Origin: Candidatus Kerfeldbacteria bacterium
Lineage (GTDB): Bacteria > Patescibacteriota > Patescibacteriia > UBA10025 > JAHIVO01
Direction: 5' to 3'
Length of the DNA stretch: 64,000 bases
Assembly (NCBI GenBank): GCA_016214565.1
Contig: JACROE010000002.1
Span: forward strand, 856,007 to 920,006
Shown here: one piece after another, positions 1-64,000 of the stretch
How positions within the stretch are numbered: the first letter of the stretch is position 1
Layout of the letters: every line of letters begins with the position of its first letter
Notes under the pieces: generated by a model
Database searches by the model: none
What the model saw: only the letters and a program-made list of their open reading frames with translations
What the model was told of the DNA's origin: nothing
Translations under genes and position numbers: made by a program

Positions 1-10
1 TGATTAAAAC

Positions 11-1597
11 TTGATAATAAGAGAAAATATAAATGTGAATACAGTAAAGGTATTATTTTTTTTAGTCATTATTCTGGGAGTAGCAGCGCTCTTTCGTTTT
101 TCATTTTTGTCATCAATTCCACCGGGTATCCATCCTGATGCAGCTGCTAATGGGATTGATGCCTGGGATGCATTGGTTCATAATAATCGACAAGTTTTTT
201 ATGAAGGCAATTCTGGCCGTGAGGGGCTTTTTATTAATTTCATTTCGTACTCATTTGATTGGTTTGGTCCGAGTTTAGTGGCTTATAAATTACCCGGATG
301 TTTGATCGGGCTTCTTTCGGTATTGGGGATGTATTTTCTTGGAAAAGAGATTACCCAAAAGCAATACGGGGGTTTGATTGCATCTTTTTTGATGGCAACA
401 TCTTTCTGGATGGTCATATTTGATCGTACTGGATTTCGCGCCACTCTTTCGGTCTGTTCTGTAATTTGGGTATCATTTTTTTTATTACGCGCGTTTCGTA
501 CGACTCAATGGCATGATTATGCACTTGCTGGCATTTTTTTAGGCGTTGGGTTGCATAGCTATACTTCATTCCGCTTTATGCCTTTGGTTGTGGTGGCTGC
601 GTATGGGTACGCGCTTTGGGCATGGCGAAAATTGAAAAATGCCTCGTGGCTCCATATATTTCAATTGCATAAATATTTCATTCTAACCGTCGTCATTGCA
701 TTATTTATTTTTAGTCCGTTACTTCAGTATTATCTTGTCCATCCGGAAACATTTATGGGACGCGCACATGAAGTATCGGTATTTACCCAGTCAGAAACTT
801 CGAAACATTTATGGCAAAGCACAACTTCAAATTTATTATTTTTTAATATTTCTGGCGATCCGAACTGGCGGCATAACGTGGCTCGGTTGCCGGCCCTCGA
901 TACACTCCTGGGGGCATTTTTTTTGGCAGGGGTTGCCATTGTTGGATATTCACTCATAAAAAAAAGAGAATCAGCGCCTGACACTTCTACTCAGACACGC
1001 GTGGCAAATTTTTTTATGTTATGCCTATTGGGCATGATGATTATTCCAGCGGCGATAACCTATTCTCCGGGCGGCATCCCTCATGCCTTACGAATTATAA
1101 ATACCGCGCCAGCTGTTTACCTCCTTGTGACCATTGCCGCGGTGACCATCTATGAACGAGTAAAGAATTCTGGGGTTGTTCAACGTCCGATTCTTCTTAT
1201 GAGCATTACCTTGCTGGCTACCTATCTGGTCACCTTCAATGCAGTACTCTACTTCATGCGCTGGGGAGACAATGGTCAGGTAGCGCACGAATTCAGCGAA
1301 GATTACACGCATGTCTCAGACTATATCAAGGATTTGTCGGCTACCGGGAGTACGGTTTTACTTGTGTCCGATAGCAGTGAACTGCAATTCTTTTTACTTG
1401 CAGTAAAAAATGTAATCATCACGTCAAAATTTGAAGCAGTGGAATTTGAAACGTCACGTCCTGACGTCGTTGTATTTTCGAATTTTGGACAAAATAATAT
1501 ACGTGATCGCGAAATATTGATTACTCAGGGCATGCAAATGTCGAGTGGTTTGACTTTTGGCAGAGGGGGGCACACCGTGGTTGTTTTTTCAAGGTAG
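11..1597 (+). CDS. Polytopic membrane glycosyltransferase, GT39/PMT_2 (ArnT/dolichyl-phosphate-mannose mannosyltransferase-like) family. The start is uncertain: TTG at 11, or GTG at 35.
   Basis: 528-aa ORF with many TM helices. The N-terminal loop has Asp/Glu-rich motifs (HPDAAANGIDAWD...EGNSGREGLF) typical of GT-C fold ArnT/PMT enzymes. Confidence 0.5.
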   Translation: MIIRENINVNTVKVLFFLVIILGVAALFRFSFLSSIPPGIHPDAAANGIDAWDALVHNNRQVFYEGNSGREGLFINFISYSFDWFGPSLVAYKLPGCLIGLLSVLGMYFLGKEITQKQYGGLIASFLMATSFWMVIFDRTGFRATLSVCSVIWVSFFLLRAFRTTQWHDYALAGIFLGVGLHSYTSFRFMPLVVVAAYGYALWAWRKLKNASWLHIFQLHKYFILTVVIALFIFSPLLQYYLVHPETFMGRAHEVSVFTQSETSKHLWQSTTSNLLFFNISGDPNWRHNVARLPALDTLLGAFFLAGVAIVGYSLIKKRESAPDTSTQTRVANFFMLCLLGMMIIPAAITYSPGGIPHALRIINTAPAVYLLVTIAAVTIYERVKNSGVVQRPILLMSITLLATYLVTFNAVLYFMRWGDNGQVAHEFSEDYTHVSDYIKDLSATGSTVLLVSDSSELQFFLLAVKNVIITSKFEAVEFETSRPDVVVFSNFGQNNIRDREILITQGMQMSSGLTFGRGGHTVVVFSR

Positions 1598-1978
1598 TTT
1601 GATTACCAGTTGCATTAAAAGATGCAATTAATGTATGGTTGTTGTTTTTATTTTCAAATTATCCTCCCATAGGTAACCTTGTCTGCCAAGGAGCAATCGT
1701 TAAACTTTTTGTCAAAACAAAAGCGTCCACTCGTCTTAGGGACTTAAGTAATATCCTAGCATTGATCAGGGTAGTTTGTCGGCTGATCGCTATTCATATT
1801 CTATCTTGCTTGACAGGATGCAATAAATAGTGTTTAACTCAAACGGCTGTACTAGATCGACCCCTTAGTCGACCTCCATGTCGCATATAGATATTCTGTA
1901 AAAAATGTGCTTGAAGATATACCCCCTTTCCCCCCGTCCTGCGTTGATAGTCAGCCTGCATGAAAATTTGACTATACT

Positions 1979-3727
1979 ATGATAAGTTTTATCACACGGG
2001 ATGACCAGCATTCTCGGCTCTGGAAGGAGCTGGAAAAAGAGAAGGTCATTTCACATGAAGATTACAAATCAGCAGTGAAGCGCGCCAAGCGGACCGACCG
2101 GCATATTGCCGAGGTTCTCTTTGAGGTGGATCGGGCATCTCAGGATAAGTTGCTTAAAATTTTTTCGACTTTTTATAATTTGCCAGCCGTTGATTTGCAC
2201 AATAAAGTGATTGCTCGGTATGTGTTGACACTTATTCCTAAGGAAGTGGCTGAGCAACATTCCATCGTTGTATTCAAAAAGAAGGATCAGGTGATTCATA
2301 TTGCCACGACGAATCCCGATAACGAGCAAGCTATCGATTTTATCAGGAAAAAAACCGGTCTCGAACCGTTGGTGCATTTGGCCAGTCAGTCCGCTATCCA
2401 ATCCGCTATTCGGAAATATCAGAGTGAAATAAAATCAGAGTTTGCAAAAATTGTTGAGGATAGTATCCAAGAAGCGCTCAATTCTGATGAGTCGCCGGAA
2501 AAAATTGCCCAATTCGTTCCCGTGATTAAGATGCTCGACACGGTCATTGACCAGGCCCTAACCCAGAATGCTTCCGATATTCATATTGAGCCTGGAGCTG
2601 ATGCGGTCGTTATTCGCTACCGAGTTGATGGCTTGCTGAAGAAAATCGTTGAGTTACCCCGGGAGATCTTGCCTCCACTTCTCACCAGAATCAAATTGCT
2701 GTCGAGTGTTAAAATCGATGAAAACCGTTTGCCACAAGACGGCCGTTTCACAGTTGTCCACGAGAATCGTGAAGTGGCTATCCGTACGTCCATCATTCCC
2801 ACACTGCACGGCTCTAAAGTGGTGATGCGCCTGCTTGATCGTAAACGACAGGAGTTTACTTTGCAGAAGCTCGGTCTCAATAAGCGGGATTATATGACTG
2901 TGCGTGATGAGATTACTAAGCCGCATGGTATGGTATTGGTCACCGGGCCGACTGGTTCGGGGAAAACCACCACGCTTTACGCAATTTTACAGCTGACCAA
3001 TAAGGAGGGGGTTAATATCAGCACTATTGAGGATCCGATTGAGTATGGTTTACCTGGCATCAATCAAACGCAGGTCAATCCAGCTGCTGGTTTAACGTTT
3101 GCTAATGGACTGCGCTCGCTATTGCGCCAAGACCCCAATATTCTGATGGTTGGGGAAATTCGTGATACCGATACTGCGGCAATCGCCGTGAATGCTGCTA
3201 TGACGGGTCACCTCGTTCTGACAACTCTCCATACCAATTCCGCATTCCAAGTCCTTGAGCGATTAGTCGAGATGGGCGTGTTGCCATTTTTGGCCGCCTC
3301 CGTTACACGTCTGGTAATCGGTCAGCGCTTGCTCAGGCAGATTTGCAGCCGGTGTCGGACTCGCGTAGAACCAAAGAAGAAACTACTTGAGCGTTATCAG
3401 CCGCTTTTCAAAATTAATGAAGCTTTTAATAAATTAACTAACCTCGGGCTACTGAATCCGGAAAAGCCACTGAGCCACCTCCCGTTCTATTATGGGAAGG
3501 GATGTGCTCACTGCAATCAGACTGGCTATCGCGGACGACTTGGCGTATTTGAAATTTTGAAAGTTGACGACCGACTGCATCAGGCAATTATTCGCGATCC
3601 GTCTGCCGATTCGATCAAGAAAGCCGCTCTGGACGCTGGGGCAACGACAATGGTTGAGGATGGGCTGCTCAAAGTTTTCCAAGGGCAAACCACTTTTGAG
3701 GAGTTGGTTCGCGTAACGAGAGAATAA
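1979..3727 (+). CDS. pilB: Type IV pilus assembly / type II secretion ATPase PilB (GspE family)
   Basis: 582 aa. Has a GSPII_E N-terminal domain, Walker A GPTGSGKTTT, Asp box, His box and a C-terminal tetracysteine (CSRC...CAHC). TATACT sits immediately before the ATG, suggesting a leaderless mRNA. Confidence 0.88.
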   Translation: MISFITRDDQHSRLWKELEKEKVISHEDYKSAVKRAKRTDRHIAEVLFEVDRASQDKLLKIFSTFYNLPAVDLHNKVIARYVLTLIPKEVAEQHSIVVFKKKDQVIHIATTNPDNEQAIDFIRKKTGLEPLVHLASQSAIQSAIRKYQSEIKSEFAKIVEDSIQEALNSDESPEKIAQFVPVIKMLDTVIDQALTQNASDIHIEPGADAVVIRYRVDGLLKKIVELPREILPPLLTRIKLLSSVKIDENRLPQDGRFTVVHENREVAIRTSIIPTLHGSKVVMRLLDRKRQEFTLQKLGLNKRDYMTVRDEITKPHGMVLVTGPTGSGKTTTLYAILQLTNKEGVNISTIEDPIEYGLPGINQTQVNPAAGLTFANGLRSLLRQDPNILMVGEIRDTDTAAIAVNAAMTGHLVLTTLHTNSAFQVLERLVEMGVLPFLAASVTRLVIGQRLLRQICSRCRTRVEPKKKLLERYQPLFKINEAFNKLTNLGLLNPEKPLSHLPFYYGKGCAHCNQTGYRGRLGVFEILKVDDRLHQAIIRDPSADSIKKAALDAGATTMVEDGLLKVFQGQTTFEELVRVTRE

Positions 3728-3731
3728 TAGT

Positions 3732-4937
3732 ATGATATTCAAATACACTGCACTCGACAAAAAAGATGCCTTTACCAAAGGTGTGATTGAGGTAAAGAGT
3801 GAGAAGGCGGCTCGTGCTCAATTAGAGAACGAAGGCTTTATGATTGTCAGCTTGAAGGCTGAAAAGTCAGAACGGTTTTCCGCATTTAATAATGTATTTC
3901 AGACAGTCGGGCGAGTCGATAAGATTTTTTTCACCCGCCATCTTTTCACTATTCTCGAATCAGGCATTCCGCTTGATCAAGCGATTAAAATAACCAGCGA
4001 GCAAACACCGAATAAGAAATTTAGTGAAATCCTGGACGACATACATAAGAATTTGCAGCACGGACAGACGTTTCATTTTGCGCTGTCCCAACATCCCCAG
4101 TATTTCTCAAAGTTTTTTACGAGTTTGATTCGGGTCGGGGAGTGGAGTGGAAAATTGGATGAGGTACTCTCGTATTCTCTGGAGCAGCAAGAAAATGATT
4201 TTGAATTGGTGACGAAAACCCGGTCTGCTATGATTTATCCCGCGGTGATCCTGGCCGCTCTCATTGTTATCTTTATTTTCATGATGACCTTTGTCGTCCC
4301 GAAAATTACTGAAGTGCTGACTCAGTACGAGGTTGAATTACCCCTTTTGACTAAGATCATTATTGGTCTTAGTGAATTCGTCATTCATTATGGTCTTTTT
4401 TTGATTCCGGCATTCGGTTTGTTCTGGTACATTTTTCATAAATGGAAAAGCACGCCAAAGGGTAAGCGTCAGTGGGACAGTTTGATTCTGTCGCTGCCTC
4501 GGGTAAAACAAATTGTTGCTGAATTTAATCTCGCCCGCATCAACCGGTCATTGAGTGCGCTACTGAAAAGTGGCATGCAGATAGATCAGGCGCTTGCACT
4601 TACCGCTGACGTCACCAATAACAGCCATTATGCTACCTCCCTCAAAGAGAGTATCAAATTTGTACAAAAGGGAATTGCGTTCTCTGAGACCCTGCGGGGC
4701 TACCCGCATTTGTACCCACCGATTACCGTGCAAATGATTTATGTGGGAGAGCGGACGGGAAAATTTGATCACATGTTGTCTCGATTAGCCGTTTTTTATG
4801 AGAAAGCTGTCTTGACTGCCTCAAGCAATCTCGCGTTGGTGATTGAGCCAGTGTTATTGATTACTATTGGATTAGCTGTGGCCCTGATGGCCATCGGCAT
4901 CCTGACTCCTATTTGGAATTATGCTCAAACGATCTAA
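3732..4937 (+). CDS. pilC: Type IV pilus inner-membrane platform protein PilC (GspF family)
   Basis: 401 aa with two GspF repeats and three TM segments. Lies directly downstream of pilB. Confidence 0.82.
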   Translation: MIFKYTALDKKDAFTKGVIEVKSEKAARAQLENEGFMIVSLKAEKSERFSAFNNVFQTVGRVDKIFFTRHLFTILESGIPLDQAIKITSEQTPNKKFSEILDDIHKNLQHGQTFHFALSQHPQYFSKFFTSLIRVGEWSGKLDEVLSYSLEQQENDFELVTKTRSAMIYPAVILAALIVIFIFMMTFVVPKITEVLTQYEVELPLLTKIIIGLSEFVIHYGLFLIPAFGLFWYIFHKWKSTPKGKRQWDSLILSLPRVKQIVAEFNLARINRSLSALLKSGMQIDQALALTADVTNNSHYATSLKESIKFVQKGIAFSETLRGYPHLYPPITVQMIYVGERTGKFDHMLSRLAVFYEKAVLTASSNLALVIEPVLLITIGLAVALMAIGILTPIWNYAQTI

Positions 4938-5379
4938 TATGCTATTGCCCCTGAATCAGAAGGCCTTCACGCTCATTGAGTTGCTGGTGGTGATGAGTAT
5001 CGTAGGAATCATTTCCGCGGTCGGCTTTCCCGCCTTTGCTGCGATGCAAAAGAATATTAGCCTGAAAAACTATACCAAAGAAATAGTCAGCAATTTGCGC
5101 CACGCCCACAATTTAGCGGTTGCGTCACAAGACGGTGAGAATCATGGTATTTATTTCTTGGAGAAAGAGTATGGCACCTGTGAACAAAACTGTACCATCC
5201 ATACCGCCGCGTATGACATTGCCAATGGCGTAGAAGTACTACAGGGATCGGGTGATTCAGTTATTTTTGACCGGCTAACAGGTAATACTTCTGCTCAAAC
5301 AATTGTGGTCGGATTTGACGGTGGGAAACAAAATACGATTGTTATCGACGCGTCGGGTCGTATCACGACGCTCTACTAA
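4921..5379 (+). CDS. Prepilin-type pseudopilin (GspH/FimT-like)
   Basis: N-terminal class III signal and N-methylation motif KAFTLIELLVVMSIVGII, followed by a hydrophobic helix. Confidence 0.65.
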   Translation: MLKRSNMLLPLNQKAFTLIELLVVMSIVGIISAVGFPAFAAMQKNISLKNYTKEIVSNLRHAHNLAVASQDGENHGIYFLEKEYGTCEQNCTIHTAAYDIANGVEVLQGSGDSVIFDRLTGNTSAQTIVVGFDGGKQNTIVIDASGRITTLY

Positions 5380-5380
5380 T

Positions 5381-5881
5381 ATGACCAAGCAATCAAACCA
5401 GGGGTTCAGCGTGATCGAGGTGCTGATCAGTTTGGGGATGATCACGCTGATCGTTGCCAGCATTGGCGCCGCCCTGACTGCTAATAATCGATTGGGCCAG
5501 GCAGGCAGTACCAAGGATCAAGCTTTGGCCTATGCTCGAGAAAGCATGGAGGTCGTCGCTCAACAGGCAAATTCATTCTTTGCACAATGCCCAGGCAATC
5601 TGAATTGCTGGATCGCATTTGATAGTACCCAGCCGTACTTCATTACCGACGCCAATACGTTGGTAGCGGGGACTGAGACGCTGAACACGGGCCAGATGAC
5701 GATGACTCGCAGCATTACCTTCACTGATCTGCGGCGTGACGCCAATGGTGACATAGTTGCATCGGGGGGAACGGTTGACCCAAGCTCAAAAAAGGTGACG
5801 GTCGTCGTGTCCTGGGTGCAGCACGGCCAGTCAAAGAACGTAACGTTGAGCACAATTCTTACCCGATGGAAGAATGTATAG
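5381..5881 (+). CDS. Prepilin-type minor pilin
   Basis: N-terminus NQGFSVIEVLISLGMITLIVAS (prepilin cleavage/methylation motif). The ORF-track start at 5303 overlaps the upstream gene; the ATG at 5381 follows that gene's stop. Confidence 0.6.
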   Translation: MTKQSNQGFSVIEVLISLGMITLIVASIGAALTANNRLGQAGSTKDQALAYARESMEVVAQQANSFFAQCPGNLNCWIAFDSTQPYFITDANTLVAGTETLNTGQMTMTRSITFTDLRRDANGDIVASGGTVDPSSKKVTVVVSWVQHGQSKNVTLSTILTRWKNV

Positions 5882-6374
5882 TATGAACAATGTAATGAAA
5901 AATCAGTCCGGCTATACGTTGATGGAGCTCTTGGTGTACCTGAGTATTGTCACCGTGAGCGTGCTGGTATTCACCACGTTTGTGGTTAATGTGACGAAAA
6001 ATTCAGCACGCGCAGAAATGAGGCAGGAATTGCAGGAAAATGCTCGTGTAGTGAGCAATCGTCTTATTCAGAATATCCGGCAGGCGGCCAGTGTTGATCA
6101 GGCCAATTCAATCTTTGATGTGCCCAGCGGCACCCTGGCGCTGAACCAAGCGGTAGGAGCAGACATTACATTTCGTCTGGTCAATAATACGGTGGTGTAC
6201 AACGATGGCACCACTGATTATGTCTTGACCAGCAACCGTGTGAAAGTAACTACGATGCAATTTTCTCACACAGTTGATTTGGTAAAAGTCGAATTGACTT
6301 TCGAACAGCCGAATGACTCATCCCAATCATTCACCCTGCACACGGCGGCGCTTGCCCGGCAGTCAATTTATTAA
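5874..6374 (+). CDS. Prepilin-type minor pilin
   Basis: N-terminus QSGYTLMELLVYLSIVTVSVLVF (prepilin motif). Confidence 0.6.
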   Translation: MYSMNNVMKNQSGYTLMELLVYLSIVTVSVLVFTTFVVNVTKNSARAEMRQELQENARVVSNRLIQNIRQAASVDQANSIFDVPSGTLALNQAVGADITFRLVNNTVVYNDGTTDYVLTSNRVKVTTMQFSHTVDLVKVELTFEQPNDSSQSFTLHTAALARQSIY

Positions 6375-8164
6375 TGCGTATGCACGTCATTTCCTCTAAT
6401 CAACGTGGAGCCATCGCTGTCATCTCACTGATGATCATCGCGAGCTTTGCTTTGGCCGTGATCACCACGGTCAGTCTTACTTCGATGAACGTATTTCGGG
6501 GTGCGGACGCAGGTATTGATACGGATCAAACTTTTTATGCGGCAGAGGCGGGGATTAATGAGGGATTGTATGAGCTGAATATCGATCCGTCGCCGCATGA
6601 ATTTTGCCTGGGTTTTGATGCCATTACGGTGAATTGTGACGATGCGGCGATACGCGATAAAGTGCGGGTAACCATTACCGCAAATGGATACAATCGGACC
6701 ATTACTTCAGTCGCACAGGATGCATCCGGCAAAGAACGAACGCTTCATATCGAGGTAACGACCTCGTCAATTTCAGTGCCATTGCAATATGCGGTACATT
6801 CGGGCCGGGGTGGATTCATCCTTGATAATGGCGCGCAAGTAAAGGGACCGATTTATTCTAATGGAAATATTGAGGGCTCAAATACCTCACTTATCACTGG
6901 AGAAGTGCAGGTCGCTAATGAGCCAACGCCTAGCCCGAAACAAGAGAGTCACCCTTTACCGTACTCAATCGCTCAGGATGCGGCACACCTCAGGGTGGCG
7001 CAGCAGATTGTTCCGCCAGTCACTGAACGGCTTACCAAGGTCAGCCTCTACATCCAACGATCATCGAATCAACAACTACCGGAGCTTCCTGGGACGCCGT
7101 ATCAAGTAAAAATTGTCCGTGATATTGCGGGGTCTCCGGATCTCACCCAAGTCGTTGCGCAGCAACAAATCAGTATCCCGAGAGATATTGACTGGGTACC
7201 TATTACATTCACTCCCGCACCATTATTAACCTCAGGACAACCGTATTGGATTGTTGTTGGCGCCACTGCTCAAACTAATGCAACTCGGTACATCATCTGG
7301 GATTACAATGATAATCCTGACACCTATGCTGATGGGGCAGCAAAATATTTTGATAATACGACAGGTACTTGGAATACCATTGCGGGGGATTTCTCCTTTC
7401 AGACATTACTGGGTATTGGTGATACCTTCGTTAAGGACGGGACGGTCAATGGTGATATTACCGCGCACTCGATTATTAATGTTAGCGGGACGGGCTCACG
7501 CACCTCGGGAGCGGGTGTCAATCCGCCCCGTGTCGATTACCCGATAACCGATGCTGACATTAACGACTGGAAATCAGGTGCTCAAGCCGGGGGTGAACTG
7601 AACTGTGGTCCAGGCTCAGCATGTACCAAGGATGCAAATGGGGACGTTACCATTACTGCGAATATGAGCATCGGTCCAAATGTTGTGCATGGGAATTTGA
7701 ATATTAATAGTGGAGTTTCCATAACCGTATTGGGGAATCTGTATGTTGAAAAAAATATAACGTTTAATCCGCCCGCCGGTGCAACCATGATAGTTGGCCC
7801 AGCCAATACACCAGCCGCACGGGTAGTGGTTGCTGAAGGCCAGATCAAAATTAAGAACAACGACATTCTCAGCGGTTCCGGGCATGTGCGGAGCTTTCTC
7901 CTGATGGTTTCGCTTGACGATTATCTGACTTCTGGGGAGATCGCTATCAGCCCTTCGAATAATAGTAGTTCAGTGCTTTTCTTTGCGCCGAAAGGTTTTG
8001 TTGAAATGGCCAATGGCACCTTCCTCAATAGTGCCACTGCGTATATTATCCACCTTGAGAATGCCATAATCGAGTACAATGAGAACCTGTCCGGTTTCAC
8101 CGTGCCTGATCCCACACCAGCCCCGATTGTGATTATCCCCGGACAAGGCTGGGAAGAGCAGTAA
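6374..8164 (+). CDS. Large PilX_N-domain minor pilin / putative pilus tip protein
   Basis: 596 aa. The N-terminus QRGAIAVISLMIIASFALAVITTVSL...FYAAEAGINEGLYEL matches the PilX N-terminal domain, followed by a long beta-rich Gly/Asn/Thr-rich region. Last gene of the pilin run. Confidence 0.5.
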   Translation: MRMHVISSNQRGAIAVISLMIIASFALAVITTVSLTSMNVFRGADAGIDTDQTFYAAEAGINEGLYELNIDPSPHEFCLGFDAITVNCDDAAIRDKVRVTITANGYNRTITSVAQDASGKERTLHIEVTTSSISVPLQYAVHSGRGGFILDNGAQVKGPIYSNGNIEGSNTSLITGEVQVANEPTPSPKQESHPLPYSIAQDAAHLRVAQQIVPPVTERLTKVSLYIQRSSNQQLPELPGTPYQVKIVRDIAGSPDLTQVVAQQQISIPRDIDWVPITFTPAPLLTSGQPYWIVVGATAQTNATRYIIWDYNDNPDTYADGAAKYFDNTTGTWNTIAGDFSFQTLLGIGDTFVKDGTVNGDITAHSIINVSGTGSRTSGAGVNPPRVDYPITDADINDWKSGAQAGGELNCGPGSACTKDANGDVTITANMSIGPNVVHGNLNINSGVSITVLGNLYVEKNITFNPPAGATMIVGPANTPAARVVVAEGQIKIKNNDILSGSGHVRSFLLMVSLDDYLTSGEIAISPSNNSSSVLFFAPKGFVEMANGTFLNSATAYIIHLENAIIEYNENLSGFTVPDPTPAPIVIIPGQGWEEQ

Positions 8165-8276
8165 TCTATTTCCTACATTAGTGTCGTCGTGTGCCTATAC
8201 CTGTGGTGGTACATTTTTTTGAGTTGCAAAAAGCGCCCCTGTTTACAATTTCGTTAGGCAGGAGCAAAATATATAT

Positions 8277-9581
8277 ATGAAAACAGTTGGCATTATTTTT
8301 GGTGCAGCGGTTATAGCAGTCATTGTTATTTGTGTCCAAGCACCGCGGGCAGCTGGGGAGATCGGGGATTGCCCCGCGGGCTACGAATTTCAGCCCTCCA
8401 GCGGGGTAGGCTGTGTCCAGATCAACTGCAACGATGTCGAGAACGGCCACTGGTCATACACCAGCGCCTGTATTTGCGGTTCAGCAGGCAGTATTTATGA
8501 GGATCCAACTGATCCGAACAAAGGGTGTTATTATGACAGGGACTATGCGGCTTGTCCTGGATGCCTCTATGCCTGCGTCCATACTGATGAAGCGTGTCCG
8601 GACGAGACGCCTCCGACTACCAATACAAACGCCAGTTCAAACGTAAATGCGTCCGTAAATACTAACGCCGCCTCAACTAATAGCGCTAGCGGTAATACCA
8701 ATCAGTTGGTAAATCAGAATAGTAATACATCGCTGACTACGGCTGGTGTGGGCAGTACTGCGAGTTGTACCGAGGAATGCAATAAATACCTGAGGGGCAA
8801 AAGGAATGCATCAGTTGTGTCCGCAACTGGTGAACCTCCGGACTGCGCTTGTCAGATCGATGTTCAAGCGGGCGGGGCGGTAACGCAAACTATTAAGATA
8901 GAGGGACCAATAGAAACAACGTATACGTTTGATCCATCGTCCGGCGCGCTGCTATCCCGGGTGACAGTGAATCGCCGGGATGAAATCGAAAAGATCCGCA
9001 AGCGTCTTGGCTATCGTTATACCGAGGCTGAGATTGACGCACTGCTTGCGCCAGAGAAAATTGACGCGTGGTTCCAGAGCCAGACGCAAAACATTAGGAC
9101 AACAACTAATTTGCTCAATCCGCAGTTCTGGTGGCAGCACGTGGTGGCAATACTTGATCACGGGTTTGATGGCAATAGCGCTGATTTTGTAGACACGTAC
9201 CAATTTGGCAGGTGCGGCGATTCAATGCAGTGGCTCGAGCGTGATTTGTCGGGCCAATTACGCTTGGGCGATGACGCAGACGAACCTGGTCAAAAACACG
9301 AAGCGATGCTTTCAATCACTGGAGAAAAATATGGCAACATGTTGAACCACACTTCATTGCTTATTCGGCCCGCCGGCATTACCAATGCGGAGTGGGAGGA
9401 CATCGTCAGAGAACTGAAGCAATTATCTGGCGGTACCGAGGATAATCCTGGCATTCAGCCAGGCGGTTTACAGAATATTGATCCGCGTTTGCTGGATGCA
9501 AAAGTTTTAGACCCATATAAGAAACAAATAACCACCGTGCGTGAATTCATTAAAGGCTGGTCATATATCCGTATTAGTTAG
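8277..9581 (+). CDS. Secreted cysteine-rich protein with low-complexity N/S/T linker (hypothetical)
   Basis: Signal peptide (MKTVGIIFGAAVIAVIVICVQA), about 16 Cys in the first 170 aa, then an N/S/T-rich low-complexity stretch and a globular C-terminal domain. Confidence 0.4.
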   Translation: MKTVGIIFGAAVIAVIVICVQAPRAAGEIGDCPAGYEFQPSSGVGCVQINCNDVENGHWSYTSACICGSAGSIYEDPTDPNKGCYYDRDYAACPGCLYACVHTDEACPDETPPTTNTNASSNVNASVNTNAASTNSASGNTNQLVNQNSNTSLTTAGVGSTASCTEECNKYLRGKRNASVVSATGEPPDCACQIDVQAGGAVTQTIKIEGPIETTYTFDPSSGALLSRVTVNRRDEIEKIRKRLGYRYTEAEIDALLAPEKIDAWFQSQTQNIRTTTNLLNPQFWWQHVVAILDHGFDGNSADFVDTYQFGRCGDSMQWLERDLSGQLRLGDDADEPGQKHEAMLSITGEKYGNMLNHTSLLIRPAGITNAEWEDIVRELKQLSGGTEDNPGIQPGGLQNIDPRLLDAKVLDPYKKQITTVREFIKGWSYIRIS

Positions 9582-9584
9582 TCT

Positions 9585-10079
9585 ATGAAAAAGATTCGTA
9601 TTATCACCATCATTGTGGGTTGTCTGGTCATTGTCCTCGCAGCAGGAGCAATTGTGCTGCGCCATGTCCCGGCGGTGACGTATGCGGTTGAGGATGTGGA
9701 CACTACTGCTCACTGGGGATCGATTTCTGGATCACTGAGTTACCCGAGCGATTTTATCCCAGCCTTAGGCGTTTGCGCTCAAACGAAGAATGCGACCGAA
9801 CAATATTGCACCTACAAAATGTTAGAGGATGATAAATATACTAATGGTGTTGGCTATTCTATTGCGGTTCCGCCGGGTGCGTATACCGTATTCAGCCATG
9901 AAGTGACGGAGTTGAACGCGTTGACTGGTTATCAGGACGGTGATTACCAAGCTTTTTACTCAAAGTTTGTTACCTGCGGCGGTACCAGTGATTGCACCTC
10001 TCACACGCCGGTTGTTGTAACGGTCGAGCGCAACCAAGACCTCGAAAATATTGACCCGATTGATTGGTATAATATTTAA
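9585..10079 (+). CDS. Signal-anchored exported protein (hypothetical)
   Basis: 164 aa with an N-terminal TM/signal anchor and several Cys residues. Separated from the upstream gene by 3 nt. Confidence 0.35.
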   Translation: MKKIRIITIIVGCLVIVLAAGAIVLRHVPAVTYAVEDVDTTAHWGSISGSLSYPSDFIPALGVCAQTKNATEQYCTYKMLEDDKYTNGVGYSIAVPPGAYTVFSHEVTELNALTGYQDGDYQAFYSKFVTCGGTSDCTSHTPVVVTVERNQDLENIDPIDWYNI

Positions 10080-10092
10080 TTAAGAGACACAT

Positions 10093-10308
10093 ATGGACCA
10101 AGTGTCACAACCCGTGCCATTACCGTATTCAAAAAGTATATTTAAGCAGTGGTGGCTGTGGTTAATTATTGTGGCTATTCTTATTGCAGTGTTGTTTATT
10201 CCGTATATCTCGGTGCCGGCGAGTTGCATGCCATGCCCGGACACCGCGACGAATTGTCCGGCGTGCCCGACGTACCAGCAAAATTTAATTGAGTATTGGT
10301 TTACGTAG
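10093..10308 (+). CDS. Small membrane protein with CxxC-rich tail (hypothetical)
   Basis: 71 aa: one TM helix followed by CMPCPDTATNCPACP. Confidence 0.3.
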   Translation: MDQVSQPVPLPYSKSIFKQWWLWLIIVAILIAVLFIPYISVPASCMPCPDTATNCPACPTYQQNLIEYWFT

Positions 10309-10349
10309 GCCAATAGAGCAACCACTCAAGGGAAAGTATCATCACCAGT

Positions 10350-10526
10350 ATGGGCCAAAAATTTGTTATTTATTTCTGCCTGTCTGTCGGGGCCGCTATT
10401 GGCGGATATATCCCAGCGCTGTGGCATGACAGCATTTTTTCGCCGTGGTCAGTGATTCTTTCGGCGGTGGGTGGCATAGTGGGGTTATACGTCGGTATTA
10501 AAATCAATCAGGCGATCGGCGGGTAG
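10350..10526 (+). CDS. Small two-TM membrane protein (58 aa, not in the ORF track)
   Basis: ATG at 10350 to TAG at 10524-10526. Gly-rich hydrophobic sequence reminiscent of GlsB/YeaQ/YmgE-type small membrane proteins. Confidence 0.25.
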   Translation: MGQKFVIYFCLSVGAAIGGYIPALWHDSIFSPWSVILSAVGGIVGLYVGIKINQAIGG

Positions 10527-10532
10527 TCATGA

Positions 10533-10561
10533 TTGACTTTTAGCTTCACATCGCGTATAAT
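10533..10561 (+). promoter_or_regulatory. Consensus sigma70 promoter (TTGACT-17-TATAAT) upstream of the ATP-grasp/ABC-F/RND genes
   Basis: TTGACT at 10533-10538, a 17-nt spacer, TATAAT at 10556-10561. An 80-nt leader with a GC hairpin plus T-run (about 10600-10615) precedes the ATG at 10645. Confidence 0.5.
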
Positions 10562-10644
10562 AGGTCTAATCGTAAAAAACCACTGGGAAAGGTCTGCCAT
10601 TACGGCCGATCTTTTTTGAATGCTTTTTCGACAATGTACCACGT

Positions 10645-11652
10645 ATGATTCATATACCGCGCAGCGACGTTAATAGTGTTAACGCGCTCCATATTGCCGC
10701 ACGGAAACTACATATCGAAGTTGAAACAATCGACTCCGATGCAGGATTGCATCTCTTTAAACATCAGGGCAAGCGTTTTTTTGTGCGCCAACATATTCCT
10801 GACCTGAATTCATACGTGGCCTCGCGGGTAATTAATAATAAATACTTAGCAAAAAAAATTCTTCTTAAAAACAATATCTCCGTACCCAGCGGCGTGACTT
10901 TTTCAAATCTTCATAAAGTTCTGTTGAGCTTGAGAGAGGGTAGTATTAAATATCCACTGGTGGTCAAACCAATTGAAGGTTCAATGGGCGAGGCAGTCAC
11001 GGTAGACATCCGCAGTGAGGATTGGCTTGGTGTGGCAATCCAAGAAGTGTATAAATATAATCGTCGGCGTTGGGGCAGGCCGGGATCATTTTTAGTTGAA
11101 CAGTATATACCTGGTCATGACTATCGATTTTTAGTTCTCGATGGCAGAGTACTGACTGCATTGATGCGCAAACCAGCCTATGTAATCGGCGATGGGGTAC
11201 GCACCATTCAGCAACTGATTGTTGAATATAATAATCAGCCGGGGGTGGCCAAGGATCAACCGCTTTGCCCGATTGTCATTGATTATGAATTGCATCGGAA
11301 CTTGGTGAGTCAGCAGCTGACACTCGAGACCGTTTTGCCACACGCAAAGCAAATATTTTTGCGGCGGAATGCGAATGTGAGTACGGGCGGACGCTCGTTT
11401 GAGTGCTTTGATAAAGCTGCGCCGGAATATCTGAAATTAGCTGCCCGGATCGGTGAAATATTCCAGTTGCGGTTCTTTGCGGTTGATCTGATCGCCCGAG
11501 ACATTAGCCTGTATGAAAAGTTTGCGGTGATTGAAATTAATGATACCCCGGGCTTTGATATCCACGAAGCCCCGTACCGCGGCAAGCCGTTTCCGGTGGC
11601 AGAACATATCGTGCGGGCGATGTTTCGGGATACAACAGGTGGTAGGGCGTGA
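10645..11652 (+). CDS. ATP-grasp ligase (RimK / cyanophycin-synthetase N-domain-like)
   Basis: 335 aa with the ATP-grasp signature: LVVKPIEGSMGEAVTV..., EQYIPGHDYRFLVLDG, and a C-terminal AVIEINDTPG Mg/ATP-binding loop. Confidence 0.6.
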   Translation: MIHIPRSDVNSVNALHIAARKLHIEVETIDSDAGLHLFKHQGKRFFVRQHIPDLNSYVASRVINNKYLAKKILLKNNISVPSGVTFSNLHKVLLSLREGSIKYPLVVKPIEGSMGEAVTVDIRSEDWLGVAIQEVYKYNRRRWGRPGSFLVEQYIPGHDYRFLVLDGRVLTALMRKPAYVIGDGVRTIQQLIVEYNNQPGVAKDQPLCPIVIDYELHRNLVSQQLTLETVLPHAKQIFLRRNANVSTGGRSFECFDKAAPEYLKLAARIGEIFQLRFFAVDLIARDISLYEKFAVIEINDTPGFDIHEAPYRGKPFPVAEHIVRAMFRDTTGGRA

Positions 11653-11685
11653 CAAAGCCCCCTTTTTCTGCTACGATGTCGTTTC

Positions 11686-13155
11686 ATGACAAATGATTCG
11701 GTAGTATTACGATTTTCAGATGTTAGTTACGCCTACGACCGCGGTCACAAAAAACTGCTGGACGAGGCGTCTTTTTCGGTTCGTGCGGGCAGTCGGATAA
11801 CCCTGATGGGCCAGAATGGCGCGGGGAAAAGCACGATTTTTAAATTAATTACTGGTGAGGTCAAGCCCAATGACGGTCAGATATTTCGTACCCCGGCTGA
11901 TGCGACGGTGGGGATTGCGCGTCAGACCATGCCACGAGAAGCATTGCCATTGACCGTGCGGGAATATTTTGCCACGGCGTTTAAGGAGATTCAATATAAT
12001 CTGGATAAGTTGATTGCAAATGTTTTTGAAGTCGTTAATCTCGATATTCCAATTACTAAAACTGTAAAAGAATTATCCGGTGGCGAACAAGCACGGTTGC
12101 TCTTAGCGCATGCCTTGATTCAGGAGCCTGACATACTCTTGCTCGATGAGCCAACTAACAATTTAGATCAGCAGGGGATTGATCATCTCACCACGTTTCT
12201 TATCATGTATACCAAGACGTGCCTGGTGATATCTCATGACGCCGATTTTTTAAATGCGTTTAGTGATGGTGTTTTATACCTGGACATCCATACTCAGAAG
12301 GTAGAACAGTATACCGGGAATTATAATGATGTGGTTGAGGAAATCAGTCAGCGAATTGAGCGGGAAAATTTATTGAATGCTCGCATGCAGCGGCAAATAA
12401 AAGAGAAGCGCGCGCAGGCAGAAGTGTTTGCCCATAAGGGCGGTAAACTTCGGTTTGTGGCTAAGCGCATGCGTGAAGCAGCGGAAACTGCGGAGGAAAA
12501 TATTGTGAGTGTGCGCAAAGAAGACAAAACGATCCGCCCCTTTACGATTCCCGTACAAGACTTTGATATTCATTTCCACGGAAAAATTGTGGAGATGTCC
12601 GGTGTGTCATCCATGCAGAATCACAAGATCGTTGAAAAAAAGATTGACTTGACCATCCGCAAAAACATGCACGTGGTGATTGCCGGTCCAAATGGTATAG
12701 GTAAGAGCACCTTGTTGGCGCAGCTGGTATCGGGTACCGCGCCTCATGCCAAGGTTTCCCCAGAAGTAGTTGTGGGGTATTACCAGCAAGACTTTGGCAA
12801 TATGGATATGGATCAAATCGCCTTTGATGCATTGAAGAGTGCCATGGCGAAGCAAGACGATCACCGCTTGCGCTCTACCGCCGCAGGTTTTCTTTTGGAT
12901 GGCGGAATATTATCACAACCAATCCGTGCCTTGTCAGAAGGGCAAAAGGGGTTACTGTCATACTGCCGCTTGGTGCTCCAGCAGCCAGGACTTTTGGTTT
13001 TAGATGAACCAACTAACCATATAAATTTTCGTCATTTACCGGTGCTGGCAAAAGCGCTGGACGAATATCAGGGCGCCTTGATCATGGTTTCGCATATCCC
13101 AGACTTTGTCGCACAGATACGGGTGGATACGGTGATTGATTTGGAAAAGGTGTAG
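11686..13155 (+). CDS. ABC-F family ATPase (tandem ABC domains, no TM domain)
   Basis: Two Walker A motifs (GQNGAGKST, GPNGIGKST), two ABC signatures (LSGGEQARL, LSEGQKGLL) and an inter-domain linker. Confidence 0.8.
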   Translation: MTNDSVVLRFSDVSYAYDRGHKKLLDEASFSVRAGSRITLMGQNGAGKSTIFKLITGEVKPNDGQIFRTPADATVGIARQTMPREALPLTVREYFATAFKEIQYNLDKLIANVFEVVNLDIPITKTVKELSGGEQARLLLAHALIQEPDILLLDEPTNNLDQQGIDHLTTFLIMYTKTCLVISHDADFLNAFSDGVLYLDIHTQKVEQYTGNYNDVVEEISQRIERENLLNARMQRQIKEKRAQAEVFAHKGGKLRFVAKRMREAAETAEENIVSVRKEDKTIRPFTIPVQDFDIHFHGKIVEMSGVSSMQNHKIVEKKIDLTIRKNMHVVIAGPNGIGKSTLLAQLVSGTAPHAKVSPEVVVGYYQQDFGNMDMDQIAFDALKSAMAKQDDHRLRSTAAGFLLDGGILSQPIRALSEGQKGLLSYCRLVLQQPGLLVLDEPTNHINFRHLPVLAKALDEYQGALIMVSHIPDFVAQIRVDTVIDLEKV

Positions 13156-13299
13156 CTAAAGGGTCTTTTGATAATAGTAGTTTGCAATAATGAGGGAGTA
13201 CTAGCACAGTCCATTATTTTTTGTTATGATAGTTAACCCTACCGACTCAATAGCTGGTAGTTTTAAATAAGCATTTTACTAATAAAATTAGTCTATTAT

Positions 13300-16200
13300 A
13301 TGAATAACGAGCTGCATCGTACTGACGAAACCATCAAGCATCCCTATGATTGGAATGCAAAATTGGTTCGTTATTTCCTTAATAATTCACGTCTTGTTTG
13401 GCTTATCATCGCTGCCATTATAATTGGTGGCCTTTTTGCCTTGCTGAATTTTCAGCGTCAGGGATTTCCACAGGTTTCCCCGAAAGTTGCACTCGTACAA
13501 ACTATTTATCCTGGAGCCACCGCTGACGAAATGGAACGTCAAGTAACTGGATTGATTGAGGCGGCTGTTAAAGATGTGAAGGGGCTCAAAGAAACCTCTT
13601 CAACGTCCGCTAATAGTTTCTCAAACGTGGTTGTTACGTTGGATGAATCCGTTAATCTTGATACTGCTGTTCAAGATATTCAATCAAAAGTACAGTCCAT
13701 CCAGGCCGATCTTCCGGCCGATGCGGAGCCGCCGAAAGTGCAAACATTTGCCACCTCAGGTCCTGCCTTTATTTTTGGCGTGACCCATGAAAGCGGAGAT
13801 ATGGATACTATTCGGCATTCGGCTGATGATTTGATCCAGGGGTTATCGGACGTTGAGGGAGTAAAGACGGCTTCACTGGCCAATGAAGCGCCAGAGCGGA
13901 TTGTGATTACGTTTGATCCCGCCAAGATGGCGGTTCAGGGAGCGCAATTACAGATTCTGCAGTTAGCACTCCAGGGCGCAAATGTTAATTTTCCAGCCGG
14001 TACACTCGACCTGGAAGGGAAAACGCAATCGGTTATTTCTGTCGGCGCCTTTACGACGCTTGATGAAATCTCAAATTTGATTGTCGGCGTCAATCCGCGC
14101 ACACGCCAGCCTATCCGCGTCCAGGACATTGCCGAAGTACGGCGTGGGTTTGCCTCCGATGTGAATATTGATCGGTTTGGTTCGATTGACAATGGACAAT
14201 TAGTGAGTCATCCGGGCGTACTAGTCAACGTCGAAGTGACGGCCGAGGCTGATGTGATCAAAACTAAAAAAGCAATTGACGAGCACCTCGCGGTCATGGA
14301 GACGGACGGAGAGTTAGATGGGGTAACGGTGGCAGAGCTGAGCAATGTCGCCCGCGACACACAGGATCAGATCGGTGAAATCGTGGATGGCGCGATTGGC
14401 ACAGAAAAAAACGTGTATATGCTCGGTGGTATCCAGCTGCTCTTTATAGCCATGTTACTTTTTGTTAATTGGCGAGCAGCTATTGTTGCCGCTCTGGCGA
14501 TACCGTTGTCAATGTTATTTACTTTTGCATCGCTTGCAATTACCGGTACCGAGCTGAACACCATTGTGTTGTTTTCGTTAATTCTCGTACTCGGTTTGAT
14601 CGTTGACCCGGCCATCATCATGATCGAGTCGATTCAGCGGTATCGCGATTTGAAATACGGTGCGGTTGACGCTGTCTTAGAATCGGGTCGCCGCTATGGC
14701 GCCTCGCTCTTCATGGCAGTGTTGGCTTCGATGATTGTATTTGCCCCATTTGGAGTTGTATCTGGGATATTCGGCGAAATCATTAAATACATACCATTGA
14801 CCGTACTTCCGGCATTGATTGCTTCCTATATTATTCCGATTGCGATTTTGCCGATGTTATCGAAATGGTTGATGAAATCCCGATCCACAAAAGCCGGTGA
14901 AACCGCGATGAGCGGTGAAGATGAGGGGCTCTGGCGAATTGCTCGCTGGTTTATGTCAGTCAGTGGTACACTCCTCGCAAAACGTTGGCGCCAAGTAGTT
15001 ACCCTAGTGGTGGCGTTGCTCTTGGTGGCTGGTTCGTTGGCGATTGTGGGTATGGGGAAAGTACAAATTGTACAATTCTCAAAAGCTAAGGACAATCCGT
15101 ATTTGACGATTGACGCTCGATTTCCTAAGGGTTTAACCTTCGCCGATCGTTCAGCTGTTGGCGCAGAGCTTGAGCAATTGCTACTTAATGAATCCGGCGT
15201 GGCTAAATATTTTTACTATCAGCAGAGCCGCGATGGTTTGTATTTATTTGCCGAGCTAAAAATAAAAGCCGATCGGGACGAGACACAGACCAGCAAGGAA
15301 ATCGTGAGGCGGCTTCGAGCGTCAGCCAAAGACATTACTCATCTAGATGATATTATCATCAATGAACTTGGCACTGGTACTCCTGAGCCGGATTATCAGA
15401 TTCAAGTGCAGCTCAATGATAATGATCCGGCCGTACTCGAAACCGCCGCCAAAGAGGTTGGAGATTATCTCCGCTCATTGGAGCATATTACGCGCGTTGA
15501 CGATGGTTTTACTGGCAAAGATGAATCAGAAGTACGAGTCATCCTTGATCGGATGCGGGTGCAGGTAGCCGGCTTATCCAGTTATGAAATTGGTCAGCAG
15601 TTGAAAGCAGTTATCGGCGAAACCACCGTGACAAAATATACCGGCGAGGGTGGTTCAGCTGACGTCATATTAAAGAACGGTGCGTTACCAGCAGACCTGG
15701 ATGCGATTCGAAATCTGCCGCTCGTGAGTCAGGCTGGTCAAGTCGTTCGCGTCTCGGACGTGGCCACGGTGGAGGAGAGTTCAACCGCGGGCGTGATTCA
15801 GCGCTTTGACGGATTGCGGTATGTCAGTGTACGCGCTCGAATCGATGACAGTAAGAATTTAGTTGCAGTACAGCAAAAGTTCAATGAGTATTTGACCGAT
15901 GAGAAGTTAGATCAATTGGGCATTGATAGCCGAGATTCACGCGGTGAGTTTGATGACATTGCTAAATCATTTCAGGAATTAGGCATGGCGCTGGCGGCTG
16001 CCATTTTGATGACTTATATCTTCTTGGCGCTGCAATTCAAATCATTTACCCAGCCATTGGTCATGCTTATCACCGTGCCACTGTCTCTGACCGGCGTATT
16101 CCCTGCGCTCCTATTGACTGGTTCTGATCTCGGATTTCTCGAATTACTTGGCGTCACGATTCTCGTTGGTATTGTGGTCAGCGTGGGCATTTTCCTGATG

Positions 16201-16488
16201 GATTACGCCAATCAATTAGTGAAGGAGCGAGGCTATTCTGCAAAGGATGCGATTATCCAGGCCACGGGCGTGCGGTTCCGGCCGATTGTGCTGACAAAAT
16301 TGGTGGTTATTGGTGGGCTCTTACCTTTGGCATTTGAATCAGAGTTCTGGCGCGGTTTGGCCGTCGCCATCATCGGTGGCATTGCCTTGTCTGGATTCCT
16401 CTCATTGATTGTTCTGCCGATTCTCTATGTGTGGATCCAGGCGGGTCGCGATCGGTTGCATGGCAAAGGCAATCATACGATTGGATAA
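13300..16488 (+). CDS. RND superfamily efflux transporter permease (AcrB/MMPL-like)
   Basis: 1062 aa with a duplicated 6-TM plus large periplasmic loop architecture and conserved TM4/TM10 regions. Confidence 0.8.
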   Translation: MNNELHRTDETIKHPYDWNAKLVRYFLNNSRLVWLIIAAIIIGGLFALLNFQRQGFPQVSPKVALVQTIYPGATADEMERQVTGLIEAAVKDVKGLKETSSTSANSFSNVVVTLDESVNLDTAVQDIQSKVQSIQADLPADAEPPKVQTFATSGPAFIFGVTHESGDMDTIRHSADDLIQGLSDVEGVKTASLANEAPERIVITFDPAKMAVQGAQLQILQLALQGANVNFPAGTLDLEGKTQSVISVGAFTTLDEISNLIVGVNPRTRQPIRVQDIAEVRRGFASDVNIDRFGSIDNGQLVSHPGVLVNVEVTAEADVIKTKKAIDEHLAVMETDGELDGVTVAELSNVARDTQDQIGEIVDGAIGTEKNVYMLGGIQLLFIAMLLFVNWRAAIVAALAIPLSMLFTFASLAITGTELNTIVLFSLILVLGLIVDPAIIMIESIQRYRDLKYGAVDAVLESGRRYGASLFMAVLASMIVFAPFGVVSGIFGEIIKYIPLTVLPALIASYIIPIAILPMLSKWLMKSRSTKAGETAMSGEDEGLWRIARWFMSVSGTLLAKRWRQVVTLVVALLLVAGSLAIVGMGKVQIVQFSKAKDNPYLTIDARFPKGLTFADRSAVGAELEQLLLNESGVAKYFYYQQSRDGLYLFAELKIKADRDETQTSKEIVRRLRASAKDITHLDDIIINELGTGTPEPDYQIQVQLNDNDPAVLETAAKEVGDYLRSLEHITRVDDGFTGKDESEVRVILDRMRVQVAGLSSYEIGQQLKAVIGETTVTKYTGEGGSADVILKNGALPADLDAIRNLPLVSQAGQVVRVSDVATVEESSTAGVIQRFDGLRYVSVRARIDDSKNLVAVQQKFNEYLTDEKLDQLGIDSRDSRGEFDDIAKSFQELGMALAAAILMTYIFLALQFKSFTQPLVMLITVPLSLTGVFPALLLTGSDLGFLELLGVTILVGIVVSVGIFLMDYANQLVKERGYSAKDAIIQATGVRFRPIVLTKLVVIGGLLPLAFESEFWRGLAVAIIGGIALSGFLSLIVLPILYVWIQAGRDRLHGKGNHTIG

Positions 16489-16515
16489 ATCGTGATTACC
16501 ATCACACTTTCGCAA

Positions 16516-16540
16516 GCCCGGTGTAGCAGCCGGGCTTTTA
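16516..16540 (+). terminator. Rho-independent terminator after the RND gene
   Basis: GCCCGG-tgtagcag-CCGGGC followed by TTTTA. Confidence 0.5.
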
Positions 16541-16646
16541 CTTAGTAAAGTAAAATTTGCAAGAATGAGGGTACTGTGTTATTTTTTGTCTGTCCAAAAC
16601 ATGTGTCAATGAACCCCAACCAGCTCTTTTTGAAGGAGGTGATTAT

Positions 16647-16880
16647 TTGAAAACATGGCAAGCATTGCTCGGGCTTTTTAGCCTGGTGATTGCTGTCGCA
16701 CCAAGCGACCTCAACCCGCTATTGCTGTGGGAACCGTACCGTATGTTGATTAATGGTTTTCTTATGAAATACCCTCAGCTGTGGTTCGCGGTCTGGATGA
16801 GCGCGCTGTTTAGCAGCATTTACTTCGGGCTTCGGTCAGAAGCCCAGTATGTGGATGGCGTTAAACGCCAAGCCGCCTAA
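16647..16880 (+). CDS. Small membrane protein (hypothetical), TTG start
   Basis: 77 aa with two TM segments. Strong SD AAGGAGG 6 nt upstream of the TTG. Confidence 0.4.
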   Translation: MKTWQALLGLFSLVIAVAPSDLNPLLLWEPYRMLINGFLMKYPQLWFAVWMSALFSSIYFGLRSEAQYVDGVKRQAA

Positions 16881-16890
16881 AGCGGTTCGT

Positions 16891-16924
16891 CCCTCCGGGA
16901 TTATTCTCGGAGGGTGCTTTTTTA
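16891..16924 (+). terminator. Rho-independent terminator
   Basis: CCCTCCG-ggattattct-CGGAGGG followed by TGCTTTTTTA. Confidence 0.55.
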
Positions 16925-16942
16925 CTTATTTCAAGAAAGGTA

Positions 16943-16951
16943 TGCTAAAAT
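16943..16951 (+). promoter_or_regulatory. Extended -10 promoter element (TGCTAAAAT) for a leaderless helicase transcript
   Basis: TGn-TAAAAT ends 6 nt before the ATG at 16958, and no SD is present. Confidence 0.4.
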
Positions 16952-16957
16952 ACACCC

Positions 16958-19900
16958 ATGAATATCTTCGATAATCTGAATACAGCCCAGCGCCAGGCCG
17001 TGACGCACACTGACGGGCCGCTCTTGATCGTGGCCGGCGCCGGTACTGGCAAAACCACGGTGGTGACCCAGCGTATCGCTTGGTTGGTATTGGAAAAGAA
17101 AGTTCCTACGGATAATATTCTCGCCCTGACTTTTACGGAGAAAGCCGCCGGTGAAATGGAAGAGCGGGTGGATGTACTCTTGCCCTATGGCTATGTGGAT
17201 TTGTGGATTTCCACATTCCACTCATTTTGCGAACGGATATTGAAGGACAGCGCTATTGAAATTGGTTTGCCGCCGGATTTCAAGTTGCTTAATGAAACAG
17301 ACCAGGTGATGCTGGTGCGCAGGAATCTAGACCGGTTTGACCTCAATTATTACCGTCCTTTAGGTAATCCCACGAAATTCGTCCAGGCACTGGTCAAGCA
17401 TTTCAGCCGGGCAAAAGACGAAAACGTACTACCGGAAGATTATTTAGCATACGCCAAAACCCTGCAAATGGATCGGGACGACGCAGAAAATACCAAAAAG
17501 AAACGAGTGGATGAGGAAGAGGAAATTAGTGAAGAGCAACGTATCAAAGAAGTGGCGAATGCCTATCATATTTATCAGCAGTTATTATTGGAGCAAGGTG
17601 CGCTCGACTTTGGTGATTTGATTTTATATACCATTAAGTTATTCAAATCGCGGCCAAAGATTTTAGAAAGGTACCGCAAACAATTTCAATATCTTTTGGT
17701 GGATGAATTCCAGGACACGAACTACGCGCAATATGAATTAGTGAAAATGTTGGCGCAGCCAAAGAATAATGTGACCGTGGTCGGGGATGATGATCAGTCA
17801 ATATATAAATTCCGTGGTGCCGCTATTTCAAATATTTTAGAGTTTAAAAAAGATTTTCCTGATTCAAAAGAAGTGGTACTGACGGAAAACTACCGCACTC
17901 GGCAGAACATTCTGGATTTATCCTATCGCTTTATCAAGCAGAATGACCCGAACCGTTTGGAGTATCAATTGTCAAAAGGGAAGATTGATCCGAAAGGCGC
18001 ACCATTGAAAACCAAAATCAGCAAGAAATTGAAATCCACACGCGAGGGCGAGGGGAGTATCCAGCATCTACATTTCCACTCCCATCTCGAGGAAGCCGCT
18101 GGGGTGATGAAGCGGATTATTGAACTACAAGCGGGACAACCCTCCGCCAGAGGCGGATCCGGCTCCGCCGGAAAGCTAAAATGGAGCGACTTTGCAATTC
18201 TCATCCGCGCCAATAGTTACGCTAATGAGTTCATGACTGCCGCGACTCGGCTACAAGTGCCGCATCAGTTTCTCGCGTCACGGGGATTGTACAGCCAGCC
18301 GGAGATTATGGATATCGTGGCGTATTTGAAATTATTGGACAGCTATCATGAATCTGCTGCCATGTGGCGCGTGCTTAATTTTTCCCATTGGAAACTGCCC
18401 ATCAAAGATCTGATGGCGTTGTCCCAGCGCGCCTACAAGAAACGCATGTCCCTGTATGAAGCCGTTTCGCAGTCGCGACTAATCGCCGGCATTTCGAAAG
18501 AGATGCATCAGGCATTGGAAAAAATATTGAAAATGATTGAGGCGCATACTGAGTTGGCTCGCGTGAAGGGAGTGCTGACGGTGGCACTGCGGTTTATGAA
18601 AGACTCGGGGTACCTGAAGCACATCACCGAAGTAAAAGGAGACGAACATATTGAACAGGTTATTCATTTGAATCAGTTTTTCCGGAAGATTGAGGATTTT
18701 GAAAATAAAAATGATGATAATTCAGTGCGGCATTTCCTAGAGGAATTTGACGAAGAGCAGGAGTCAGGGGACAGTGGTGCGATGCACCAGCCCTGGGAGG
18801 AGGGACCGGACGCGGTGAAAATTATGACTGTCCATGGCGCCAAAGGCCTGGAGTTTCCCTATGTCTTCATCGTTAGTTTGGTGGACAAACGTTTTCCCTC
18901 GATCGAGCGCAAAGATCCTATTGAATTGCCTGAAGACTTGATCAAGGAAATAATTCCCGAGGGCGATATCCATCTGCAGGAGGAGCGCCGTTTATTTTAC
19001 GTAGGCATGACCCGCGCCCGGGACGGACTTTTCTTCACCTCAGCCGATGACTACGGCGGTACGCGGAAGAAAAAATTGTCACGCTTTTTGACTGAGCTTG
19101 GGTTTGAGCGAAAAGAATCGACCGAGGAATTTGATACCGTCGAGCGGTTGTCGCCAGCGCCAGAGTCACTCAAAGGCAAGCCGGAGATTTCCTATCTTCA
19201 GCAATCAATTCCAGAAAAAGCCAGCTACACCCAGCTCAAGGCATTTGAGACCTGCGCTAAGCAATACAAGTACGCCCATATTTTGAAAGTGCCGGTGGAG
19301 GGCCGTCACACCTTCAGTTTCGGCAAATCCATGCACAACACGTTGTTTCACTTTTTCAAACTAATTCAGGAGCGCAGTGCCACGGTACAGGTAGATTTAT
19401 TTGGCAAACCAGCTACAAAAAAAGACGCGGTGGTCAGTGAAGAAGAGTTGATGCAGTTGTACGACCGTGAGTGGATCGACGACTGGTATTTGTCCAAAGA
19501 GCATCGCGAAGAATATTATGCCAAAGGCAAGACGTCACTCCACGAATTTTTTGAGGCGCAACAACCGAATTTTCCCGTACCAGTGAATCTAGAGCAGCCG
19601 TTTAATCTGAAATTAGGGGAGTACACCTTCAAAGGCGTGATTGATCGGATCGATCCCGTTGGCAATGATCCGAAGACCGTGGAAATTGTAGACTACAAAA
19701 CCGGTCGTATCCCAAAAGGCAACAAACTTACCCCGGATGATAAGGAACAATTGATGATTTACGATTTGGCAGCCCGCGAGGTGTTTGGCTTGCAGCCCGT
19801 GACACTGTCGTATTATTATTTAGAAAATAATACCAAGCTGTCCTTTAGTCCGGATGAAGCGGATTTGAAAAAATTGCGTGAGAGTTTGCAGGAGCAGATC

Positions 19901-19996
19901 GTGCAAATCCACCAGAGCGACTTTGCTGCCAACCCAGGGTTCTGGTGCGCCCAATGCGATTTTCGGGATATTTGTGAAGATCGGTGGAGGGGGTAA
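16958..19996 (+). CDS. UvrD/PcrA-family SF1 helicase fused to a C-terminal PD-(D/E)xK Cas4/AddB-like nuclease with an Fe-S Cys cluster
   Basis: Helicase motifs: AGAGTGKT, DEFQDTN, and a UvrD C-terminal domain (VHGAKGLEFPYVFIV). The tail carries ...CAKQYKY...VDYKTG...CAQCDFRDICEDR, characteristic of RecB-like nuclease plus 4Cys. Confidence 0.75.
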   Translation: MNIFDNLNTAQRQAVTHTDGPLLIVAGAGTGKTTVVTQRIAWLVLEKKVPTDNILALTFTEKAAGEMEERVDVLLPYGYVDLWISTFHSFCERILKDSAIEIGLPPDFKLLNETDQVMLVRRNLDRFDLNYYRPLGNPTKFVQALVKHFSRAKDENVLPEDYLAYAKTLQMDRDDAENTKKKRVDEEEEISEEQRIKEVANAYHIYQQLLLEQGALDFGDLILYTIKLFKSRPKILERYRKQFQYLLVDEFQDTNYAQYELVKMLAQPKNNVTVVGDDDQSIYKFRGAAISNILEFKKDFPDSKEVVLTENYRTRQNILDLSYRFIKQNDPNRLEYQLSKGKIDPKGAPLKTKISKKLKSTREGEGSIQHLHFHSHLEEAAGVMKRIIELQAGQPSARGGSGSAGKLKWSDFAILIRANSYANEFMTAATRLQVPHQFLASRGLYSQPEIMDIVAYLKLLDSYHESAAMWRVLNFSHWKLPIKDLMALSQRAYKKRMSLYEAVSQSRLIAGISKEMHQALEKILKMIEAHTELARVKGVLTVALRFMKDSGYLKHITEVKGDEHIEQVIHLNQFFRKIEDFENKNDDNSVRHFLEEFDEEQESGDSGAMHQPWEEGPDAVKIMTVHGAKGLEFPYVFIVSLVDKRFPSIERKDPIELPEDLIKEIIPEGDIHLQEERRLFYVGMTRARDGLFFTSADDYGGTRKKKLSRFLTELGFERKESTEEFDTVERLSPAPESLKGKPEISYLQQSIPEKASYTQLKAFETCAKQYKYAHILKVPVEGRHTFSFGKSMHNTLFHFFKLIQERSATVQVDLFGKPATKKDAVVSEEELMQLYDREWIDDWYLSKEHREEYYAKGKTSLHEFFEAQQPNFPVPVNLEQPFNLKLGEYTFKGVIDRIDPVGNDPKTVEIVDYKTGRIPKGNKLTPDDKEQLMIYDLAAREVFGLQPVTLSYYYLENNTKLSFSPDEADLKKLRESLQEQIVQIHQSDFAANPGFWCAQCDFRDICEDRWRG

Positions 19997-20125
19997 ATAA
20001 CTATCCTCATGCTGAATCAAGTCCTGAGTAAACGAAGGATCCCAGCATCTCATGTGAGATCCCGAAATTGATCCTGATATTCATCAGGACTTCCAGGTTC
20101 GGGATGGGGACTATACAAAATAAGT

Positions 20126-20416
20126 ATGGCAAAAAAACTAGGAGATTTATTACAACGAAGCATCAGGTCGGCGGGGATTGATAAAGAAGTCAATGCGGCG
20201 ATCGTCTGTACTGCGTTTGATCGGTTATTGGAGGAAAAATACCCCCGGTTGCATGGCCAAGCCCAGGCAAAATTCGTGAAAAATGGTACGCTCACGATTG
20301 CCGTTATCAGCTCGGTGGTAGCCCAGGAAATCAAATTGCGAGAGATGGATATCCTTGATTTTCTTCAGGGAAAATTTGGCGAACAGATGGTGCAGCGGCT
20401 ACGATTTCAGGTGTAA
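20126..20416 (+). CDS. DUF721 / DciA-like small protein
   Basis: 96 aa with a pattern typical of DUF721 proteins that usually sit near gyrB/recF. gyrB lies 4.4 kb downstream. Confidence 0.45.
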   Translation: MAKKLGDLLQRSIRSAGIDKEVNAAIVCTAFDRLLEEKYPRLHGQAQAKFVKNGTLTIAVISSVVAQEIKLREMDILDFLQGKFGEQMVQRLRFQV

Positions 20417-20459
20417 TTTATTGGCTAATATTAGCCCCATATAAACGTGTCAGGAATGC

Positions 20460-20488
20460 TTGGCAGGTGAGGTTTTTTCTGGTATAAT
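20460..20488 (+). promoter_or_regulatory. Near-consensus sigma70 promoter TTGGCA-17-TATAAT
   Basis: TTGGCA at 20460-20465 and TATAAT at 20483-20488. Lies upstream of the membrane protein/pheS genes. Confidence 0.5.
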
Positions 20489-20531
20489 TTCAGCAGGTTA
20501 GACTGCCTATTTTTTTTCACCAAAAGCTCCC

Positions 20532-20918
20532 ATGTCCCTGAAAAAGTACCTCATTATCATGACCACCGCCACGCTGGTTTCCTGGATTGCCTGGTTGTTT
20601 GTTTTCTTTTTTATCAATCCAAACGAAGCGGGATTCGTCGGTTTTGGGCTATTTTACCTCAGCATGCTATGCGCTTTGGTTGGGACGTTTTCACTGTTTG
20701 GCTTCTTTGTTCGAGTGTGGTTTACCAAGGAGCAAGTAATATTTCGGCACCTCGGGGTGGCCACGCGGCAGTCATTTTTCTTTTCGATTTTGATTATTGG
20801 CACCCTGATGCTACAAGGGGCACGGATGCTCCAGTGGTGGACGGTGCTACTTTTGATTCTTTTTCTTACTATCATGGAATTTTTCTTTATTTCCCGAGCC
20901 GCGCCGCGGCGAAATTAG
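20532..20918 (+). CDS. Polytopic small membrane protein (hypothetical)
   Basis: 128 aa with 4 predicted TM helices. Confidence 0.4.
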   Translation: MSLKKYLIIMTTATLVSWIAWLFVFFFINPNEAGFVGFGLFYLSMLCALVGTFSLFGFFVRVWFTKEQVIFRHLGVATRQSFFFSILIIGTLMLQGARMLQWWTVLLLILFLTIMEFFFISRAAPRRN

Positions 20919-20921
20919 TCT

Positions 20922-21929
20922 ATGCATGATACGCTGAAAAAAATTCAACAGGAAACACTGCACCGGCTGACAACGATTTCGAGCCAAGCTGAATTGGAGT
21001 CTTTGGAGATTGCGGTGCTTGGCCGTAAAGGTTCACTGGCTGCGGCTATGCGGCAGATTACCGATTTGCCGGTGAGTGAACGCCCTCGCGCTGGCCAGCT
21101 GGCGAATCAGGTGAAACAAGAAATTACCCGAGCGATTGTTGCTGCCAGTAAACGATTTGCGCGCGGTGCTGAACAGGTGCCGGTCATTGACGTGACCTGG
21201 CCGGGTGCGGCGTATCCCCTGGGGCACATTCATCCGATTACGCAATTTGTCAACGAGATCGTAGATATTTTTAGTGGTATGGGATTTTCTGTGGTTGAAG
21301 GCACCGAGGTTGAAACTGCCGAATACAATTTTGACTTGCTCAATATCCCGAAAAATCATCCAGCGCGTGATCTCTGGGACACCTATTACATTGAAAAGAA
21401 TTTATTACTGCGAACGCATACCTCGCCGGTCCAGCTGCGCGCCATGACGAAATTGAAAGCGCCAGTGCGCATTATTGCTCCGGGACGCGTCTTCCGCCAT
21501 GAAGCCACTGACGCCGGACATGAATCGATGTTTTACCAGTGCGAGGGTTTGGTGATCGATAAACATATTTCCGTGGCACATCTGATCGGTACTTTGGATC
21601 AATTATTGAAAGCGGTGTATGGCAAACAGGTAAAGACCCGCGTGCGACCTGAGTATTATCCGTTTGTCGAACCAGGATTAGACGTGGACATGCAGTGCTT
21701 GATTTGCAATGGCGTCGGCTGCTCGGTGTGCAAACAGCGCGGCTGGCTGGAAATGCTGGGCTCGGGCATGGTGCATCCGCAGGTGCTGAAGAATATGGGC
21801 GTGGATCCCGAAAAATATTCTGGGTTCGCTTTTGGTCTGGGCATCGATCGGCTGATGATGCTGAAACACGGAATCAATGATATCCGCCTGTCATACAGCG
21901 GGGATCTCAGGTTTCTTGAGCAGTTTTAG
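20922..21929 (+). CDS. pheS: Phenylalanine--tRNA ligase alpha subunit
   Basis: Class II aaRS motifs (FRHEATDAGHESMFYQCEGL, GLGIDRLMML). Confidence 0.92.
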   Translation: MHDTLKKIQQETLHRLTTISSQAELESLEIAVLGRKGSLAAAMRQITDLPVSERPRAGQLANQVKQEITRAIVAASKRFARGAEQVPVIDVTWPGAAYPLGHIHPITQFVNEIVDIFSGMGFSVVEGTEVETAEYNFDLLNIPKNHPARDLWDTYYIEKNLLLRTHTSPVQLRAMTKLKAPVRIIAPGRVFRHEATDAGHESMFYQCEGLVIDKHISVAHLIGTLDQLLKAVYGKQVKTRVRPEYYPFVEPGLDVDMQCLICNGVGCSVCKQRGWLEMLGSGMVHPQVLKNMGVDPEKYSGFAFGLGIDRLMMLKHGINDIRLSYSGDLRFLEQF

Positions 21930-21999
21930 TTTTGAGAAGGTAGTAAAGATGAGTAGCTTGTGTAGAGTTTTATGAGTAGGTAGCTCGAAGGAGTAGGTT

Positions 22000-22418
22000 G
22001 TAAGTAGTTATTAAGAGAAAAATTGTGGCGAAAAATTTCGAAAATTTAAAAGTCTGGCAAGAAAGCGTTGATTTGGTGAGTTTAATTTATCGTGAAACAA
22101 AAAGATTTCCTCAAGCTGAACAATTTGGGTTAACCAGTCAGATTAGGCGTGCCGTTGTCTCTGTGCCATCGAATATTGCTGAGGGAGCCGGACGGTCATC
22201 CAGGCCAGAATTTATCCGATTTATTAATATTTCCCTAGGTTCTCTCAATGAAGTTGAAAGTTTGATACATGTATCGGTGAAACTTAATTTTATTTCAGAG
22301 AAAACCTTTCAACAATTAAAAGATAAAATTAATCAACTAGGTATTTCATTAGGTGCGTTTAAAAGGTATTTAGCACACCATTCATAAACTACCTTCTACA
22401 ATCTCTTAAACTACTTAC
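22000..22418 (+). mobile_element. IVS-like cassette carrying one four-helix-bundle gene, bounded by roughly 18-bp inverted repeats
   Basis: Left arm GTAAGTAGTTATTAAGAGA (22000-22018) and right arm TCTCTTAAACTACTTAC (22403-22418) are reverse complements (17/19). A second inverted pair GAAGGTAGT (21936-21944) / ACTACCTTC (22388-22396) is present. The flank carries reiterated GAGTAGG motifs. Confidence 0.45.
22025..22387 (+). CDS. Four-helix-bundle protein (23S rRNA intervening-sequence protein family, TIGR02436-like), GTG start
   Basis: 120 aa with hallmark motifs: LKVWQ..., FP..E.FGLTSQIRRA..S...NIAEG..R.S..EF..F..I.LGSL.E. Confidence 0.75.
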   Translation: MAKNFENLKVWQESVDLVSLIYRETKRFPQAEQFGLTSQIRRAVVSVPSNIAEGAGRSSRPEFIRFINISLGSLNEVESLIHVSVKLNFISEKTFQQLKDKINQLGISLGAFKRYLAHHS

Positions 22419-22423
22419 TCATC

Positions 22424-24775
22424 ATGCTGCTCCCAATCAAATGGCTCAAAGAATACGTGACAGTCAAGCAAACGCCAGCCCAGGTGGCGGAAGTGTTGAC
22501 CTTGGCGGGATTTGAGGTGGAGCGCATTATTCCGCCGAATCACGCGTTGGACGCGGTGGTCGTGGGCGAGATTAAAACGATTATTGATCATGCTGAGGCA
22601 GATCGTTTGTGCGTCTGTACGGTGGCGATTGGCAAGCGCGGCACCGAAACTATTGTCTGTGGCGCGAAAAACATCAAGCCAGGGGACAAAGTACCAGTGG
22701 CCTTGCCTGGCACTACGTTGCCAAATGGTATGACGATTGAGAAACGGATGATCCGCGGAATAGAATCACACGGCATGTTGTGTGCGGCAGATGAACTAGG
22801 ACTCGGAGATGATCATGGCGGAATTTTTATTCTTGATGCTAGCGCACCATTGGGACAGAAATTACCCGTGACATTAGGTCTGCATGACGCAGTTTTGGAT
22901 ATCAATGTGCCGCCGCAGCGTGCGGACGCGCAATCCTTAATTGGTATGGCACGCGAGTATGCCGCGTTGACCAATCAAACCGTTAAGCTCCCGAAAGTGA
23001 CAATCGCCGAAGCCAAAGGCCGCCAACAGAAATTCACGGTCAAAGTCCGCGATACCGTCGGTTGCCCGAAATACACGGCGCGGGTATTGCGCAATATTAC
23101 CGTCGGTCCGTCACCGGTGTGGCTGCAAAACCGATTGCGCGCTGCCGGACATACGCCGATTAATAATATTGTTGACGTGACTAATTTTGTGATGCTGGAA
23201 ATGGGCCAGCCAATGCATGCCTTTGATGCAGAACATATTGAAGGGCATACCATAATCGTAAAAACAGCCGGCCGCGCCCAATCGTTTGTTACCCTGGATG
23301 GCGTGGAGCGGAAATTACCCAGCACTGCCTTGATGATTAATGACGCGAAAAAAACATTAGCCATTGCCGGCATCATGGGTGGCCAGCAGACGGCTATTTC
23401 AAACAAGACGAAAACAATTGTATTAGAATCAGCAATTTTTAAACCGTTATCTGTCCGCATAACCCGCCAGCATCTATCGTTAGCCACCGATGCCTCAATG
23501 CGTTTTGAGCGCTGCATCTGGTGGGGATTGCCGGAAGCAGCACTTGATCGTGCCACGCAATTGATTCAGGAATGCGCCGGTGGCGTGGTTGCCTCGCCGC
23601 GCATTATCGTGGCTCGCCAGCCGGTGGAAAAATCAAAAACGGTGGCAGTCAATCCAGAAACCATCCGCCAATTAATCGGCACGGCTATTGCTGATGCGGT
23701 GATGCAAAAATCATTAGAGCGATTAGGTTTTGTTGTTGCTGTAAAACGTCCTGACCAATGGCAGGTGAGCGCGCCGGCCTGGCGCAGCGATATTCATCTG
23801 ATGGCGGATGTGGTGGAAGAAATTGGGCGCAGCTATGGTTGGAATCGATTAGCCGCCAAACCATTAGCCCATGCTTCACAACCGGTGGCGCATGCACCGG
23901 AATTCTTGGCACGCAGGCGGGTGGTCAATATTTTACGCGCGTGCGATTTGATTGAAACGTATAATTATTCGACGTATGGCGCCGATGTCATTGAGCAGTT
24001 TGACTGGGAGACGAAGGATCATTATCAAGTGATGAATCCGATGAATGCCGAGCAGGCATATCTGCGTATGAGTTTAGTGCCCGGATTATATTTAAATCTT
24101 TTACAAACGTATCAAGAGCGGCCGCAGCTTCAGCTCACCGAGATTGGTCGGGTTTTTTACAAAACAAATCGTCCTATGCCTGAGGAGCGCGTGATGATCG
24201 CGGCGTTGCTGTATGATCGTACGGCCAAGCGCGGCACGCCCGGCCCGATTCATGAATTGCAGGGTATCATACAGACCCTAGTCAAAGAATTAGGCATTTC
24301 ACTTAATGAATTGCAATTCGCCGTTAATTCTGACCGGGCTCGGGTGGTTGATGTCATGCTCGGGGGGAGTATCATCGGCTGGTACGGTTGGTTGATCCAG
24401 CACGAGCAAAAGCTAGGCGTTCCGCCAGTGTGGTTTGAAATTGATCTAGCAAAATTAATGAGCCATGTTCCTGCGGTGCGACGCTATCAGCCGATCGTTA
24501 ATTATCCGAGCGTGATTCGCGATATGACCTTTGCCACGCCTATTGCGGTTTCATTTTTCAAAATGCGCGATGCAATACAGAATATGTCACCTTTGATTCA
24601 GAGCGTGGAAGCACGCGCGGTGTACCCACTGGATGAGGCTACGCGGCGCGCTACTATTCGCATTAAATATCAGTCTGCCGAGCGTACGTTGCACACCGAT
24701 GACGTGGATTCCCTCCAAACCAAGATTGTCAGTATGATGGAGCACCATTTCCAAGCAATTCTTGCCGAAAAATAA
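22424..24775 (+). CDS. pheT: Phenylalanine--tRNA ligase beta subunit
   Basis: 783 aa with N-terminal tRNA-binding, B3/4, B5 and anticodon-binding domains. The WLKEYV start motif is present. Confidence 0.9.
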   Translation: MLLPIKWLKEYVTVKQTPAQVAEVLTLAGFEVERIIPPNHALDAVVVGEIKTIIDHAEADRLCVCTVAIGKRGTETIVCGAKNIKPGDKVPVALPGTTLPNGMTIEKRMIRGIESHGMLCAADELGLGDDHGGIFILDASAPLGQKLPVTLGLHDAVLDINVPPQRADAQSLIGMAREYAALTNQTVKLPKVTIAEAKGRQQKFTVKVRDTVGCPKYTARVLRNITVGPSPVWLQNRLRAAGHTPINNIVDVTNFVMLEMGQPMHAFDAEHIEGHTIIVKTAGRAQSFVTLDGVERKLPSTALMINDAKKTLAIAGIMGGQQTAISNKTKTIVLESAIFKPLSVRITRQHLSLATDASMRFERCIWWGLPEAALDRATQLIQECAGGVVASPRIIVARQPVEKSKTVAVNPETIRQLIGTAIADAVMQKSLERLGFVVAVKRPDQWQVSAPAWRSDIHLMADVVEEIGRSYGWNRLAAKPLAHASQPVAHAPEFLARRRVVNILRACDLIETYNYSTYGADVIEQFDWETKDHYQVMNPMNAEQAYLRMSLVPGLYLNLLQTYQERPQLQLTEIGRVFYKTNRPMPEERVMIAALLYDRTAKRGTPGPIHELQGIIQTLVKELGISLNELQFAVNSDRARVVDVMLGGSIIGWYGWLIQHEQKLGVPPVWFEIDLAKLMSHVPAVRRYQPIVNYPSVIRDMTFATPIAVSFFKMRDAIQNMSPLIQSVEARAVYPLDEATRRATIRIKYQSAERTLHTDDVDSLQTKIVSMMEHHFQAILAEK

Positions 24776-24811
24776 TTATACGTAATTAATAATCAAACAA
24801 ATCAGCATTAA

Positions 24812-26893
<2,082 letters not shown>

Positions 26894-26902
26894 ATTGAGT
26901 GT

Positions 26903-27075
26903 AGCCACTTTTCTTAGCGCCTGGTATCTTGTTACTTTTCTTGGCAGCAATAATACCATTTCGCCATTTTCTTAGCGCCAAGAAAAGTGGCAGAAAAGAA
27001 GCGCTGGGATTTTTATTCGCGAGGTACTAATATACGTAGTGCATGATTGGATGGGCACAGGAAAAATCCCAGACC
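26903..27075. repeat. Structured intergenic region with nested inverted/direct repeats
   Basis: GCCACTTTTCTTAGCGCC appears at 26903-26921, then GCCATTTTCTTAGCGCC, then AAGAAAAGTGGC (reverse complement of the first 12 nt). CTGGGATTTTT at about 27004 pairs with AAAAATCCCAG at about 27063. Confidence 0.35.
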
Positions 27076-27110
27076 CTTATTCTCATTGAGTAACGGCTGC
27101 AAAATTTTTT

Positions 27111-27812
27111 ATGAATAAGGCTCAATTAGAACAAGTTACAAAAGCCTTGCGCATTGTTGAGCAGGCGTTTGTGTCAGTGAAACGGGAGTTACACCTTGGT
27201 GTCACAGAAATTCAGATCGCACGGTGGCTGAAAAAATATTTTAAGGATGCTGGCTATCCACGATTGGCGTTTCCTAGTATTGTGGCGTTCGGCACCAATG
27301 CCGCCGTGCCGCACCACGTCCCGACTGCCCGCCCGTTGCGTAGCGGCGTGACCGTCAAAATTGACTGCGGTGTCCGCGTGGCGAGTGCTTGCACTGATGT
27401 GACACGGACATTTTGGTTTGGCAAACCAAACGCATTATTTCGCCGGCGGTATCGGGCAGTACTTGAAGCGCAACGCCTCGCTATTGCTGCCGTACGCCCG
27501 TGTGTGTTGGGAAGTACGGTTGACCAGGTGGCGCGGGGCTATTTGCGGGAGCAGGGGATTGGTAACTACTTTATTCATGGCACGGGCCATGGCATCGGCT
27601 TTCGCATTCACCAAAAGCCGTACTTGAGTCCCAAGCGGGGCAGCGGCAGGTTGCAGAGCGGCCAGCTGGTGACCGTGGAACCGGGGGTGTATTTCCCAGC
27701 TTGGGGCGGTATCCGGGTAGAGGATATGGTGCTGGTAACCGATCGAGGCAGACAGATATTATCCCCTAATATTCAAAAAATGCCCAATAAAATTGAGATT
27801 TCTCCACATTGA
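27111..27812 (+). CDS. M24-family metallopeptidase (Xaa-Pro/methionine aminopeptidase-like catalytic domain only)
   Basis: Pita-bread fold metal ligands: D...D, HGTGHGIG, and E...E in VTVEPGVYF / IRVEDMV. Confidence 0.7.
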
Positions 27813-27892
27813 CAGCTTTTGGGGCGGGGTGTAGTATGGTAAATACAAATCCCCTCCGAAACGAACTGAGGGGTTTTAAAGACCGAAAAACT

Positions 27893-28078
27893 ATGGCAAA
27901 CCGCATTATTTCCTATATTCGCGAGTCCCGGGATGAGCTCAAAAAGGTTCTCTGGCCATCCAAGGCAGAGACCGTGAAATATACCTTACTGGTCGTGGGT
28001 ATTAGTCTCGGGGTGGCACTTTTCTTAGGTGCTGTTGATTTCGGGCTTAATTTATTAGTTGAGAAATTGATCGTCTAG
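27893..28078 (+). CDS. secE: Preprotein translocase subunit SecE
   Basis: 61 aa: a single C-terminal TM after a KKV.WP basic segment. Immediately precedes nusG in the canonical secE-nusG order. Confidence 0.6.
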   Translation: MANRIISYIRESRDELKKVLWPSKAETVKYTLLVVGISLGVALFLGAVDFGLNLLVEKLIV

Positions 28079-28084
28079 GTATTT

Positions 28085-28630
28085 ATGCCGAAGCAAACAC
28101 TTCAACAAGGCCGTCGCTGGTACGTCCTCCACACCTATTCTGGGTATGAAGAAAACGTGGCGCGCAACCTCCGTCAGCGTATTGAGTCCATGGACATGCA
28201 GGACAAAATTTTTAACGTGCTGATTCCTACAGAAAACAAGATTAAGATTAAGAACGGCAAACGTCGCGTGGTCACTGAAAAGATTTTTCCAGGATATGTA
28301 TTAGTTGAAATGGTAGTGACTGATGATTCCTGGTACGTGGTGCGAAATACGCCGAACGTCACCGGTTTTGTCGGTTCTGGTACGACCCCGACTCCTATTT
28401 CCGAAGATGAAGTCAAAGAAATTCAGCGGCGCATGGGCGTGGAAGAGCCGAAATACAAGATTGACGTCAATCAAGGTACGCCAGTGAAGATTACTGATGG
28501 ACCGTTCAAAGAATACGAAGGTAAAGTCAGCGAAGTGGACGAAGCGCGCGGCAAAGTGAAGGTGCTGGTGGCTATGTTCGGCCGCGAAACGCCTATTGAA
28601 CTCGACTTTCTTCAAATCAAAAAGATATAG
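28085..28630 (+). CDS. nusG: Transcription termination/antitermination factor NusG
   Basis: NGN domain (WYVLHTYSGYE) and a C-terminal KOW motif. Confidence 0.9.
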   Translation: MPKQTLQQGRRWYVLHTYSGYEENVARNLRQRIESMDMQDKIFNVLIPTENKIKIKNGKRRVVTEKIFPGYVLVEMVVTDDSWYVVRNTPNVTGFVGSGTTPTPISEDEVKEIQRRMGVEEPKYKIDVNQGTPVKITDGPFKEYEGKVSEVDEARGKVKVLVAMFGRETPIELDFLQIKKI

Positions 28631-28648
28631 TTTGATAATTTCTAATTA

Positions 28649-28695
28649 AGAATTTCTAATTTCTAATCTTAACGCTTCTTTAGAAATTAGGAATT
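28649..28695 (+). promoter_or_regulatory. AT-rich perfect 11-bp palindrome hairpin in the nusG-rplK spacer (candidate L11-operon leader/attenuator)
   Basis: CTAATTTCTAA-N12-TTAGAAATTAG, with TTTCTAAT repeated three times. Confidence 0.3.
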
Positions 28696-28717
28696 AGTTA
28701 TTCGACATTCTACATAT

Positions 28718-29143
28718 ATGGCAGGCAAACCAATCAAAACAATGGTGAAAATTCAGCTGCCGGCTGGCAAGGCAACTCCGGCGCCTCCCGTCGGTACCGC
28801 ACTTGGGCCACACGGGCTGAACATTCAGGATTTCTGCACGAAATTTAACGCGCAGACAAAAGATAAAATGGGAGACATTATCCCGGTGGAAATTACGATC
28901 TTTGAAGATCGGACATTTACATTTATTTTAAAAACTCCTCCAGCCGCCGAATTGCTGAAAAAAGCCGCCGGTATCCAAAAAGGATCCAGCGACCCGCTCA
29001 AGATTAAAGTGGGTTCAGTCACTCGGGCACAGCTTGAGGAAATCGCCAAAATAAAAATGGTTGATTTGAACGCGGGCAGTCTCGATGCCGCGGTTAATAT
29101 CATTGCCGGTACTGCTCGTAATATGGGCATAACCATTAAATAA
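28718..29143 (+). CDS. rplK: 50S ribosomal protein L11
   Basis: 141 aa with the conserved PPVGPALG motif. Confidence 0.93.
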
Positions 29144-29152
29144 CGATTCTTT

Positions 29153-30151
29153 ATGGATTCGTTTACAAACATGATAGGCTTTCTAATCCCATTCGGCATG
29201 CTAGCGCTGCTCGCCTGCGCTATTGCTGCCATAATCGAAGGAAAAAATATGACTAAGAAAGGTTCCGTCATTCGTAGTCTGTACTTTTATCTGGCTTCAT
29301 TGGTGACCCTTGCCATTGTGGTTGGATCGGTTATTTTCCTGATTAACCTCGGTTTGAAGGTGTGGGTCTTTACTGATGCGAATACGAATGCTAATTACTA
29401 CGGCCCACCACCGTCATTATCACTTGACTCAGGTACCACGACTGACCCGGCAAAAGTTGAAGCCGGCACACCGACCGTACTTGCCTGCACCAGTGATTGC
29501 ACTCTGACCGCTATCCAAAAAGAGAGTATTGAATCATGGAAAACCAGCTATACCTCATGGCAGGACTCGGTGAAAAACGTCAACGGCCGCAACGCCCGTG
29601 ACGCCGTGGCTGCGCTTTCATTCTTGATCGTTGCTTTACCGTTCTTCATTATTCATTACCGAATTGTTCAACGAGACCATAAGAATGCCGCAGAAGAAGA
29701 AAAAGATAAATTAGTCATCCGCCCTACCTATTTCTACTTCGTATCACTTGGTTCGTTATTGATGATTGTCATCGCCGGTGGTTTCTTGATTAATTTGGTG
29801 CTGAAGACCTGGGTGTTCCCGGCTGCCGGGGAAGCAGACGATCAGGCTTCACGCATATATGCCACCGAACAAACCCTAGCTACTGAAAAATCCGCGGTGG
29901 TCAGTATCACTGAATGCGGCGCTAAATGTGGTTTGGATGCAGAAACGGTAGCGCTGGCAAGCCAGTGGGTGACTGACTATGATAACTGGCAGAAAGAATC
30001 AAATGACAATAATAACGTGCATCGCCAAGCAGCCGGCTCGATTCCCTATATTCTCGTTGGTTTGCCCTTACTCTGGTATCACTGGTCAGCAGTGCGTCGG
30101 GAAGCGAAGGATAAGAAAGTTGTCACGCCAGTTCCTCCAACACAATCATAA
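29153..30151 (+). CDS. Membrane protein with internal tandem duplication (hypothetical), inserted between rplK and rplA
   Basis: 332 aa. Two similar modules, each a 2-TM unit (YFYLASLVTLAIVVGSVIFLINLGLKVWVF / YFYFVSLGSLLMIVIAGGFLINLVLKTWVF) plus a Cys-pair loop (ACTSDCT...SWQDS / ECGAKCG...NWQKES). Confidence 0.5.
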   Translation: MDSFTNMIGFLIPFGMLALLACAIAAIIEGKNMTKKGSVIRSLYFYLASLVTLAIVVGSVIFLINLGLKVWVFTDANTNANYYGPPPSLSLDSGTTTDPAKVEAGTPTVLACTSDCTLTAIQKESIESWKTSYTSWQDSVKNVNGRNARDAVAALSFLIVALPFFIIHYRIVQRDHKNAAEEEKDKLVIRPTYFYFVSLGSLLMIVIAGGFLINLVLKTWVFPAAGEADDQASRIYATEQTLATEKSAVVSITECGAKCGLDAETVALASQWVTDYDNWQKESNDNNNVHRQAAGSIPYILVGLPLLWYHWSAVRREAKDKKVVTPVPPTQS

Positions 30152-30218
30152 CTAATTATTATTTTGTGGGACTGTCCGGTTCGTTGCCGGGTGGGTTCGC
30201 ACCACGAAAGGAATCTCT

Positions 30219-30899
30219 ATGAAACGATCTAAGAAATACGAAGCTGCCCTGAAGCTCGTTGATCAGAATAAGCAGTATGCACCGGCTGACGCGTTTGCGC
30301 TCGTTCCACAAACCAGCGCCACTAAGTTTGACGCAGGTGTGGAAGTGCATATTCGTCTCGGCATTGATCCGAAGAAAGCAGAACAAATGGTTCGCGGCTC
30401 TGTAGTATTACCGCACGGCACCGGCAAGAAGAAACGTATTGCCGTTTTTTGCGAGGAAAAGGATCAAGCCGCTGCGAAAGCCGCAGGCGCTGATTTGGTT
30501 GGCGGTGAAGAATTAATCAAAGAAATCAAAACCACCAACGTGATTGATTTTGACATTGCCGTCGCTACCCCTGCCATCATGAAGAGCATGGGGCCGATTG
30601 CTAAGATTCTCGGGCCCAAAGGTCTGATGCCGAATCCGCGCAATGAAACCGTGACTCCGAAAATCGCGGAGGCAGTCAAGGCCTTAAGCGGGGGCAAGAT
30701 TACGTTCCGTAATGACGACACCGGCAATATTCATCAGTTGATCGGTCGGGTTTCATTTGGCTCGGAAAAACTACTCCAAAACTATGAAGCCTTCCTGGAT
30801 GCTATTCGTCGGGTCAAACCCAATACGGTCAAAGGTAGCTATCTCCAAAACATCACCATCTCCAGCAGCATGGGGCCGGGGATACACGTCAAAGCCTAA
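30219..30899 (+). CDS. rplA: 50S ribosomal protein L1
   Basis: 226 aa; the full length matches L1. Confidence 0.93.
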
Positions 30900-30921
30900 C
30901 CATTCATCATTCATATCAATT

Positions 30922-31416
30922 ATGAAAAGCCGCGCACAGTATATCTCGTGGGACGAATGTTTTATGCGCATGGCGCATGTCATCGCAGAGCGATCGAAGG
31001 ATCCAAGCACGCAGGCCGGTGCCGTAATTGCGAATGCACAAAATGTCGTGGTGGGCTTGGGTTACAATGGTTGGCCGCGCGGCATTGAGGATGATGCGTT
31101 GCCCTGGGAGCGCAGTGGTGAAAATTTACCAGACACAAAATACGCCTACGTTGTACATGCGGAGGAAAATGCGGTGTATAATGCTAATGCCAATACCGAA
31201 GGCGGAAAAATTTACACCACGTTATTTCCCTGCAATGAGTGCGCTAAGACCATTATTCAGACGGGCATCAAAGAGGTGATCTATGAAAGTGATAAATACC
31301 ATGACGAACCAGTCTGGGTGGCTTCACGTAAATTGTTTGACCTCGCGGGAGTGAAATGCCGCCAGTACCATTCGGATTGGTCGGACGTGAAGATTCCTCA
31401 TAAGCATCAATCATAA
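30922..31416 (+). CDS. dCMP deaminase (ComEB-like cytidine/deoxycytidylate deaminase)
   Basis: Zinc motifs HAEENA and PCNECAK. Confidence 0.8.
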   Translation: MKSRAQYISWDECFMRMAHVIAERSKDPSTQAGAVIANAQNVVVGLGYNGWPRGIEDDALPWERSGENLPDTKYAYVVHAEENAVYNANANTEGGKIYTTLFPCNECAKTIIQTGIKEVIYESDKYHDEPVWVASRKLFDLAGVKCRQYHSDWSDVKIPHKHQS

Positions 31417-31417
31417 T

Positions 31418-31960
31418 ATGATTATTGGATTAGTTGGACCATTAGCCACCGGCAAGGGTACGATTACCGAATACCTCGTGAAACAGCACGGTGCAAAAGC
31501 CGTGAAGTTCTCACAACCCTTGCGCGACATGATTAACCGCTGCTACGTCCACGAAACCCGCGAAGCCATGTCTCAGCTGGCGCAACTGATGCGAGCGAAT
31601 TATGGCAATGATATTTTGGTCAAAACATTGATCAAAGATCTAGAAAAAATGGATGTGCCCATCGCCGTGTTTGATGGTATTCGGTATTTTGACGAATACA
31701 ATGCCCTGCGCGAGCGGAAAGATTTTCGATTATGGGCAGTCGCAACTGACTTAACCGTTCGCCATAGCCGTATCGTCAAGCGGGGAGAGAATGCGGGCGA
31801 AGCTGATCTGACCCTGGATCAATTCAAAGCGCAGCACGAATTGCCCACTGAACTGGCGATTCCGGACATTATGCAGAAGGCCGACGTCACCATCAATAAC
31901 AACGGCTCAATGGAAGAGCTGTACGCCCAGATTGATGCATTGGTTGCCAAGCTGAAATAA
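31418..31960 (+). CDS. P-loop nucleotide kinase, dNMP-kinase-like
   Basis: Walker A GPLATGKGT. Sits between the dCMP deaminase and dut. Family assignment is inference. Confidence 0.45.
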   Translation: MIIGLVGPLATGKGTITEYLVKQHGAKAVKFSQPLRDMINRCYVHETREAMSQLAQLMRANYGNDILVKTLIKDLEKMDVPIAVFDGIRYFDEYNALRERKDFRLWAVATDLTVRHSRIVKRGENAGEADLTLDQFKAQHELPTELAIPDIMQKADVTINNNGSMEELYAQIDALVAKLK

Positions 31961-31961
31961 T

Positions 31962-32384
31962 ATGCAAGCGAAATTCAAACGACTTCATCTGAATGCAAAA
32001 CTGCCGGTCCACGGTCGGCCCGGAGACGCGGGTTTGGATTTGTTTGCGCCTGAGGATGTCATTATTCCACCGCACGAACGAAAGCAGATTCCATTAGGTT
32101 TTGCTATGGAGATACCGAGTGAGTATGTGGCTTTGGTTTGGGATCGCAGCGGTATGGCCGCCAAGATGGGCATTCATTCCATGGCTGGCGTGATTGACAG
32201 CACGTACCGTGGTGAGATAAAGCTGGTGCTGTACAATACTACGAACGAACCATATCAGATTAACGCTGGTGATAAGGTTGCCCAGATGGTGATCCAGCGG
32301 CACGAGACGGTGAGCTTCACGGAAGTGGATGAATTGTCAGAAACGGAGCGCGGGGAGCAGGGGTTTCTGTCGAGTGGGAAGTAG
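31962..32384 (+). CDS. dut: dUTP diphosphatase
   Basis: dUTPase motifs GDAGLDL, RSGMAAKMG, GVIDSTYRGE. Confidence 0.88.
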   Translation: MQAKFKRLHLNAKLPVHGRPGDAGLDLFAPEDVIIPPHERKQIPLGFAMEIPSEYVALVWDRSGMAAKMGIHSMAGVIDSTYRGEIKLVLYNTTNEPYQINAGDKVAQMVIQRHETVSFTEVDELSETERGEQGFLSSGK

Positions 32385-32401
32385 GTAAATGACATATTTT
32401 C

Positions 32402-32710
32402 ATGAGTACTCAAAAACTCTCAGCAGGCGTGGCACATGCCATGCCCCCAGATCTCAAGAAAGCACTGCTTGGTGACACAAAAGCAATGGGTCTGTGGGAA
32501 AGTTTGACGCCCTTGGCGCGCAATGAGTGGATCTGTTGGGTGGAGGCGGTGAAGACTGCCGAGACTCGCCAGGATCACGTCCGACGGACCGTTACCGAGC
32601 TGAAAGAGGGAATGCGTCGTCCCTGCTGCTGGATAGGGTGTATCCACCGTACCGACAAACCGATGAGCCGATCACAAAAATTTATCCTCGGCAAACGGAA
32701 TCGGAAGTAG
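32402..32710 (+). CDS. YdeI/OmpD-associated family protein (DUF1801-like)
   Basis: 102 aa; the C-terminal NEWICWVEAVKTAETR pattern is typical of the family. Confidence 0.5.
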   Translation: MSTQKLSAGVAHAMPPDLKKALLGDTKAMGLWESLTPLARNEWICWVEAVKTAETRQDHVRRTVTELKEGMRRPCCWIGCIHRTDKPMSRSQKFILGKRNRK

Positions 32711-32956
32711 TTTTGACAGAGCCGGCGGCAGAGTCGTAGAATGATAGTACCAACCTTCCCCATCACTGGGGATTTTTATATATGCATTGGTTTTTGACTC
32801 GACCGCCCCTCTTCACCAGCATATTGATTCGGCCTCCACATCACATTTCCCCTCCTTTGCAAGGAGGGGATGAAATACGCTAGCCGATACCATGCCCTTA
32901 CGTGTGGGCGGTTGGTCCACAACTCCACTATGACAATCATCTTCAATACCCACTCA

Positions 32957-33295
32957 ATGAAAAAACGACGTCAGCAATTACGGCGCTCCGCGCCCCGGGC
33001 TGAGTTGCTCCTCTGGCGTTATTTGAAGGGCAAACAGCTTGGTGGTTATAAATTTAGGCGTCAGCATAGTATCGGTGGGTATGTGGTGGATTTCTATTGT
33101 CCAGAATTGCGATTAGTGATTGAGGTGGATGGGCCGTCACATTATGTATCAAAAGAGGCGAGGGAGTATGATCGGCACCGGCAAAAGTACATTGAATCTT
33201 TGCGCATAACCGTGTTGCGTTTTACTAATGCCGATGTGTATGTAAATATGCGAGAAGTGATTGACATGATTTATAGTATTTTACCGAGACCCTGA
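32957..33295 (+). CDS. DUF559 endonuclease-domain protein (Vsr-like fold)
   Basis: Motifs E..LW..L..., FRRQH.IG.Y..DFYC....L.IE.DG..H. The ORF-track start at 32870 would read through a GC hairpin; the ATG at 32957 gives the canonical length. Confidence 0.65.
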   Translation: MKKRRQQLRRSAPRAELLLWRYLKGKQLGGYKFRRQHSIGGYVVDFYCPELRLVIEVDGPSHYVSKEAREYDRHRQKYIESLRITVLRFTNADVYVNMREVIDMIYSILPRP

Positions 33296-33593
33296 AATAA
33301 ATTCAGGGTAAGAAAATTGTCATGCTGAACTCGTTTCAGCATCTCGACGGAGCCTGCCCTGAGCGCAATCGAATGGGCTCGGAATGACAATTATATAATT
33401 ACTCCTCGCAATGACAAAAAGCGGTTGTCATTGCGAGCGAACTGCGCAGCTGAGCAGGAGCGTGGCAATCTTTTTAATTTTCCGAAATCCGTTTCAGCAT
33501 CTTGGGATGACATCACATGTATTACCCTTCGTACTAAAAAAATTCCCCGACTGCGTGTCACAGCCGGGGAGGTCGTTCGTGTCGTAACGTGTG
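33296..33593. repeat. Cluster of palindromic repeat units of the GTCATT(C/G)YGAG...GGAGCGTG...GAATGAC family
   Basis: Perfect 13-bp inverted repeat CTCGCAATGACAA / TTGTCATTGCGAG around 33405-33440. Also GTCATGCTGAAC...GGCTCGGAATGACAA, and CGTTTCAGCATCT repeated at about 33338 and about 33492. Confidence 0.6.
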
Positions 33594-34193
33594 CTAATTG
33601 TAGCGAGGGTCGAATTCAGGTTTGACCTGCAGACCGGCAAATAAGGCGATCACGCCGGAAGTCATATGGTCGACCCTGCCATCGAGATAATTATCCGGGT
33701 CTGATTCACGGAATAATGCGAGGTTTGCCATCGGAATCTCCGGCAGATAATCAAACGTTTCAAAACAAACGTAGGTATTGAGAAATCTCCCGAAGACAAA
33801 AGTGACCGCTTGCCGCCGATTACAGCGACCGCAGCGCCGTTCGTGGGCGTTAATGCATTTTTGTAGGATTTCTCCAGTTTGCCGCAACAGCCGGCGGGGG
33901 TCCTCACGATCGAGTCGCTCGGAATAGTCCACGCAGAAACGCGGGGTGATCATATTGAGCAACGCAATAATACGGTCGGCGTTAACCTCTCTGTCCAAGC
34001 ACGGATTAGTTTTGATCAGCCCATAAAAGTCATCGTCAATGGGCGCTCCATTGGCACGAATCTCTTCAATGATAAGAGTTAGAAAAGAGCGAGCTTTCAC
34101 GGTATATCCTCCATGGATTAATGTTTTTGATATTTGTATTTTGTCTACCGTACCGCATAAGTCGGTTGCTGTCAAGAATTGATCTGTACTCAA
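33594..34193 (-). CDS. Hypothetical protein (CxxC pairs), island gene
   Basis: 199-aa ORF containing CINAHERRCGRCNRRQ. No family recognised. Confidence 0.35.
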   Translation of the reverse strand: MSTDQFLTATDLCGTVDKIQISKTLIHGGYTVKARSFLTLIIEEIRANGAPIDDDFYGLIKTNPCLDREVNADRIIALLNMITPRFCVDYSERLDREDPRRLLRQTGEILQKCINAHERRCGRCNRRQAVTFVFGRFLNTYVCFETFDYLPEIPMANLALFRESDPDNYLDGRVDHMTSGVIALFAGLQVKPEFDPRYN

Positions 34194-34204
34194 TTTTTTT
34201 CTAA

Positions 34205-34248
34205 TTTACGCAAAAAAGAAAGCCCATATGGTGGTTAACCATACGGGC
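34205..34248 (-). terminator. Rho-independent terminator downstream of the 34280-34846 gene
   Basis: GCCCGTATGG-ttaacca-CCATATGGGC followed by TTTCTTTTTTG on the minus strand. Confidence 0.5.
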
Positions 34249-34279
34249 TGTTTGAGGTTGAGAGAAATATTTCATCTGC

Positions 34280-34846
34280 CTAACCTTTGGAGGTTGGTTC
34301 AGGAAAACATATTTCCCGGACCTCGTTCGCCGACATATTGATCCGAAGACCAAATTGCCGTAAAACGCTGTCAACTTCGTGAACCGTTGTCGGGCCGCTG
34401 TTTCTGATTTTACAGATTTCTTTGGCCGTCAGGGTGGCGATCACATTCAGTGGTAGGTACCGCTTGGTTTCTTTGAACTCTTGCAACCGGTGAATGTACT
34501 GTGCTGAAGTTATCATGCTGTTGTAGGCTCGAACAGAAAGCAGTTCGTAGAAAAGTACGGACACACCATCAATTCCGAAGACTCTAATCAGGAATTGTAG
34601 GTGCCGTTGCCGCTGACCGGTAGTCTGATTTCTGGAAATCCGGTGTAGCATAATGCTGGTTTGCTGCGGTGGAGTAGTCGACGGGGATAGTTGGCGGCCG
34701 GACAGGAACTGAGTAATGATATCACTCAACATAGAAAGGTTTTCCAAAGAACCTTTCCGTTGAATGATATGCATAAACAGCTTATGGAGCAGCTTTGCCC
34801 AATCGGATATGAATCCGGTGTCCGGTGTTTCAGATGAATTAATCAC
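34280..34846 (-). CDS. Hypothetical DNA-binding protein with a C-terminal helix-hairpin-helix domain resembling the RNA polymerase alpha C-terminal domain
   Basis: ELLSVRAYNSMITSAQY...ICKIRNSGPTTVHEVDSVLRQFGL parallels the alpha-CTD pattern L.vRs.N.L.....i.dL....e.L..I.N.G.ksL.Ei...L...GL. Confidence 0.4.
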   Translation of the reverse strand: MINSSETPDTGFISDWAKLLHKLFMHIIQRKGSLENLSMLSDIITQFLSGRQLSPSTTPPQQTSIMLHRISRNQTTGQRQRHLQFLIRVFGIDGVSVLFYELLSVRAYNSMITSAQYIHRLQEFKETKRYLPLNVIATLTAKEICKIRNSGPTTVHEVDSVLRQFGLRINMSANEVREICFPEPTSKG

Positions 34847-34924
34847 AATGTTCTCCTATTCGTTATTGTGTAATGTTCTATTTTTTTAACCCGGTATAAT
34901 AACGTATATTGGTCGTACTGTCAA

Positions 34925-34957
34925 GGGTGCCTCCCTTGTTTTTTTGGTTCGGAAATG
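34925..34957 (+). terminator. Terminator-like hairpin between a TATAAT box and the 34971 ORF (candidate attenuator or tiny sRNA)
   Basis: TATAAT at about 34893 precedes CAAGGG-tgcctc-CCTTG followed by TTTTTTT. Confidence 0.35.
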
Positions 34958-34970
34958 AGACGATATATGC

Positions 34971-36131
34971 ATGCGTAAATCAATTATTATTCCAATCGTC
35001 CTCATGGTGGTACTGGTAGTTGTTGGAGCAGTTGTCTGGTACGTCGGTCGGGGTGATCAAGAAATCGTGGACAATTTAAACACCAATAATTCCCCGTCAG
35101 CAGTTACCAATCGTCTTGCCAATACCAATACGGAATCGGCGGGTGGACCGGTCGTGTTTACATATGATATTTTTGACGTCAACCAGGTAAGCCATATTAC
35201 GCCGCTCGGGGAGCTCAACGGCGGATATAATGAAAGCCAGGCGTTTGGTGGGGTCATGATCAATCTGAAGCGCGACAGTCAGGGAAATGTTGCAATGCTG
35301 GATATTATTGCCCCGGCGGATATGAGGCTGATGCAGTACGCACACTATGACATCGAAGGCCAGCCGGAGTGGGCGCTGTACTTCTCCCTCGCACCCGGAG
35401 TAGAGCTGGTCATGCATCACGTACGCCAGGTCAGTGGCAGTATCATCAAGGCTACCAACGCCGTACCCCAAGATAACTCCCGTACCGTGGACATGCCCAT
35501 CCCCCTGGCAATCAGCGCTGGTGAACTGATCGGCAGAACGACTGGCACTTCGCTCGGGCATAATTGGAATATATACGTGTACGATGAAAGCACTGAAAAT
35601 ACCTTTGTCCGTCCCGAGCGGTATCGCAATAATTATTTGGGTGATCGCATGCGCACCGCCTCGTGCGTTTTTGACTATTATCCCGATACAATCCGCCAGC
35701 CGTACCAGGCATTATACGGCTATAGCGCAGCTGGGCAATCAACCACCTGTGGCACCGTGTCGCGAGACGTAACAGGCACCGTGGCGGGACTCTGGTATTT
35801 CAGTGCCAATCCGGCCGATGGTATTGCTGAAGCGAGGGATGGCGACTATGCCACGCCGTTTGCTGCCTATACTGCGTCTGACGGTATGGTTATTCTGCAC
35901 GAGATAGACGGACACCGGTTTGATATTTTCCCGAATAACCCCACGTATAGAAAGCCATCGGACATAACCGATGCGCATTGCTATCAGCTGGTGAACAGTG
36001 CACAAAATTCTTCAGCTGGCTACGCCTATTTTCGGGTGGTGGATTCCATGACCATGCAGCTTGCCTATAAATCAAGCGGATCGTGTCCAGCCAGCTTTCC
36101 CGCTACCGGGGCTGTCACGTATTATCGGTAA
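34971..36131 (+). CDS. Secreted/signal-anchored protein (hypothetical)
   Basis: 386 aa with an N-terminal TM/signal and 4 Cys. No family recognised. Confidence 0.45.
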   Translation: MRKSIIIPIVLMVVLVVVGAVVWYVGRGDQEIVDNLNTNNSPSAVTNRLANTNTESAGGPVVFTYDIFDVNQVSHITPLGELNGGYNESQAFGGVMINLKRDSQGNVAMLDIIAPADMRLMQYAHYDIEGQPEWALYFSLAPGVELVMHHVRQVSGSIIKATNAVPQDNSRTVDMPIPLAISAGELIGRTTGTSLGHNWNIYVYDESTENTFVRPERYRNNYLGDRMRTASCVFDYYPDTIRQPYQALYGYSAAGQSTTCGTVSRDVTGTVAGLWYFSANPADGIAEARDGDYATPFAAYTASDGMVILHEIDGHRFDIFPNNPTYRKPSDITDAHCYQLVNSAQNSSAGYAYFRVVDSMTMQLAYKSSGSCPASFPATGAVTYYR

Positions 36132-36274
36132 TAACCGGTTTGATTTTTAGGCATATGATGATAACTCCATAGCGTAATGGCGGGGTTGTTTTTTTAGAGC
36201 TTGACGGATACGTCGTAATATCCTAGAGTACCATAATATTCTGAATTAACCGTAACTGTTTGTAAGGAGGATAT

Positions 36275-36712
36275 ATGTTCTTTTTAGCAAAAGCTTTTTG
36301 GATAAGCGCAGGCTGGGCAGCGCTTGGTTTGGCCTTCGGTGGGTTTATTGTTCTATTGATAACTTCAATTTTGGAAGATGCGACAAGGCCCCGTCGCCGG
36401 TCAAAGAAATCGAACGATGAGGTATTCGAAAAATACCTTCTTACCATTTCTCTGATTGTGGCAGCACTTGGCATTTGGGTGCTGTGGGTTTCCTATCCGA
36501 TTGTCAACGGGTTACAATTCTGCGTGATGGGGGCTCTAATATCTGGATGTGTGGCGAAATGGATCATAAGGCCGCTCGGTGAGTTTTTTAATGAAAAGCT
36601 CACTTGGTCCGATAATTGGACCACCCTGCTGGTGATCGGCGTTTCTGTACTTCTTGTCGGCATATTGGCCGGCAGTCTCAATGCGCTTTGGTTCAGGGCG
36701 TTTGTCTCGTAA
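36275..36712 (+). CDS. Polytopic membrane protein (hypothetical)
   Basis: 145 aa, 4 TM helices, SD GGAGG upstream. Confidence 0.4.
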   Translation: MFFLAKAFWISAGWAALGLAFGGFIVLLITSILEDATRPRRRSKKSNDEVFEKYLLTISLIVAALGIWVLWVSYPIVNGLQFCVMGALISGCVAKWIIRPLGEFFNEKLTWSDNWTTLLVIGVSVLLVGILAGSLNALWFRAFVS

Positions 36713-36790
36713 GCGAGGCGCTTGATAAGTATAACCGTGTTAGAGGTTTTCTCTGGCACGGTTTTTCATTATCAAAGATAAGTTTATTCA

Positions 36791-36827
36791 AAATAAAAAC
36801 CCCCGCACCAAATGAATGACACGGGGG
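36791..36827 (-). terminator. Rho-independent terminator for the 36854-37723 gene
   Basis: CCCCCG-N16-CGGGGG with an A-run on the + strand (T-run on the minus strand). Confidence 0.5.
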
Positions 36828-36853
36828 ATGTAACATACAATGTAGGCCGATGC

Positions 36854-37723
36854 CTACGCCTGGGCGACTTCGGGAGTCGCTTTTTCGTCGGCGTTTTGAC
36901 GCTCGACTTTCTCGACTGCCTCGATCAGGGACCGAAGCGTGTCGTGGTAACGGCTGTCGATGAGAGTCAGCGGGTCGAGATTGGCCGCCTGGCACTGGGC
37001 CATGAGCTGCTTAATGTCGTATAAATCGACATCGCAGGAATTGAGAGATAGACGTCTCGCAATTGCCTTAGCCTGTTTGTCATGGCCAGCAAGTACGATC
37101 GGGTCGATTAGCGGTCGGGCATAGGTGTCAAACGCCTCTGCGGCAGCTTCGCCAATTGCAAGTGTGAGTACATGACGCATCGTATTGAGGTGTTTATGAT
37201 ACTCCTCAGCGATGTCTGAGACGTCGAATGTTATACCGCCGGGATGATTCCCATGATAGCCGTTGTTTACCGCCTCCTCTGCTTGTTGGAGCAGGAAGCG
37301 AACGTGCCGTATTGACCATAGCAGGTCGAGACTATTAACTATCAGACCCCAGAAACCAGCGGTGACTGTTTGATCGGCTAAACGAGCCAGTTCCTGATCA
37401 TCGATTTCTCGATACTCGCCGCCAATGTGTGGCGATTGTCCGGACACATAGGCGCGCGGGTTGTGGCTGCTGTTGCCGTCACCCTTCGCTGCCAGTGCGA
37501 GCAATTGAATTAATCGTGACTTTTTCCACGAACAATTGCGTACCGCACTGATCGCTTCATTTTTTTGATCAAAGAAAATGTCGAACTCCTTCACCAGCTT
37601 CATTTTCCTGATGATCATGATCACCCAGAATATGAAAAAAAGAACTGCACACGACAAGAAGAGTGCCGGGTATTCGCGCACAAATGACATTAGTGAATCC
37701 CACCATTGAAACATGATTTCCAT
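36854..37723 (-). CDS. Membrane-anchored protein (hypothetical). Start at ATG 37723, or 37714 which has the better SD.
   Basis: N-terminal TM anchor (ALFLSCAVLFFIFWVIMII) followed by an alpha-helical cytoplasmic domain. The longer ORF-track start at 37819 lacks an RBS. Confidence 0.4.
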   Translation of the reverse strand: MEIMFQWWDSLMSFVREYPALFLSCAVLFFIFWVIMIIRKMKLVKEFDIFFDQKNEAISAVRNCSWKKSRLIQLLALAAKGDGNSSHNPRAYVSGQSPHIGGEYREIDDQELARLADQTVTAGFWGLIVNSLDLLWSIRHVRFLLQQAEEAVNNGYHGNHPGGITFDVSDIAEEYHKHLNTMRHVLTLAIGEAAAEAFDTYARPLIDPIVLAGHDKQAKAIARRLSLNSCDVDLYDIKQLMAQCQAANLDPLTLIDSRYHDTLRSLIEAVEKVERQNADEKATPEVAQA

Positions 37724-37849
37724 CCTTTCTGGAATTGTGTTGATTGTATGTAAATTATGTGAATGTACAAGTATATGAAAAGAACAAGACAGTCTAACAT
37801 CTTCATTCATATTTGTCAAGAGGAGTCTGAAGGGCTTTTTACTCCTGCT

Positions 37850-37940
37850 TAGCCTCTAAGATCCTTCGTTATCACTCAGGACGGCTTCGCCGGATTCTTA
37901 CGTCGCCTCGTTTAATTCCGTTCCTCAGAATGACAGTAGG
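37850..37940. repeat. Additional copy or copies of the GTCATTCTGAG/GAATGAC palindromic repeat family
   Basis: The reverse complement reads TGTCATTCTGAGGAACGG...CGTCCTGAGTGATAACGAAGGAT, matching the family core. Confidence 0.5.
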
Positions 37941-38074
37941 GGGGGTAGTATACTTAGGGTCGTATGAAGCAATCCTGCACCACGTTGGGCGCAGGATTTT
38001 TACTATAAATTGACCGTATGCACGAGATGACAGTAGGTGGTATTTTTAGTATACTTAGGGTCGTATGAAGCAAT
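37930..38074 (+). repeat. 44-48-bp direct duplication of the thyA start region
   Basis: ATGACAGTAGG(G/T)GG...TAGTATACTTAGGGTCGTATGAAGCAAT occurs at 37930-37973 and 38027-38074. The second copy carries the real thyA ATG at 38065; the first would give only a 14-codon ORF. Confidence 0.6.
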
Positions 38075-38877
38075 ATTTGGACCTCCTCCAATACGTTTTA
38101 GATAATGGAACTGATAAAGCAGACCGGACCGGCACTGGTACGCGGTCGGTGTTTGGTTACCAGACGCGGTATGATTTGGCTAAGGGGTTCCCGCTGGTGA
38201 CGACCAAGAAAGTCCATTTGAAATCTATCATTTATGAATTGCTCTGGTTTCTGAAGGGGGATACGAATGTGAAATGGCTGAATGAGCACGGCGTGACCAT
38301 CTGGGACGAATGGGCTGATGAAAATGGGGACTTGGGGCCGATTTATGGCAAACAATGGACCGCCTGGACTGCGCCGGATGGCAGTACCATTAACCAGATC
38401 CAGAATGCAGTCGACATGATTCGTACTAATCCCGATTCGCGTCGGATCATTGTATCCGGTTGGAACGTAGGGGATTTACAGACCTTGATTGGCGGCAAGA
38501 AAACTGCGCCACCTCCATGCCATACCATGTTTCAGTTTTATGTGATCAATGGGACCTTGTCATGCCAATTGTACCAGCGCAGTGCGGACGCATTTCTTGG
38601 GGTGCCATTTAATATTGCCTCGTACTCATTACTCACCATGATGATGGCGCAGGTGACGGGCTTGAAGCTGGGGCATTTCGTGCATACGTTTGGTGATTTG
38701 CATATTTATAATAATCATTTCGAACAAGTGAAATTGCAGTTGTCGCGCGAGCCAAAGGCACTGCCTACCATGACCATCAATCCGGAAAAGAAGGATATCT
38801 TTACTTTTGAATTCGAGGACTTTACCCTTGAGGGCTATGACCCGCATCCGGGTATAAAAGCGCCGATTGCGGTGTAG
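38065..38877 (+). CDS. thyA: Thymidylate synthase
   Basis: ThyA motifs: RTGTGT, an active-site Cys in PPCH, and QLYQRSAD. Confidence 0.93.
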
Positions 38878-38904
38878 AAGTAAGTGGAAGAATGAATACC
38901 GGCC

Positions 38905-39025
38905 ACCCTTTGTCATTCTGAAGGAGCGTGAGCGACTGAAGAATCTATATGCCGGTAGCCGTATGTCGTAGAGATTCTTCGACTCCACTTCGTTCCGCTC
39001 AGAATGGCAAACCGAAGCTGAGCAT
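38905..39025. repeat. Palindromic repeat unit (GTCATTCTGAAGGAGCGTGAGCGACTGAAGAATC plus inverted partner) between thyA and folA
   Basis: Arm 38910-38947 and inverted arm 38970-39011 form a stem of about 35 bp. Confidence 0.6.
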
Positions 39026-39038
39026 TCAGAAACATATT

Positions 39039-39527
39039 ATGAACAAACCTATCATCAGCGGCGTTGTCGCCATATCAAAAAACCATGTCATTGGTCGTGA
39101 TGGCACGTTGCCCTGGGATATACCCGAGGACTTACAGCATTTCCGCAATCTGACCAAGGGACACGTCATGATCATGGGTAGGAAGACCTACGAATCAATC
39201 GGCCGGCCGCTGCCGAATCGCATCAGCATTATTATTACCCGTAATTCGGAGTACAAAGTAGAAGGATGTTTTGTGGTGCAGTCATTAGACGAAGCCGTGG
39301 CGCTCGCCAAAGAGAAAGAGGAGAATGGCGAGATTTTTGTCATCGGTGGGGGAGAAATATTTCGGCAAGCCATGCCCATCATCGAAAAATTGTATCTGAC
39401 GGTGGTTGATGTGGAAATCGAAGGCCATGCATTTTTCCCAGACTACGCCGAATTCAAAAACGTGGTCAGCGAACGAAAAAGCCATGGTAACGGATTTCAC
39501 TATACCTTTTACGAATTAACGCGCTAA
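39039..39527 (+). CDS. folA: Dihydrofolate reductase
   Basis: DHFR signature VIGRDGTLPWDIPEDLQHFRNLT...VIGGGEIF. The ATG at 39039 follows the repeat. Confidence 0.85.
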   Translation: MNKPIISGVVAISKNHVIGRDGTLPWDIPEDLQHFRNLTKGHVMIMGRKTYESIGRPLPNRISIIITRNSEYKVEGCFVVQSLDEAVALAKEKEENGEIFVIGGGEIFRQAMPIIEKLYLTVVDVEIEGHAFFPDYAEFKNVVSERKSHGNGFHYTFYELTR

Positions 39528-39529
39528 CT

Positions 39530-40258
39530 ATGGCACGACGCGGTATCATGGTAGTGATCGACGGCATCGACGGCTCGGGCAAAGGTACCTTTGTCCAGGT
39601 GTTGGCGGATTGGGCAAAGCGCAAACATTATAAAATATTTGATGTGGTTGCCTATGAAAAGAAAAATTATACGTTACCACAGCCCAGTGAATTAAAGGGT
39701 TACCAAGTACTGATTACCGCTGAACCAACGCATTCGCTGATTGGCAAAGCTATCCGCGAGGAAATCGCCCGGTCAAATGAACGGATGTACACGGCTCGTG
39801 CCACTGCAGAAGCGTACGCCCTTGATCGATATATATTATTACAACGAGTGATTATCCCCGCACTTGCCGCGGGTAAATATATTTTCCAGGAGCGTTCATT
39901 GACCACGTCACTGGCCTACCAGCCGATTCAGGCAGAGCCATTGTCGGTGAAAGATATCATCGGTTTGGCGGGCAATCAGCTGGCGCTCAAGCACCGACCT
40001 GATTTATTGTGTATACTGAAGACAGACGTGGCAGCCGTGATGCAGCGCCTCAGAACACGCAAGAAAAAGGATCGAGCGATATTTGAGCGAAAGTCGTTTC
40101 TCGAGAAGGCGCAGCGCCGGTTTACTGCCTCGTGGTTTCGGGAGATGTATCAGAAGCGGGGAGCACAGGTAGTGACGCTGGACACCACCGGAGGATTGAT
40201 TGAAACCAAAAAGAAGATGCAGGAAGTTTGGGAGGGGTATTTGAAGAAAGCATTATGA
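39530..40258 (+). CDS. tmk: Thymidylate (dTMP) kinase-like
   Basis: P-loop DGIDGSGKGT, a DRY lid, and ERSLTTSLAYQ. Function fits the neighbouring thyA-folA genes. Confidence 0.6.
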   Translation: MARRGIMVVIDGIDGSGKGTFVQVLADWAKRKHYKIFDVVAYEKKNYTLPQPSELKGYQVLITAEPTHSLIGKAIREEIARSNERMYTARATAEAYALDRYILLQRVIIPALAAGKYIFQERSLTTSLAYQPIQAEPLSVKDIIGLAGNQLALKHRPDLLCILKTDVAAVMQRLRTRKKKDRAIFERKSFLEKAQRRFTASWFREMYQKRGAQVVTLDTTGGLIETKKKMQEVWEGYLKKAL

Positions 40259-41814
40259 ATAAATTTGAAACAGTTATTGGTTTAGAAATCCATGTACAGC
40301 TCAAGACCAAGAGCAAGATGTTTTCTGATTGCCCAGTTCCGGCTGATGCCGCCACGCCCAATACCGCCGTGGATCCCTTAACCCTGGGGCATCCCGGCAC
40401 GTTGCCGGTGATTAATGAGCAGGCGGTGCGCTATGCGGTGATGGCCGCCCTGGCGCTGCACTGTGAGATCAACCGGCGCTCGTGGTTTGACCGCAAAAGC
40501 TATTTCTATCCTGACTTGCCCAAAGGCTATCAAATTTCCCAATCAGAAAAGCCATTTGGCTATGATGGGCATCTGATCGTGCAGTATGGCGAGAAGCGGG
40601 AGCGCATCCGCATTGAACGTGTGCACCTGGAGGAAGATACGGGGAAATTATTGCATGACACTGAGAAGAACGTCAGCTATGTTGACTACAATCGCGCGGG
40701 TACGCCACTGATGGAAGTGGTGACGCATCCGGATTTTGATACGCCCGAAGCCGCCAAGGCATTTCTCCAGGAACTCAGGTTGATCATGCGGTACTTGGGT
40801 ATTTCTGATGCCGACATGGAAAAAGGACACTTGCGTTGTGACGCGAATATTTCCCTGCGGCCAAACCCATCGTATTTCACTGATGAGAAAAACGCAGCCC
40901 TGGGCAGCATCGGTTTGGATCCGAAGAAATTATATCCCAAGACGGAAATCAAAAATCTCAATTCATTCCGGGCAGTGGAACGTGCCTTAACCTACGAAAT
41001 TAAAAGACAAACCGAGCTGTGGCTGGCTGGGACTCCGCCTGATGCTCAATCCACGCGCGGTTGGAATGATGCGACCGGCGAGACCGTTTTGCAACGCGTG
41101 AAAGAGGAACAGCATGACTATCGGTATTTCCCCGAGCCAGATTTGCCACCGGTTGTTTTGGATGACGCATTTATGGATTCTGTAAAAATGACATTGGGCG
41201 AATTACCGCAGGATAAGCGCGAGCGGTTTCATAAGCAGTTTGGCCTGAATGCGTATGATGCAGGCATTATTGTCAGTGATAAAGTCTTGGCTGACTATTT
41301 TGAAAATGTTATTAGTGAATTGCGTGCTTGGTTGATTGCCGATGCAGGATTGGAAGGAACTGAAGAGGAAGTCTGGGCTAACCACGGATTAAAATTAGTT
41401 AAGAGCACCGCTAATTGGATCATTTCTCGCTTGTTGAAACTCGTGAACACGCATGGCGGTTCTTTTGCAGACTTGCCAATTACTCCAGAAAATTTTGCCG
41501 AGCTGATGACGTTGCTCTTTCAGCACCGGGTGAATAATCAGACGGGCCAGGTGATCCTGGAAAAAATGTTTGCCACCGGCGGCGATCCGTCTGAATTGCT
41601 GGAGCAGTCGGGCCTCGGCGTCCAGCATGATGCGAAATCGCTTGAAGCTATTATTATCGAAGTGTTGCAGGCGCATCCGGATCGGGTGGCAGAGTATCGC
41701 GCGGGCAAGAAACCGGTGCTGCAGTACTTGATCGGCCAAGTTATGCGCGCCTCGAAAGGCACCGCCGATGCACAATCGGTGGCCGAGTTGCTCCAGGAAA
41801 AATTAGACGCCTAG
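40255..41814 (+). CDS. gatB: Asp/Glu-tRNA amidotransferase subunit B
   Basis: GatB motif ETVIGLEIHVQL and a C-terminal GatB/YqeY domain. Overlaps the tmk stop (ATGA). Confidence 0.9.
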   Translation: MNKFETVIGLEIHVQLKTKSKMFSDCPVPADAATPNTAVDPLTLGHPGTLPVINEQAVRYAVMAALALHCEINRRSWFDRKSYFYPDLPKGYQISQSEKPFGYDGHLIVQYGEKRERIRIERVHLEEDTGKLLHDTEKNVSYVDYNRAGTPLMEVVTHPDFDTPEAAKAFLQELRLIMRYLGISDADMEKGHLRCDANISLRPNPSYFTDEKNAALGSIGLDPKKLYPKTEIKNLNSFRAVERALTYEIKRQTELWLAGTPPDAQSTRGWNDATGETVLQRVKEEQHDYRYFPEPDLPPVVLDDAFMDSVKMTLGELPQDKRERFHKQFGLNAYDAGIIVSDKVLADYFENVISELRAWLIADAGLEGTEEEVWANHGLKLVKSTANWIISRLLKLVNTHGGSFADLPITPENFAELMTLLFQHRVNNQTGQVILEKMFATGGDPSELLEQSGLGVQHDAKSLEAIIIEVLQAHPDRVAEYRAGKKPVLQYLIGQVMRASKGTADAQSVAELLQEKLDA

Positions 41815-42140
41815 GCGAATTTTTTGGCAGAGCGACGAGATCGATCGGTTTGCTTGTCTTTGTATTTGGTGACTTGGCGTTCCAGTTTCTTCAGGCACTG
41901 CTCAATAGCGGTGCGCATGTGCTCGGCTTTTTGTCCGGCCATCAGCACAATGCCGGGTAATCTGACGGATAATTCCACGCGGTATACTTTTCCGGTATGC
42001 TGATTATGGTCATGGTCAAGTTCGGCTTTTGAAGAAATGATTTGGGAAGAAAATTTTTCCAATTTGCGCAATTCCTGAGTAACATAATCCTGGAGGGTGG
42101 GCGACAGTTTGAAATTTTTTCCACTAATGATAGTCGGCAT
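41811..42140 (-). CDS. hpf: Ribosome hibernation promoting factor (RaiA/YfiA short form)
   Basis: 109 aa with the sigma54-modulation/RaiA fold pattern (ITGKN..L...L.DYV..KL.KL....). Convergent 4-nt overlap with gatB. Confidence 0.85.
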   Translation of the reverse strand: MPTIISGKNFKLSPTLQDYVTQELRKLEKFSSQIISSKAELDHDHNQHTGKVYRVELSVRLPGIVLMAGQKAEHMRTAIEQCLKKLERQVTKYKDKQTDRSRRSAKKFA

Positions 42141-42171
42141 AGGAATTTGTTTTTATCGTATCAATAGGTGT

Positions 42172-42199
42172 ATTATAGCGCGCTGCCGGTGCACGTCAA
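42172..42199 (-). promoter_or_regulatory. sigma70 promoter for hpf (TTGACG-16-TATAAT on the minus strand)
   Basis: Reverse complement of 42194-42199 gives TTGACG; reverse complement of 42172-42177 gives TATAAT. Confidence 0.45.
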
Positions 42200-42300
42200 T
42201 TACATACGCGGTAAACCCCAATAGTATTGACTCCCTGAAGGGTGTTTGCTAGTCTGGAATTCGTTGGTCAATGGTTTCTAAAAAAAGGAGGTATTCCGCC

Positions 42301-42471
42301 GTGTCTGAGACCAATCGTACATACCCATGTCCGGACTGCCAGCAACCAGTTCCGGTCGGGAAAAAATGCTCTTGCCAGAGCCAAACTTCTGAGGAAGAAT
42401 ATGAAGTAGGCCGACCGGGCAATGTTCCCGCGATATTTTCTGAGCGGGATGGAGATGCTATCCACGAGTAA
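42301..42471 (+). CDS. Small zinc-ribbon protein (CPDC...CSC), GTG start
   Basis: SD AAAGGAGG sits 9 nt upstream of GTG 42301. 56 aa with an acidic tail. Followed by a strong terminator. Confidence 0.4.
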   Translation: MSETNRTYPCPDCQQPVPVGKKCSCQSQTSEEEYEVGRPGNVPAIFSERDGDAIHE

Positions 42472-42497
42472 TGGTCGGCCAAACAATGTTGGCTCTC

Positions 42498-42537
42498 AGT
42501 GCGTTATCTATTTGCCGGTAACGCACTTATTTTTTTT
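42498..42537 (+). terminator. Rho-independent terminator
   Basis: AGTGCGTTA-N12-TAACGCACT followed by T8. Confidence 0.6.
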
Positions 42538-43420
42538 GGTGGATGTGTGAGGCAATCAGCCGTGCTATCTCCAACCGCGTGAGATTCCAATGAATGTGGG
42601 TATCCGGTCGGAACCAGGTGCGTTGGCGTTTGGCGTATTGCTGGATTTCATGTTCGAGTTGCCGCACCATGTCCTGACGGGAGAGCTTCCTCTGGAGGTA
42701 GCGGCTGATATAGCGGTACTCCAGACCCAGTGCTTCCAGTCGTTTCCAGCTTACTCCACGGCGGTGTAGTCGCTGCACTTCAGCGATCATGCCGCGCTGG
42801 AGCCGGGAGCGCAAACGAATCGCAATATTGCGGTGAAGTTTTTTTTGAGGTGGGTTAATCCCAATCATTAGTATGCGGTAGGGATTGCTTTTTGTCAGCG
42901 GGGGCACCGCGGCATCAGTTGCTTTGATAATTTCAATGGCGCGAATGAGACGATAGGGGTTTTGGCGGTCAATGGTTTTGGCGCGGCGGGGATCCAGGCC
43001 TTTGAGCAGGGTGTACAGTTGTGCTGGTGATTTTTTCATGAGCCGAGCCCGCAGTTTTTTATTTGGCTTGACTGACGGCAGGGCTAAATCATCAATCACC
43101 GTGCGAATCCAAAAACCGGTTCCACCCACCAGAAAGGGGAGGTGGCCGCGCCTGTGTATGTCATAAATGGCTTTTTGCGCGTCACGCTTAAAATGCGCCA
43201 CGGTGTATTCCTGGGTTGGTGTAGCCACATCGAGTAGGTGATGAGGCACTATCGTCTGTTCTTTTTTTGTGGCTTTGCCACTGCCGATATCCATGCCACG
43301 ATACACTTGGCGCGAGTCCGCGGAAACGATTTCACCATGGAATTTTTTAGCCAAAGCGAGTGACAACGAGGTTTTTCCCGAAGCAGTCGGCCCGACGATG
43401 ACAATGAGAGGTTGTTTCAT
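42527..43420 (-). CDS. miaA: tRNA dimethylallyltransferase
   Basis: P-loop GPTASGKT, then SADSRQVYRGMDIGSGK. Start at the ATG 43420 (MKQPLIVIVG). Confidence 0.9.
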   Translation of the reverse strand: MKQPLIVIVGPTASGKTSLSLALAKKFHGEIVSADSRQVYRGMDIGSGKATKKEQTIVPHHLLDVATPTQEYTVAHFKRDAQKAIYDIHRRGHLPFLVGGTGFWIRTVIDDLALPSVKPNKKLRARLMKKSPAQLYTLLKGLDPRRAKTIDRQNPYRLIRAIEIIKATDAAVPPLTKSNPYRILMIGINPPQKKLHRNIAIRLRSRLQRGMIAEVQRLHRRGVSWKRLEALGLEYRYISRYLQRKLSRQDMVRQLEHEIQQYAKRQRTWFRPDTHIHWNLTRLEIARLIASHIHQKK

Positions 43421-43534
43421 AGAAGTAAGTATAGCAGGCATATCGACATTTATCACCATTGACAAAAGGCTTGTTTGAGCGTACAATCGTCGACTACTGT
43501 ACTATTCACGTTCTTTAACTATACGGAGGTTTTC

Positions 43535-44203
43535 GTGCACAACCATGCACGTGGCCATAGAGTTTATCGTGTTGTTCGCGTGTTGATTAAGCGCAATCCG
43601 CTTAAGTCAATTCTCATCGCTGCATTCGCGGCATTCTGGATCGGCGTTGGTTGCTATCACTTTCTCGTTCAGTATGAATGGGGACGGTGGCTGATGACGC
43701 TTGTCGCGACCATGTATTGGTCAGAAGCAAGTGTGTCAACCATGGTGGCAACCGGTCGGCCTTTCTGGGAAATCGTATGCTTTGTTCTTCTCGCGGATGG
43801 TTTGATTATTACTGGCGAAGTACTGGTGTATGCACCTGTCTTGGCCTGGAAAAAATCTAAGGGAATCTTTGATTGGTTTTCGTGGCAGCTAAAAAAACTG
43901 CTGATATTACCATTTAGACTTCTCAGCCATCTTTCGCCGCGTTTCCAGCATTGGCTGGAACGACTTGAAGCACGGTTTTCTGGATATCACAAAAATCCAG
44001 GCACGGTCGGCCTCGGCGTTCTCTTCATGCTTGGACTGGTTCCGCGCATTCCCGGATTTGTTATCGGTGGTGTCAGTATCGGGGTTTTTGCGCTTCGGTA
44101 CAACAAAACCGGTTTCCCCGGATGGATTGCGCTGATATCAGCGATACTGCTGCGCCACGGCATCTGGCTGGGCGCGCAATACGGACTCTGGTCACTTTTT
44201 TAG
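43535..44203 (+). CDS. Polytopic membrane protein (hypothetical), GTG start
   Basis: SD GGAGG is 6 nt before the GTG at 43535; 5-6 TM helices. Confidence 0.4.
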   Translation: MHNHARGHRVYRVVRVLIKRNPLKSILIAAFAAFWIGVGCYHFLVQYEWGRWLMTLVATMYWSEASVSTMVATGRPFWEIVCFVLLADGLIITGEVLVYAPVLAWKKSKGIFDWFSWQLKKLLILPFRLLSHLSPRFQHWLERLEARFSGYHKNPGTVGLGVLFMLGLVPRIPGFVIGGVSIGVFALRYNKTGFPGWIALISAILLRHGIWLGAQYGLWSLF

Positions 44204-44274
44204 CAACAAGCCTTTGTGGAATCCACCGAGGCTTGTTATTTTTTTATAGTGCGGTGGTGTGCTATACTGATATT

Positions 44275-44430
44275 ATGGATATTGAACAATTTCCTTCTTC
44301 ATCAGAACAAAAGCAAACACTTACCAAAACTACCGCGCCGATGACCGTTGCGGTGAAAGTATTGGTTACGGTGATAGTGCTGGGCGCGGTTGCTGGCGGT
44401 ATTTACGCAGCCGTGGTGCTTTCACAGTAG
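44275..44430 (+). CDS. Small single-TM protein (51 aa)
   Basis: TATACT ends 7 nt before the ATG (leaderless-type). C-terminal TM VTVIVLGAVAGGIYAAVVL. Confidence 0.25.
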   Translation: MDIEQFPSSSEQKQTLTKTTAPMTVAVKVLVTVIVLGAVAGGIYAAVVLSQ

Positions 44431-44865
44431 TCGTTGCTGGTCATGAATTACGCAGGTGCCAGCTTGTGAGGGCTGGTTTTTAGTTATCCACAGCCTTATC
44501 GTTGACCTACGATTTACGTGTGATACACTCCCGGATACCTTTACGGAAGTTAGTACACGTTATTTCCGGGAAGGGAGAGTCAACCGTTGTTGATTTTGGT
44601 GATGTCTCACACATCATGTATGTGTACACTCCACGTTGAGTGTAATTTGAGACTTATGTCATCAATTGCGCCACTGCGAGCTTTCGACTCCCAGTATGCT
44701 GGGATCGCACGTGACCGCGTAGGCACGTTTTTTCTTGAGTGACCCATTGGTTGCATCCTGTTGTGCACCAAACGTGCATGCGATTATTATCGCCCTACTC
44801 AACATTTTTCAGACTTTCCCTTTCCCGAAGAGGGCACTCACCATGAGTGCCCTACTTTTTTTACC
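44431..44865 (+). ncRNA. Candidate structured non-coding RNA region ending in a + strand intrinsic terminator (identity unknown)
   Basis: 435 bp with no credible ORF between convergent genes. Multiple stable hairpins: CTCCCGGA...TCCGGGAAGGGAG at about 44527-44578, and TACACTC-cacgttg-GAGTGTA at about 44618-44640. Terminator AGGGCACTC-acc-ATGAGTGCCCT followed by ACTTTTTTT at 44832-44864. Confidence 0.3.
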
Positions 44866-44899
44866 CACGCACCAGTCCCCGAACCACTCACTCTCGTTT

Positions 44900-46744
44900 T
44901 CACTTCCGTTTTTCGATTTCTTGTTGGACACGCTTGATAAATGCCGTTTGGGAAATAGCAAGTAATGTTTTTTTGCCGCGCAACCGGACTGCCAGCTTGC
45001 TGCTGTTCATTTCTTTATCGCCGATGACCAGCATGTAGGGGACTTTCTGCTTTTCTGCATTACGAATTTTGTAACCAACGGTTTCATTCGCATCGATTAG
45101 TTTCGAGCGGATGCCGGCTGCGATAAATAGTTGGTGTAATTTTTTTGCGTAGCGGATATGTGCTTTACCAACCGTTAATATTGCCACCTGCACCGGTGCC
45201 AGCCAGACGGGGAAGGCGCCGGCAAAATGTTCAATCAAGATTCCCACAAAACGTTCCATGCTGCCCAGGATGGCGCGATGAATAATGACTGGTCGGACGT
45301 CATTGCCATGTTCATCGGTGTAACTGAGGTTAAATCGCTCAGGAACATTATAGTCGAGCTGAATCGTGGTTAATTGCCATGAGCGACCGAGCGCGTCATT
45401 GATATTGATATCAACCTTTGGCCCATAGAAGGCGCCGTCTTTTTCTTTCAATTCAAAAGGTATTTTTTGTGACTTGAGTGCGCTAGCTAATTCCTTTTCC
45501 GCGGCGCGCCAGGTAGCTTCGGTGCCGAGGTGCTGGTCGGGCATGGTGGAGAGATAGAATTTTGGCTGGAATCCGAAATATTTATACACTCGTTTCATCA
45601 TCGCCAGGCATTGCTTCACTTCTGCCTGGATCTGGTCCGGGCGGGCGTAGATATGCGCGTCATCCATCGTAAATTGCCGCACACGAAAAAGTCCACCCAA
45701 GGCGCCGGATAATTCATTCCGCGAGTTTAGTCCGAATTCTGCCAAACGCACAGGAAGCTCGCGGTAACTACGCTTGTGCCGGCGATACACAAACGTTGAG
45801 CCCGGACAATTCATGGGTTTCAATGAATACGTTTGCTTTTCCACGTCCATGAGAAACATGTTGTCCTGGTAGTGATCCCAGTGGCCTGATTCCTGCCATA
45901 GCTTTTGGTGAATGATTTGCGGTGTTTTAATCTCCACATAGGCATCGCGTTGGAGTTCACTGCGTATAAGGTCCTCGAGCAGGCGATAGATAATCATGCC
46001 CTGAGGCAGCCAAAATGCGGCGCCAGGGGAGACGTCGTGGAAATCAAACAGCTCGAGGTCATTGCCCAATTTGCGGTGATCGCGCTTTTTCATTTCTTCT
46101 TGAAGTGTCAGATATGCATCCAGCTCTGCTTTGGTCGGGAAAGCCACGCCATAAATCCGCTGGAGCATGGGATTTTTTTCGTCCCCACGCCAGTAGGCGC
46201 CGGCCGTCCGTGTCAGTTTAAATGCGTCAGCTTTGATTTGCTTGGTAGACTCGAGGTGGCCGCCGCGGCAGAGATCAACGAATTTGCCGGTCGTGTACGC
46301 GGTAATAGTTGCCGCGGGTTTTCCAGCTGGTGCGTTTTCCAATTCATCAAAAACTGTTGTACCCTTGGTGGCCAAATCTTGTATCAACTCAAGTTTAAAT
46401 GGTTGCCCAGCAAACAGTTTTTTCGCGTCAGCCACCGATAATTCCTGGCGTTCAAATCCTAAGCTCTGGGAAATCAATTTCCGCATTTCTTTTTCTATCT
46501 TGAGTAAGTCCTGCGGAATCAATGGCCGCGGCAAGTCAAAGTCGTAATAAAATCCGCTTTCAATCACTGGGCCAATGCCCAGCTTCGCCTCAGGAAATAT
46601 TCTGAGTACGGCGGCGGCTAAGACGTGGGCGAGCGAGTGGCGGAGCTCATGAAATTGATGCATTGGTTTTTCCATAGTATTGTAATTAAAAATTCCCAAA
46701 ACGTATGACGTTTTGGGGTCCAATTGATATGTGGACGGTTCCAC
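44900..46744 (-). CDS. thrS: Threonine--tRNA ligase
   Basis: Class II aaRS with a ThrRS editing/catalytic core (HRAILGS.ERF, FGLNSRNELSGALGGL) and a C-terminal anticodon-binding domain. GTG at 46744, or ATG at 46675. Confidence 0.92.
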   Translation of the reverse strand: MEPSTYQLDPKTSYVLGIFNYNTMEKPMHQFHELRHSLAHVLAAAVLRIFPEAKLGIGPVIESGFYYDFDLPRPLIPQDLLKIEKEMRKLISQSLGFERQELSVADAKKLFAGQPFKLELIQDLATKGTTVFDELENAPAGKPAATITAYTTGKFVDLCRGGHLESTKQIKADAFKLTRTAGAYWRGDEKNPMLQRIYGVAFPTKAELDAYLTLQEEMKKRDHRKLGNDLELFDFHDVSPGAAFWLPQGMIIYRLLEDLIRSELQRDAYVEIKTPQIIHQKLWQESGHWDHYQDNMFLMDVEKQTYSLKPMNCPGSTFVYRRHKRSYRELPVRLAEFGLNSRNELSGALGGLFRVRQFTMDDAHIYARPDQIQAEVKQCLAMMKRVYKYFGFQPKFYLSTMPDQHLGTEATWRAAEKELASALKSQKIPFELKEKDGAFYGPKVDININDALGRSWQLTTIQLDYNVPERFNLSYTDEHGNDVRPVIIHRAILGSMERFVGILIEHFAGAFPVWLAPVQVAILTVGKAHIRYAKKLHQLFIAAGIRSKLIDANETVGYKIRNAEKQKVPYMLVIGDKEMNSSKLAVRLRGKKTLLAISQTAFIKRVQQEIEKRK

Positions 46745-46909
46745 CCAAATTCCTGCCCATAGGCAGACAACTTCGTTTAAGGTGTTATTGGTTTAGTCCC
46801 GCGTATCCGCAGGATAGAAGCGCTGCTTCTCGAGTGGTTGGTAGTCACTCCATATTCCAATCAACACCAGTATTAGAGTACCGCGCTAACGGCACCGGTG
46901 TCAAGAAAA

Positions 46910-48079
46910 TTACTCTTCAATAGTTACCGCGATATGATCGGTCAAGCCAGGGGATTGACGCACCCAGAATGGAGAAAAGCGGACCGAGACTGATTGTACC
47001 TCGTCAAAATGGGAAAAGTATTCTCGAATTTCTTGCTCATCTTTATTGATCAATTTTTCCCGATCAAAAATCGGATTATCCAAGCGGGGGATGACATGTT
47101 GAGAAAAACTTGCGGTAAGGTTAGCAACCTTTTTTTCAAGGTCATATGATTTGACGCTCATCGTAATTTCTGGTGCTGCATCTGGTGCGACACGGACCTC
47201 GGCCGTTAGTTCGCTTTCAAAATTAGTTTGTAGCAATTCCGTCAGCCGTGTTTGGTCATAGGCGACGATGACAACTCGCGCACTGACGGTTACAGTGAAG
47301 GTGCTGGCTTCCTCTCCTGCTTCAGGCGTACTTAGTGTTTCTAGTGCTGTGACATCGATGGCATCAGGACTGATAGTCATGCCAGTTCCCACGGCGGCAG
47401 AATCACCGCCGAGTTCGGCAATGGCGTCATTTTTTATGTCATTGAGAACATCATCGCGAGCATTTGCCACATCTTGTTGAGTGAGGATGCGCACGGTGCG
47501 CAAGCCGCCGGTCATAGTTTCCGTGCTCTCGGCGTAGATATCATCTTGTAGTCCTTCCCACAAGCCTGGGATGATGAAGCGTGTTGGCTTAATATTTCCC
47601 TGGGGTCCGGCTTGGTCGGCATACACTGCTACGTTTTCGACTGACTCTCCGGCGGGGATGTCCACGCGCTCTTTGATGCGGAAAAGGACGCCGTCCGGGG
47701 TAAGTAGGCGGGTGGTGGCTGCCAGCACTTGCGTATCTGACCAGTTATTATAAATCGTGACAGTACCCGTGGCTTGGGCGGGTTGTTCGGTGCCCTCGCC
47801 CTCCAGGACGATCGAGGCCGATTTTTCGTATTCACGAGAAATAACACTGCCTGGGACAGCCGGAGAACTGAAAGTTGGCACCTGATCGGCGGGGGCGACA
47901 TTGACAGACAGCGTGTTAGTTTCCGGGACAGGATTAAGGGTCACGCGGATTTCAGTTTTTGAAAAAGAAAAATACACGATTAATCCTAGAATGATGGCAA
48001 CGGCCGCCGTGAAACCCATGAGCAGCCGCCGATAACTAGCTCCGGTTTTTACGCCTTGGAAATAATGCTTTTTGGTCAT
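46910..48079 (-). CDS. Signal-anchored extracytoplasmic protein (hypothetical)
   Basis: 389 aa with an N-terminal TM. 4-nt overlap with the dnaE stop (co-transcribed). Confidence 0.4.
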   Translation of the reverse strand: MTKKHYFQGVKTGASYRRLLMGFTAAVAIILGLIVYFSFSKTEIRVTLNPVPETNTLSVNVAPADQVPTFSSPAVPGSVISREYEKSASIVLEGEGTEQPAQATGTVTIYNNWSDTQVLAATTRLLTPDGVLFRIKERVDIPAGESVENVAVYADQAGPQGNIKPTRFIIPGLWEGLQDDIYAESTETMTGGLRTVRILTQQDVANARDDVLNDIKNDAIAELGGDSAAVGTGMTISPDAIDVTALETLSTPEAGEEASTFTVTVSARVVIVAYDQTRLTELLQTNFESELTAEVRVAPDAAPEITMSVKSYDLEKKVANLTASFSQHVIPRLDNPIFDREKLINKDEQEIREYFSHFDEVQSVSVRFSPFWVRQSPGLTDHIAVTIEE

Positions 48080-51000
48080 TGTTGTTCGGTCACTATTATA
48101 TTTTCCGCGCCGATTAATTCGCTAATCGGAGCAATGGCGTCTTTGCTGACGCGGGCGCTGGTGACAATTTTTTTCGGTTGATTATTCACGGTCATTCGCA
48201 GATGAATGTGATACGAGCCTGGGAAATTTCCAAACGTCAGCTTGAGTGCTTCAAATGCCTCTCGGCTAGTGGTGGGGGGGATGGTCAAATAAATTATACC
48301 ACCAGTAGCGTCGGGTGTCGCGGCGATATGAGATGTGCCAAGCACGGGAGAGTGCTCGACCAGCTCCAGTGTACGCGCTTCGTCAGCCAGCATTTTTGGC
48401 ACTCCATCCTTATCAGAAATTTTCCCGGAAACGAGTACGCGGGCATCCTCGACCCAGAGTGCTGGCCGCGCTTGCAGTACGGAGGGAAATACCAGTACTT
48501 CGATGCGGCCAGACATGTCTTCGAGCTTAGCGAAAAGCATGGCTTGGTTGGCGCGGGTGATTTTCTTTTGGATACTGGTAATAACTCCAGCCACGGTGAT
48601 TCGTTTATTGCGGGTTGCCAGTGCTTCATTGATCGGTGTGGCCTGAGCCTTGATCTGGTCAGTATATTCAGCCAGCGGGTGCTCGGAAATGTACAATCCA
48701 AGCAATTCTTTTTCCCAGGCGAGACGTTGTTGCTTCGTGGCCGCCGGGGTTGGCTTGAGACGCAGTTGGGGAGCGTGTTGCGTAGGGAGCGTACCAAATA
48801 AATTTATTTGGCTGTTGTTTGCTTCGGATTCAGCGGAGCGTGCCATCAGCAACAGCGATTCCAGATTGTGCAAGAGTTGATTTTGTTCGCCAAACGAACC
48901 AAGCGCCCCTGATTTAATGAGACTTTCAAGAGATTTTTTATTTAAATCTTTCGTTTGCACACGAGTCAAGAAATCTTCGAGGTTGCGGTAATTACCATTA
49001 TCCTTACGCTCTTTAATAATTGTTTTGACTACATTAAATCCAACGTTTTTTATTGCCAGTAAACCAAAGCGGATTTTCTTTTCCGGTTTTTTTGTTTTTG
49101 GGTCAAACACCGCAGTAAATGTCGAATAGCTTTCATTGATGTCGGGTGGCAGCACTTTAATACCCATGCGTTCGCATTCCTCGACTTCAATAGCAATTCG
49201 ATCCACGTCGCCATAGTCGGAGGTCAGCAGGGAAGCCATAAATTCATCGGGGTAATGCGCCTTAAAATAAGCTGTTTGATAGGCGATCAGGGCATAGCAG
49301 GCGGCGTGAGCGCGATTGAAACCATAGCGGGCAAACGGCTCAATAAATTGCCAGATATGTTCGGCGGTAGAACGGGGAATTTCATTTTTGATCATGCCCT
49401 GGATCATCTTGTCGCGCTGTTCATCAAGTAAGGCTTTGATCTTTTTACCCACGGCTTTGCGCAAGACGTCAGCTTCAGCTAGTGTGAAGCCGGCTAAGTC
49501 GCGGGCGATTTGCATTACTTGTTCCTGGTAGACCGCGATACCGTATGTTTTTTCTAGAATCGGTTGCAGTTTCGGATGCAAATACGTGAGTTGTTTCCGT
49601 CCGTGCTTGCCATCAATGAAGTCGGGAATGAGTTCCATCGGTCCCGGTCGGTAGAGCGCCACCATGGCAATGATATCCTCAAATTCAGTCGGCTTGAGCT
49701 GCTTTAAATAGCGCTTCATGCCCGCAGATTCCAACTGAAAAACACCGGTGGTTTCACCGCGCTGCAAAATTTTGAAAGTCACCTTATCTTCCAGGGGCAG
49801 GCTGTCGATGGACATCTCTTGGCCACGCGCTTTGCGGATAATATCAATCGTGTTCTCCAGGATAGTTAGGTTCTTCAGCCCAAGAAAATCCATCTTGAGC
49901 AGGCCAAGCGCTTCCACGGCGTATAAGTCATACTGGGTAATAATCGCTTCTTCAGCTTGATTGGGCGGGTATTGGACCGGTACATAGTTGTCGAGTGCTT
50001 CTTTGGTAATGACGACACCACAGGCGTGGGTGGAAGCATGGCGAGCGACGCCTTCCAGTTTGCGTGCGGCGCTGATTACTTTCTGTGCATCTGGATCCTG
50101 CGTGTACAGCTCTTTGAATTCCGGCACTTGTTCAAGAGCCTGATCAATGGTGGAAAACATTGGAATAAGTTTCGCAATTTTGTCGCAGTAGCTGTATGGA
50201 ATATCAAGTACGCGTCCAGCATCGCGAACGGCAGCCCGAGCCGCCATGGTACCGAAGGTGATTATTTGTGAAACATGGTCCTTGCCGTATTTTTTCTCGA
50301 CGTACCGGATGACTTCATCCCGGCGTGCATCAGCAAAATCCAAATCAATATCTGGCATGGAAATACGCTCGGGATTAAGAAACCGTTCGAAAAGCAAATC
50401 GTATTTCAGCGGATCTATATTGGTGATATTGGTCAGATAGGCGACAATACTGCCAGCGGCAGATCCGCGGCCAGGGCCAACTACGATACCGTTCTGCTTT
50501 GCCCAGTTGACGAAATCCTGAACAATCAGAAAGTATGAAGCAAATCCCGTTTTTTCAATGACATTGAGTTCATATTCAAGGCGGTCTAATACTTCTGCGT
50601 CATTGATTCGGTTCGGATAGCGCTTCGGTATTCCCTCGAGGCATAATTCGCGCAAGTACGAATTTGGCGTTTTTCCTTCGGGCACCGAGAAATAGGGGAG
50701 CTGGACTTCTCCCAAGGGGAGTTTGAGATTGCACAGGTCTGCTATTTTTTTAGTATTGCTAATAACTTCTGGGTGGTCGGAGAAAGCGGCAACCATCTGG
50801 TCACCTGAGCAAAATGAAAAGTCCTCGCCCATCATGGTCATGCGGTCAGGGTCGCCTTGTTTTTTCTTTGTCTGGATGCAGAGCAGTATATCCTGGTATT
50901 GGTCATCTTCGCGATTTGTGTAATGCACATCGTTGGTGGCGACTACCGGAATATCTAATTGTGCGCTCAGGTCGAATATTTTTTCGTTAACCTCTTTTTG

Positions 51001-51576
51001 CAATTCAATCGAAGGGTTATCCTGGACTTCAAGGAAGAAATTACCTTTACCTAAAATCCGCTCCAATTCACGAGCGTGTCGCTCGGCTTGTGCTATATCT
51101 CCCGCAATAATAGGCTGGGCGATCATGCCCTGTAGGCAGGCACTGAGTCCGATGATACCCTCGTGGTATTGTTCAAGCAAGGCGAGATCGATGCGAGGTT
51201 TGTAGTAATACCCTTCGAGGTGGGCGATGGTGGTTAGGCGAACTAAATTTTTATATCCCTGTAAATTTTTTGCCAGCAATACCAAATGATACGGACGTTC
51301 GTCGATCCGGGCTCGTTTTTGGGTGTGACCATTGCGTGCCACGTATGCCTCAACCCCGATGATGGGTTTGATGCCGGCTTTGGTGGCCGCTTGATAAAAT
51401 TCAATTGCGCCATGCATGACACCGTGGTCAGTCAGGGCGAGCGCCGGCATTTTGAATTCTTTGGCTTTGGCAATAAGTTCATCCACCTTGGATAAGCCAT
51501 CTAAGAGACTATAATGGCTATGGACATGGAGGTGAATGAAGTCCGACATACGTGGGTGATCCGACAATAAACTCAA
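48076..51576 (-). CDS. dnaE: DNA polymerase III alpha subunit
   Basis: 1166 aa with a PHP domain (HLHVHSHYSLLDG), polymerase core, HhH and OB domains. Confidence 0.95.
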   Translation of the reverse strand: MSLLSDHPRMSDFIHLHVHSHYSLLDGLSKVDELIAKAKEFKMPALALTDHGVMHGAIEFYQAATKAGIKPIIGVEAYVARNGHTQKRARIDERPYHLVLLAKNLQGYKNLVRLTTIAHLEGYYYKPRIDLALLEQYHEGIIGLSACLQGMIAQPIIAGDIAQAERHARELERILGKGNFFLEVQDNPSIELQKEVNEKIFDLSAQLDIPVVATNDVHYTNREDDQYQDILLCIQTKKKQGDPDRMTMMGEDFSFCSGDQMVAAFSDHPEVISNTKKIADLCNLKLPLGEVQLPYFSVPEGKTPNSYLRELCLEGIPKRYPNRINDAEVLDRLEYELNVIEKTGFASYFLIVQDFVNWAKQNGIVVGPGRGSAAGSIVAYLTNITNIDPLKYDLLFERFLNPERISMPDIDLDFADARRDEVIRYVEKKYGKDHVSQIITFGTMAARAAVRDAGRVLDIPYSYCDKIAKLIPMFSTIDQALEQVPEFKELYTQDPDAQKVISAARKLEGVARHASTHACGVVITKEALDNYVPVQYPPNQAEEAIITQYDLYAVEALGLLKMDFLGLKNLTILENTIDIIRKARGQEMSIDSLPLEDKVTFKILQRGETTGVFQLESAGMKRYLKQLKPTEFEDIIAMVALYRPGPMELIPDFIDGKHGRKQLTYLHPKLQPILEKTYGIAVYQEQVMQIARDLAGFTLAEADVLRKAVGKKIKALLDEQRDKMIQGMIKNEIPRSTAEHIWQFIEPFARYGFNRAHAACYALIAYQTAYFKAHYPDEFMASLLTSDYGDVDRIAIEVEECERMGIKVLPPDINESYSTFTAVFDPKTKKPEKKIRFGLLAIKNVGFNVVKTIIKERKDNGNYRNLEDFLTRVQTKDLNKKSLESLIKSGALGSFGEQNQLLHNLESLLLMARSAESEANNSQINLFGTLPTQHAPQLRLKPTPAATKQQRLAWEKELLGLYISEHPLAEYTDQIKAQATPINEALATRNKRITVAGVITSIQKKITRANQAMLFAKLEDMSGRIEVLVFPSVLQARPALWVEDARVLVSGKISDKDGVPKMLADEARTLELVEHSPVLGTSHIAATPDATGGIIYLTIPPTTSREAFEALKLTFGNFPGSYHIHLRMTVNNQPKKIVTSARVSKDAIAPISELIGAENIIVTEQQ

Positions 51577-51903
51577 TTACGAATTTTGGGAATTTGATTT
51601 TTTTGCGGCACGCTTGGCGCGCTTGTTTTTGACAAATTCGAGAATTTCGCTGATACCTTTGAAGACGAGGGGAAGATACGAAGCTGAGTTTTTTAGTTTT
51701 TCTTCGACGAGATTGAATAATTGTTCAATTCGATCTAATTTTTCTTTGATGCTGATGATAATATCGCTGATTTCGCGGACCATGGCGTAGCCGCGCTTGA
51801 GAAGCATTACCACATAAAAGAGACCCCAAACCAAAAATACTGAGATCAGCGCAACACTGATTGCGAGTACCCAATTCAATACATCCCGACTTGTTTCAAA
51901 CAT
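51577..51903 (-). CDS. DUF948-like single-TM protein
   Basis: 108 aa: an N-terminal TM plus a coiled-coil and a basic tail. Abuts the dnaE start. Confidence 0.4.
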   Translation of the reverse strand: MFETSRDVLNWVLAISVALISVFLVWGLFYVVMLLKRGYAMVREISDIIISIKEKLDRIEQLFNLVEEKLKNSASYLPLVFKGISEILEFVKNKRAKRAAKKSNSQNS

Positions 51904-52012
51904 AGGCTTTGTACAACTAATATGATAATTACCCCATTAGTATACCAATCAGCACCCTTTGGAGCAAGGGTTCCCCGGGAAGCATCAGCTGTGGTACACT
52001 ATAGGCACGTAT

Positions 52013-52831
52013 ATGTTTGATATTGATACAATTTGGTTGAAAATATCGTATTATTCGTTGTCCCATAAGGATGATTTGCGCAAGTGGTATGTCATCGTCA
52101 TGTTGGCCGTGGCGGTATTTTTTGTAGTGTTTTCCATTACTAATATCGTTTTGTACACTATTGGCATTCCTCGTCAGCAGCGGTTGATTAGCGAAATTGC
52201 CCAGTCGCCGGTTGATTTTGTTACGGTGCGCCAGCAGTCCACACCGCAGGCTCTCCAGCTGTCCTCAACGTATGCTATTGCCGGGTCTGGTGGGCGATAT
52301 GACGTAGTCGCACCGGTAACTAACCCGAATCAGGATTGGTTTGCCGAGGTGACGTATTCAGTGACCGTGGGAGGAATTGCCAGCGATCCATACACTGATG
52401 TGGTCAATCCGGACAGTCGGTCATATTTAGTTGCCTTGGGTGCGAGCGGCCCTACTGGCGGCGGTTCGTCTGCCCAATTTTCCCTGGTCGCCGTAAATTG
52501 GTATCGAGTCGACCATCGGGAGAAATTACCTACATTAGATTTCGCCATTACCGATGTGGCGTATTCGACACTGACGGATGCGACTGTGGTCAGTCACCAA
52601 GTCCAAGCGACCGTAACCAATAATTCGTATACCAATTTTTTTGAAGTGCCATTTATCGTTCTTCTATTTAATGGTGAGAACATCGTAGGTGTGAACTATG
52701 CCTACGTAAAGCAATTTATGTTCGATACCAGTGAGACGATAACGGTGAAATGGTCCACGGTAACAGGTTCGGTTACGGGAGTGCAGGTAGAGACGGATTT
52801 AAATTTACTTAATGCTGATAATATTATCTAA
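52013..52831 (+). CDS. Signal-anchored protein (hypothetical)
   Basis: TM anchor followed by a beta-rich extracytoplasmic domain. Upstream of the SEDS gene. Confidence 0.4.
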   Translation: MFDIDTIWLKISYYSLSHKDDLRKWYVIVMLAVAVFFVVFSITNIVLYTIGIPRQQRLISEIAQSPVDFVTVRQQSTPQALQLSSTYAIAGSGGRYDVVAPVTNPNQDWFAEVTYSVTVGGIASDPYTDVVNPDSRSYLVALGASGPTGGGSSAQFSLVAVNWYRVDHREKLPTLDFAITDVAYSTLTDATVVSHQVQATVTNNSYTNFFEVPFIVLLFNGENIVGVNYAYVKQFMFDTSETITVKWSTVTGSVTGVQVETDLNLLNADNII

Positions 52832-52860
52832 GGTCAGCACCGACGACGCGGGAAACTGCT

Positions 52861-53985
52861 ATGCTTCGTTCAATAATTTATGCATTAAAAAAAGCTGATT
52901 GGCCACTATACCTAGTGGTAATTTTTTTGGTTGCTCTCGGTATCGTAGGAATTTATAGCGTCGAAGTCACCGCCGATCAACCGACCTATACGTTGGTTAT
53001 TCGCCAATCAATTTTCGCCATTGCGGGTTGCCTCTTGATGATTGCTTTCAGTGTCATTGATTATCGTCGCTTGCGTGGGTGGACCTGGGTTCTGTACGGC
53101 GCTTCTATCATGTTGCTGCTGGGCGTATTGCTATTCGGCACTACGATTCGTGGTACCAAAGGTTGGTTTATGCTGTACGGCGATTTGGGCTTTCAACCTG
53201 TTGAGCTTATCAAAGTATTTGTTATTATTTTGCTTGGTAAATTGCTGTACGATTGGCGCGGGGAGATAGCATCGGCGCGTAAGTTGCTGTATCTGGTGGG
53301 CTTGATTGGCGTCTTGATTGGGCTGGTTCTCGCTCAGCCTGATTTTGGTTCATCCTTTATTATTGCGGCTACGGTATTAGGCTTGCTCGTCATTGTTAAA
53401 ATGCCACGACGGTATTTAGCATGGATTGGGGTGTTCCTTTTGATCATAATGGTAGTAGGGTGGCAGTTTGTGCTACGTGATTATCAGAAGGAGCGCATTC
53501 TTACGTTTATTGATCCCGATCGCGATCCGTACGGCAGCGGGTATAATATTAAGCAATCCATTATTGCAGTTGGTTCCGGCAATTTTTTAGGCAGGGGATT
53601 AGCGCTGGGACCGCAGAGCCGCTTGAATTTTTTGCCGGTTCAGGAAACAGATTTCATTTACGCAGTAATTGCCGAGCAATTGGGTTTTGTCGGTGCTAGT
53701 TTGATTCTGGGTCTTTGCGTAGCTCTGGTGTATCGATTGATTCGGATTGCTCGGCGTGCCCGGGATGATTTTGGACTTTTTATGATTATGGGCACGGTGA
53801 TATATTTTATGTTTCAAGCGCTGATGAACATTGGAATGAATATAGGTTTGCTTCCCATAGCCGGGGTTCCCTTGCCGTTAGTAAGCTATGGAGGTAGCTC
53901 GTTAGTTGTTAGTTTGCTATTGATCGGTTTGGCACAGAGCGTCCAGATACATAATACTGGCGCAACGAGTACGCGAGCGGATTGA
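52861..53985 (+). CDS. SEDS-family peptidoglycan glycosyltransferase (FtsW/RodA)
   Basis: 374 aa, 10 TM, conserved PDFGS..., GSGN, and a C-terminal GGSS motif. Confidence 0.85.
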   Translation: MLRSIIYALKKADWPLYLVVIFLVALGIVGIYSVEVTADQPTYTLVIRQSIFAIAGCLLMIAFSVIDYRRLRGWTWVLYGASIMLLLGVLLFGTTIRGTKGWFMLYGDLGFQPVELIKVFVIILLGKLLYDWRGEIASARKLLYLVGLIGVLIGLVLAQPDFGSSFIIAATVLGLLVIVKMPRRYLAWIGVFLLIIMVVGWQFVLRDYQKERILTFIDPDRDPYGSGYNIKQSIIAVGSGNFLGRGLALGPQSRLNFLPVQETDFIYAVIAEQLGFVGASLILGLCVALVYRLIRIARRARDDFGLFMIMGTVIYFMFQALMNIGMNIGLLPIAGVPLPLVSYGGSSLVVSLLLIGLAQSVQIHNTGATSTRAD

Positions 53986-54044
53986 CGATTTGCTATTTTT
54001 TTGATATACTATACATAGATTTTGTATAGATAATCAATTGGACA

Positions 54045-54440
54045 ATGAGCAGCGCCTCATTTTCACAGGAACATCATGATCCTCGTCAGCGAGCGGTGCA
54101 GCTGATGCCTACTTGTCAATTGTGTGCCGAACCATTTATCCCGAAACGTATCAGCGTACTGAATCAGTTGGGTCAAATTCAGTTACTCCATGCTCAGTGT
54201 ACGCGTTGCCGGACGGGGATGGTTCTCTTGCTACTCAATCACGAATATGGTATCGGTTCCGTTGGTCTGGTGACTGATCTGACTGAGCGCGATGTACTTC
54301 ATTTTTCTACAAATCAGCCAGTCAGCGTCGATGACGTACTTGAGATAGCGGAGCTCTTGCAATCCCCGAGCTTTCTTGATAGTATCTTTGCTACAGAGCC
54401 CCCGATACCGTTACCGAGGCCTTTTTCTAGAAATCCTTAG
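54045..54440 (+). CDS. Zinc-ribbon protein (hypothetical)
   Basis: CQLC...CTRC motif; 131 aa. Confidence 0.35.
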   Translation: MSSASFSQEHHDPRQRAVQLMPTCQLCAEPFIPKRISVLNQLGQIQLLHAQCTRCRTGMVLLLLNHEYGIGSVGLVTDLTERDVLHFSTNQPVSVDDVLEIAELLQSPSFLDSIFATEPPIPLPRPFSRNP

Positions 54441-54518
54441 GAATTCTTCATTAAAAAGGCGGTGATAGTACCTCCTGGTCTACCCAGGCATTTATCAATT
54501 TTCTGAAATCTTCATTGT

Positions 54519-55223
54519 ATGGAATCAATTTCGCTCAAATCTCAGCCTCGTACGATTATTGGTGCCCGTGTAAAAGCCTTGCGCCGCGATGGCACTGTCC
54601 CTGCGGTTGTGTATGGTTCAAAACGGAAATCAACAAATCTGAGTCTCACCGCTACGGATTTTGAAGTTGCGTATCGGAAGGCGGGAAAGAGCGGTTTAAT
54701 TGATTTGTCCGTTGGTGAAGGCGCTCCGCTGAAAGTGCTAGTCCACGAAATCCAGCATGATCCAGTGACTGGGAAGCCTTTGCATGTTGATTTTTATGAA
54801 GTGGATATGGCTCAGAAGACGACCGCTGATGTGGAATTACATTTCATTGGCACTTCAAAGGCTGTCAAAGAATTGGGCGGTGTATTGATGAAGGCGCTTA
54901 CGACAGTGACTATTGAATGTTTACCGCAGCATCTTGTCCAGCACATCGATATTGATATTTCAAATTTGAATAGTTTTGATGATGTTATTCGTGTGAGCGA
55001 CATACCGTTACCTACCGGTGTCACCGTGGTTGGTCAAACAGATACTATGGTCGCTCGTGTCCAAGAACCTCGCTCTGAAGAGGAATTGAAGGCGCTGGAA
55101 GAAACACCTGCTGGTGTGCCGGTTACTGAAGTGGAAAAGGTGGGCGAGAAAGAGAAAGCAGAGGCTGAAGCAGCGCCTGAAGAAGGCGCAGCGCCAGCTG
55201 CTGAAAAAGCACAAGATAAATAA
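54519..55223 (+). CDS. rplY: 50S ribosomal protein L25 / general stress protein Ctc
   Basis: N-terminal L25 domain plus a Ctc-type beta domain and an acidic Ala/Glu tail. Confidence 0.85.
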   Translation: MESISLKSQPRTIIGARVKALRRDGTVPAVVYGSKRKSTNLSLTATDFEVAYRKAGKSGLIDLSVGEGAPLKVLVHEIQHDPVTGKPLHVDFYEVDMAQKTTADVELHFIGTSKAVKELGGVLMKALTTVTIECLPQHLVQHIDIDISNLNSFDDVIRVSDIPLPTGVTVVGQTDTMVARVQEPRSEEELKALEETPAGVPVTEVEKVGEKEKAEAEAAPEEGAAPAAEKAQDK

Positions 55224-55261
55224 TTTGTGCGCTCAATTGGGCGCACTGACAAGGAGGGTAT

Positions 55262-56344
55262 ATGCCAACCGCACCATCCAAGGAAACGCAAAATAATCTT
55301 GTCTGGGGTAAGCGCAAAAATAAGAAGTGGCTGTATATTTCGATTGCCGCAGTTATTGTTGTAGCGGCTGGTTTGGGTATTTTCATTTTCAAATTTAATC
55401 CCGATACGGCGCTTAATAATGCAAACAATGCCAATGATGATGGATCAACCTTGGTACGCCGTGCTAGTGACGGTGTATACGTCGATCCGGCGGACGCTAA
55501 TCGATTTCCCTTGGCAGTGATTATTGAGAATCTGACAGTGGCTCGTCCGCAATCAGGCCTGGCTTATGCCCAAGTGGTGTATGAAGCATTAGCTGAGGGT
55601 GGTATTACCCGATTTTTGGCGATATTTACCGGTGATTCGCCGGCCAAGATAGGGCCGGTGCGGTCAGCGCGACCTTATTTTATCGATTGGGTGCTTGAAT
55701 ACGGTGCCTTATTCGTCCATGCCGGCGGCAGCCCTAAGGCAATTGCTGACATTCAGAGTGAGGATGTATTTGATCTCAACCAATTTTACAATGCTCAGTA
55801 CTTTTTCAGAGATTACTCGCGGAACGTTGCCTCTGAGCACACATTGTACACTGATGGGGAGAAGTTAGCTTTTGCGTTGCGTGACCTCGAGGCGGATGCT
55901 GAGGGAGATTATGATACCTGGAAATTCAAAGATGACAATGCGCCTGATGCTCAACCAACAGAAACAAAGACTATCAGTATCAATTTTTCATCGTTTAGCT
56001 ATTCGGTGGAGTATACCTATGATTGGGAGCAAAATGACTACGTCCGTTTTATGGCTGGTGAAGCGCATCTGGATGCAGACGGTTCGCCGATCCGACCTCG
56101 GAATGTCATTGTCATGAAAGTAAAAACTAGTTTAGCCGATGAACAGCGTCTCGACATGGATACCATCGGTGAAGGTGAGGCGATCGTGTTTCGCGATGGG
56201 TCAGCCGTCACCGGCACATGGAAAAAGGAAAAACGCGATGGGCGCACTTATTTCTATGACGCGACAGGAGCTGAAATTAAACTGAATGCAGGTTCGACTT
56301 GGATAGAAGTGGTTCCGACTGATCGGGAAGTAACGTATAATTAA
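55262..56344 (+). CDS. DUF3048-domain lipoprotein-like protein (YerB-like), paralog 1
   Basis: Signal anchor plus ENL..ARPQSGL..A.VVYE.L.EGGITRF...F, matching the DUF3048 N/C domains. SD AAGGAGGG. Confidence 0.6.
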   Translation: MPTAPSKETQNNLVWGKRKNKKWLYISIAAVIVVAAGLGIFIFKFNPDTALNNANNANDDGSTLVRRASDGVYVDPADANRFPLAVIIENLTVARPQSGLAYAQVVYEALAEGGITRFLAIFTGDSPAKIGPVRSARPYFIDWVLEYGALFVHAGGSPKAIADIQSEDVFDLNQFYNAQYFFRDYSRNVASEHTLYTDGEKLAFALRDLEADAEGDYDTWKFKDDNAPDAQPTETKTISINFSSFSYSVEYTYDWEQNDYVRFMAGEAHLDADGSPIRPRNVIVMKVKTSLADEQRLDMDTIGEGEAIVFRDGSAVTGTWKKEKRDGRTYFYDATGAEIKLNAGSTWIEVVPTDREVTYN

Positions 56345-56346
56345 TT

Positions 56347-57537
56347 TTGAGGAAGCTCATGCCAGAACAAAAACAAAAACTAAAAAAAAGCCAGCCAGAA
56401 GAAAAGTCAGTTCAAAAAAAAGAGCAATCGCCATGGCCAATGAAACAGAGGCCATGGATGGTGGCTGTAGGAATTTTTATTGGAGCGACGATTGGCGTCT
56501 GGTGGTTATTTGGCGTGCAAATAGCTGACGCCTGGCAGTATGTCCGAGAATGGTCAGGCATTGGCATCACGACGACGCTGGGCATCGGGGAAGCCGCTGA
56601 TACCAATGATGACGGTGACGCGGGATTAGTCCCTCGCTTGCTTGATGGCGTTTTAGTAGAATCTGCGCAATCAAACTTAGTGCCGTACTCGATTATGATT
56701 GAAAACCTGCTATCCGTTCGGCCGCAGAGCGGTCTGAGTGCAGCATCAGTCGTATATGAAACACTGGTTGAAGGCGGAGCCACCCGGTTTATGGCTGTTT
56801 TTGACCCCCGCACGTCTGTACCTACCATTATGCCCGTTCGATCGTCTCGTGCATACTTTCTCGAATGGGCACTAGAATATGATGTACTTTATGGGCATGC
56901 GGGCGGCAGTCCGCACGCGCTGCAGGTTATCCGCGAGCAAGGTGTTCGCGATTTTGATGCATTAACTAGTCGTGGTGCAAAGTATTATTGGCGTGATTCC
57001 AATCGACCCGCGCCACACAATTTAGTGACGTCATCGGAGAAGATGGTCAGCGCTCTTGATACGCTTGAGCTTGATTTGCAGCATGCTGAATTTTTGCCGT
57101 GGAAATTTAAAGATGGAGCGCTGCCGGCAGATCGGGGAGCCGATGGGAAAACTTTGACATTCAATTTTTCCTACGGCACTACCTATGAGGTTGATTTTAC
57201 CTACAACCAAGAGCGAAACCAATATCTGCGATTTAATGCAAACCAACCGCACGTGGACGCGAATACGAATGAACAAATAGCCGTAGACAATGTGATTGTT
57301 CAACTCGTGGAAGAGCCAGTTCTCAATGGCGGTAAAGGACGCATTGATATGTTTGTGGGTGGCACCGGAGATGCTTGGGTAGCGCGTGATGGGCAGATGA
57401 TCAAAGCTACGTGGCGCAAGGACGCCAATCGTGAGCGGACACGATTTTACGATGAGTCGGGGGCTGAAATAGAATTGAACCGTGGCACAACCTGGGTGCA
57501 TGTGGTGACGAAGACGCAGGGAGTGACATACGAGTAA
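56347..57537 (+). CDS. DUF3048-domain protein, paralog 2 (tandem duplicate)
   Basis: Shows the same motifs (ENLLSVRPQSGLSAASVVYETLVEGGATRF), with a lysine-rich N-terminal extension. Confidence 0.6.
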   Translation: MRKLMPEQKQKLKKSQPEEKSVQKKEQSPWPMKQRPWMVAVGIFIGATIGVWWLFGVQIADAWQYVREWSGIGITTTLGIGEAADTNDDGDAGLVPRLLDGVLVESAQSNLVPYSIMIENLLSVRPQSGLSAASVVYETLVEGGATRFMAVFDPRTSVPTIMPVRSSRAYFLEWALEYDVLYGHAGGSPHALQVIREQGVRDFDALTSRGAKYYWRDSNRPAPHNLVTSSEKMVSALDTLELDLQHAEFLPWKFKDGALPADRGADGKTLTFNFSYGTTYEVDFTYNQERNQYLRFNANQPHVDANTNEQIAVDNVIVQLVEEPVLNGGKGRIDMFVGGTGDAWVARDGQMIKATWRKDANRERTRFYDESGAEIELNRGTTWVHVVTKTQGVTYE

Positions 57538-57540
57538 AAC

Positions 57541-58395
57541 TTAAACAATACCAATAACTCGATCTCGTTTGCTGAGATCCTGGATTATTTGTATTGTTTT
57601 ACCTGGGAACTGTTGCTTGGCAGCATATTCGATAGCACCGGCTTGGGCTGGAGCGATTTCGAGGAGGATTGCGCCATGTGGTGCTAGATAATGCGTGGCA
57701 CGGGAGAGCAGACGATCAATCACCTCAATACCCATTTTGCCACCATACAGCGCTGTGCGAGGTTCATGCTTTACATTCGCTAACTCTTCTTTGTGCAGGT
57801 AGGGGAGGTTGGCCACGATGATGTCCAGCGGCTTTCGTTTGGTTACACGAGCGTATGGCGAAAAAAGATTGCCGTGAAGAAGCGTGATGCGCGACATCAG
57901 TTTATGCGTTGTAGCATTTTTCCGTGCAATGTTCAGGGCAGTCTCAGATATGTCAGAAGCAAATATTTCAGATTGAGGTAGGTATTTTGCAAGGCTAATG
58001 GCAATGCAGCCCGAGCCGGTGCCAATATCGGCAATGCGGAGTTTGGCAGCCCCTATTTTCTTCTCCAACTCACGAGCTTGATGAATAACGGATTCCACGA
58101 GCAACTCGGTTTCCGGTCGCGGGACAAGCACACTTTTTGTAACAACAAAATCAAGTCCATAAAATTCTTTATGGCCAATCAGATAGGCAACCGGCATTCC
58201 TTTTTTTCGTTGTTGAATCAGTGACCGAAATCGGGCGGCCTGAGCTGATGTTATCGTATGATTTGGGTTAGTCAGTAGCCAGGTTTTCGATTTATGCAAT
58301 ACGAACGCCAAAAGCACTTCAGCATCCAGATTGGCTGACGTTGAAACCGGCCGTAGGGTGGTGATTGCATTAAGCAGCGCGCGCTGGATTGTCAT
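57541..58395 (-). CDS. prmC: Release factor glutamine N5-methyltransferase
   Basis: SAM motif [10 protein letters not shown] and NPPY-type VANLPY. Overlaps the prfA stop. Confidence 0.85.
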
Positions 58396-59459
58396 GCGTT
58401 TGCTTGAGCCGCTGATTGTAAGGCCGTTACAATTGCTTCAAGATTTCCATCGAGAATCACCGGTATATTCGAAAAATTGCGTTTAATGCGGTGATCAGTA
58501 ATTCTGTCTTGGGGGAAATTATAGGTGCGAATTTTTTCTGAACGGTCGCCGGTACCGATTTGGGACTTGCGTGCGTCGGATTTTTCCTTGCGGGCTTTTT
58601 CCTGCTGCGCGGCAAGCAAACGTGACCGAAGCACTTGGAGCGCCTTTTCTTTGTTTTGTTTTTGCGAGCGTTCATCTTGGCAGATTACCGTTAAGCCAGT
58701 TGGTTTATGAACAATGCGAATGGCGGAGTAGGTAGTGTTAACTGACTGACCTCCGTGGCCAGATGATGTCGTTGCCTCGATGTCTAATTCTTCAGGCTTA
58801 AGTTCGATATCAACCTCATCGGCTTCGGGCATAACAACCACGGTGGCAGCTGATGTGTGCACCCGGCCATTTTTTTCTGTTTCCGGAACCCGCTGTACTC
58901 GATGTACGCCGCTTTCAAATTTTAGATTGCTGTACACGTTTGAACCGTTTATTTCAAAAATTACTTCTTTGATGCCACCGATGCCGGTTTTGTTCATGGA
59001 AATGAGATGGGCGTGCCAACCCTGGCGCTCCGCGTAGCGCTGGTACATGCGGAATAGTTCTGCGGCAAAAAGGCCAGCTTCATCGCCACCAGTTCCGGCG
59101 CGAATTTCGACGATGATGTCTTTTTTGTCCAATGGATCAGCGGGATGAAGGATGGCGTCGAGCGTATGGAGTATATCGGCTTCTTTTTGTTTAACGACTT
59201 CTAGCTCTTCGAGGGCAATTTGTTTAATCTCGTCGTCCGTTTCTTCGGCCAGTGTTTGCTCAAGCTCCCGATGGGTGGCTTGTACTTTCTTTAATTCCTT
59301 GGCATGACTGAGCGTTTCGCTGATGTCATTAAATTCCTTAGTTAATTTTTGAAGTTTTTGAGTATCAGCAAACGTATCGGGATTTTGTAAATCCCGTTCA
59401 AGTTCGTCGTAGCGCGCTTGCAGCTGTTCGATGTGTTTATCCATAGCGAATGGGTACAA
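58392..59459 (-). CDS. prfA: Peptide chain release factor 1
   Basis: GGQ motif ([11 protein letters not shown]) and the RF1-type PxT tripeptide (PET). Confidence 0.92.
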
Positions 59460-59460
59460 T

Positions 59461-59490
59461 GCAAAAAACCCCGTGCCAACATGTGACGGG
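59461..59490 (-). terminator. Hairpin plus T-run between rpmE and prfA (partial terminator/attenuator)
   Basis: Minus strand: CCCCGTCACATGTTGGCACGGGG followed by TTTTTTG. Confidence 0.4.
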
Positions 59491-59505
59491 GAGGGGGTTA
59501 TTCAG

Positions 59506-59751
59506 CTACTTTTCCGCTTTAATTTTCTTTCGAGCTGCTGGTTTTGTGGTTTTTTTTGACACGAGACGCTGATAACGCTCGACGCGACCGCGGTCATCCA
59601 TCAATTTCTGCTTGCCGGTATAGAAAGGATGACATACCGAACAAATTTCCACGTGGATTTCTTTGACCGTGGAGCCAGTCGTGAAGGTGTTGCCACAGGC
59701 ACAGGTGACGGTGGCATCGGCAAAATATTCAGGATGGATATCTTTTTGCAT
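59506..59751 (-). CDS. rpmE: 50S ribosomal protein L31 (zinc-binding type)
   Basis: CxxC...CxxC and an HPFYTGKQ motif. Confidence 0.9.
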
Positions 59752-59821
59752 ATAATGTGGCTCCTAGTGTAGCAAAGTGCTGTTTTTTTGGCAAGGGGGC
59801 AAGTTCTGGGAGGGGAGCGTC

Positions 59822-59849
59822 TTGCATTCTCACAGGATTGTGGTAGAAT
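59822..59849 (+). promoter_or_regulatory. sigma70 promoter TTGCAT-16-TAGAAT for rpsB-tsf, with a roughly 150-nt leader
   Basis: Hexamers at 59822-59827 and 59844-59849. Confidence 0.4.
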
Positions 59850-60002
59850 CAGAGGCACATTAAAAAGCCTTGTTTTATTAGGTTTTTTAATATTTACTAA
59901 TCACACATGTTTTCTGACGATTACGGCACCTTGCCCCGGAAAATAAAGGGGTTACGTCGTACTCGGTTGACGAAAACAGAGGAATAAATAAGGAACATCC
60001 AT

Positions 60003-60728
60003 ATGGAACAGCAAGCATTGCTCGATATGCTCAAGAGCGGGGTGCACTTCGGTCACCAGGCCAAGAATTGGCATCCCAAAATGAAACCCTTCATCTTTAC
60101 GACGCGGGGTGGCGTTCATATCATTGACCTGGAAAAAACCGCGGCTCAATTGTCGTTGGCCATGACATTTGTGTCAGACTTGGCAGCCCGAGGCGGCACC
60201 ATATTATTCGTGACGACCAAGCGCCAAGCCACCGCCATCGTAAAAAAGGCAGCGGAAGTTTCTGGCATGCCAGCAGTAACCGAACGCTGGATCGGCGGTA
60301 CATTAACAAATTTTGAAAACATTTTGAGTCTTGTACACCGATTGAAAGACCTTCGACGACAACGCGATACAGGGGAACTTGAAAAGTATACAAAACGCGA
60401 ACGCTTGAAGAAAGAGGAAGAAATAGCCAATCTGGAGAAATCAGTTGGTGGCATTGAGGGATTGGAAAAATTGCCTGACGCAGTATTTATCATTGATCTC
60501 AAAAAAGAACGTACGGCTGTTCGTGAAGCACGCAAGCGCAAAATCCCAATCGTTGCAATCGTCGATACTAATGCTAATCCGGATTTAGTTGACTATGCGA
60601 TCCCCGGCAATGATGACGCGAGCAAATCAATATCCATGCTGACTAATGCCGTGGCGCAAGCTGTCCAAGAAGGAGTTGCTCGTCGCGCCAAGGAGCAGGC
60701 TGCACCAGCTGCACCACAGACTAAATAG
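60003..60728 (+). CDS. rpsB: 30S ribosomal protein S2
   Basis: 241 aa; S2 signature (GVHFGHQ...). Confidence 0.93.
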   Translation: MEQQALLDMLKSGVHFGHQAKNWHPKMKPFIFTTRGGVHIIDLEKTAAQLSLAMTFVSDLAARGGTILFVTTKRQATAIVKKAAEVSGMPAVTERWIGGTLTNFENILSLVHRLKDLRRQRDTGELEKYTKRERLKKEEEIANLEKSVGGIEGLEKLPDAVFIIDLKKERTAVREARKRKIPIVAIVDTNANPDLVDYAIPGNDDASKSISMLTNAVAQAVQEGVARRAKEQAAPAAPQTK

Positions 60729-60747
60729 TTTCTTTCAAAAAAGACTT

Positions 60748-61335
60748 ATGCCAATTGATACAGCGACAATTCAAAAATTACGAGTGATGACCGGAGCCGG
60801 CATTATGGACGCTAAAAAAGCGCTCACTGAAGTGAATGGCGACATTGATGCCGCACTAGAATATCTGAAAAAACATGGGCAGAAAGTTGCTGCACAGAAG
60901 CAAGATCGCGTCGCTCGTGATGGAGTGATCGGCACATATCTTCACGCCAATAAAAAATTAGCTGCACTTGTATTATTAGCCTGCGAAACTGATTTTGTTG
61001 CAAAAACGGAAGATTTCCAAAACCTTGCTCATGACATTGCCATGCAAGTTGCGGCAATGGATCCACAATACGTTCGTCCGGAGGATATTCCTGCTGAGGT
61101 AATTGAAAAAGAAAAGGATATATTCCGCGCACAGCTCAAACAAGAAGGTAAACCGGAAAAAATGTGGGACGCAATTATTGAGGGTAAATTGAAAAAGTAT
61201 TACACGGAAGTGTGCTTACTCCATCAGGCTTTTGTGAAGGATGAAGATAAAACGATTAATGATTTAGTGACGGCGGTGATTGCGAAACTTGGTGAAAATA
61301 TCCAAGTCAAGAGATTTACTCGTATTTCCCTCTAA
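60748..61335 (+). CDS. tsf: Elongation factor Ts (short form)
   Basis: UBA-like N-terminus (LRVMTGAGIMDAKKAL) and a single dimerisation domain; 195 aa. Confidence 0.9.
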   Translation: MPIDTATIQKLRVMTGAGIMDAKKALTEVNGDIDAALEYLKKHGQKVAAQKQDRVARDGVIGTYLHANKKLAALVLLACETDFVAKTEDFQNLAHDIAMQVAAMDPQYVRPEDIPAEVIEKEKDIFRAQLKQEGKPEKMWDAIIEGKLKKYYTEVCLLHQAFVKDEDKTINDLVTAVIAKLGENIQVKRFTRISL

Positions 61336-61354
61336 ATTAATTACTTCCGAGCCT

Positions 61355-62203
61355 ATGCTCGATGATTACATTGCCATTGCCACAATCGCTGTTGCGCTTA
61401 TCGTGATTGTGTATATCGTTTCACGAAAGTTTCCCGTAGTGGCCGCAATCAAGACCGAGCAGCTTATTCGTCACCGGCAGGAACGCTTAAAGAAAGGGTT
61501 GATGGAGAATCGCTTAAAAAGAAAATTGCGTCTTCATAAATTGCCCACTGTTTTCCGCGGTAGCGAGGGGAATCCATCAGTTTTTCAACGACTGCATCAG
61601 ACATTGCGCGACATTGAGCAGCGTTATCGATTAAAAATCCATGAAATTGAACCCACTGACGATGCTGATAGTGAGCGAAAAGTGAGTACGCTGATTACGG
61701 AAGCGCTTGCGAAAGAAGAAGCTGGCGAGTACAAGGAAGCTGAGGCTCGGTATATACAGGCAATTAGCATTGATGCAAAGTCTGAGGAAGCGTACGAGGG
61801 TTTAGGAACGCTGTATATGGTGATGAAGGATTATGAGCATGCTGTTGAGATTTATCAATATTTGTTGAAACTCCATGAAGCAGGAGATGCGGCAGTTGCT
61901 GCTAGTACTGATGCCCAATCGGGAAGCACTGCGGTCTCGCTGAATGCAACCGTCGCAGCTTATCACGTTGAGCTTGGAGAAGTATACCAGGCAATGCAAA
62001 AACCAGCTGAAGCGCATCTCCAATTTATTGAAGCGATTAAGCTTGAGCCAAATAGTCCTCGCATTCTTGATTTAGTTATTGAATCGGCTCTGTCACTTAA
62101 GCATAAGGAAACCGCCGAAACATACATCAAGAAGCTAAAAGAAGTAAATCCAGATAATGAAAAGGTTAAGGAATTTCAGAAGGCAGTGAAAGAACTTTCA
62201 TAA
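61355..62203 (+). CDS. Membrane-anchored TPR-repeat protein
   Basis: N-terminal TM followed by 3-4 TPR-like repeats (AEARYIQAISID...AYEGLGTLYMV...). Confidence 0.5.
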   Translation: MLDDYIAIATIAVALIVIVYIVSRKFPVVAAIKTEQLIRHRQERLKKGLMENRLKRKLRLHKLPTVFRGSEGNPSVFQRLHQTLRDIEQRYRLKIHEIEPTDDADSERKVSTLITEALAKEEAGEYKEAEARYIQAISIDAKSEEAYEGLGTLYMVMKDYEHAVEIYQYLLKLHEAGDAAVAASTDAQSGSTAVSLNATVAAYHVELGEVYQAMQKPAEAHLQFIEAIKLEPNSPRILDLVIESALSLKHKETAETYIKKLKEVNPDNEKVKEFQKAVKELS

Positions 62204-62246
62204 GAGTGTTGTGCATTTGGAGCACGGCGTGCCCCAACTCAGACGT

Positions 62247-62322
62247 GCCGTTGTAGCTCAGTTGGTAGAGCAACTCCATGGTAAGGAGTAGGTCGCCGGT
62301 TCAATTCCGGCCAACGGCTCCA
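62247..62322 (+). tRNA. tRNA-Thr (anticodon GGU), CCA encoded
   Basis: Cloverleaf: acceptor GCCGTTG/CAACGGC, D arm GCTC-AGTTGGTA-GAGC, anticodon loop AT-GGT-AA, T arm GCCGG-TTCAATT-CCGGC. Confidence 0.85.
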
Positions 62323-62471
62323 CGCCTTCTCTATTGCCTCGGGTTGCGCGCGACGAATCAAGTTCGCCTCGCTCCACCCTCGGCAATGAGCCGGCTTTTC
62401 CGAAATAATGTGTACATTATTTCGGTGGGGAACAGCAAGAGGTGTTTGTTCGTATCATTTACATCATATCT

Positions 62472-62558
62472 GGGCGGATACCGAAGTGGTCAAACGGGGC
62501 AGACTGTAAATCTGCTGGCCTTGCGCCTTCGTAGGTTCGATCCCTACTCCGCCCACCA
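62472..62558 (+). tRNA. tRNA-Tyr (anticodon GUA), long variable arm, CCA encoded
   Basis: Acceptor GGGCGGA/TCCGCCC, anticodon loop CT-GTA-AA, 14-nt variable arm, T arm GTAGG-TTCGATC-CCTAC. Confidence 0.85.
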
Positions 62559-62572
62559 GCCCCGTACAATGA

Positions 62573-62645
62573 GCCAGCGTAGCTCAGTTGGTAGAGCAGC
62601 TGTTTTGTAAACAGCAGGTCGGGGGTTCGAATCCCTTCGCTGGCT
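62573..62645 (+). tRNA. tRNA-Thr (anticodon UGU), no encoded CCA
   Basis: Acceptor GCCAGCG/CGCTGGC, anticodon stem GCTGT/ACAGC with loop TT-TGT-AA, T loop TTCGAAT. Confidence 0.8.
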
Positions 62646-62705
62646 ATGTCAAAATTGTGCTGAATTTGATACGTCAATTTGAAATAACCATAAGCAATAA
62701 ATACT

Positions 62706-62861
62706 ATGTCACAGGATAATTTAATAAAATTTGAATGCACGGAGTGCCACCGCATTAATTATCATTCACGAAAGAATAAAAAAAACGTGAAGGATCGCAT
62801 TGAACTGAAAAAGTTCTGCAAATGGTGCAAAAAGCACACGATGCACAAAGAAACAAAATAG
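62706..62861 (+). CDS. rpmG: 50S ribosomal protein L33 (not in the ORF track)
   Basis: 51 aa [51 protein letters not shown], with the CxxC...CxxC zinc ribbon and KNKKN...RIELKKFC signature of L33. Confidence 0.85.
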
Positions 62862-62892
62862 GCGGATACGAGCGCGGTTTTGTTTTTTGCCA

Positions 62893-62967
62893 GGGGCTAT
62901 AGTTCAATGGCTAGAATAGCGGTCTCCAAAACCGTTGATCGAGGTTCGAGTCCTCGTGGCCCCGCCA
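62893..62967 (+). tRNA. tRNA-Trp (anticodon CCA), CCA encoded
   Basis: Acceptor GGGGCTA/TGGCCCC, anticodon loop CT-CCA-AA, T arm CGAGG-TTCGAGT-CCTCG. Confidence 0.85.
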
Positions 62968-62988
62968 CAATCATTTTCATTTACTGAC

Positions 62989-63453
62989 ATGAAAACACTA
63001 GTTATATTTGACTCGCAGTTTGGTAATACACAAAAAATCGCAGAGGCGATTAAGCTTGGCTTATCCGGCGACGTTTTGATGAAGCGCGCCTCGGATGTGC
63101 TACCGGAGGATTTTACTTCTTTGGGCATCCTTGTGGTTGGTTCGCCAACACAAGGAGGACGGGCAACGCAAGCTGTCCAGGCATGTATTAACGCGCTTCC
63201 TGCCGGCAGTCTCAAAGATGTGAGGGTAGCCGCATTCGATACCCGGTTTAATGCAGAAAAATACAATATTGGCTATCGTTTAATTTTACGTACGGTCAAA
63301 TACGCAGCGCAAAAGATTGCAAAAGATCTTGAATCAAAAGGCGGGCAACTCATTATTAAACCCGAAGGTTTCTTTGTCTCCGATAAAGAGGGACCGCTCG
63401 CCGATGGGGAGCTCGATCGTGCAAAAGCATGGGGGGCGCAGTTGGTTCAGTAG
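62989..63453 (+). CDS. Flavodoxin-like fold protein
   Basis: N-terminal MKTLVIFDSQFGNTQKIAEAI (FMN-binding loop-like) plus a second G-rich loop VVGSPTQGG. Confidence 0.55.
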   Translation: MKTLVIFDSQFGNTQKIAEAIKLGLSGDVLMKRASDVLPEDFTSLGILVVGSPTQGGRATQAVQACINALPAGSLKDVRVAAFDTRFNAEKYNIGYRLILRTVKYAAQKIAKDLESKGGQLIIKPEGFFVSDKEGPLADGELDRAKAWGAQLVQ

Positions 63454-63509
63454 GCTAGTTGTGGATAACCGACATTGCCTCGTATTTCGAGGTATGGTAG
63501 GGTATAGGC

Positions 63510-63842
63510 ATGTCTATCCACCAGGGAAAGATCAATAAGGAATTACTTAAGGGATCATTGGAGATTCTTTTGCTTTCGGTATTAAAGCAAAAATCTCTTT
63601 ATGGTTATTTAATCGTGAAAGAACTTAAATCACGCAGTGATGAAGTTTTTTCGTTAGGTGAAGGGACGCTGTACCCATTGCTGCATAAACTTGAAATTGA
63701 AGGCCTGCTTGAATCATGGTGGCAAGAAGTCGATGGTCGTCGCCGAAAATACTACAGTCTGACCAACAAAGGAAAAAAAGTATTGGCAGAAAAGGCCGCT
63801 GAGTGGCAGGCATTTGCAGAAGCAGTAAAAAAAGTAATGTAG
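63510..63842 (+). CDS. PadR-family transcriptional regulator
   Basis: Winged-helix signature GYLIVKELKSRSDEVFSLGEGTLYPLLHKLEIEGLLESWW. Confidence 0.8.
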   Translation: MSIHQGKINKELLKGSLEILLLSVLKQKSLYGYLIVKELKSRSDEVFSLGEGTLYPLLHKLEIEGLLESWWQEVDGRRRKYYSLTNKGKKVLAEKAAEWQAFAEAVKKVM

Positions 63843-63845
63843 TAT

Positions 63846-64000
63846 GTCAGTTCGAGATGATATTAAACTAGAATTAGAAAGCCACCTGGCTGACGCGACT
63901 GATGATTTAATCAAGCAAGGTATGACCCCGGATGCCGCCGCGGAAGCAGCGAAACGGAAGTTTGGTAACATCGAAGAGATTGCATCAGAAATGCAGGTTA
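63846..64000 (+). CDS. PadR-associated protein, 5' part only (runs off the window); resembles permease prefix domain proteins
   Basis: The ATG at 63846 is 3 nt after the PadR stop. The amphipathic N-terminus is typical of PadR-adjacent permease-prefix proteins. Confidence 0.3.

Follow-up and report, generated by a model that had tools for sequence, protein, structure and literature searches.

A Kerfeldbacteria type IV pilus operon ending in an oversized tip-type pilin, and a neighboring, probably separate cassette for a putative secreted thiol enzyme

Large PilX/ComZ tip pilins bearing beta-solenoids have already been described in Thermus, cyanobacteria and Saccharibacteria. ComZ of Thermus binds DNA and has been proposed to be a DNA receptor in natural transformation (PMC6561018). 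Saccharibacteria bind to their hosts through large PilX proteins, and their T4P-2 pilus (PilX2) makes no contribution to competence (PMC11623550). The window analyzed here, a stretch of 64,000 nucleotides, belongs to a MAG of Candidatus Kerfeldbacteria (locus tags HZC01_04175, HZC01_04180 and HZC01_04185), so that the CPR context assumed in an initial annotation of the sequence is correct; every open reading frame of that annotation is present with the coordinates and lengths it gave. We consider it likely that the region consists of two independent units lying head to tail on the same strand and brought together here by chance, namely, a pilus operon (1979-8164) and a cassette for secreted proteins (8277-10308). 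The features of the pilus operon are as follows.

1979..3727, + strand: PilB/GspE-type assembly ATPase, 582 aa, with MshEN N-domain (Pfam T2SSE, 5.3e-124; MshEN, 1.1e-16)
3732..4937, + strand: platform protein of the PilC/GspF type, 401 aa (two T2SSF repeats by Pfam, 2.2e-55; NCBIfam GspF and PilC matches)
4921..5379, + strand: minor pilin 1, 152 aa, GspH/ComGD-like, with Glu5 (N_methyl, 1.3e-8; motif QKA/FTLIELLVV)
5381..5881, + strand: minor pilin 2, 166 aa, GspI/PilV/ComGE-like, with Glu5 (ComGE, 2.9e-5; motif QG/FSVIEVLIS)
5874..6374, + strand: minor pilin 3, 166 aa, GspJ/ComGF-like, with Glu5 (N_methyl, 6.5e-6; motif SG/YTLMELLVY)
6374..8164, + strand: 596-aa PilX/GspK-class tip pilin, without Glu5 (AF2 model, ComZ Foldseek match, family profiles, last gene of the operon)
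6401..6775, + strand: stem region of the tip pilin, made up of helix alpha1 (aa 10-70) and an antiparallel sheet (aa 75-134), from DSSP of the model
6956..7498, + strand: choice-of-anchor-R beta-sandwich (about aa 195-375), inserted in the solenoid and optional within the family (NCBIfam choice_anch_R)
7619..8083, + strand: beta-solenoid at the C terminus of the tip pilin, about aa 416-570 (strands short and regular in the model)

This gene content probably represents a type IV filament assembly-and-priming operon comprising PilB, PilC and four minor pilins that resemble the GspH/I/J/K set. The ATPase scored 530 bits against the NCBIfam type IV-A PilB model, which is under the equivalog cutoff. 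The NCBIfam matches of minor pilin 1 to ComGD (2e-11) and GspH (2e-7) and of minor pilin 3 to ComGF (7e-6) likewise fell under their cutoffs, and those of minor pilin 2 to PilV and XpsI were weak. The start of minor pilin 2 is most likely the ATG at 5381, 2 nt past the stop of minor pilin 1, and not the TTG at 5303 that had been listed. Together with the T2SSE, T2SSF, N_methyl and NCBIfam matches, the class III signal motifs of all three small prepilins (KA/FTLIELLVV, QG/FSVIEVLIS and SG/YTLMELLVY) confirmed the initial assignment of pilB, pilC and three minor pilins. The initial annotation had also remarked that pilM/N/O, pilT and a canonical major pilin are missing. A Pfam scan of 30 further window ORFs, which covered small ORFs in part, supported this, revealing no PilM, PilN, PilO, PilT or PilD, and a motif scan with a regular expression demanding Gly at -1 gave no further prepilin elsewhere in the window. 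The order PilB-PilC-pilin-pilin-pilin-~600-aa protein recurs in about 10 other Patescibacteria loci (L026, L028, L033, L035/36, L037-L039 and L041-L044), and the ~600-aa gene is the final gene of the operon in every related locus with sufficient upstream DNA. A distant member of the family (L034) sits among PilD, pilins, PilM and PilO.

The start of the 596-aa ORF overlaps the stop of the preceding pilin by one base (TAATG). The hydropathy maximum of the protein (aa 12-30) is the hydrophobic part of alpha1, and the family N terminus (RG/AIAVISL) conserves Gly at -1 and has no Glu at +5. Pfam PilX_N gave no score at E ≤ 0.1 on the window protein itself; nevertheless, the PilX_N label first given to it is right in substance, because 7 of 17 family members match PF14341 (best, 1.3e-6) and 2 of 17 match NCBIfam T2SS_GspK. 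The AlphaFold (AF2) model is confident (pLDDT, 84.5; pTM, 0.71); it consists of a 60-residue alpha1, the pilin sheet, the solenoid, which has a second, shorter segment at aa 136-194, and the sandwich, and it bears out the beta-rich extension that had been read from the sequence. The sandwich scored 26.2 bits against choice_anch_R, which is matched by 14 of the 17 family members (best, 4.2e-13); short variants of about 420 aa are without it (missing aa ~200-352). Weak Pfam matches to Bactofilin, DUF5649 and DUF7305 also were found in the family. When the model was compared with the PDB using Foldseek, ComZ (6qvi_B; E, 7.6e-4; prob, 0.98) was aligned over the whole length and was the sole pilus protein among the matches. 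The top ranks were held by phage baseplate and central-fiber proteins and other beta-sandwich domains, through local alignments of about 170-190 columns for which the part of the model covered is not reported. Ice-binding-protein solenoids ranked lower, which is also the case for ComZ (PMC6561018). The resemblance to Thermus ComZ is one of predicted fold; there was no similarity in sequence (E, 3.3), including the DNA-binding lysines of ComZ. These results support assignment of the 596-aa protein to the pilus operon, as an oversized pilin of the tip type (PilX/GspK class). Since solenoid-bearing PilX/ComZ tip pilins were described previously, it is a new representative of a class already known.

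Glu5 is retained in the three small pilins, and the 596-aa protein, with Gly at -1 and no Glu5, has the features expected of a filament-capping subunit. Docking of its stem onto the three small pilins would nucleate the pilus, and the solenoid with its inserted sandwich would be exposed at the tip. We infer a dual role for this module, which would plug the tip and bind a ligand, most likely a host-cell surface glycan or envelope component and less likely DNA. Compared with relative P0089, the alpha1 helix is 76% identical and PilB/PilC are 78-79% identical, whereas the solenoid and sandwich are just 34-39% identical; compared with P0087, this pattern of stem versus exposed-module identity is reversed. 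By these identities, evolution of the exposed module is independent of that of the stem.

The second unit starts 112 bp beyond the end of the 596-aa gene (8164 to 8277) and comprises the following features.

8277..9581, + strand: 434-aa secreted multidomain protein, first gene of the cassette (85 full-length homologues; signal-peptide-like N terminus)
8358..8600, + strand: mobile 10-Cys module, aa 28-108 (exactly 10 Cys in 29 of 31 members)
8607..8759, + strand: N/S/T-rich low-complexity linker, aa 111-161 (sequence; pLDDT, 26-32)
8760..8972, + strand: 4-Cys beta-hairpin domain with YD/RHS-like repeat, aa 162-232 (4 Cys in 30 of 31 members)
8973..9578, + strand: conserved alpha/beta C-terminal domain, aa 233-434 (pLDDT, about 85; GRCGDSM stretch)
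9213..9215, 9348..9350 and 9510..9512, + strand: invariant residues Cys313, His358 and Asp412, respectively
9585..10079, + strand: 164-aa exported or membrane-anchored beta-rich protein (directly downstream of the 434-aa gene; invariant Cys)
10093..10308, + strand: single-pass membrane protein of 71 aa, the C-terminal tail of which has two invariant CxxC(P) motifs (C45, C48, C55 and C58)

All 85 full-length homologues of the 434-aa protein are from Patescibacteria and are annotated as hypothetical, and searches of Pfam, NCBIfam and PDB sequences with the protein gave no match. The initial description of a secreted protein with about 16 Cys, an N/S/T linker and a globular C-terminal domain proved accurate; there are exactly 16 Cys. 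The N terminus resembles a signal peptide, with an A-x-A/G site ahead of a conserved DC, and the protein is predicted to be exported via the Sec pathway. Cysteines are distributed 10+4+1 over the domains in essentially all 31 family members analyzed, and seven predicted disulfides would hold together the 10-Cys module and the 4-Cys hairpin domain (strands at aa 178-232 in the model). More than 100 other representative proteins match the family profile, most of them by the 10-Cys module only, at their N or C terminus; four of 10 such proteins that were scanned carry MopE-like, PAAR or ConA-like domains. In P0082 and P0083, the module is swapped for another domain, and linker length ranges between 7 and 128 aa among family members. 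RHS_repeat was matched weakly in 11 of 31 members (best, 0.003).

The C-terminal domain is the best-conserved part of the protein (45-70% identity, a single form) and is confined to the orthologues among 1.84 billion representatives. It contains the invariant 7-residue stretch GRCGDSM, which has a single Cys in 31 of 31 members, and H288, D294, H295 and D315 also are invariant. The model places Cys313 at the N terminus of a helix (aa 313-327), His358 in a strand (aa 356-363) and Asp412 at the end of another (aa 409-412). This arrangement along the predicted secondary structure suggests a papain-like or transglutaminase-like thiol enzyme, in which the unpaired Cys313 would be the nucleophile, acting with His358 and Asp412 on the following strands. 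The best Foldseek E values for the model (0.06 against PDB and 0.016 against BFVD) were not significant. The only PDB matches spanning the whole C-terminal domain were to the transglutaminase-like protease LapG (4fgo and 4u65_E; about 200 columns; TM, 0.39-0.42; E, 0.23-0.33), and these also were not significant.

The two small downstream products had been described as exported or membrane proteins with Cys-rich motifs, and this holds. In the 164-aa protein, there are a hydrophobic segment at the N terminus, four invariant ectodomain Cys, and invariant His140 and Asp160-Trp161, with no Pfam or PDB match; the 71-aa protein has a transmembrane segment at aa 23-41.

In the initial annotation, the 596-aa pilin, the 434-aa protein and the two small products were suggested to be a single adhesin or effector set tied to the pilus; on this view, they would be coexpressed and act with the pil operon. 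The genes all share one strand, the 112-bp gap is devoid of terminator-like hairpins, all four products are predicted to be exported or membrane anchored, and in one contig (L031) the cassette adjoins the competence gene comEC. Synteny has already largely refuted this idea, and we regard it as very improbable. No PilB, PilC, pilin or 596-aa homologue was found within 10 kb of the cassette in about 27 distinct loci, drawn from 25 species-level genome loci and the four metagenome contigs that hold the closest 434-aa relatives (71% identity), where the genes upstream are unrelated. Conversely, no 434-aa homologue lies downstream of the 596-aa family gene in about nine informative loci, in which the downstream gene is different each time. 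An absence of linkage to pil genes in other genomes had been named from the outset as evidence against the set, and this is what was observed. The tip-type pilin in the operon stands, and the 434/164/71 cassette is probably separate from the pilus. The two units may be cotranscribed in the Kerfeldbacteria genome; a promoter and terminator scan of the gap gave results at chance level and is no evidence of cotranscription. As to the pilus itself, we think it unlikely that the exposed module serves, as was suggested for ComZ, as a receptor for DNA in natural transformation rather than as a host adhesin. Among solved pilus proteins, ComZ is the closest, and it has DNA-binding activity (PMC6561018); the best scores of the small pilins are to the competence pilins ComGD/E/F; and CPR bacteria are believed to depend on DNA uptake. 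However, the module diverges and recombines far faster than the stem and machinery, which is unexpected if the ligand is invariant DNA. The extra choice-of-anchor-R sandwich, the phage baseplate and fiber proteins heading the Foldseek list, the dissimilarity to ComZ in sequence and the Saccharibacteria precedent, in which large PilX proteins serve host binding and T4P-2 has no competence role (PMC11623550), also argue against a DNA receptor.

For the cassette, our preferred interpretation is a putative secreted thiol enzyme with an exported partner. The combination of a signal peptide with a disulfide-rich module, a flexible linker and a globular domain is typical of surface proteins, and the 434-aa protein might instead be a noncatalytic binder (adhesin or lectin) in which the invariant Cys, His and Asp are structural or bind metal. 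H288, D294, H295, D315 and H358 could make a metal site, and in other proteins the Cys module is found together with MopE-like metal-binding motifs and with a ConA-like domain. We find this doubtful, since Foldseek searches of PDB and BFVD revealed no lectin or adhesin fold, contrary to the disulfide-rich adhesin or lectin fold that the initial annotation had considered, and since seven invariant residues surrounding a single unpaired Cys, at the N terminus of a helix, are more like an active site. The very strong purifying selection on the globular domain is unlike the fast evolution of the 596-aa tip module, and conservation of this kind fits an enzyme better than an adhesin. Some secreted cell wall amidases are known to be paired with a small exported immunity or inhibitor protein, as in Tse1/Tsi1 and LytE/IseA, and these are precedents for a polymorphic-toxin-like effector, a papain-like amidase or peptidase acting on a host or competitor envelope, from which the 164-aa protein would protect the producer. 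Tight coupling (a 3-nt gap in the window, with the 164-aa gene immediately 3' of the 434-aa gene in 22 of 25 species genomes and in L029-L032), the RHS/YD-repeat matches, a 10-Cys module shared with a PAAR-motif protein and nonsignificant Foldseek matches to Rhs and CDI toxin-immunity complexes (7zhm_C, prob 0.96; 5hkq_A; 8ssm_A) are in keeping with this. Such a function nonetheless seems improbable: the C-terminal domain is not polymorphic and it is the N-terminal module that swaps, the 434-aa protein has no Rhs shell or DPxGL-type cleavage motif, and no delivery system is linked to the cassette. Moreover, L012 and L015 have the 434-aa gene without its partner, a state that should kill the cell if immunity depended on the 164-aa protein. 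Under the preferred interpretation of a secreted thiol enzyme, the 164-aa protein would be its partner, whether as an inhibitor/immunity protein or as an anchor, and the 71-aa CxxC membrane protein may be an accessory; its gene follows the 164-aa gene in L001, L003, L005 and L029-L032.

The window is part of a metagenome-assembled genome of Candidatus Kerfeldbacteria (Patescibacteria/CPR). All ORFs named in the initial annotation were present at their coordinates, and the 596-, 434- and 164-aa products were identical to the NCBI proteins HZC01_04175, HZC01_04180 and HZC01_04185, respectively. The genes fall into two units separated by a 112-bp gap, with pilus genes in Unit 1 (1979-8164) and a three-gene cassette in Unit 2 (8277-10308):

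1979-3727, PilB/GspE-type ATPase (T2SSE, 5e-124; MshEN, 1e-16)
3732-4937, PilC/GspF platform protein (T2SSF, 2e-55)
6374-8164, 596-aa protein, preceded by three small minor pilins
8277-9581, 434-aa protein
9585-10079, 164-aa protein
10093-10308, 71-aa protein

Each of the three small pilins has a class III signal motif with Glu5 (KA/FTLIE, QG/FSVIE and SG/YTLME; the slash separates positions -1 and +1). Pfam N_methyl matched the first (1.3e-8) and third (6.5e-6) pilins and the second at just 0.061. The top NCBIfam matches, all subthreshold, were ComGD/GspH (first pilin), ComGE/PilV/GspI (second) and ComGF (third), which is the H-I-J order of core minor pilins; weak HpsC matches also were obtained. 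The start of the second pilin is probably ATG 5381, and the first codon of the 596-aa ORF overlaps the stop of the third pilin gene (TAATG). A motif scan anchored on Gly at -1 gave no extra prepilin candidate elsewhere in the window. The reported lack of PilM, PilN, PilO and PilT was supported by Pfam analysis of 30 further window ORFs, which encode none of these proteins and no PilD. The products of these ORFs are housekeeping or unrelated proteins (tRNA synthetases, gyrase B, the Pol III alpha subunit, ribosomal proteins, RF-1, FtsW, an AcrB-type transporter and others).

Directly upstream of pilB, a PMT_2-type (ArnT/dolichyl-phosphate-mannose-like) membrane glycosyltransferase is encoded (11-1597). 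It could bear on pilin glycosylation, and the related loci examined do not have it in this position. The AcrB/AcrD/AcrF (RND) transporter (13300-16488; ACR_tran, 6e-151) is full length, in a CPR genome that presumably has no outer membrane, and no neighboring membrane-fusion or TolC-like gene was noticed. Two tandem DUF3048 paralogues of 360 and 396 aa are located at 55262-57537.

The 596-aa product had been labeled a PilX_N protein. The protein itself has no Pfam PilX_N match at an E value of ≤0.1 and reaches no GspK score; the label rests on its relatives, a set of 17 family members (25 to 64% identity, 564 to 641 aa), 7 of which match PilX_N (PF14341; best, 1.3e-6) and 2 of which match NCBIfam T2SS_GspK (6.9e-5). 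Inspection of the N terminus (NQRG/AIAVISLMII) revealed Gly at -1 and Ile/Val at +5, with no Glu5, and the hydrophobic maximum of the protein lies at aa 12 to 30. Across the family, the N terminus (RG/AIAVISL) keeps Gly at -1 and has no Glu at +5. Gly at -1 without Glu5 marks the capping subunit of the minor-pilin complex (GspK, PilX, ComGG).

An AlphaFold2 model built from the family alignment was confident (pLDDT, 84.5; pTM, 0.71) and combined a pilin-like domain and a large beta-solenoid in one chain. A 60-residue alpha1 helix is followed by a small antiparallel sheet (aa 75 to 134), which together make up the stem. The rest of the model, the exposed module, is all beta, with short regular strands and a larger sandwich at approximately aa 195 to 375. 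This sandwich is a choice-of-anchor-R domain, scoring 26.2 bits in the window protein and matched by 14 of the 17 relatives (best, 4e-13). After the solenoid come short C-terminal strands, and the C-terminal Trp is conserved; in the model, these features are compatible with insertion of the solenoid between the penultimate and last strands of the pilin sheet. Pfam gave no match to the PilY1/PilC beta-propeller in the protein or its family, and the model has a solenoid and sandwich instead. A Foldseek search of the model against the PDB returned four matches at an E value of ≤0.001. Three were viral, comprising two phage phi812 baseplate chains (local, approximately 190 columns) and a PBCV-1 capsid chain, and the fourth, aligned over the whole length, was ComZ of Thermus thermophilus (6qvi_B; E value, 7.6e-4; probability, 0.98). 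Lower in the list were ice-binding-protein solenoids, the fold that the ComZ authors found for the ComZ solenoid (PMC6561018).

The 596-aa protein resembles GspK, the tip pseudopilin of type II secretion, in having Gly at -1 and no Glu5 and in being the last and largest of four in H-I-J-K order. GspK is approximately 330 aa long and has an alpha-helical insertion, whereas the insertion here is all beta and twice as large. Like ComZ (PDB 6QVI; PMC6561018), it has a pilin-like (GspK-like) stem bearing a large ice-binding-protein-like beta-solenoid, is encoded in a minor-pilin locus, has no canonical prepilin motif and is about 550 to 600 aa long. Unlike ComZ, it has an extra choice-of-anchor-R sandwich inserted in the solenoid, and the organism presumably has no outer membrane and is without a secretin; sequence similarity between the two is absent (the family profile against PDB sequences gave an E value of 3.3, over the alpha1 helix alone). 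As among the cyanobacterial PilX/HpsA-type solenoid pilins, a PilX-class core minor pilin is part of an H/I/J/K-like set, and for cyanobacterial PilX the bulky solenoid has been proposed to stand in for the PilY1 tip plug (bioRxiv 10.64898/2026.02.12.705559). That system belongs to another phylum, the operon here also encodes PilB and PilC, and the two are likened in architecture. In Saccharibacteria, PilX1 is a jelly-roll and PilX2 a beta-propeller, and efficient host binding needs PilX2 (PMC11623550 and PMC12206443). The 596-aa protein likewise is a CPR minor pilin, the largest of its locus, with no PilD signal and with lectin-like accessory domains. It has a solenoid with an inserted sandwich, whereas PilX1 and PilX2 have a C-terminal jelly-roll or propeller, and the CPR class is different (Kerfeldbacteria here, Saccharimonadia there); the likeness is one of architecture. 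Tip pilins of the large PilX/ComZ type that carry inserted solenoids or lectin-like domains have already been described in Thermus, cyanobacteria and Saccharibacteria, and the 596-aa protein belongs to that kind, with the choice-of-anchor-R insertion as its particular feature.

The order PilB, PilC, three pilins and a protein of approximately 600 aa is found at every related locus with enough upstream DNA, including in a metagenome scan based on six closer sequences of the 596 family (loci L026, L028, L033, L035/36, L037, L038, L039, L041, L042 and L043, and partly L044). In related loci the 596-family gene is the last of four minor pilins beside assembly genes, and at L034 a distant member is found amid PilD, several pilins, PilM and PilO. 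Since the six-gene order recurs, the 596-aa protein is a bona fide type IV filament component.

Family variants of approximately 400 to 480 aa (loci L040-L043 and L045; related proteins P0093, P0104 and P0105) are without residues ~200 to 352, which form the sandwich, and therefore the sandwich is an optional inserted module. Compared with L028, the closest operon by PilB (78%) and PilC (79%), alpha1 is 76% identical and the solenoid and sandwich are just 34 to 39% identical, with 38% identity to the 596 homologue overall. Compared with L026 (PilB, 62%), alpha1 is 63%, the solenoid 71 to 83% and the sandwich 61% identical, and the homologue 62%. From these alignments, the exposed part evolves independently of the stem, and the L028/L026 mosaic points to exchange of the exposed module or to diversifying selection on it. 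Such decoupled divergence is expected of a specificity-determining binding module, which argues that the ligand would be variable, such as a host envelope, rather than DNA.

We propose that the four minor pilins of Unit 1 would form a priming complex on PilC, while PilB would drive incorporation of a major pilin whose gene lies elsewhere. The 596-aa subunit, which has no Glu5, would end at the filament tip, where its solenoid would plug the filament and the surface of the solenoid and sandwich would bind ligand. The protein is a member of the operon, and its predicted fold and its resemblance to ComZ are shown here; we infer its tip location and ligand by analogy with ComZ (PMC6561018), cyanobacterial PilX (bioRxiv 10.64898/2026.02.12.705559) and Saccharibacteria PilX1/PilX2 (PMC11623550). 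The design in which the solenoid of a PilX serves as tip plug and adhesin, which earlier ranged over Thermus, cyanobacteria and, in other forms, Saccharibacteria, would now extend to Kerfeldbacteria-type CPR. CPR bacteria (Patescibacteria) rely on other cells, and of their contact organelles pili have the best support. An optional sandwich, in a module that diverges or recombines apart from the stem, is the pattern expected of a host-specificity determinant and thus would help in predicting host range from metagenome data.

The initial annotation had joined the oversized pilin and its Cys-rich secreted neighbors as one putative adhesin or effector set tied to the pilus. Linkage, chosen beforehand as the test of this claim, was assessed at 25 loci of the 434 family, obtained by scanning one genome per species (GTDB). 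Every window protein was searched against these loci by tBLASTn, their ORFs were clustered all against all, and the 164-aa family was traced with an HMM. Within 10 kb of the 434 gene, none of the 25 loci contained a homologue of PilB, PilC, a pilin or the 596-aa protein. The closest relatives of the 434-aa protein (71% identity) are encoded behind a PF1765-like gene or behind RF-1. Conversely, the cassette was downstream of the 596-family gene at none of about nine informative loci, where the next genes encode a flavodoxin, an opposite-strand ABC transporter, PilM and others. The adjacency of pil operon and cassette therefore is specific to the window genome, and the proposed tie to the pilus did not survive the comparison. 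The cassette, a conserved and unannotated family for which neither sequence nor Foldseek searches gave a significant match, is not an accessory set of the pilus, and splitting it off stops the spread of the wrong label "pilus effector." Cotranscription of the two units may still occur in this genome because the 112-bp gap contains no terminator-like site, in a promoter and terminator scan of 1500-10800 that was at chance level (19 versus 15.1 expected and 10 versus 8.6 expected).

The 434-aa protein has 85 full-length relatives (43 to 71% identity), all from Patescibacteria, all annotated as hypothetical and none with a Pfam domain. Pfam and NCBIfam analysis of the protein and 31 aligned relatives yielded nothing useful, and neither did a PDB sequence-profile search with the protein. 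Matches to Listeria p60/Iap in three members (E value, ~0.09) were discarded as probably arising from the T/N-rich linker. The alignment of 31 sequences, from which Cys counts and invariance were taken, divides the protein as follows:

aa 1-27, predicted signal peptide, with an A-x-A/G site directly before a conserved DC (alignment and hydropathy)
aa 28-108, module with exactly 10 Cys in 29 of 31 members
aa ~111-161, low-complexity linker, 7 to 128 residues across the family
aa 162-232, beta-hairpin domain with 4 Cys in 30 of 31 members and a YD/RHS-like repeat (weak RHS_repeat matches in 11 of 31)
aa 233-434, C-terminal domain with exactly one Cys in 31 of 31 members

Hydropathy, conservation of the cleavage site and Cys content suggest that the cassette proteins are exported. 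With HMMs of the three 434 domains, neither the window nor the flanks of related loci yielded an additional copy. The 434 profile is matched by more than 100 other representative proteins, most of them through the 10-Cys-module part alone, at the N or C terminus (P0113-P0250). Ten proteins with this module were scanned, and four contained known domains (MopE-like repeats in two, a PAAR motif in one and a ConA-like domain in one). The 10-Cys module (window 8358-8600; approximately 80 aa) is a mobile domain with no Pfam model. The C-terminal domain, the putative catalytic one, is confined to the orthologous family in a profile search of 1.84 billion representative proteins, and the 434 model had no Foldseek match at an E value of ≤0.001 in the PDB or BFVD.

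The sole Cys of this domain, Cys313, lies inside an invariant GRCGDSM motif, and His358 and Asp412 also are invariant in the 31 sequences. In the model (domain pLDDT, ~85), Cys313 starts a helix (313 to 327), His358 is in a strand (356 to 363) and Asp412 ends a strand (409 to 412). This order, Cys at a helix N terminus followed by His and then Asp on strands, is that of papain-like/transglutaminase-like cysteine peptidases. The same features are shared with LapG/BTLCP proteases (PDB 4FGO and 4U65), which also are exported. Unlike these proteases, none of the 31 family members gave a Pfam BTLCP or Transglut_core signal, and His and Asp are farther apart (54 residues, with a helical insert).

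Three indirect lines of evidence point to a secreted thiol-dependent enzyme: the invariant unpaired Cys in an exported protein predicted to be otherwise fully disulfide paired, the secondary-structure context of Cys313, and the fact that LapG proteases were the sole PDB entries aligned across the whole C-terminal domain, nonsignificantly (E value, 0.23 to 0.33; TM, ~0.4). We hold this reading tentatively, at somewhat less than an even chance. Such an enzyme would have a papain-like or transglutaminase-like Cys-His-Asp arrangement, the 10-Cys module would target it, and the coinherited 164-aa protein would control or anchor it. Significant sequence or structure similarity of the domain to a known papain-like/transglutaminase-like peptidase was not found. 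One of the two main alternatives, which we regard as unlikely, is that the 434-aa protein is a noncatalytic binding protein. Of the 25 loci, 22 have the 164-aa gene immediately after the 434 gene, one is truncated, and two (L012 and L015) lack the gene, which bears on whether the partner is essential. A toxin-immunity pair would be the other main alternative for the two proteins, one to which we give a similarly small chance.

Two more specific candidates were rejected. The invariant Gln287 and Cys313 had suggested a thioester-domain (TED) covalent adhesin, but the two residues occur in the opposite order and no TED was among the Foldseek matches. For a sortase-like His/Cys/Arg site, the predicted fold is alpha/beta with the Cys on a helix, not a beta-barrel. 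Rhs/YD polymorphic toxins have many YD repeats that build a shell, a conserved cleavage motif and a variable C-terminal toxin domain, and the 434-aa protein does not fit this pattern: there are just one or two YD-like hairpins, RHS_repeat is subthreshold in 11 of 31 members, and conservation is highest in the C-terminal domain, of which a single form exists.

Regarding the partners of the putative thiol enzyme, the 164-aa protein starts with a hydrophobic segment, an anchor or a signal, followed by a beta-rich domain of approximately 125 aa with four invariant Cys, His140 and Asp160-Trp161. It matches no known family, and Pfam and PDB profile searches gave noise. The 71-aa gene is next in closer relatives, and nothing else is conserved around the 434/164 pair at the 25 loci. 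The 71-aa product spans the membrane once, has an invariant CxPCP...CxxCP tail, which probably faces outward, and could be a thiol-disulfide or metal-binding accessory for its disulfide-rich neighbors. Taken together, the cassette might be a previously undescribed secretory enzyme system of some Patescibacteria, in which a disulfide-stabilized thiol enzyme, a dedicated exported inhibitor or immunity protein and a membrane CxxC accessory remodel or attack cell envelopes in episymbiosis, a proposal that we consider doubtful as a whole. As a conserved, unannotated secreted family with a predicted, likely active-site cysteine, the 434 family is a target for biochemical study.

Several further observations concern the surroundings of the cassette. 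In the window it is followed by genes for a GlsB/YeaQ-like small membrane protein of 58 aa (10350-10526; weak Transgly_assoc match) and an ATP-grasp protein (ATPgrasp_ST/RimK-like; 10645-11652), neither of which is kept beside it elsewhere. The two high-GC loci with no 164-aa gene encode, downstream at approximately 10000 to 12000, a PAP2-like membrane protein and a 153-aa protein, which are unrelated. At L031 (2566-6354), a close relative, a ComEC (Competence/DUF4131) gene is directly after the 434/164/71 cassette, in a single lineage and probably by coincidence. Cassette contigs L010, L012, L016, L017, L021, L024 and L025 are from MAGs labeled Gammaproteobacteria, Pirellulales or Bdellovibrionales and probably are misbinned.

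What the first reader, a model, noticed from the sequence alone, without database searches (positions are those of the whole stretch)
21930..22423. An IVS-type four-helix-bundle gene cassette with terminal inverted repeats sits between pheS and pheT
pheS and pheT are normally adjacent and translationally coupled. Here a 363-bp gene of the TIGR02436 four-helix-bundle family lies between them, normally found inside 23S rRNA intervening sequences. The cassette is flanked by reverse-complementary arms of about 18 bp (22000-22018 / 22403-22418) and by a second inverted pair (21936-21944 / 22388-22396). By analogy with rRNA intervening sequences, the arms could form an RNase III-processed stem, excising the cassette RNA and separating the pheS and pheT messages. 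The element could also be a small mobile cassette that targets conserved operons.
Basis: partly seen in the sequence, partly recalled or inferred. Interest (0 to 1): 0.6.

Follow-up and report, generated by a model that had tools for sequence, protein, structure and literature searches.

The report
Hairpin-enclosed four-helix-bundle gene inside pheST
A small gene best known from spacers inside ribosomal RNA genes sits between the two phenylalanyl-tRNA synthetase genes of a Patescibacteria genome, enclosed by complementary repeat arms. It has been kept there, arms included, across distantly related Patescibacteria.

Summary
A 120-codon PF05635/TIGR02436 gene (22025-22387) lies between pheS and pheT.

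This copy is an old resident, not a recent insertion. Eight of the ten closest homologues looked up sit at pheS|pheT in other Patescibacteria. 4HB identity tracks PheS identity, and dN/dS is about 0.1. Several relatives have contiguous pheST. One has a frameshifted cassette of another subfamily at the same junction. One near-identical cassette, arms included, sits elsewhere.

The architecture is family-wide. In 79 members, flank complementarity far exceeds that of neighbouring genes. The arms are often tandem 7- or 8-nt repeats with the same period on both sides. The 5' arm is G-rich in 46 of 51 loci. None of 80 sampled loci lies in an rRNA gene.

Best reading: a promoter-less, IVS-type hairpin cassette co-transcribed with pheST. 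RNase III excision is inferred, not shown. I rate it a new variant of a known kind.

The parts
20460..20488 (+). Best sigma-70-like promoter match upstream of the operon (small ORF 20532-20918, then pheS). It is the likely source of the transcript that carries the cassette.
   Evidence: TTGGCA-17-TATAAT, 11 of 12 matches, with an extended -10 TG. This is a consensus match only. No promoter-like or terminator-like site lies inside 21930-22423.
20922..21929 (+). pheS (PheRS alpha subunit). Its stop codon TAG (21927-21929) directly abuts the 5' arm.
   Evidence: PF01409 E 2.4e-96 and PF02912.
21930..22018 (+). 5' arm region. It is C-poor (G/A/T) and rich in GTAG. It holds about three degenerate copies complementary to the 3' arm: distal 21930-21968, middle 21969-21995 and proximal 21996-22018. 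It has stop codons in all three frames.
   Evidence: direct repeat D1, inverted repeats I1, I3, I4, I6, I18. (3 C in 95 nt). (register energies -30.9, -25.1, -24.9). (13 stops spread over the three frames).
22019..22024 (+). Short A/T-rich leader (AAAATT) between the proximal arm and the GTG start. There is no Shine-Dalgarno sequence.
   Evidence: for the sequence; anti-SD duplex only -2.9 kcal/mol, and the genome rarely uses SD (7 of 43 genes).
22025..22387 (+). Four-helix-bundle (IVP / TIGR02436) gene, 120 aa, GTG start. GC is 36% and GC3 is 26%.
   Evidence: The N-terminus (V/M)AKNFENL aligns with MAKNYENL of the homologues. dN/dS is 0.08-0.19 against orthologues. GC3.
22388..22423 (+). 3' arm. 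It is G-free (C/A/T), starts at the base after the ORF stop and ends at the base before the pheT ATG. It contains no ATG, GTG or TTG.
22424..24775 (+). pheT (PheRS beta subunit). It has no SD-like sequence upstream.
   Evidence: B3_4, B5, tRNA_bind, FDX-ACB domains. (anti-SD duplex +2.4 kcal/mol).

Best explanation
The 494-nt insert is a resident cassette of the intervening-sequence (IVS) type. It is a promoter-less gene for a four-helix-bundle protein, relative of the DGR protein Avd. The gene lies in the loop of a long-range RNA stem. That stem forms between a C-poor, stop-codon-rich, repeat-built 5' arm and a G-free 3' arm.

Shown:
- The cassette has no promoter or terminator match of its own and points the same way as pheS and pheT, so it is most simply co-transcribed with them.
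- The arms fill the whole spacer, from the pheS stop to the pheT ATG.
- The arms are predicted to pair across the ORF in every cassette of this clade.
- The ORF is under strong purifying selection.
- The cassette has mostly been inherited vertically at pheS|pheT in part of the Patescibacteria. There have been losses, at least one relocation of ORF plus arms together, and one occupation of the same junction by another subfamily, which I read as independent.

Inferred:
- In the transcript the stem brings the end of pheS next to the start of pheT.
- A double-strand-specific RNase (RNase III, as for rRNA IVSs) cuts the stem. That would release a hairpin-ended 4HB mRNA and separate the pheS and pheT messages.
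- The composition of the arms insulates translation. A C-free 5' arm stops ribosomes from pheS in any frame. A G-free 3' arm offers no start codon before the pheT AUG.
- Arms built from short tandem repeats can pair in several registers, so pairing survives indels.

The biochemical role of the protein is unknown. By homology it is probably a pentameric ring that binds nucleic acid.
For: Family and anatomy.

No promoter or terminator match inside the cassette. No Rfam family.

Long-range stems: 23-45 pairs enclose the ORF in WIN (the window's own cassette), L003, L006, L009, L011 and L017. Ensemble pairing of the 3' arm with the 5' flank is 0.45-0.81 in nine cassettes.

Own arms pair better than arms swapped between loci: -33.4 against -26.5 kcal/mol, permutation p = 0.0006.

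Same position elsewhere: L003, L006, L009, L109, L111, L112, L113.

Co-divergence: the 4HB tree reproduces the PheS groups, and pairwise identities correlate (Spearman 0.69, p = 6e-4).

dN/dS is 0.08-0.19.

Relocation: P0014 (L011) lies between tRNA-Arg and a CCA-adding enzyme gene. It is 75% identical to the pheST copy P0008 (L111) and carries the same GTTGA-repeat style of arm as the related pheST copy L109.

The arm supplies the pheS stop in L009 and L112.

Family-wide, in 79 loci:
- Flank complementarity has median 13.5 against 7.5 for neighbouring ORFs. 66% exceed the neighbours' 95th percentile (Mann-Whitney p = 1e-18).
- Arm sequences differ between loci but stay self-complementary.
- Tandem 7- or 8-nt repeats occur with the same period in both arms.
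- The 5' arm has G>C in 46 of 51 loci.
- Both neighbours are co-directional in 32 of 54 loci.

Precedent for RNase III cutting an IVP-bearing stem: PMC4990558.
Against: - No RNA data exist, so stem formation and cleavage in vivo are untested.
- The window's own arms are only moderately better than chance and show no detectable tandem repeat.
- Alignment-based covariation could not be done, because the arms are low-complexity and do not align.
- Swapped arms also pair fairly well (-26.5 kcal/mol), so part of the signal is shared composition.
- Sense-strand pairing beats antisense in only 6 of 9 cassettes. RNA-level rather than DNA-level selection is therefore not proven.
- Burial of the pheT AUG in the stem is not consistent: P = 0.01-1.0, against 0.34-0.93 in relatives without the cassette.
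- GC3 of the ORF stays at 0.17-0.34 whatever the host GC3. That sits awkwardly with long vertical residence unless selection keeps it AT-rich.
- An RNase III gene was not found in the 64-kb window. The rest of the genome could not be read.
Confidence: 0.55

Rival explanations
1. The stem is not cut. It acts as a translational device inside an intact polycistronic mRNA. It holds the pheS stop and the pheT start together, so termination-reinitiation coupling survives the 494-nt insert. The alternative registers would tune access to the 4HB and pheT start codons.
For: Relatives without the cassette have overlapping or nearly touching pheS stop and pheT start: TAATATG in L027 and a 3-nt gap in L021. 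The genome rarely uses SD (7 of 43 genes) and pheT has none. The arms run exactly from stop to start. Three registers of similar energy exist.
Against: Predicted pairing of the pheT AUG varies from 0.01 to 1.0 among cassettes and is no higher than in cassette-less relatives. The same kind of arms flanks family members with no upstream co-directional gene, such as L011, which follows a minus-strand tRNA. No case of coupling across a stem of this size is known to me.
Confidence: 0.2
2. The arms are DNA-level terminal inverted repeats of a small non-autonomous mobile element (MITE-like). A transposase or recombinase encoded elsewhere would move it, and the 4HB gene is cargo.
For: The family is scattered over many unrelated gene junctions (PMC3936711; PMC5524665). 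One cassette moved with its arms. A different subfamily occupies the same junction in L026. Several loci carry two 4HB genes within 3 kb. The cassette's GC differs from its host's.
Against: - Arm sequences are not conserved across the family. Only their complementarity and repeat build are. That is unlike transposase-binding ends.
- I saw no target-site duplication at the borders.
- The window holds no second copy of the ORF or arms.
- The pheS|pheT copies co-diverge with the host.
- G-rich 5' and C-rich 3' arms relative to the ORF in 46 of 51 loci point to a constraint tied to the transcript.
Confidence: 0.1
3. The 4HB protein is a functional partner or regulator of phenylalanyl-tRNA synthetase in these bacteria. 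The operon position reflects co-function, and the flanks are incidental spacers.
For: The gene order pheS-4HB-pheT is conserved in eight lineages, with purifying selection on the ORF.
Against: None of 97 other family loci has pheS or pheT nearby. Close homologues sit next to unrelated genes. Many relatives with PheS 45-58% identical to the window's lack the gene. The flanks are not incidental, because complementary repeat arms are a family-wide trait.
Confidence: 0.08
4. Chance. An ordinary small gene whose low-complexity spacers happen to be complementary.
For: The whole-region fold has z = -0.32. 22 of 500 random window places give a duplex as stable.
Against: Composition-preserving shuffles match it only 2 times in 500. 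The same architecture recurs in all eight pheST cassettes and in 66% of 79 family members, against 5% of neighbouring genes.
Confidence: 0.02

Closest known systems
ORF-bearing intervening sequences of 23S rRNA genes (Leptospira, Coxiella burnetii, Xanthomonas, Brucella; Ralph & McClelland 1993; PMC4990558)
   Same: Same protein family (PF05635, also called S23p or IVP). Similar size: 494 nt here against 428-444 nt in Coxiella. The ORF is in the sense orientation of the host transcript. Terminal complementary sequences enclose the ORF in a stem. GC is lower than in the host. There is no promoter of its own.
   Different: The host transcript is an mRNA operon (pheS|pheT), not an rRNA helix. The arms are strand-asymmetric (C-poor 5', G-free 3'), repeat-built and multi-register. 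The ORF is under strong purifying selection, whereas Coxiella S23p is decaying and apparently not made. RNase III cutting is shown for rRNA IVSs and only inferred here.
23S_rRNA_IVP genes reported inside cas operons (Zhang, Doak & Ye 2014, PMC3936711; also listed in PMC10910872)
   Same: A PF05635 gene tightly wedged between two co-directional genes of an operon. An example is cmr3-IVP-cmr2 in Pleurocapsa, with gaps of 85 and 5 nt. F. columnare shows gmk-4HB-nadD with gaps of 35 and 33 nt (PMC5524665, table 5).
   Different: Those reports read the position as a functional association with CRISPR-Cas or as a phage region. They did not describe flanking complementary arms. I did not examine those loci myself.
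Hairpin-forming miniature repeats co-transcribed into mRNAs, such as the Neisseria Correia elements whose inverted ends are cut by RNase III (recalled from the literature, not checked here)
   Same: They are inserted in transcribed intergenic spacers. Their terminal inverted repeats fold in the mRNA and are processed by RNase III, which changes the fate of the message.
   Different: Correia elements are non-coding, have conserved ends and target-site duplications, and occur in hundreds of copies. Here the element carries a conserved gene, its arms vary in sequence, no duplication was seen, and the 64-kb window holds one copy.
Avd, the accessory protein of diversity-generating retroelements
   Same: Homologous four-helix-bundle fold. 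Weak hits to bAvd (24.7 bits) and DivGenRetAVD (39 bits). The homology is noted in PMC10053308.
   Different: Both scores are below the curated cut-offs (40 and 80). There is no reverse transcriptase, template repeat or variable repeat next to the gene.
Integron gene cassettes
   Same: A promoter-less single ORF with a structured, imperfectly palindromic element, expressed from an outside promoter.
   Different: In integrons the palindrome (attC) lies wholly downstream of the ORF and is a recombination site for an integrase. Here the two arms lie on either side of the ORF, and no integrase or attI is present.

Membership tests
PF05635 / TIGR02436 four-helix-bundle (23S rRNA IVP) protein family | Score above the curated cut-offs of the family HMMs | tested here: met
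   PF05635 scores 130.8 bits against a cut-off of 33.8. TIGR02436 scores 121.8 bits against 24.
PF05635 / TIGR02436 four-helix-bundle (23S rRNA IVP) protein family | Conserved motif (G..R...S...N..E; SNIAEGxGR here) and sequence relation to the solved member Xcc0516 | tested here: met
   Alignment A1 has invariant S46, N50, A52, E53, G54 and R57. 2GSC matches at E 6.6e-26 over residues 5-111. The motif is cited in PMC3936711.
PF05635 / TIGR02436 four-helix-bundle (23S rRNA IVP) protein family | Homopentameric ring of four-helix bundles | not tested
   Inferred from 2GSC only. I ran no structure prediction or assembly test.
23S rRNA intervening sequence (IVS) | Located inside an rRNA gene (helix 25 or 45 of 23S rRNA) | tested here: not met
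   It lies between pheS and pheT. The window has no rRNA match and the cassette matches no Rfam family.
23S rRNA intervening sequence (IVS) | Terminal complementary sequences that form a stem enclosing the element | tested here: met
   This rests on prediction only.
23S rRNA intervening sequence (IVS) | Excised from the primary transcript by RNase III without re-ligation | not testable with these tools
23S rRNA intervening sequence (IVS) | Sporadic distribution among related hosts | tested here: met
   Lineages with and without the cassette are interspersed on the PheS tree.
Diversity-generating retroelement (Avd component) | Avd-specific HMM above its cut-off, with an adjacent reverse transcriptase and template/variable repeats | tested here: not met
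   DivGenRetAVD scores 39 against a cut-off of 80. bAvd scores 24.7 against 40. The neighbours are pheS and pheT only.
MITE-like non-autonomous transposable element | Conserved terminal inverted repeats, target-site duplication, many copies per genome | tested here: inconclusive
   Arm sequence is not conserved across the family. I saw no duplication at the borders. The 64-kb window has no second copy, but the other ~1 Mb of the genome was not available.
Known anti-phage defence systems (PADLOC) | Match to a defence-system protein model | tested here: not met
   No hit.

The most novel reading that the evidence does not exclude
IVP/four-helix-bundle genes would be the cargo of a widespread, undescribed class of hairpin-bounded gene cassettes. 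The arms of these cassettes are complementary arrays of 7- or 8-nt tandem repeats, G-rich on the 5' side and C-rich on the 3' side. Such cassettes would live inside any steadily transcribed unit, including rRNA genes, tRNA-synthetase operons and cas operons. They would be cut out at the RNA level and would spread as a unit. Spread might go through an RNA or cDNA intermediate that uses the Avd-like protein with a reverse transcriptase supplied in trans. The classical rRNA IVS would then be just one habitat of this element.
Probability: 0.12. Interest if true: 0.85.

Novelty: new variant of a known kind. Interest (0 to 1): 0.64.

Why it matters
The origin and purpose of ORF-bearing rRNA intervening sequences have been open since 1993. 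This locus shows the same gene-in-a-hairpin unit living in a messenger RNA operon, and three things follow.

First, it becomes testable whether RNase III-type excision also operates on mRNAs. Patescibacteria are a useful case because they largely lack Shine-Dalgarno-led initiation.

Second, here the protein is clearly kept by selection (dN/dS about 0.1). In Coxiella it is decaying.

Third, the family-wide rules found here are concrete, checkable signatures: complementary arms, matching 7- or 8-nt tandem repeats, G-rich 5' and C-rich 3' asymmetry, and tight wedging between co-directional genes. They would let such cassettes be recognised automatically.

The result also warns against guilt-by-association annotation. 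IVP genes reported as CRISPR-associated, phage-associated or PheRS-associated may simply be cassettes sitting in a transcribed spacer.

Tried and rejected
1. pheT AUG burial. A first MFE fold suggested the stem buries the pheT AUG. Ensemble probabilities vary from 0.01 to 1.0 among cassettes and are similar in relatives without the cassette. I dropped this as a general feature.

2. Sense against antisense duplex energy, as a test for RNA-level selection. Sense is better in 6 of 9 clade members. In the broad set it is better in 24 against 15 loci, p = 0.15. Inconclusive.

3. Alignment-based covariation. The arms are low-complexity and do not align, so I replaced this with own-versus-swapped arm energies.

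4. Micro-variation among contigs encoding identical proteins. There were no differences in the arms or ORF, so this gave no information.

5. Rfam. Nothing at gathering level. The only sub-threshold hit was UnaL2 at E 4.7, which I take as chance.

6. PADLOC. No hit.

7. RNase III gene in the window. A tblastn search found none. This says nothing about the rest of the genome.

8. Hairpin 'scar' in the empty pheS|pheT spacer of L023. The fold is only -1.4 kcal/mol, so there is no scar.

9. Target-site duplications. None is convincing. Several loci repeat TTTAG or TTAG at the pheS stop, but nothing matches at the other end.

10. RNAduplex on 120-nt flanks. It gave over-long duplexes and a wide null, so I replaced it with local alignment scores.

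11. The first run of that analysis timed out.

12. Scan of genome contigs with PheS. It returned only 11 loci, which limits the presence/absence map.

Full report
WHAT IS IN THE WINDOW.
pheS (20922-21929) and pheT (22424-24775) are separated by 494 nt. The spacer holds one ORF, 22025-22387, of 120 codons with a GTG start. It scores 130.8 bits on PF05635 (23S_rRNA_IVP) and 121.8 bits on TIGR02436, far above both cut-offs. It matches the solved four-helix-bundle protein Xcc0516 (2GSC) at E 6.6e-26. Scores for the DGR protein Avd are below their cut-offs, and PADLOC gives nothing.

The insert is about 35% GC, against about 52% for the flanking genes. The 95-nt 5' flank has only 3 C. The 36-nt 3' flank has no G and runs from the base after the ORF stop to the base before the pheT ATG. 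The exact protein is annotated as coming from a Candidatus Kerfeldbacteria MAG on a 1.1-Mb contig.

THE ARMS.
22000-22018 pairs with 22402-22418 as 10 + 8 bp around a 2-nt bulge (-18 kcal/mol). 21935-21944 pairs with 22388-22397 as 10/10. These two pairs cross each other, so they cannot be two layers of one stem.

The 5' flank contains about three degenerate copies of a sequence complementary to the single 3' arm. This gives three registers of similar strength: -30.9, -25.1 and -24.9 kcal/mol. One MFE fold chooses the distal register.

On its own the window's signal is moderate. The duplex is -37.1 kcal/mol against -24.4 +/- 4.1 for shuffles (2 of 500), and 22 of 500 random places in the GC-richer window do as well. 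The whole-region fold has z = -0.32. No promoter-like or terminator-like site lies inside the cassette. The best promoter match is upstream at 20460-20488. No Rfam family matches.

THE SAME CASSETTE IN OTHER GENOMES.
The closest homologues are only 53-65% identical, and those that carry a source name are from Patescibacteria. I looked up ten, counting the window's own. Eight lie between pheS and pheT:
- the window itself (L001/L002)
- L003 (P0003)
- L006 (P0018)
- L009 (P0024)
- L109 (P0005)
- L111 (P0008)
- L112 (P0028)
- L113 (P0004)
.

Every one has a C-poor, GTAG/GAAGG-type 5' flank that starts at the pheS stop. Every one has a G-poor 3' flank that ends at the pheT ATG. In L009 and L112, pheS has no stop at the usual place. 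It reads nine codons into the arm, and the arm supplies the stop.

MFE folds place 36-45 long-range pairs around the ORF in WIN (the window's own cassette), L003, L006 and L009, and 37 and 23 in the non-pheST cassettes L011 and L017. In the ensemble, 3' arm nucleotides pair with the 5' flank with mean probability 0.45-0.81 in all nine cassettes. Own arms pair better than arms swapped between loci: -33.4 against -26.5 kcal/mol, permutation p = 0.0006. The swapped value is itself strongly negative, because the arms share one motif family.

OLD RESIDENT, NOT A FRESH INSERTION.
The 4HB tree reproduces the PheS groupings: (WIN, L003, L113), (L109, L111) and (L009, L112). Pairwise 4HB identity correlates with PheS identity (Spearman 0.69, p = 6e-4, pairs not independent). 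dN/dS is 0.08-0.19, so the protein is expressed and under selection.

The distribution is nevertheless patchy. Relatives whose PheS is 45-52% identical to the window's over its full length have contiguous pheS-pheT, with gaps from an overlap up to 61 nt (L020, L021, L027). More distant ones (L022-L025) are also contiguous.

The closest PheS relatives of the window include L019, which has a different ~350-nt insert. They also include L018, which has a GTAG-type 5' arm followed by another ORF before the contig ends. L026 (Beckwithbacteria) carries a 4HB gene of another subfamily at the same junction. It is 30% identical, frameshifted, and has AT-rich arms of its own. Its close relative L023 (PheS 82% identical) has an empty spacer with no hairpin scar.

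P0014 (L011-L016) is 75% identical to the pheST copy in L111, and its GTTGA-repeat arms resemble those of the related pheST copy L109. It lies between a minus-strand tRNA-Arg and a CCA-adding enzyme gene. ORF and arms therefore moved together at least once. P0022 (L017) sits upstream of a Mg-chelatase-like gene, with different but still complementary arms.

A FAMILY-WIDE ARCHITECTURE.
A metagenome scan gave 80 more distant members, 38-56% identical. Across the 79 loci with usable flanks (73 of these plus the window and five of the loci above), local complementarity between the 120 nt upstream and the 120 nt downstream of the ORF has median 13.5. The median is 7.5 for 204 neighbouring ORFs. 66% exceed the neighbours' 95th percentile (Mann-Whitney p = 1e-18). 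The window scores 13.0. Cross-locus pairs score like the neighbours, so arm sequences differ between loci while each stays self-complementary.

In the 52 clear cases:
- The arms are about 30 nt long.
- The 5' arm ends about 28 nt before the start codon.
- The 3' arm begins about 14 nt after the stop.
- The 5' arm has more G than C in 46 of 51 loci (p = 2e-9).

The arms are often tandem arrays of short units. L095 has (GTGAGGC)x7.1 upstream and (ACGCCTC)x5.4 downstream. L036 has (AAGGTCAC)x8.1 and (ACTCTGTG)x13.4. L003 has period 7/14 on both sides. Periodicity at lags 5-11 far exceeds that of neighbouring-gene flanks (p about 1e-17 and 1e-15). Where both arms are periodic, the period is the same in all 12 loci: 7, 8 or 6 nt. 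The window's own arms are a degenerate version, and TRF finds no repeat there.

Both neighbours are co-directional with the 4HB gene in 32 of 54 loci, with median gaps of about 60-70 nt. None of the 80 loci lies in an rRNA gene. Metagenome assemblies do under-represent rRNA operons. None of 97 further loci contains pheS or pheT.

HOW IT MOST LIKELY WORKS.
Shown:
- The gene is promoter-less, in sense orientation and selectively maintained.
- It is enclosed by arms that are predicted to pair and that fill the spacer from stop to start.

Inferred:
- The cassette is transcribed with pheST.
- The arms zip up once the 3' arm is made.
- A double-strand-specific RNase cuts the stem, as RNase III does for the Coxiella and Leptospira IVSs (PMC4990558). 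That would free a hairpin-ended 4HB message and separate the pheS and pheT messages.

The arm composition suggests insulation of translation. A C-free 5' arm is dense in stop codons in all three frames. A G-free 3' arm has no ATG, GTG or TTG before the pheT start; six of the nine cassettes have none, by my reading of the sequences. Neither arm can fold stably on itself. This matters in a genome where only 7 of 43 genes have an SD-like sequence. Repeat-built arms can pair in several registers, so pairing tolerates indels.

Three things remain unexplained. One is why the ORF keeps a GC3 of 0.17-0.34 in hosts whose GC3 ranges from 0.20 to 0.57. Another is why pheS|pheT is the favoured site in Patescibacteria. 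The third is what the protein does.

COMPARISON WITH WHAT IS KNOWN.
The unit works like an ORF-bearing rRNA IVS. It fails the defining criterion of lying in an rRNA gene, so it is an IVS-like cassette in an mRNA, not an rRNA IVS.

The literature I could search describes IVP genes in four settings:
- in rRNA IVSs (PMC4990558)
- in the rRNA insertions of CPR bacteria (10.1101/2024.02.27.582315)
- as members of cas loci, for example cmr3-IVP-cmr2 with gaps of 85 and 5 nt (PMC3936711; also listed in PMC10910872)
- inside a 'phage region' as gmk-4HB-nadD (PMC5524665)

I found no description of complementary repeat arms outside rRNA, or of the pheS-4HB-pheT arrangement. The library is limited to open-access papers, so prior description cannot be excluded.

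VERDICT.
I rate it a new variant of a known kind, with interest 0.64. That score rests on the conserved operon position, the selection on the ORF and the family-wide arm rules. It is tempered by the complete lack of RNA-level evidence.

Noticed in passing
L019 4545-4895; L018 1892-2114: The two closest PheS relatives of the window carry other things at the pheS|pheT junction. L019 has a ~350-nt insert with a 57-codon hydrophobic ORF. L018 has a GTAG-type 5' arm followed by a non-4HB ORF before the contig ends. Both contain a similar small hairpin (CGACTTNAGTCG). The junction looks like a recurrent landing place.
   Followed up: partly
L026 4542-4972: A Beckwithbacteria genome has a 4HB gene of another subfamily between pheS and pheT. 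It is 30% identical and frameshifted near codon 100. Its own AT-rich complementary arms (AAATTGTT-type, period 8) are retained. The close relative L023 has an empty 46-nt spacer.
   Followed up: yes
L009 3962-3991; L112 2959-2988: In these two genomes pheS lacks a stop at the usual position and reads nine codons into the 5' arm, which supplies the stop. Their PheT (589 aa) also lacks the N-terminal tRNA-binding domain present in the window's PheT.
   Followed up: partly
window 22025-22387 and orthologues: GC3 of the 4HB ORF stays at 0.17-0.34 whatever the host GC3 (0.20-0.57 in pheS and pheT). This holds even though the cassette appears to co-diverge with its host and dS is saturated. I have no explanation.
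   Followed up: partly
whole window: Only 7 of 43 long ORFs have an SD-like sequence upstream. This genome largely initiates translation without Shine-Dalgarno pairing.
   Followed up: partly
L039, L043, L049, L053, L074: Five metagenome loci carry two 4HB genes within about 0.5-2.5 kb of each other, so the family can be locally multi-copy.
   Followed up: no
L095 133-232 and 1680-2134: This locus has an SAH riboswitch about 1.5 kb upstream of a 4HB gene. That gene's arms are near-perfect heptamer arrays, (GTGAGGC)x7 and (ACGCCTC)x5.
   Followed up: partly
L114-L130: Seventeen IMG/VR viral contigs encode family members (36-60% identity). I did not examine their contexts or arms.
   Followed up: no
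window 62247-62964: A cluster of four tRNA genes on the + strand (Rfam).
   Followed up: no
window 16958-20918: The upstream neighbourhood is conserved with L003. It comprises a 1012-aa UvrD-type helicase with a C-terminal PD-(D/E)XK nuclease domain, a DciA-family gene, and a 128-aa hydrophobic ORF with no Pfam match directly before pheS. gyrB follows pheT.
   Followed up: no

Follow-up and report, generated by a model that had tools for sequence, protein, structure and literature searches.

A five-gene block interrupting the thymidylate-synthesis neighbourhood of a Candidatus Kerfeldbacteria genome

In a Candidatus Kerfeldbacteria (CPR) MAG, two groups of genes for thymidylate (dTMP) synthesis are separated by a block of five genes with palindromic repeats on either side. 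An earlier note on this DNA read the block as a laterally acquired cassette, phage-derived or serving in defence or host interaction, which raises the question of whether these genes arrived as one mobile unit or came to lie there in another way. Here the analysis covered a 64-kb stretch of DNA (the window, with locus tags HZC01_0431x-0433x), and the five genes are referred to as A to E.

Gene content, transcription units and composition

The genes of the locus and their promoter- and terminator-like sites are as follows.

30907-31416, + strand: dCMP deaminase (Pfam PF00383, 3.9e-22)
31418-31960, + strand: dNMP-kinase-like P-loop protein (AAA_18 and DNMK matches, both below Pfam cutoffs; NCBIfam PRK08356, 9e-17, also below cutoff)
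31962-32384, + strand: dUTPase (PF00692, 2.8e-34)
32402-32710, + strand: OmdA/YdeI-domain protein, non-pathway (PF13376, 8e-17)
32757-32772: terminator-like hairpin 3' of the OmdA gene
32870-33295, + strand: DUF559 Vsr-like endonuclease-fold protein, non-pathway (PF04480, 1.3e-32)
33544-33570: terminator-like hairpin 3' of gene A
33594-34100, - strand: gene A, 168 aa from a GTG at 34100 behind GGAGG; the ORF reaches 34193 (199 aa)
34249-34221: terminator-like hairpin separating B from A
34280-34846, - strand: gene B, 188 aa (164 aa in the NCBI annotation; likely range 164-188 aa)
34924-34896: promoter-like site upstream of B
34971-36131, + strand: gene C, 386 aa; membrane anchor at the N-terminus, LytM/M23-fold domain, lipocalin-like beta-barrel at the C-terminus
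36275-36712, + strand: gene D, 145 aa, predicted 4-TM membrane protein (from ORF and hydrophobic segments), co-directional with C
36733-36763: terminator-like hairpin 3' of D
36827-36800: terminator-like hairpin 3' of E
36854-37714, - strand: gene E, 286 aa, a helical domain behind a single N-terminal TM helix
37819-37791: promoter-like site upstream of E
38065-38877, + strand: ThyA (PF00303, 1.9e-122)
39039-39527, + strand: DHFR (PF00186, 3.5e-55)
39530-40258, + strand: Tmk (PF02223, 1.8e-23)
directly 3' of Tmk: GatB (from the annotation of L001)

Pfam matches (below cutoff for the kinase-like gene) agreed with the earlier description of dTMP-synthesis genes on either side of the block, with dCMP deaminase, the dNMP-kinase-like protein and dUTPase upstream and ThyA, DHFR and Tmk downstream. 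The five ORFs of the proposed 4.7-kb island were all present, but the true interruption extends over 5.7 kb between the stop of dut and the start of thyA (32385-38064) and comprises seven genes, because the OmdA and DUF559 genes are also non-pathway. The reported strand switch was borne out, genes A, B and E being the sole minus-strand genes between 1 and 41.8 kb against the + polarity of their surroundings. The block forms the longest Pfam-less gene run of the window, none of its genes scoring above threshold in Pfam, PHROG, PADLOC or NCBIfam. Comparable small interruptions are seen elsewhere in the window, where 23S_rRNA_IVP lies between pheS and pheT and DUF5671 between L11 and L1.

Because terminator-like hairpins follow A, B, D and E and promoter-like sites precede B and E, the region falls into three or more independent transcription units, probably four, made up of B then A (-), C-D (+) and E (-). 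Its composition is native. GC (0.47-0.52) and GC3 (0.51-0.56) were similar to those of the neighbouring genes, and the tetranucleotide distance of the island (0.1486) was close to the window mean (0.1472 ± 0.018) and was exceeded in 58 of the 119 windows compared. The island could not be told apart from the remainder of the window by GC, GC3, codon bias or tetranucleotide usage, which speaks against a laterally acquired cassette. Dicodon scores of all five genes were under the housekeeping mean (0.152 ± 0.086), the outliers being D (-0.08) and B, the weakest of the region (-0.22), while E scored 0.02 in its own frame, clearly above its other frames. Such low scores might point to a foreign origin or, in the case of B, to weak coding.

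Predicted products of the five genes

The earlier note recognized no family for any of the five proteins; this proved wrong for C, which has both a family and a fold, and partly wrong for A, with six distant relatives, and for B, with an alpha-CTD-like tail. The product of gene A, which would be a small cytoplasmic protein, is a helical bundle without structural match. It had been described as a CxxC-containing protein of 199 aa; an ORF of this length is there, but the protein is probably 168 aa long and the CxxC is not conserved across its family, which is very sparse, with six relatives of A, all distant, among 1.8 billion representatives.

Gene B is an ORFan, with a self hit only among 5.8 billion proteins. 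Its residues ~103-167 form a C-terminal RNA-polymerase alpha-CTD-like (HhH)2 domain, as the helix-hairpin-helix tail noted previously had suggested. This was supported by sub-cutoff profile matches to PF03118 (E 0.004-0.012, 15.8-17.3 bits against a cutoff of 23.8 bits) and to the NCBIfam RpoA C-terminus (E 0.019), and by a local alignment to the Bacillus subtilis alpha-CTD, with a score of 66 against 25.3 ± 4.3 for shuffles (0/2000). The domain aligns to both helix-hairpin-helix motifs of PF03118, LSVRxYN... and K(I/V)RNxG....E(V/I)...L...GL, but differs from the alpha-CTD in scoring under the Pfam cutoff, in a 14-residue insertion between the two motifs and in being joined to an unrelated ORFan N-terminal region of ~100 aa instead of the alpha NTD. 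Gene B would encode a small cytoplasmic protein, and its alpha-CTD-like domain would contact DNA or the transcription machinery.

The remaining products are associated with the envelope. Gene C, whose family of about 40 proteins is spread across CPR, encodes a membrane-anchored LytM-fold protein, probably non-catalytic, whose LytM/M23-fold domain is devoid of the HxxxD and HxH zinc ligands. By analogy it would act as a peptidoglycan-associated binding or regulatory factor like EnvC, NlpD and SpoIIQ, degenerate LytM factors that retain the M23 fold without catalysis. With these it shares the lack of zinc ligands, and it is likewise membrane-anchored and extracytoplasmic, with four conserved Cys. 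It differs from them in lacking sequence-level membership (no PF01551 match), coiled coil and LysM partner domains, in carrying an additional C-terminal lipocalin-like barrel and invariant motifs of its own (PLGELNGGY, NWNIY and SCP..FP...YYR), and in that no conserved amidase, FtsEX or SpoIIIAH-like gene adjoins its homologs. Gene D would encode a small 4-TM envelope protein and has no match in Pfam, PHROG, PADLOC or NCBIfam and no relative in IMG/VR or the fetched loci. Gene E, a predicted single-pass helical envelope protein, is an ORFan (self hit only among 5.8 billion proteins; no PDB, phage or family match); its earlier description as membrane-anchored and helical stands, but its size is probably 286 aa and not 290-321 aa.

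Palindromic elements and the duplicated thyA start

Hairpin-forming elements were located in three spacers, together with a duplication upstream of thyA.

33286-33345: composite of hairpin modules H2 (AGACCCTGAAATAAATTCAGGGT, overlapping the DUF559 stop codon) and H1 (TGTCATGCTGAACTCGTTTCAGCATC)
33312-33395: palindromic element 1, inverted termini TTGTCATGCTGA / TCGGAATGACAA
33400-33520: palindromic element 2, including a perfect 13-bp-stem hairpin, CTCGCAATGACAA...TTGTCATTGCGAG
37855-37940: palindromic element 3, left terminus degenerate, right terminus CCTCAGAATGACA
37930-38074, + strand: ~100-bp duplication around the thyA start, each copy with ATGACA...TATACT, an RBS and ATGAAGCAAT
38906-39014: palindromic element 4, in the thyA-folA spacer outside the island (fold -46.5 kcal/mol, z -4.9)

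Elements 1 and 2 fold at -29 and -39.4 kcal/mol (z -2.2 and -2.6). Allowing up to one mismatch, GTCATTCTGAG was matched four times in the window against 0.98 expected, a number reached in 1 of 100 shuffles. Six copies of the degenerate half-site TGTCATKSBGA or its complement were counted in the 64 kb (at 33318-33438, 37925 and 38911), all confined to the spacers between DUF559 and A, E and thyA, and thyA and folA. A single repeat family at both borders and in the thyA-folA spacer had been proposed; repeats are indeed found at all three, but the border elements are of different sub-types. Outside this genome, the H2/H1 composite is matched by copies in the CPR contig L007, adjoining a GIY-YIG gene, over a 24-nt stretch at 100% and a 29-nt stretch at 93-97% identity, and the right half of element 3 is similar to 'GATTCTCACGTCGTC...CCTCAGAATGACA' of the same contig. 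H1 was also present in 12 IMG/VR stretches, phage genomes included, from at least nine metagenomes with locus GC of 34-54%, the copies sitting between TerL, connector, baseplate and sheath genes. The border palindromes are members of a promiscuous modular hairpin family that colonises spacers between genes, both on CPR chromosomes and in phages. They are generic intergenic hairpins; a third site is outside the island, and the sub-types at the two borders are unlike.

The duplication of the thyA start was confirmed as an exact 28-nt repeat (37946-37973 = 38047-38074), which with one indel extends to 37930-37973 versus 38027-38074 (44-48 nt covering promoter, RBS and start). Copy 1 opens a 14-codon ORF (37964-38008, MKQSCTTLGAGFLL), which continues into a terminator-like hairpin and T-run (37974-38003), while copy 2 provides the real thyA promoter and start, with a promoter-like site at 38027-38055. 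The duplicated segment starts exactly at the terminus of element 3, which physically ties the repeat to the rearrangement. The duplication is not an artefact of the MAG, since it is also present in an independent Logan assembly from another run (L028, corresponding to 33318-38313 of the window at 100% identity).

Origin of the block and comparison with known systems

In the distant relative L005, dcd and dnmk adjoin thyX-tmk with nothing between and no island, so that the neighbourhood is contiguous there, in agreement with the view that the block interrupts it here; in L006, tmk is followed by gatB, and the closest available relative shares 45% identity in Tmk. The genes did not behave as the linked cassette proposed earlier, as six contexts of C homologs (L002, L003, L004, L008, L009 and L010) and one of an A homolog (L007) were without other island genes; these seven contexts also had no dTMP genes nearby. 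Nor was a phage-derived or defence module recovered, PHROG, PADLOC and phage searches giving no phage or defence similarity for any of the five genes, and the island has no integrase, transposase or tRNA and no flanking direct-repeat pair enclosing it. The region is real but fairly ordinary, and it is not demonstrable as a mobile, phage or defence cassette.

The best explanation, with a probability of about 0.55, is that the segment is a variable (‘hyperplastic’) slot in an otherwise conserved thymidylate neighbourhood, filled piecemeal with unrelated lineage-specific genes and not one mobile cassette. This reading is favoured by the native composition, separate units, unlinked genes, generic mobile repeats and contiguous L005 neighbourhood, by the comparable small interruptions elsewhere in the window, and by the uneven ages of the genes, the C family having about 40 members across CPR, A six distant relatives, and B and E none. 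Short dispersed repeats and duplicated promoter/terminator motifs would serve as recombination points for gene insertion or swapping, by analogy with REP/BIME elements or with the PeSL motifs known from T4-like phages; the thyA promoter/start duplication would be the scar of one such event. Against this, the dicodon scores of the five genes are low, with B and D as outliers; in addition, all repeat copies of the 64 kb cluster here, and a single event bringing repeats and genes together would also fit.

Such an event, a joint arrival of all five genes from a phage, a plasmid or another CPR cell, in which they would have formed a module for defence or host interaction with the palindromes as its ends and would since have ameliorated to the host composition, appears rather improbable. 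It would account for the sole strand-switched genes in 42 kb, the longest Pfam-less run, the restriction of the window's repeats to the borders, the occurrence of the left-border hairpins in phage genomes, the low dicodon scores and the absence of the block from the distant relative. However, the composition is fully native, mobility genes and tRNA are absent, the two borders carry unlike elements and a third repeat site lies outside the block; moreover, phage, PHROG and PADLOC searches matched none of the genes, the genes are never together in the fetched loci, C is a vertically widespread CPR gene and the region holds several independent transcription units. Native composition and well-formed promoter- and terminator-like sites would suit old, vertically inherited lineage-specific genes in a lineage where the dTMP genes never formed one operon, the hairpins having settled later and independently in long spacers and the thyA duplication being an unrelated local slip. 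Conservation of gene order is weak in CPR, dcd-dnmk in L005 differing in both order and orientation, and the hairpins occur in many unrelated contexts, but this scenario is unlikely given that the window's repeat copies all lie at exactly the three spacers delimiting non-pathway genes and thyA, and that the duplication begins precisely at the terminus of element 3.

The newcomer could instead, or in addition, be thyA-folA, with ThyA and DHFR, flanked by elements 3 and 4, having displaced an ancestral thyX and the start duplication marking the junction. Sporadic thyA/thyX replacement is well established and this idea fits it; a 529-aa tandem ThyX lies exactly between dnmk and tmk in L005, elements 3 and 4 bracket thyA, and the duplication is at its 5' junction. 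This is nevertheless quite unlikely, as GC and codon usage of thyA and folA are native, L005 is a very distant relative and no thyX remnant was seen, the ThyX profile and the L005 ThyX giving nothing at the locus when compared, with filters off, with the six-frame translation of the whole window. A mis-join of two regions in the MAG at the multi-copy hairpin 33318-33345, placing the island falsely beside DUF559/dut, is highly improbable. Logan contigs do break within this hairpin, L030 (dnmk-dut-OmdA-DUF559) ending at ~33343, as judged from its offset to the DUF559 gene, and L028 (from A to the 5' end of thyA) beginning at 33318, and the left junction is therefore confirmed by the MAG itself only. 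However, the ~26-nt overlap of L030 and L028 is expected of neighbouring nodes in a single assembly graph, the MAG contig measures 1.116 Mb, and both L028 and L001, at 100% identity, confirm the right junction (E-thyA-folA-tmk-gatB).

The variable slot can be compared with several known systems. It resembles classical genomic islands and prophage remnants in that accessory genes of unassigned function break a housekeeping cluster with a local strand switch, but, unlike them, it does not deviate in composition and lacks an integrase, a tRNA target, att-type direct repeats and phage genes. Known families of intergenic palindromes include the enterobacterial REP/BIME elements, the palindromic elements of Rickettsia and MITE-like palindromes. 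The elements described here are likewise imperfect palindromes of 30-165 nt with conserved termini (TTGTCATTCTGAG...CTCAGAATGACAA). They lie between genes or over gene 3' ends, combine different hairpin modules as mosaics and recur many times across genomes. REPs are species-restricted, whereas the same 26-nt module here spans genomes of 34-54% GC, phages included; no RAYT/TnpA-type gene was seen, and the genes adjoining the hairpins encode small nucleases (DUF559 here, GIY-YIG in L007). The hyperplastic regions of T4-like phages are bounded by PeSL promoter-terminator stem-loop motifs (PMC2839356; PMC4122927). The present locus differs in being part of a cellular CPR chromosome, in having several palindrome types instead of one composite motif, and in that no close genome pair displays an actual swap. 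In both, short conserved promoter and stem-loop sequences border ORFan blocks that interrupt core gene strings (PMC2839356; PMC4122927), a promoter/terminator motif is duplicated, here as the extra thyA promoter with a hairpin and T-run behind it, and the hairpin modules of this locus are also present in phage genomes.

Gene order and neighborhood of the dTMP locus

The products of genes B, C and E, which belong to the block of five genes (A–E) between the DUF559 gene and thyA (33296-38074), are identical to HZC01_04315, HZC01_04320 and HZC01_04330, respectively, on a 1.116-Mb contig of a Candidatus Kerfeldbacteria (CPR/Patescibacteria) MAG. Pfam analysis gave the gene order NusG, L11, DUF5671, L1, dCMP deaminase, dNMP-kinase-like, dUTPase, OmdA/YdeI, DUF559, A–E, ThyA, DHFR, Tmk and GatB, with the genes flanking the block placed as follows:

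30907-31416, plus strand: dCMP deaminase (Pfam)
31418-31960, plus strand: dNMP-kinase-like P-loop protein
31962-32384, plus strand: dUTPase (Pfam)
32402-32710, plus strand: OmdA/YdeI protein (Pfam)
32870-33295, plus strand: DUF559 protein (Pfam)
38065-38877, plus strand: ThyA (Pfam)
39039-39527, plus strand: DHFR (Pfam)
39530-40258, plus strand: Tmk, then GatB

Between 1 and 41.8 kb, only A, B and E are on the minus strand, all other genes being on the plus strand. Together with the Pfam gene string, this strand survey shows that the earlier note had correctly described the five ORFs, their flanks and the switch of strand. The interruption by non-pathway genes starts right after dut and covers 5.7 kb and seven genes. 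Terminator-like hairpins were found 3' of A, B, D and E. As B and E also have promoter-like sites 5' of them, the block consists of three or four transcription units. Of 40 genes scanned in the window away from the dTMP-island locus, 10 had no Pfam match. A run of five Pfam-less genes is out of the ordinary, yet not extreme.

A synteny search with Tmk returned only two loci, at 45% identity, from a collection that does not include the source genome. The neighborhood is uninterrupted in locus L005, from a distant relative, where dcd and dnmk directly adjoin a tandem ThyX of 529 aa and tmk comes next; in locus L006 gatB comes after tmk. The dTMP genes therefore represent a neighborhood that can be contiguous and in which the type of synthase varies (ThyX versus ThyA+DHFR). 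The claim of a split dTMP set holds insofar as the neighborhood contiguous in L005 is interrupted in the window genome, the uninterrupted state being seen in this one distant relative only. Other conserved pairs in the window are split by single accessory genes, namely pheS and pheT by a 23S_rRNA_IVP gene and L11 and L1 by a DUF5671 gene, the latter (29153-30151) encoding a membrane protein of 332 aa in which DUF5671 domains are repeated. The locus provides an example of non-orthologous variation and of gene accretion within a conserved dTMP neighborhood.

The pairing of the dCMP deaminase and P-loop kinase-like genes (30907-31960) is conserved in L005, where they are also neighbors. The kinase-like protein weakly matched NF041025, the model of the anti-phage dCTP deaminase, over the N-terminal part of that model (E 1.7e-5, 23.9 bits, far below the cutoff of 400) and is probably a housekeeping protein. 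The tandem ThyX of L005 (8398-9987) contains two Thy1 (ThyX) stretches and is encoded between bacterial-type dnmk-dcd and tmk, followed by a MazE/PIN toxin-antitoxin pair, in a MAG labelled Nanoarchaeota; this label looks doubtful, as the Tmk is 45% identical to a Kerfeldbacteria protein.

Composition, distribution and predicted folds of the five gene products

The five genes had a GC content of 0.47-0.52 and a GC3 of 0.51-0.56, inside the window range as was their codon bias (Karlin B). For the segment of 4779 bp, a tetranucleotide distance of 0.1486 was obtained, as compared to 0.1472 ± 0.018 for windows of the same size, of which 58 out of 119 were more deviant. Dicodon coding scores were under the housekeeping mean for the five genes, with the lowest values for B and D, and the own reading frame was clearly preferred by A, C and E. 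The atypical composition that the earlier note had proposed to look for was thus absent by GC, GC3, Karlin B and tetranucleotides, dicodon scores being somewhat low. The one clearly compositionally foreign gene seen in the window is the 23S_rRNA_IVP-family gene (120 aa, 22025-22387) between pheS and pheT, with GC 0.355 and GC3 0.264 versus window values of ~0.48 and ~0.52. Tetranucleotide deviation within the window peaked at 4500-7500 (0.19-0.20, the mean being 0.147), in a type IV pilus-like cluster comprising T2SSE, T2SSF, a prepilin-type protein and three Pfam-less genes (6374-10079).

Searches of the 32.4-38.1 kb region gave no Pfam, NCBIfam or PHROG match to an integrase, transposase or recombinase. 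No tRNA or tmRNA integration site was found at the island, the only tRNAs of the window being at 62.2-63.0 kb, and the two borders shared neither att-like direct repeats nor matched inverted ends. The sole long direct repeat (44-48 nt) sits wholly on the thyA side. An origin from phage was rejected: among 50,697 phage records, no match was obtained by blastn with the island or by tblastn with B and E, PHROGs returned nothing significant for the island genes, D was not found in a scan of IMG/VR, and C matched only the generic M23 fold in BFVD, leaving non-coding hairpins as all that the locus shares with phages. A defense system was likewise rejected, as no match was found in PADLOC-DB for A, B, C or E, the best hit being that of D to PDC-M02B (13.7 bits, E 0.005). 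Neither the phage-derived nor the defense module proposed earlier was thus recovered and, since the reading as a mobile island fails, the locus carries little weight for defense or phage biology. The spacers contained no Rfam family or riboswitch, even at E <= 1.

For C, 40 homologs (37-62% identity) were identified, all of them devoid of Pfam domains and all from metagenomes of Patescibacteria and Parcubacteria. Neither a dTMP gene nor any of A, B, D and E was found nearby in six genomic contexts, including those of the closest homologs (62% and 55% identity). An exhaustive HMMER search of 1.84 billion representative sequences identified only six distant relatives of A. A 7-sequence alignment was too divergent for locus retrieval and a 3-sequence subset led to one locus, the CPR contig L007, where the A homolog is beside ATP synthase genes and no other island gene is present. 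Proteins B and E matched only themselves among 5.8 billion proteins. The phyletic depths of the five genes thus differ and they do not form a conserved cassette. Beside one C-family gene, P0003 (L003, 10639-11748), there is a convergent, divergent paralog with 24% identity over 300 aa, so the C family can be locally duplicated.

Protein C has the β-barrel fold of LytM (Peptidase M23/LytM) together with a lipocalin-like barrel, and gave no PF01551 match at E <= 1. A C-family profile run against PDB sequences recovered no M23 chain and only spurious NHL-repeat matches. The family alignment shows (H/K/N/A)-N-W-N at the place expected for HxH, the His not being conserved, and a low-confidence hhalign alignment places G-V-M-I-N of C opposite H-Y-G-V-D, the HxxxD motif of LytM. 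With the Zn-binding/catalytic motif HxH missing from the family alignment and HxxxD from this low-confidence profile alignment, C is in all likelihood a LytM factor devoid of catalysis, and the presence of four conserved Cys is consistent with an extracytoplasmic location.

Protein A was modeled as a helical bundle (pLDDT 78.9) for which a structural neighbor search returned nothing meaningful, and the CxxC pointed out earlier is not conserved within the A family. D is a predicted 4-TM protein and E a predicted single-pass helical protein. Protein B (34280-34846) scored 15.8-17.3 bits against PF03118 (gathering cutoff 23.8), with the second helix-hairpin-helix (HhH) motif alone matched, and gave an NCBIfam RpoA match at E 0.019. 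Pairwise alignment with the B. subtilis α-CTD, using a reference sequence entered by hand, gave a score of 66 versus 25.3 ± 4.3 for shuffled sequences (0/2000) and covered both HhH motifs in order. The α-CTD-like tail of B is supported at the level of "works like", both HhH motifs being aligned, but stays under the Pfam threshold. The top PDB sequence match of B was H. pylori ThyX, 3ah5 (phmmer, E 0.31), which is worth noting as L005 has ThyX in the same slot. Pfam Thy1 was absent from B, and searches of the six-frame translation of the window with a ThyX HMM (11 sequences) and the L005 ThyX, filters off, returned nothing at the locus and left B unranked. The possibility that B is a decayed thyX was rejected on these empty searches, and the aligned "motif" (RHR...S...SxRY in ThyX) corresponds to the first HhH of the α-CTD-like domain. 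The B-ThyX resemblance is coincidental and stems from the LSVRxYN sequence of this helix-hairpin-helix.

Hairpin modules, long palindromes and the duplicated thyA start

At the left border (33286-33345), hairpin module H2 (AGACCCTGAAATAAATTCAGGGT) overlaps the DUF559 stop codon and occurs with a second module, H1 (TGTCATGCTGAACTCGTTTCAGCATC, or TGTCATGCTGAAC..GTTTCAGCATC). In L007 (376-700), copies next to a small GIY-YIG gene match over 24 nt at 100% identity and over 29 nt at 93-97%. The 26-nt H1 module occurred 17 times in 12 IMG/VR stretches (L031-L042) from at least nine metagenomes, with up to 5 copies per phage contig, and was often arrayed with H2 and related modules. Several of these stretches are genuine tailed-phage genomes, with the modules placed in between genes for TerL, connector, baseplate J and sheath. 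The GC content of H1-bearing loci ranged from 34 to 54%, and the IMG/VR H1 loci encoded none of the island proteins. A T-run typically comes after H1 in phages, which gives the module the look of a terminator.

The longer palindromes are of the TGTCATTCTGAG type. The sequence GTCATTCTGAG, allowing <=1 mismatch, occurred 4 times versus ~1 expected, and the half-site TGTCATKSBGA with its complement occurred 6 times in 64 kb, always in the DUF559|A, E|thyA or thyA|folA spacers. The four window elements (1 and 2 in DUF559|A, 3 in E|thyA, 4 in thyA|folA) are imperfect palindromes of ~85-120 nt with different interiors, having in common only the termini TTGTCATTCTGAG...CTCAGAATGACAA; the termini TTGTCATTCTGAG and CTCAGAATGACAA are present in L007 as well. 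Elements 1, 2 and 4 have stable folds (z -2.2 to -4.9); element 3 folds no better than shuffles (z +1.4). The single repeat family that the earlier note had placed at both borders and in the thyA-folA spacer is thus supported by half-sites in all three spacers, but the palindrome sub-types differ between the two borders and share only a terminal motif of ~11-13 nt.

Given the H1 and H2 copies in L007 and in phages, the repeats do not define the island; they belong to a widespread modular hairpin family. Their dispersal, of a REP/BIME- or MITE-like kind, is seen in the four window elements, the L007 and IMG/VR copies and the breaks of Logan unitigs, which occur at H1. No transposase (RAYT or TnpA)-like gene was found among the window genes scanned. 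Literature searches returned only primers and vector sequences for the repeat sequences, and only TIGR-Tas and unrelated papers for CPR palindromic repeats. In addition to breaking assemblies, the modules create spurious ORF extensions. The palindromes yield such N-terminal extensions and small ORFs (e.g. 33391-33625), and the first 30 codons of the longest folA ORF (192 aa, called in Logan contig L001) are repeat-derived (38949-39038), with a start inside element 4, the DHFR domain starting at the ATG at 39039.

The duplication of the thyA start was confirmed, 37930-37973 matching 38027-38074 with 28 nt exact. Both copies carry a promoter-like ATGACA...TATACT, an RBS and ATGAAGCAAT. Copy 2 is the functional thyA start. 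Copy 1 begins a 14-codon ORF, MKQSCTTLGAGFLL (37964-38008), which overlaps a terminator-like hairpin and T-run (37974-38003) ~60 nt 5' of the real thyA start and could be a leader/attenuator or a mere scar. The duplication is also present in L028, an assembly of another sequencing run with 100% identity to window 33318-38313, and is therefore not an assembly artefact. The duplicated segment begins exactly at the terminus of element 3, which is one physical link between repeat and rearrangement.

Interpretation of the locus and comparison with known systems

With a probability of roughly 0.55, we read the locus as a variable slot, prone to recombination, within a conserved dTMP neighborhood; lineage-specific genes for envelope and small cytoplasmic proteins would have been added to it piecemeal, and promiscuous hairpins would have colonized it. 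The laterally acquired cassette splitting the dTMP operon, as first proposed, had the correct anatomy, but composition is native and mobility genes, att-like repeats and linkage elsewhere are lacking; a single cassette that has since ameliorated is accordingly a rather improbable account. Old vertical genes with unrelated repeats would be an unlikely explanation, to be set beside the native composition and beside the start of the thyA duplication at element 3.

The newcomer may have been thyA-folA, an improbable proposal compatible with the other readings, to be considered with the variable synthase type and the long direct repeat on the thyA side. As for the assembly, the left junction is spanned by the MAG alone, independent contigs ending inside the hairpin at 33318-33343, and a mis-join at this hairpin is very improbable.

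Of most use are the fold assigned to the C family and the hairpin modules common to phages and CPR. The C family, which spans the CPR with some 40 or more membrane-anchored members and is devoid of Pfam coverage, gains a confident fold, a LytM domain without zinc ligands plus a lipocalin-like barrel, and becomes a candidate cell-wall or host-contact factor in the poorly known biology of the CPR envelope. The 24-29-nt hairpin modules, common to CPR chromosomes and tailed phages of very different GC, are a candidate promiscuous small mobile or regulatory element. Much more speculatively, H1, H2 and the TGTCATTCTGAG palindromes might constitute a new, very broad-host mobile modular hairpin family between phages and CPR, providing portable terminator/promoter junctions for ORFan insertion or exchange. 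In that case, the dut-thyA slot, including the duplicated thyA promoter with leader ORF and terminator, would represent a cellular counterpart of phage hyperplastic regions and a site that recruits new CPR envelope genes such as C.

Among known systems, REP/BIME or MITE-like elements are comparable to the modular hairpin family of the window, these being short non-coding palindromes with inverted termini and many copies. In T4-like phages, PeSL motifs mediate gene shuffling (PMC2839356, PMC4122927). We infer that the hairpins may play a causal role at the window locus, where they resemble PeSL motifs in that they adjoin ORFan blocks and duplicated promoter/terminator motifs.
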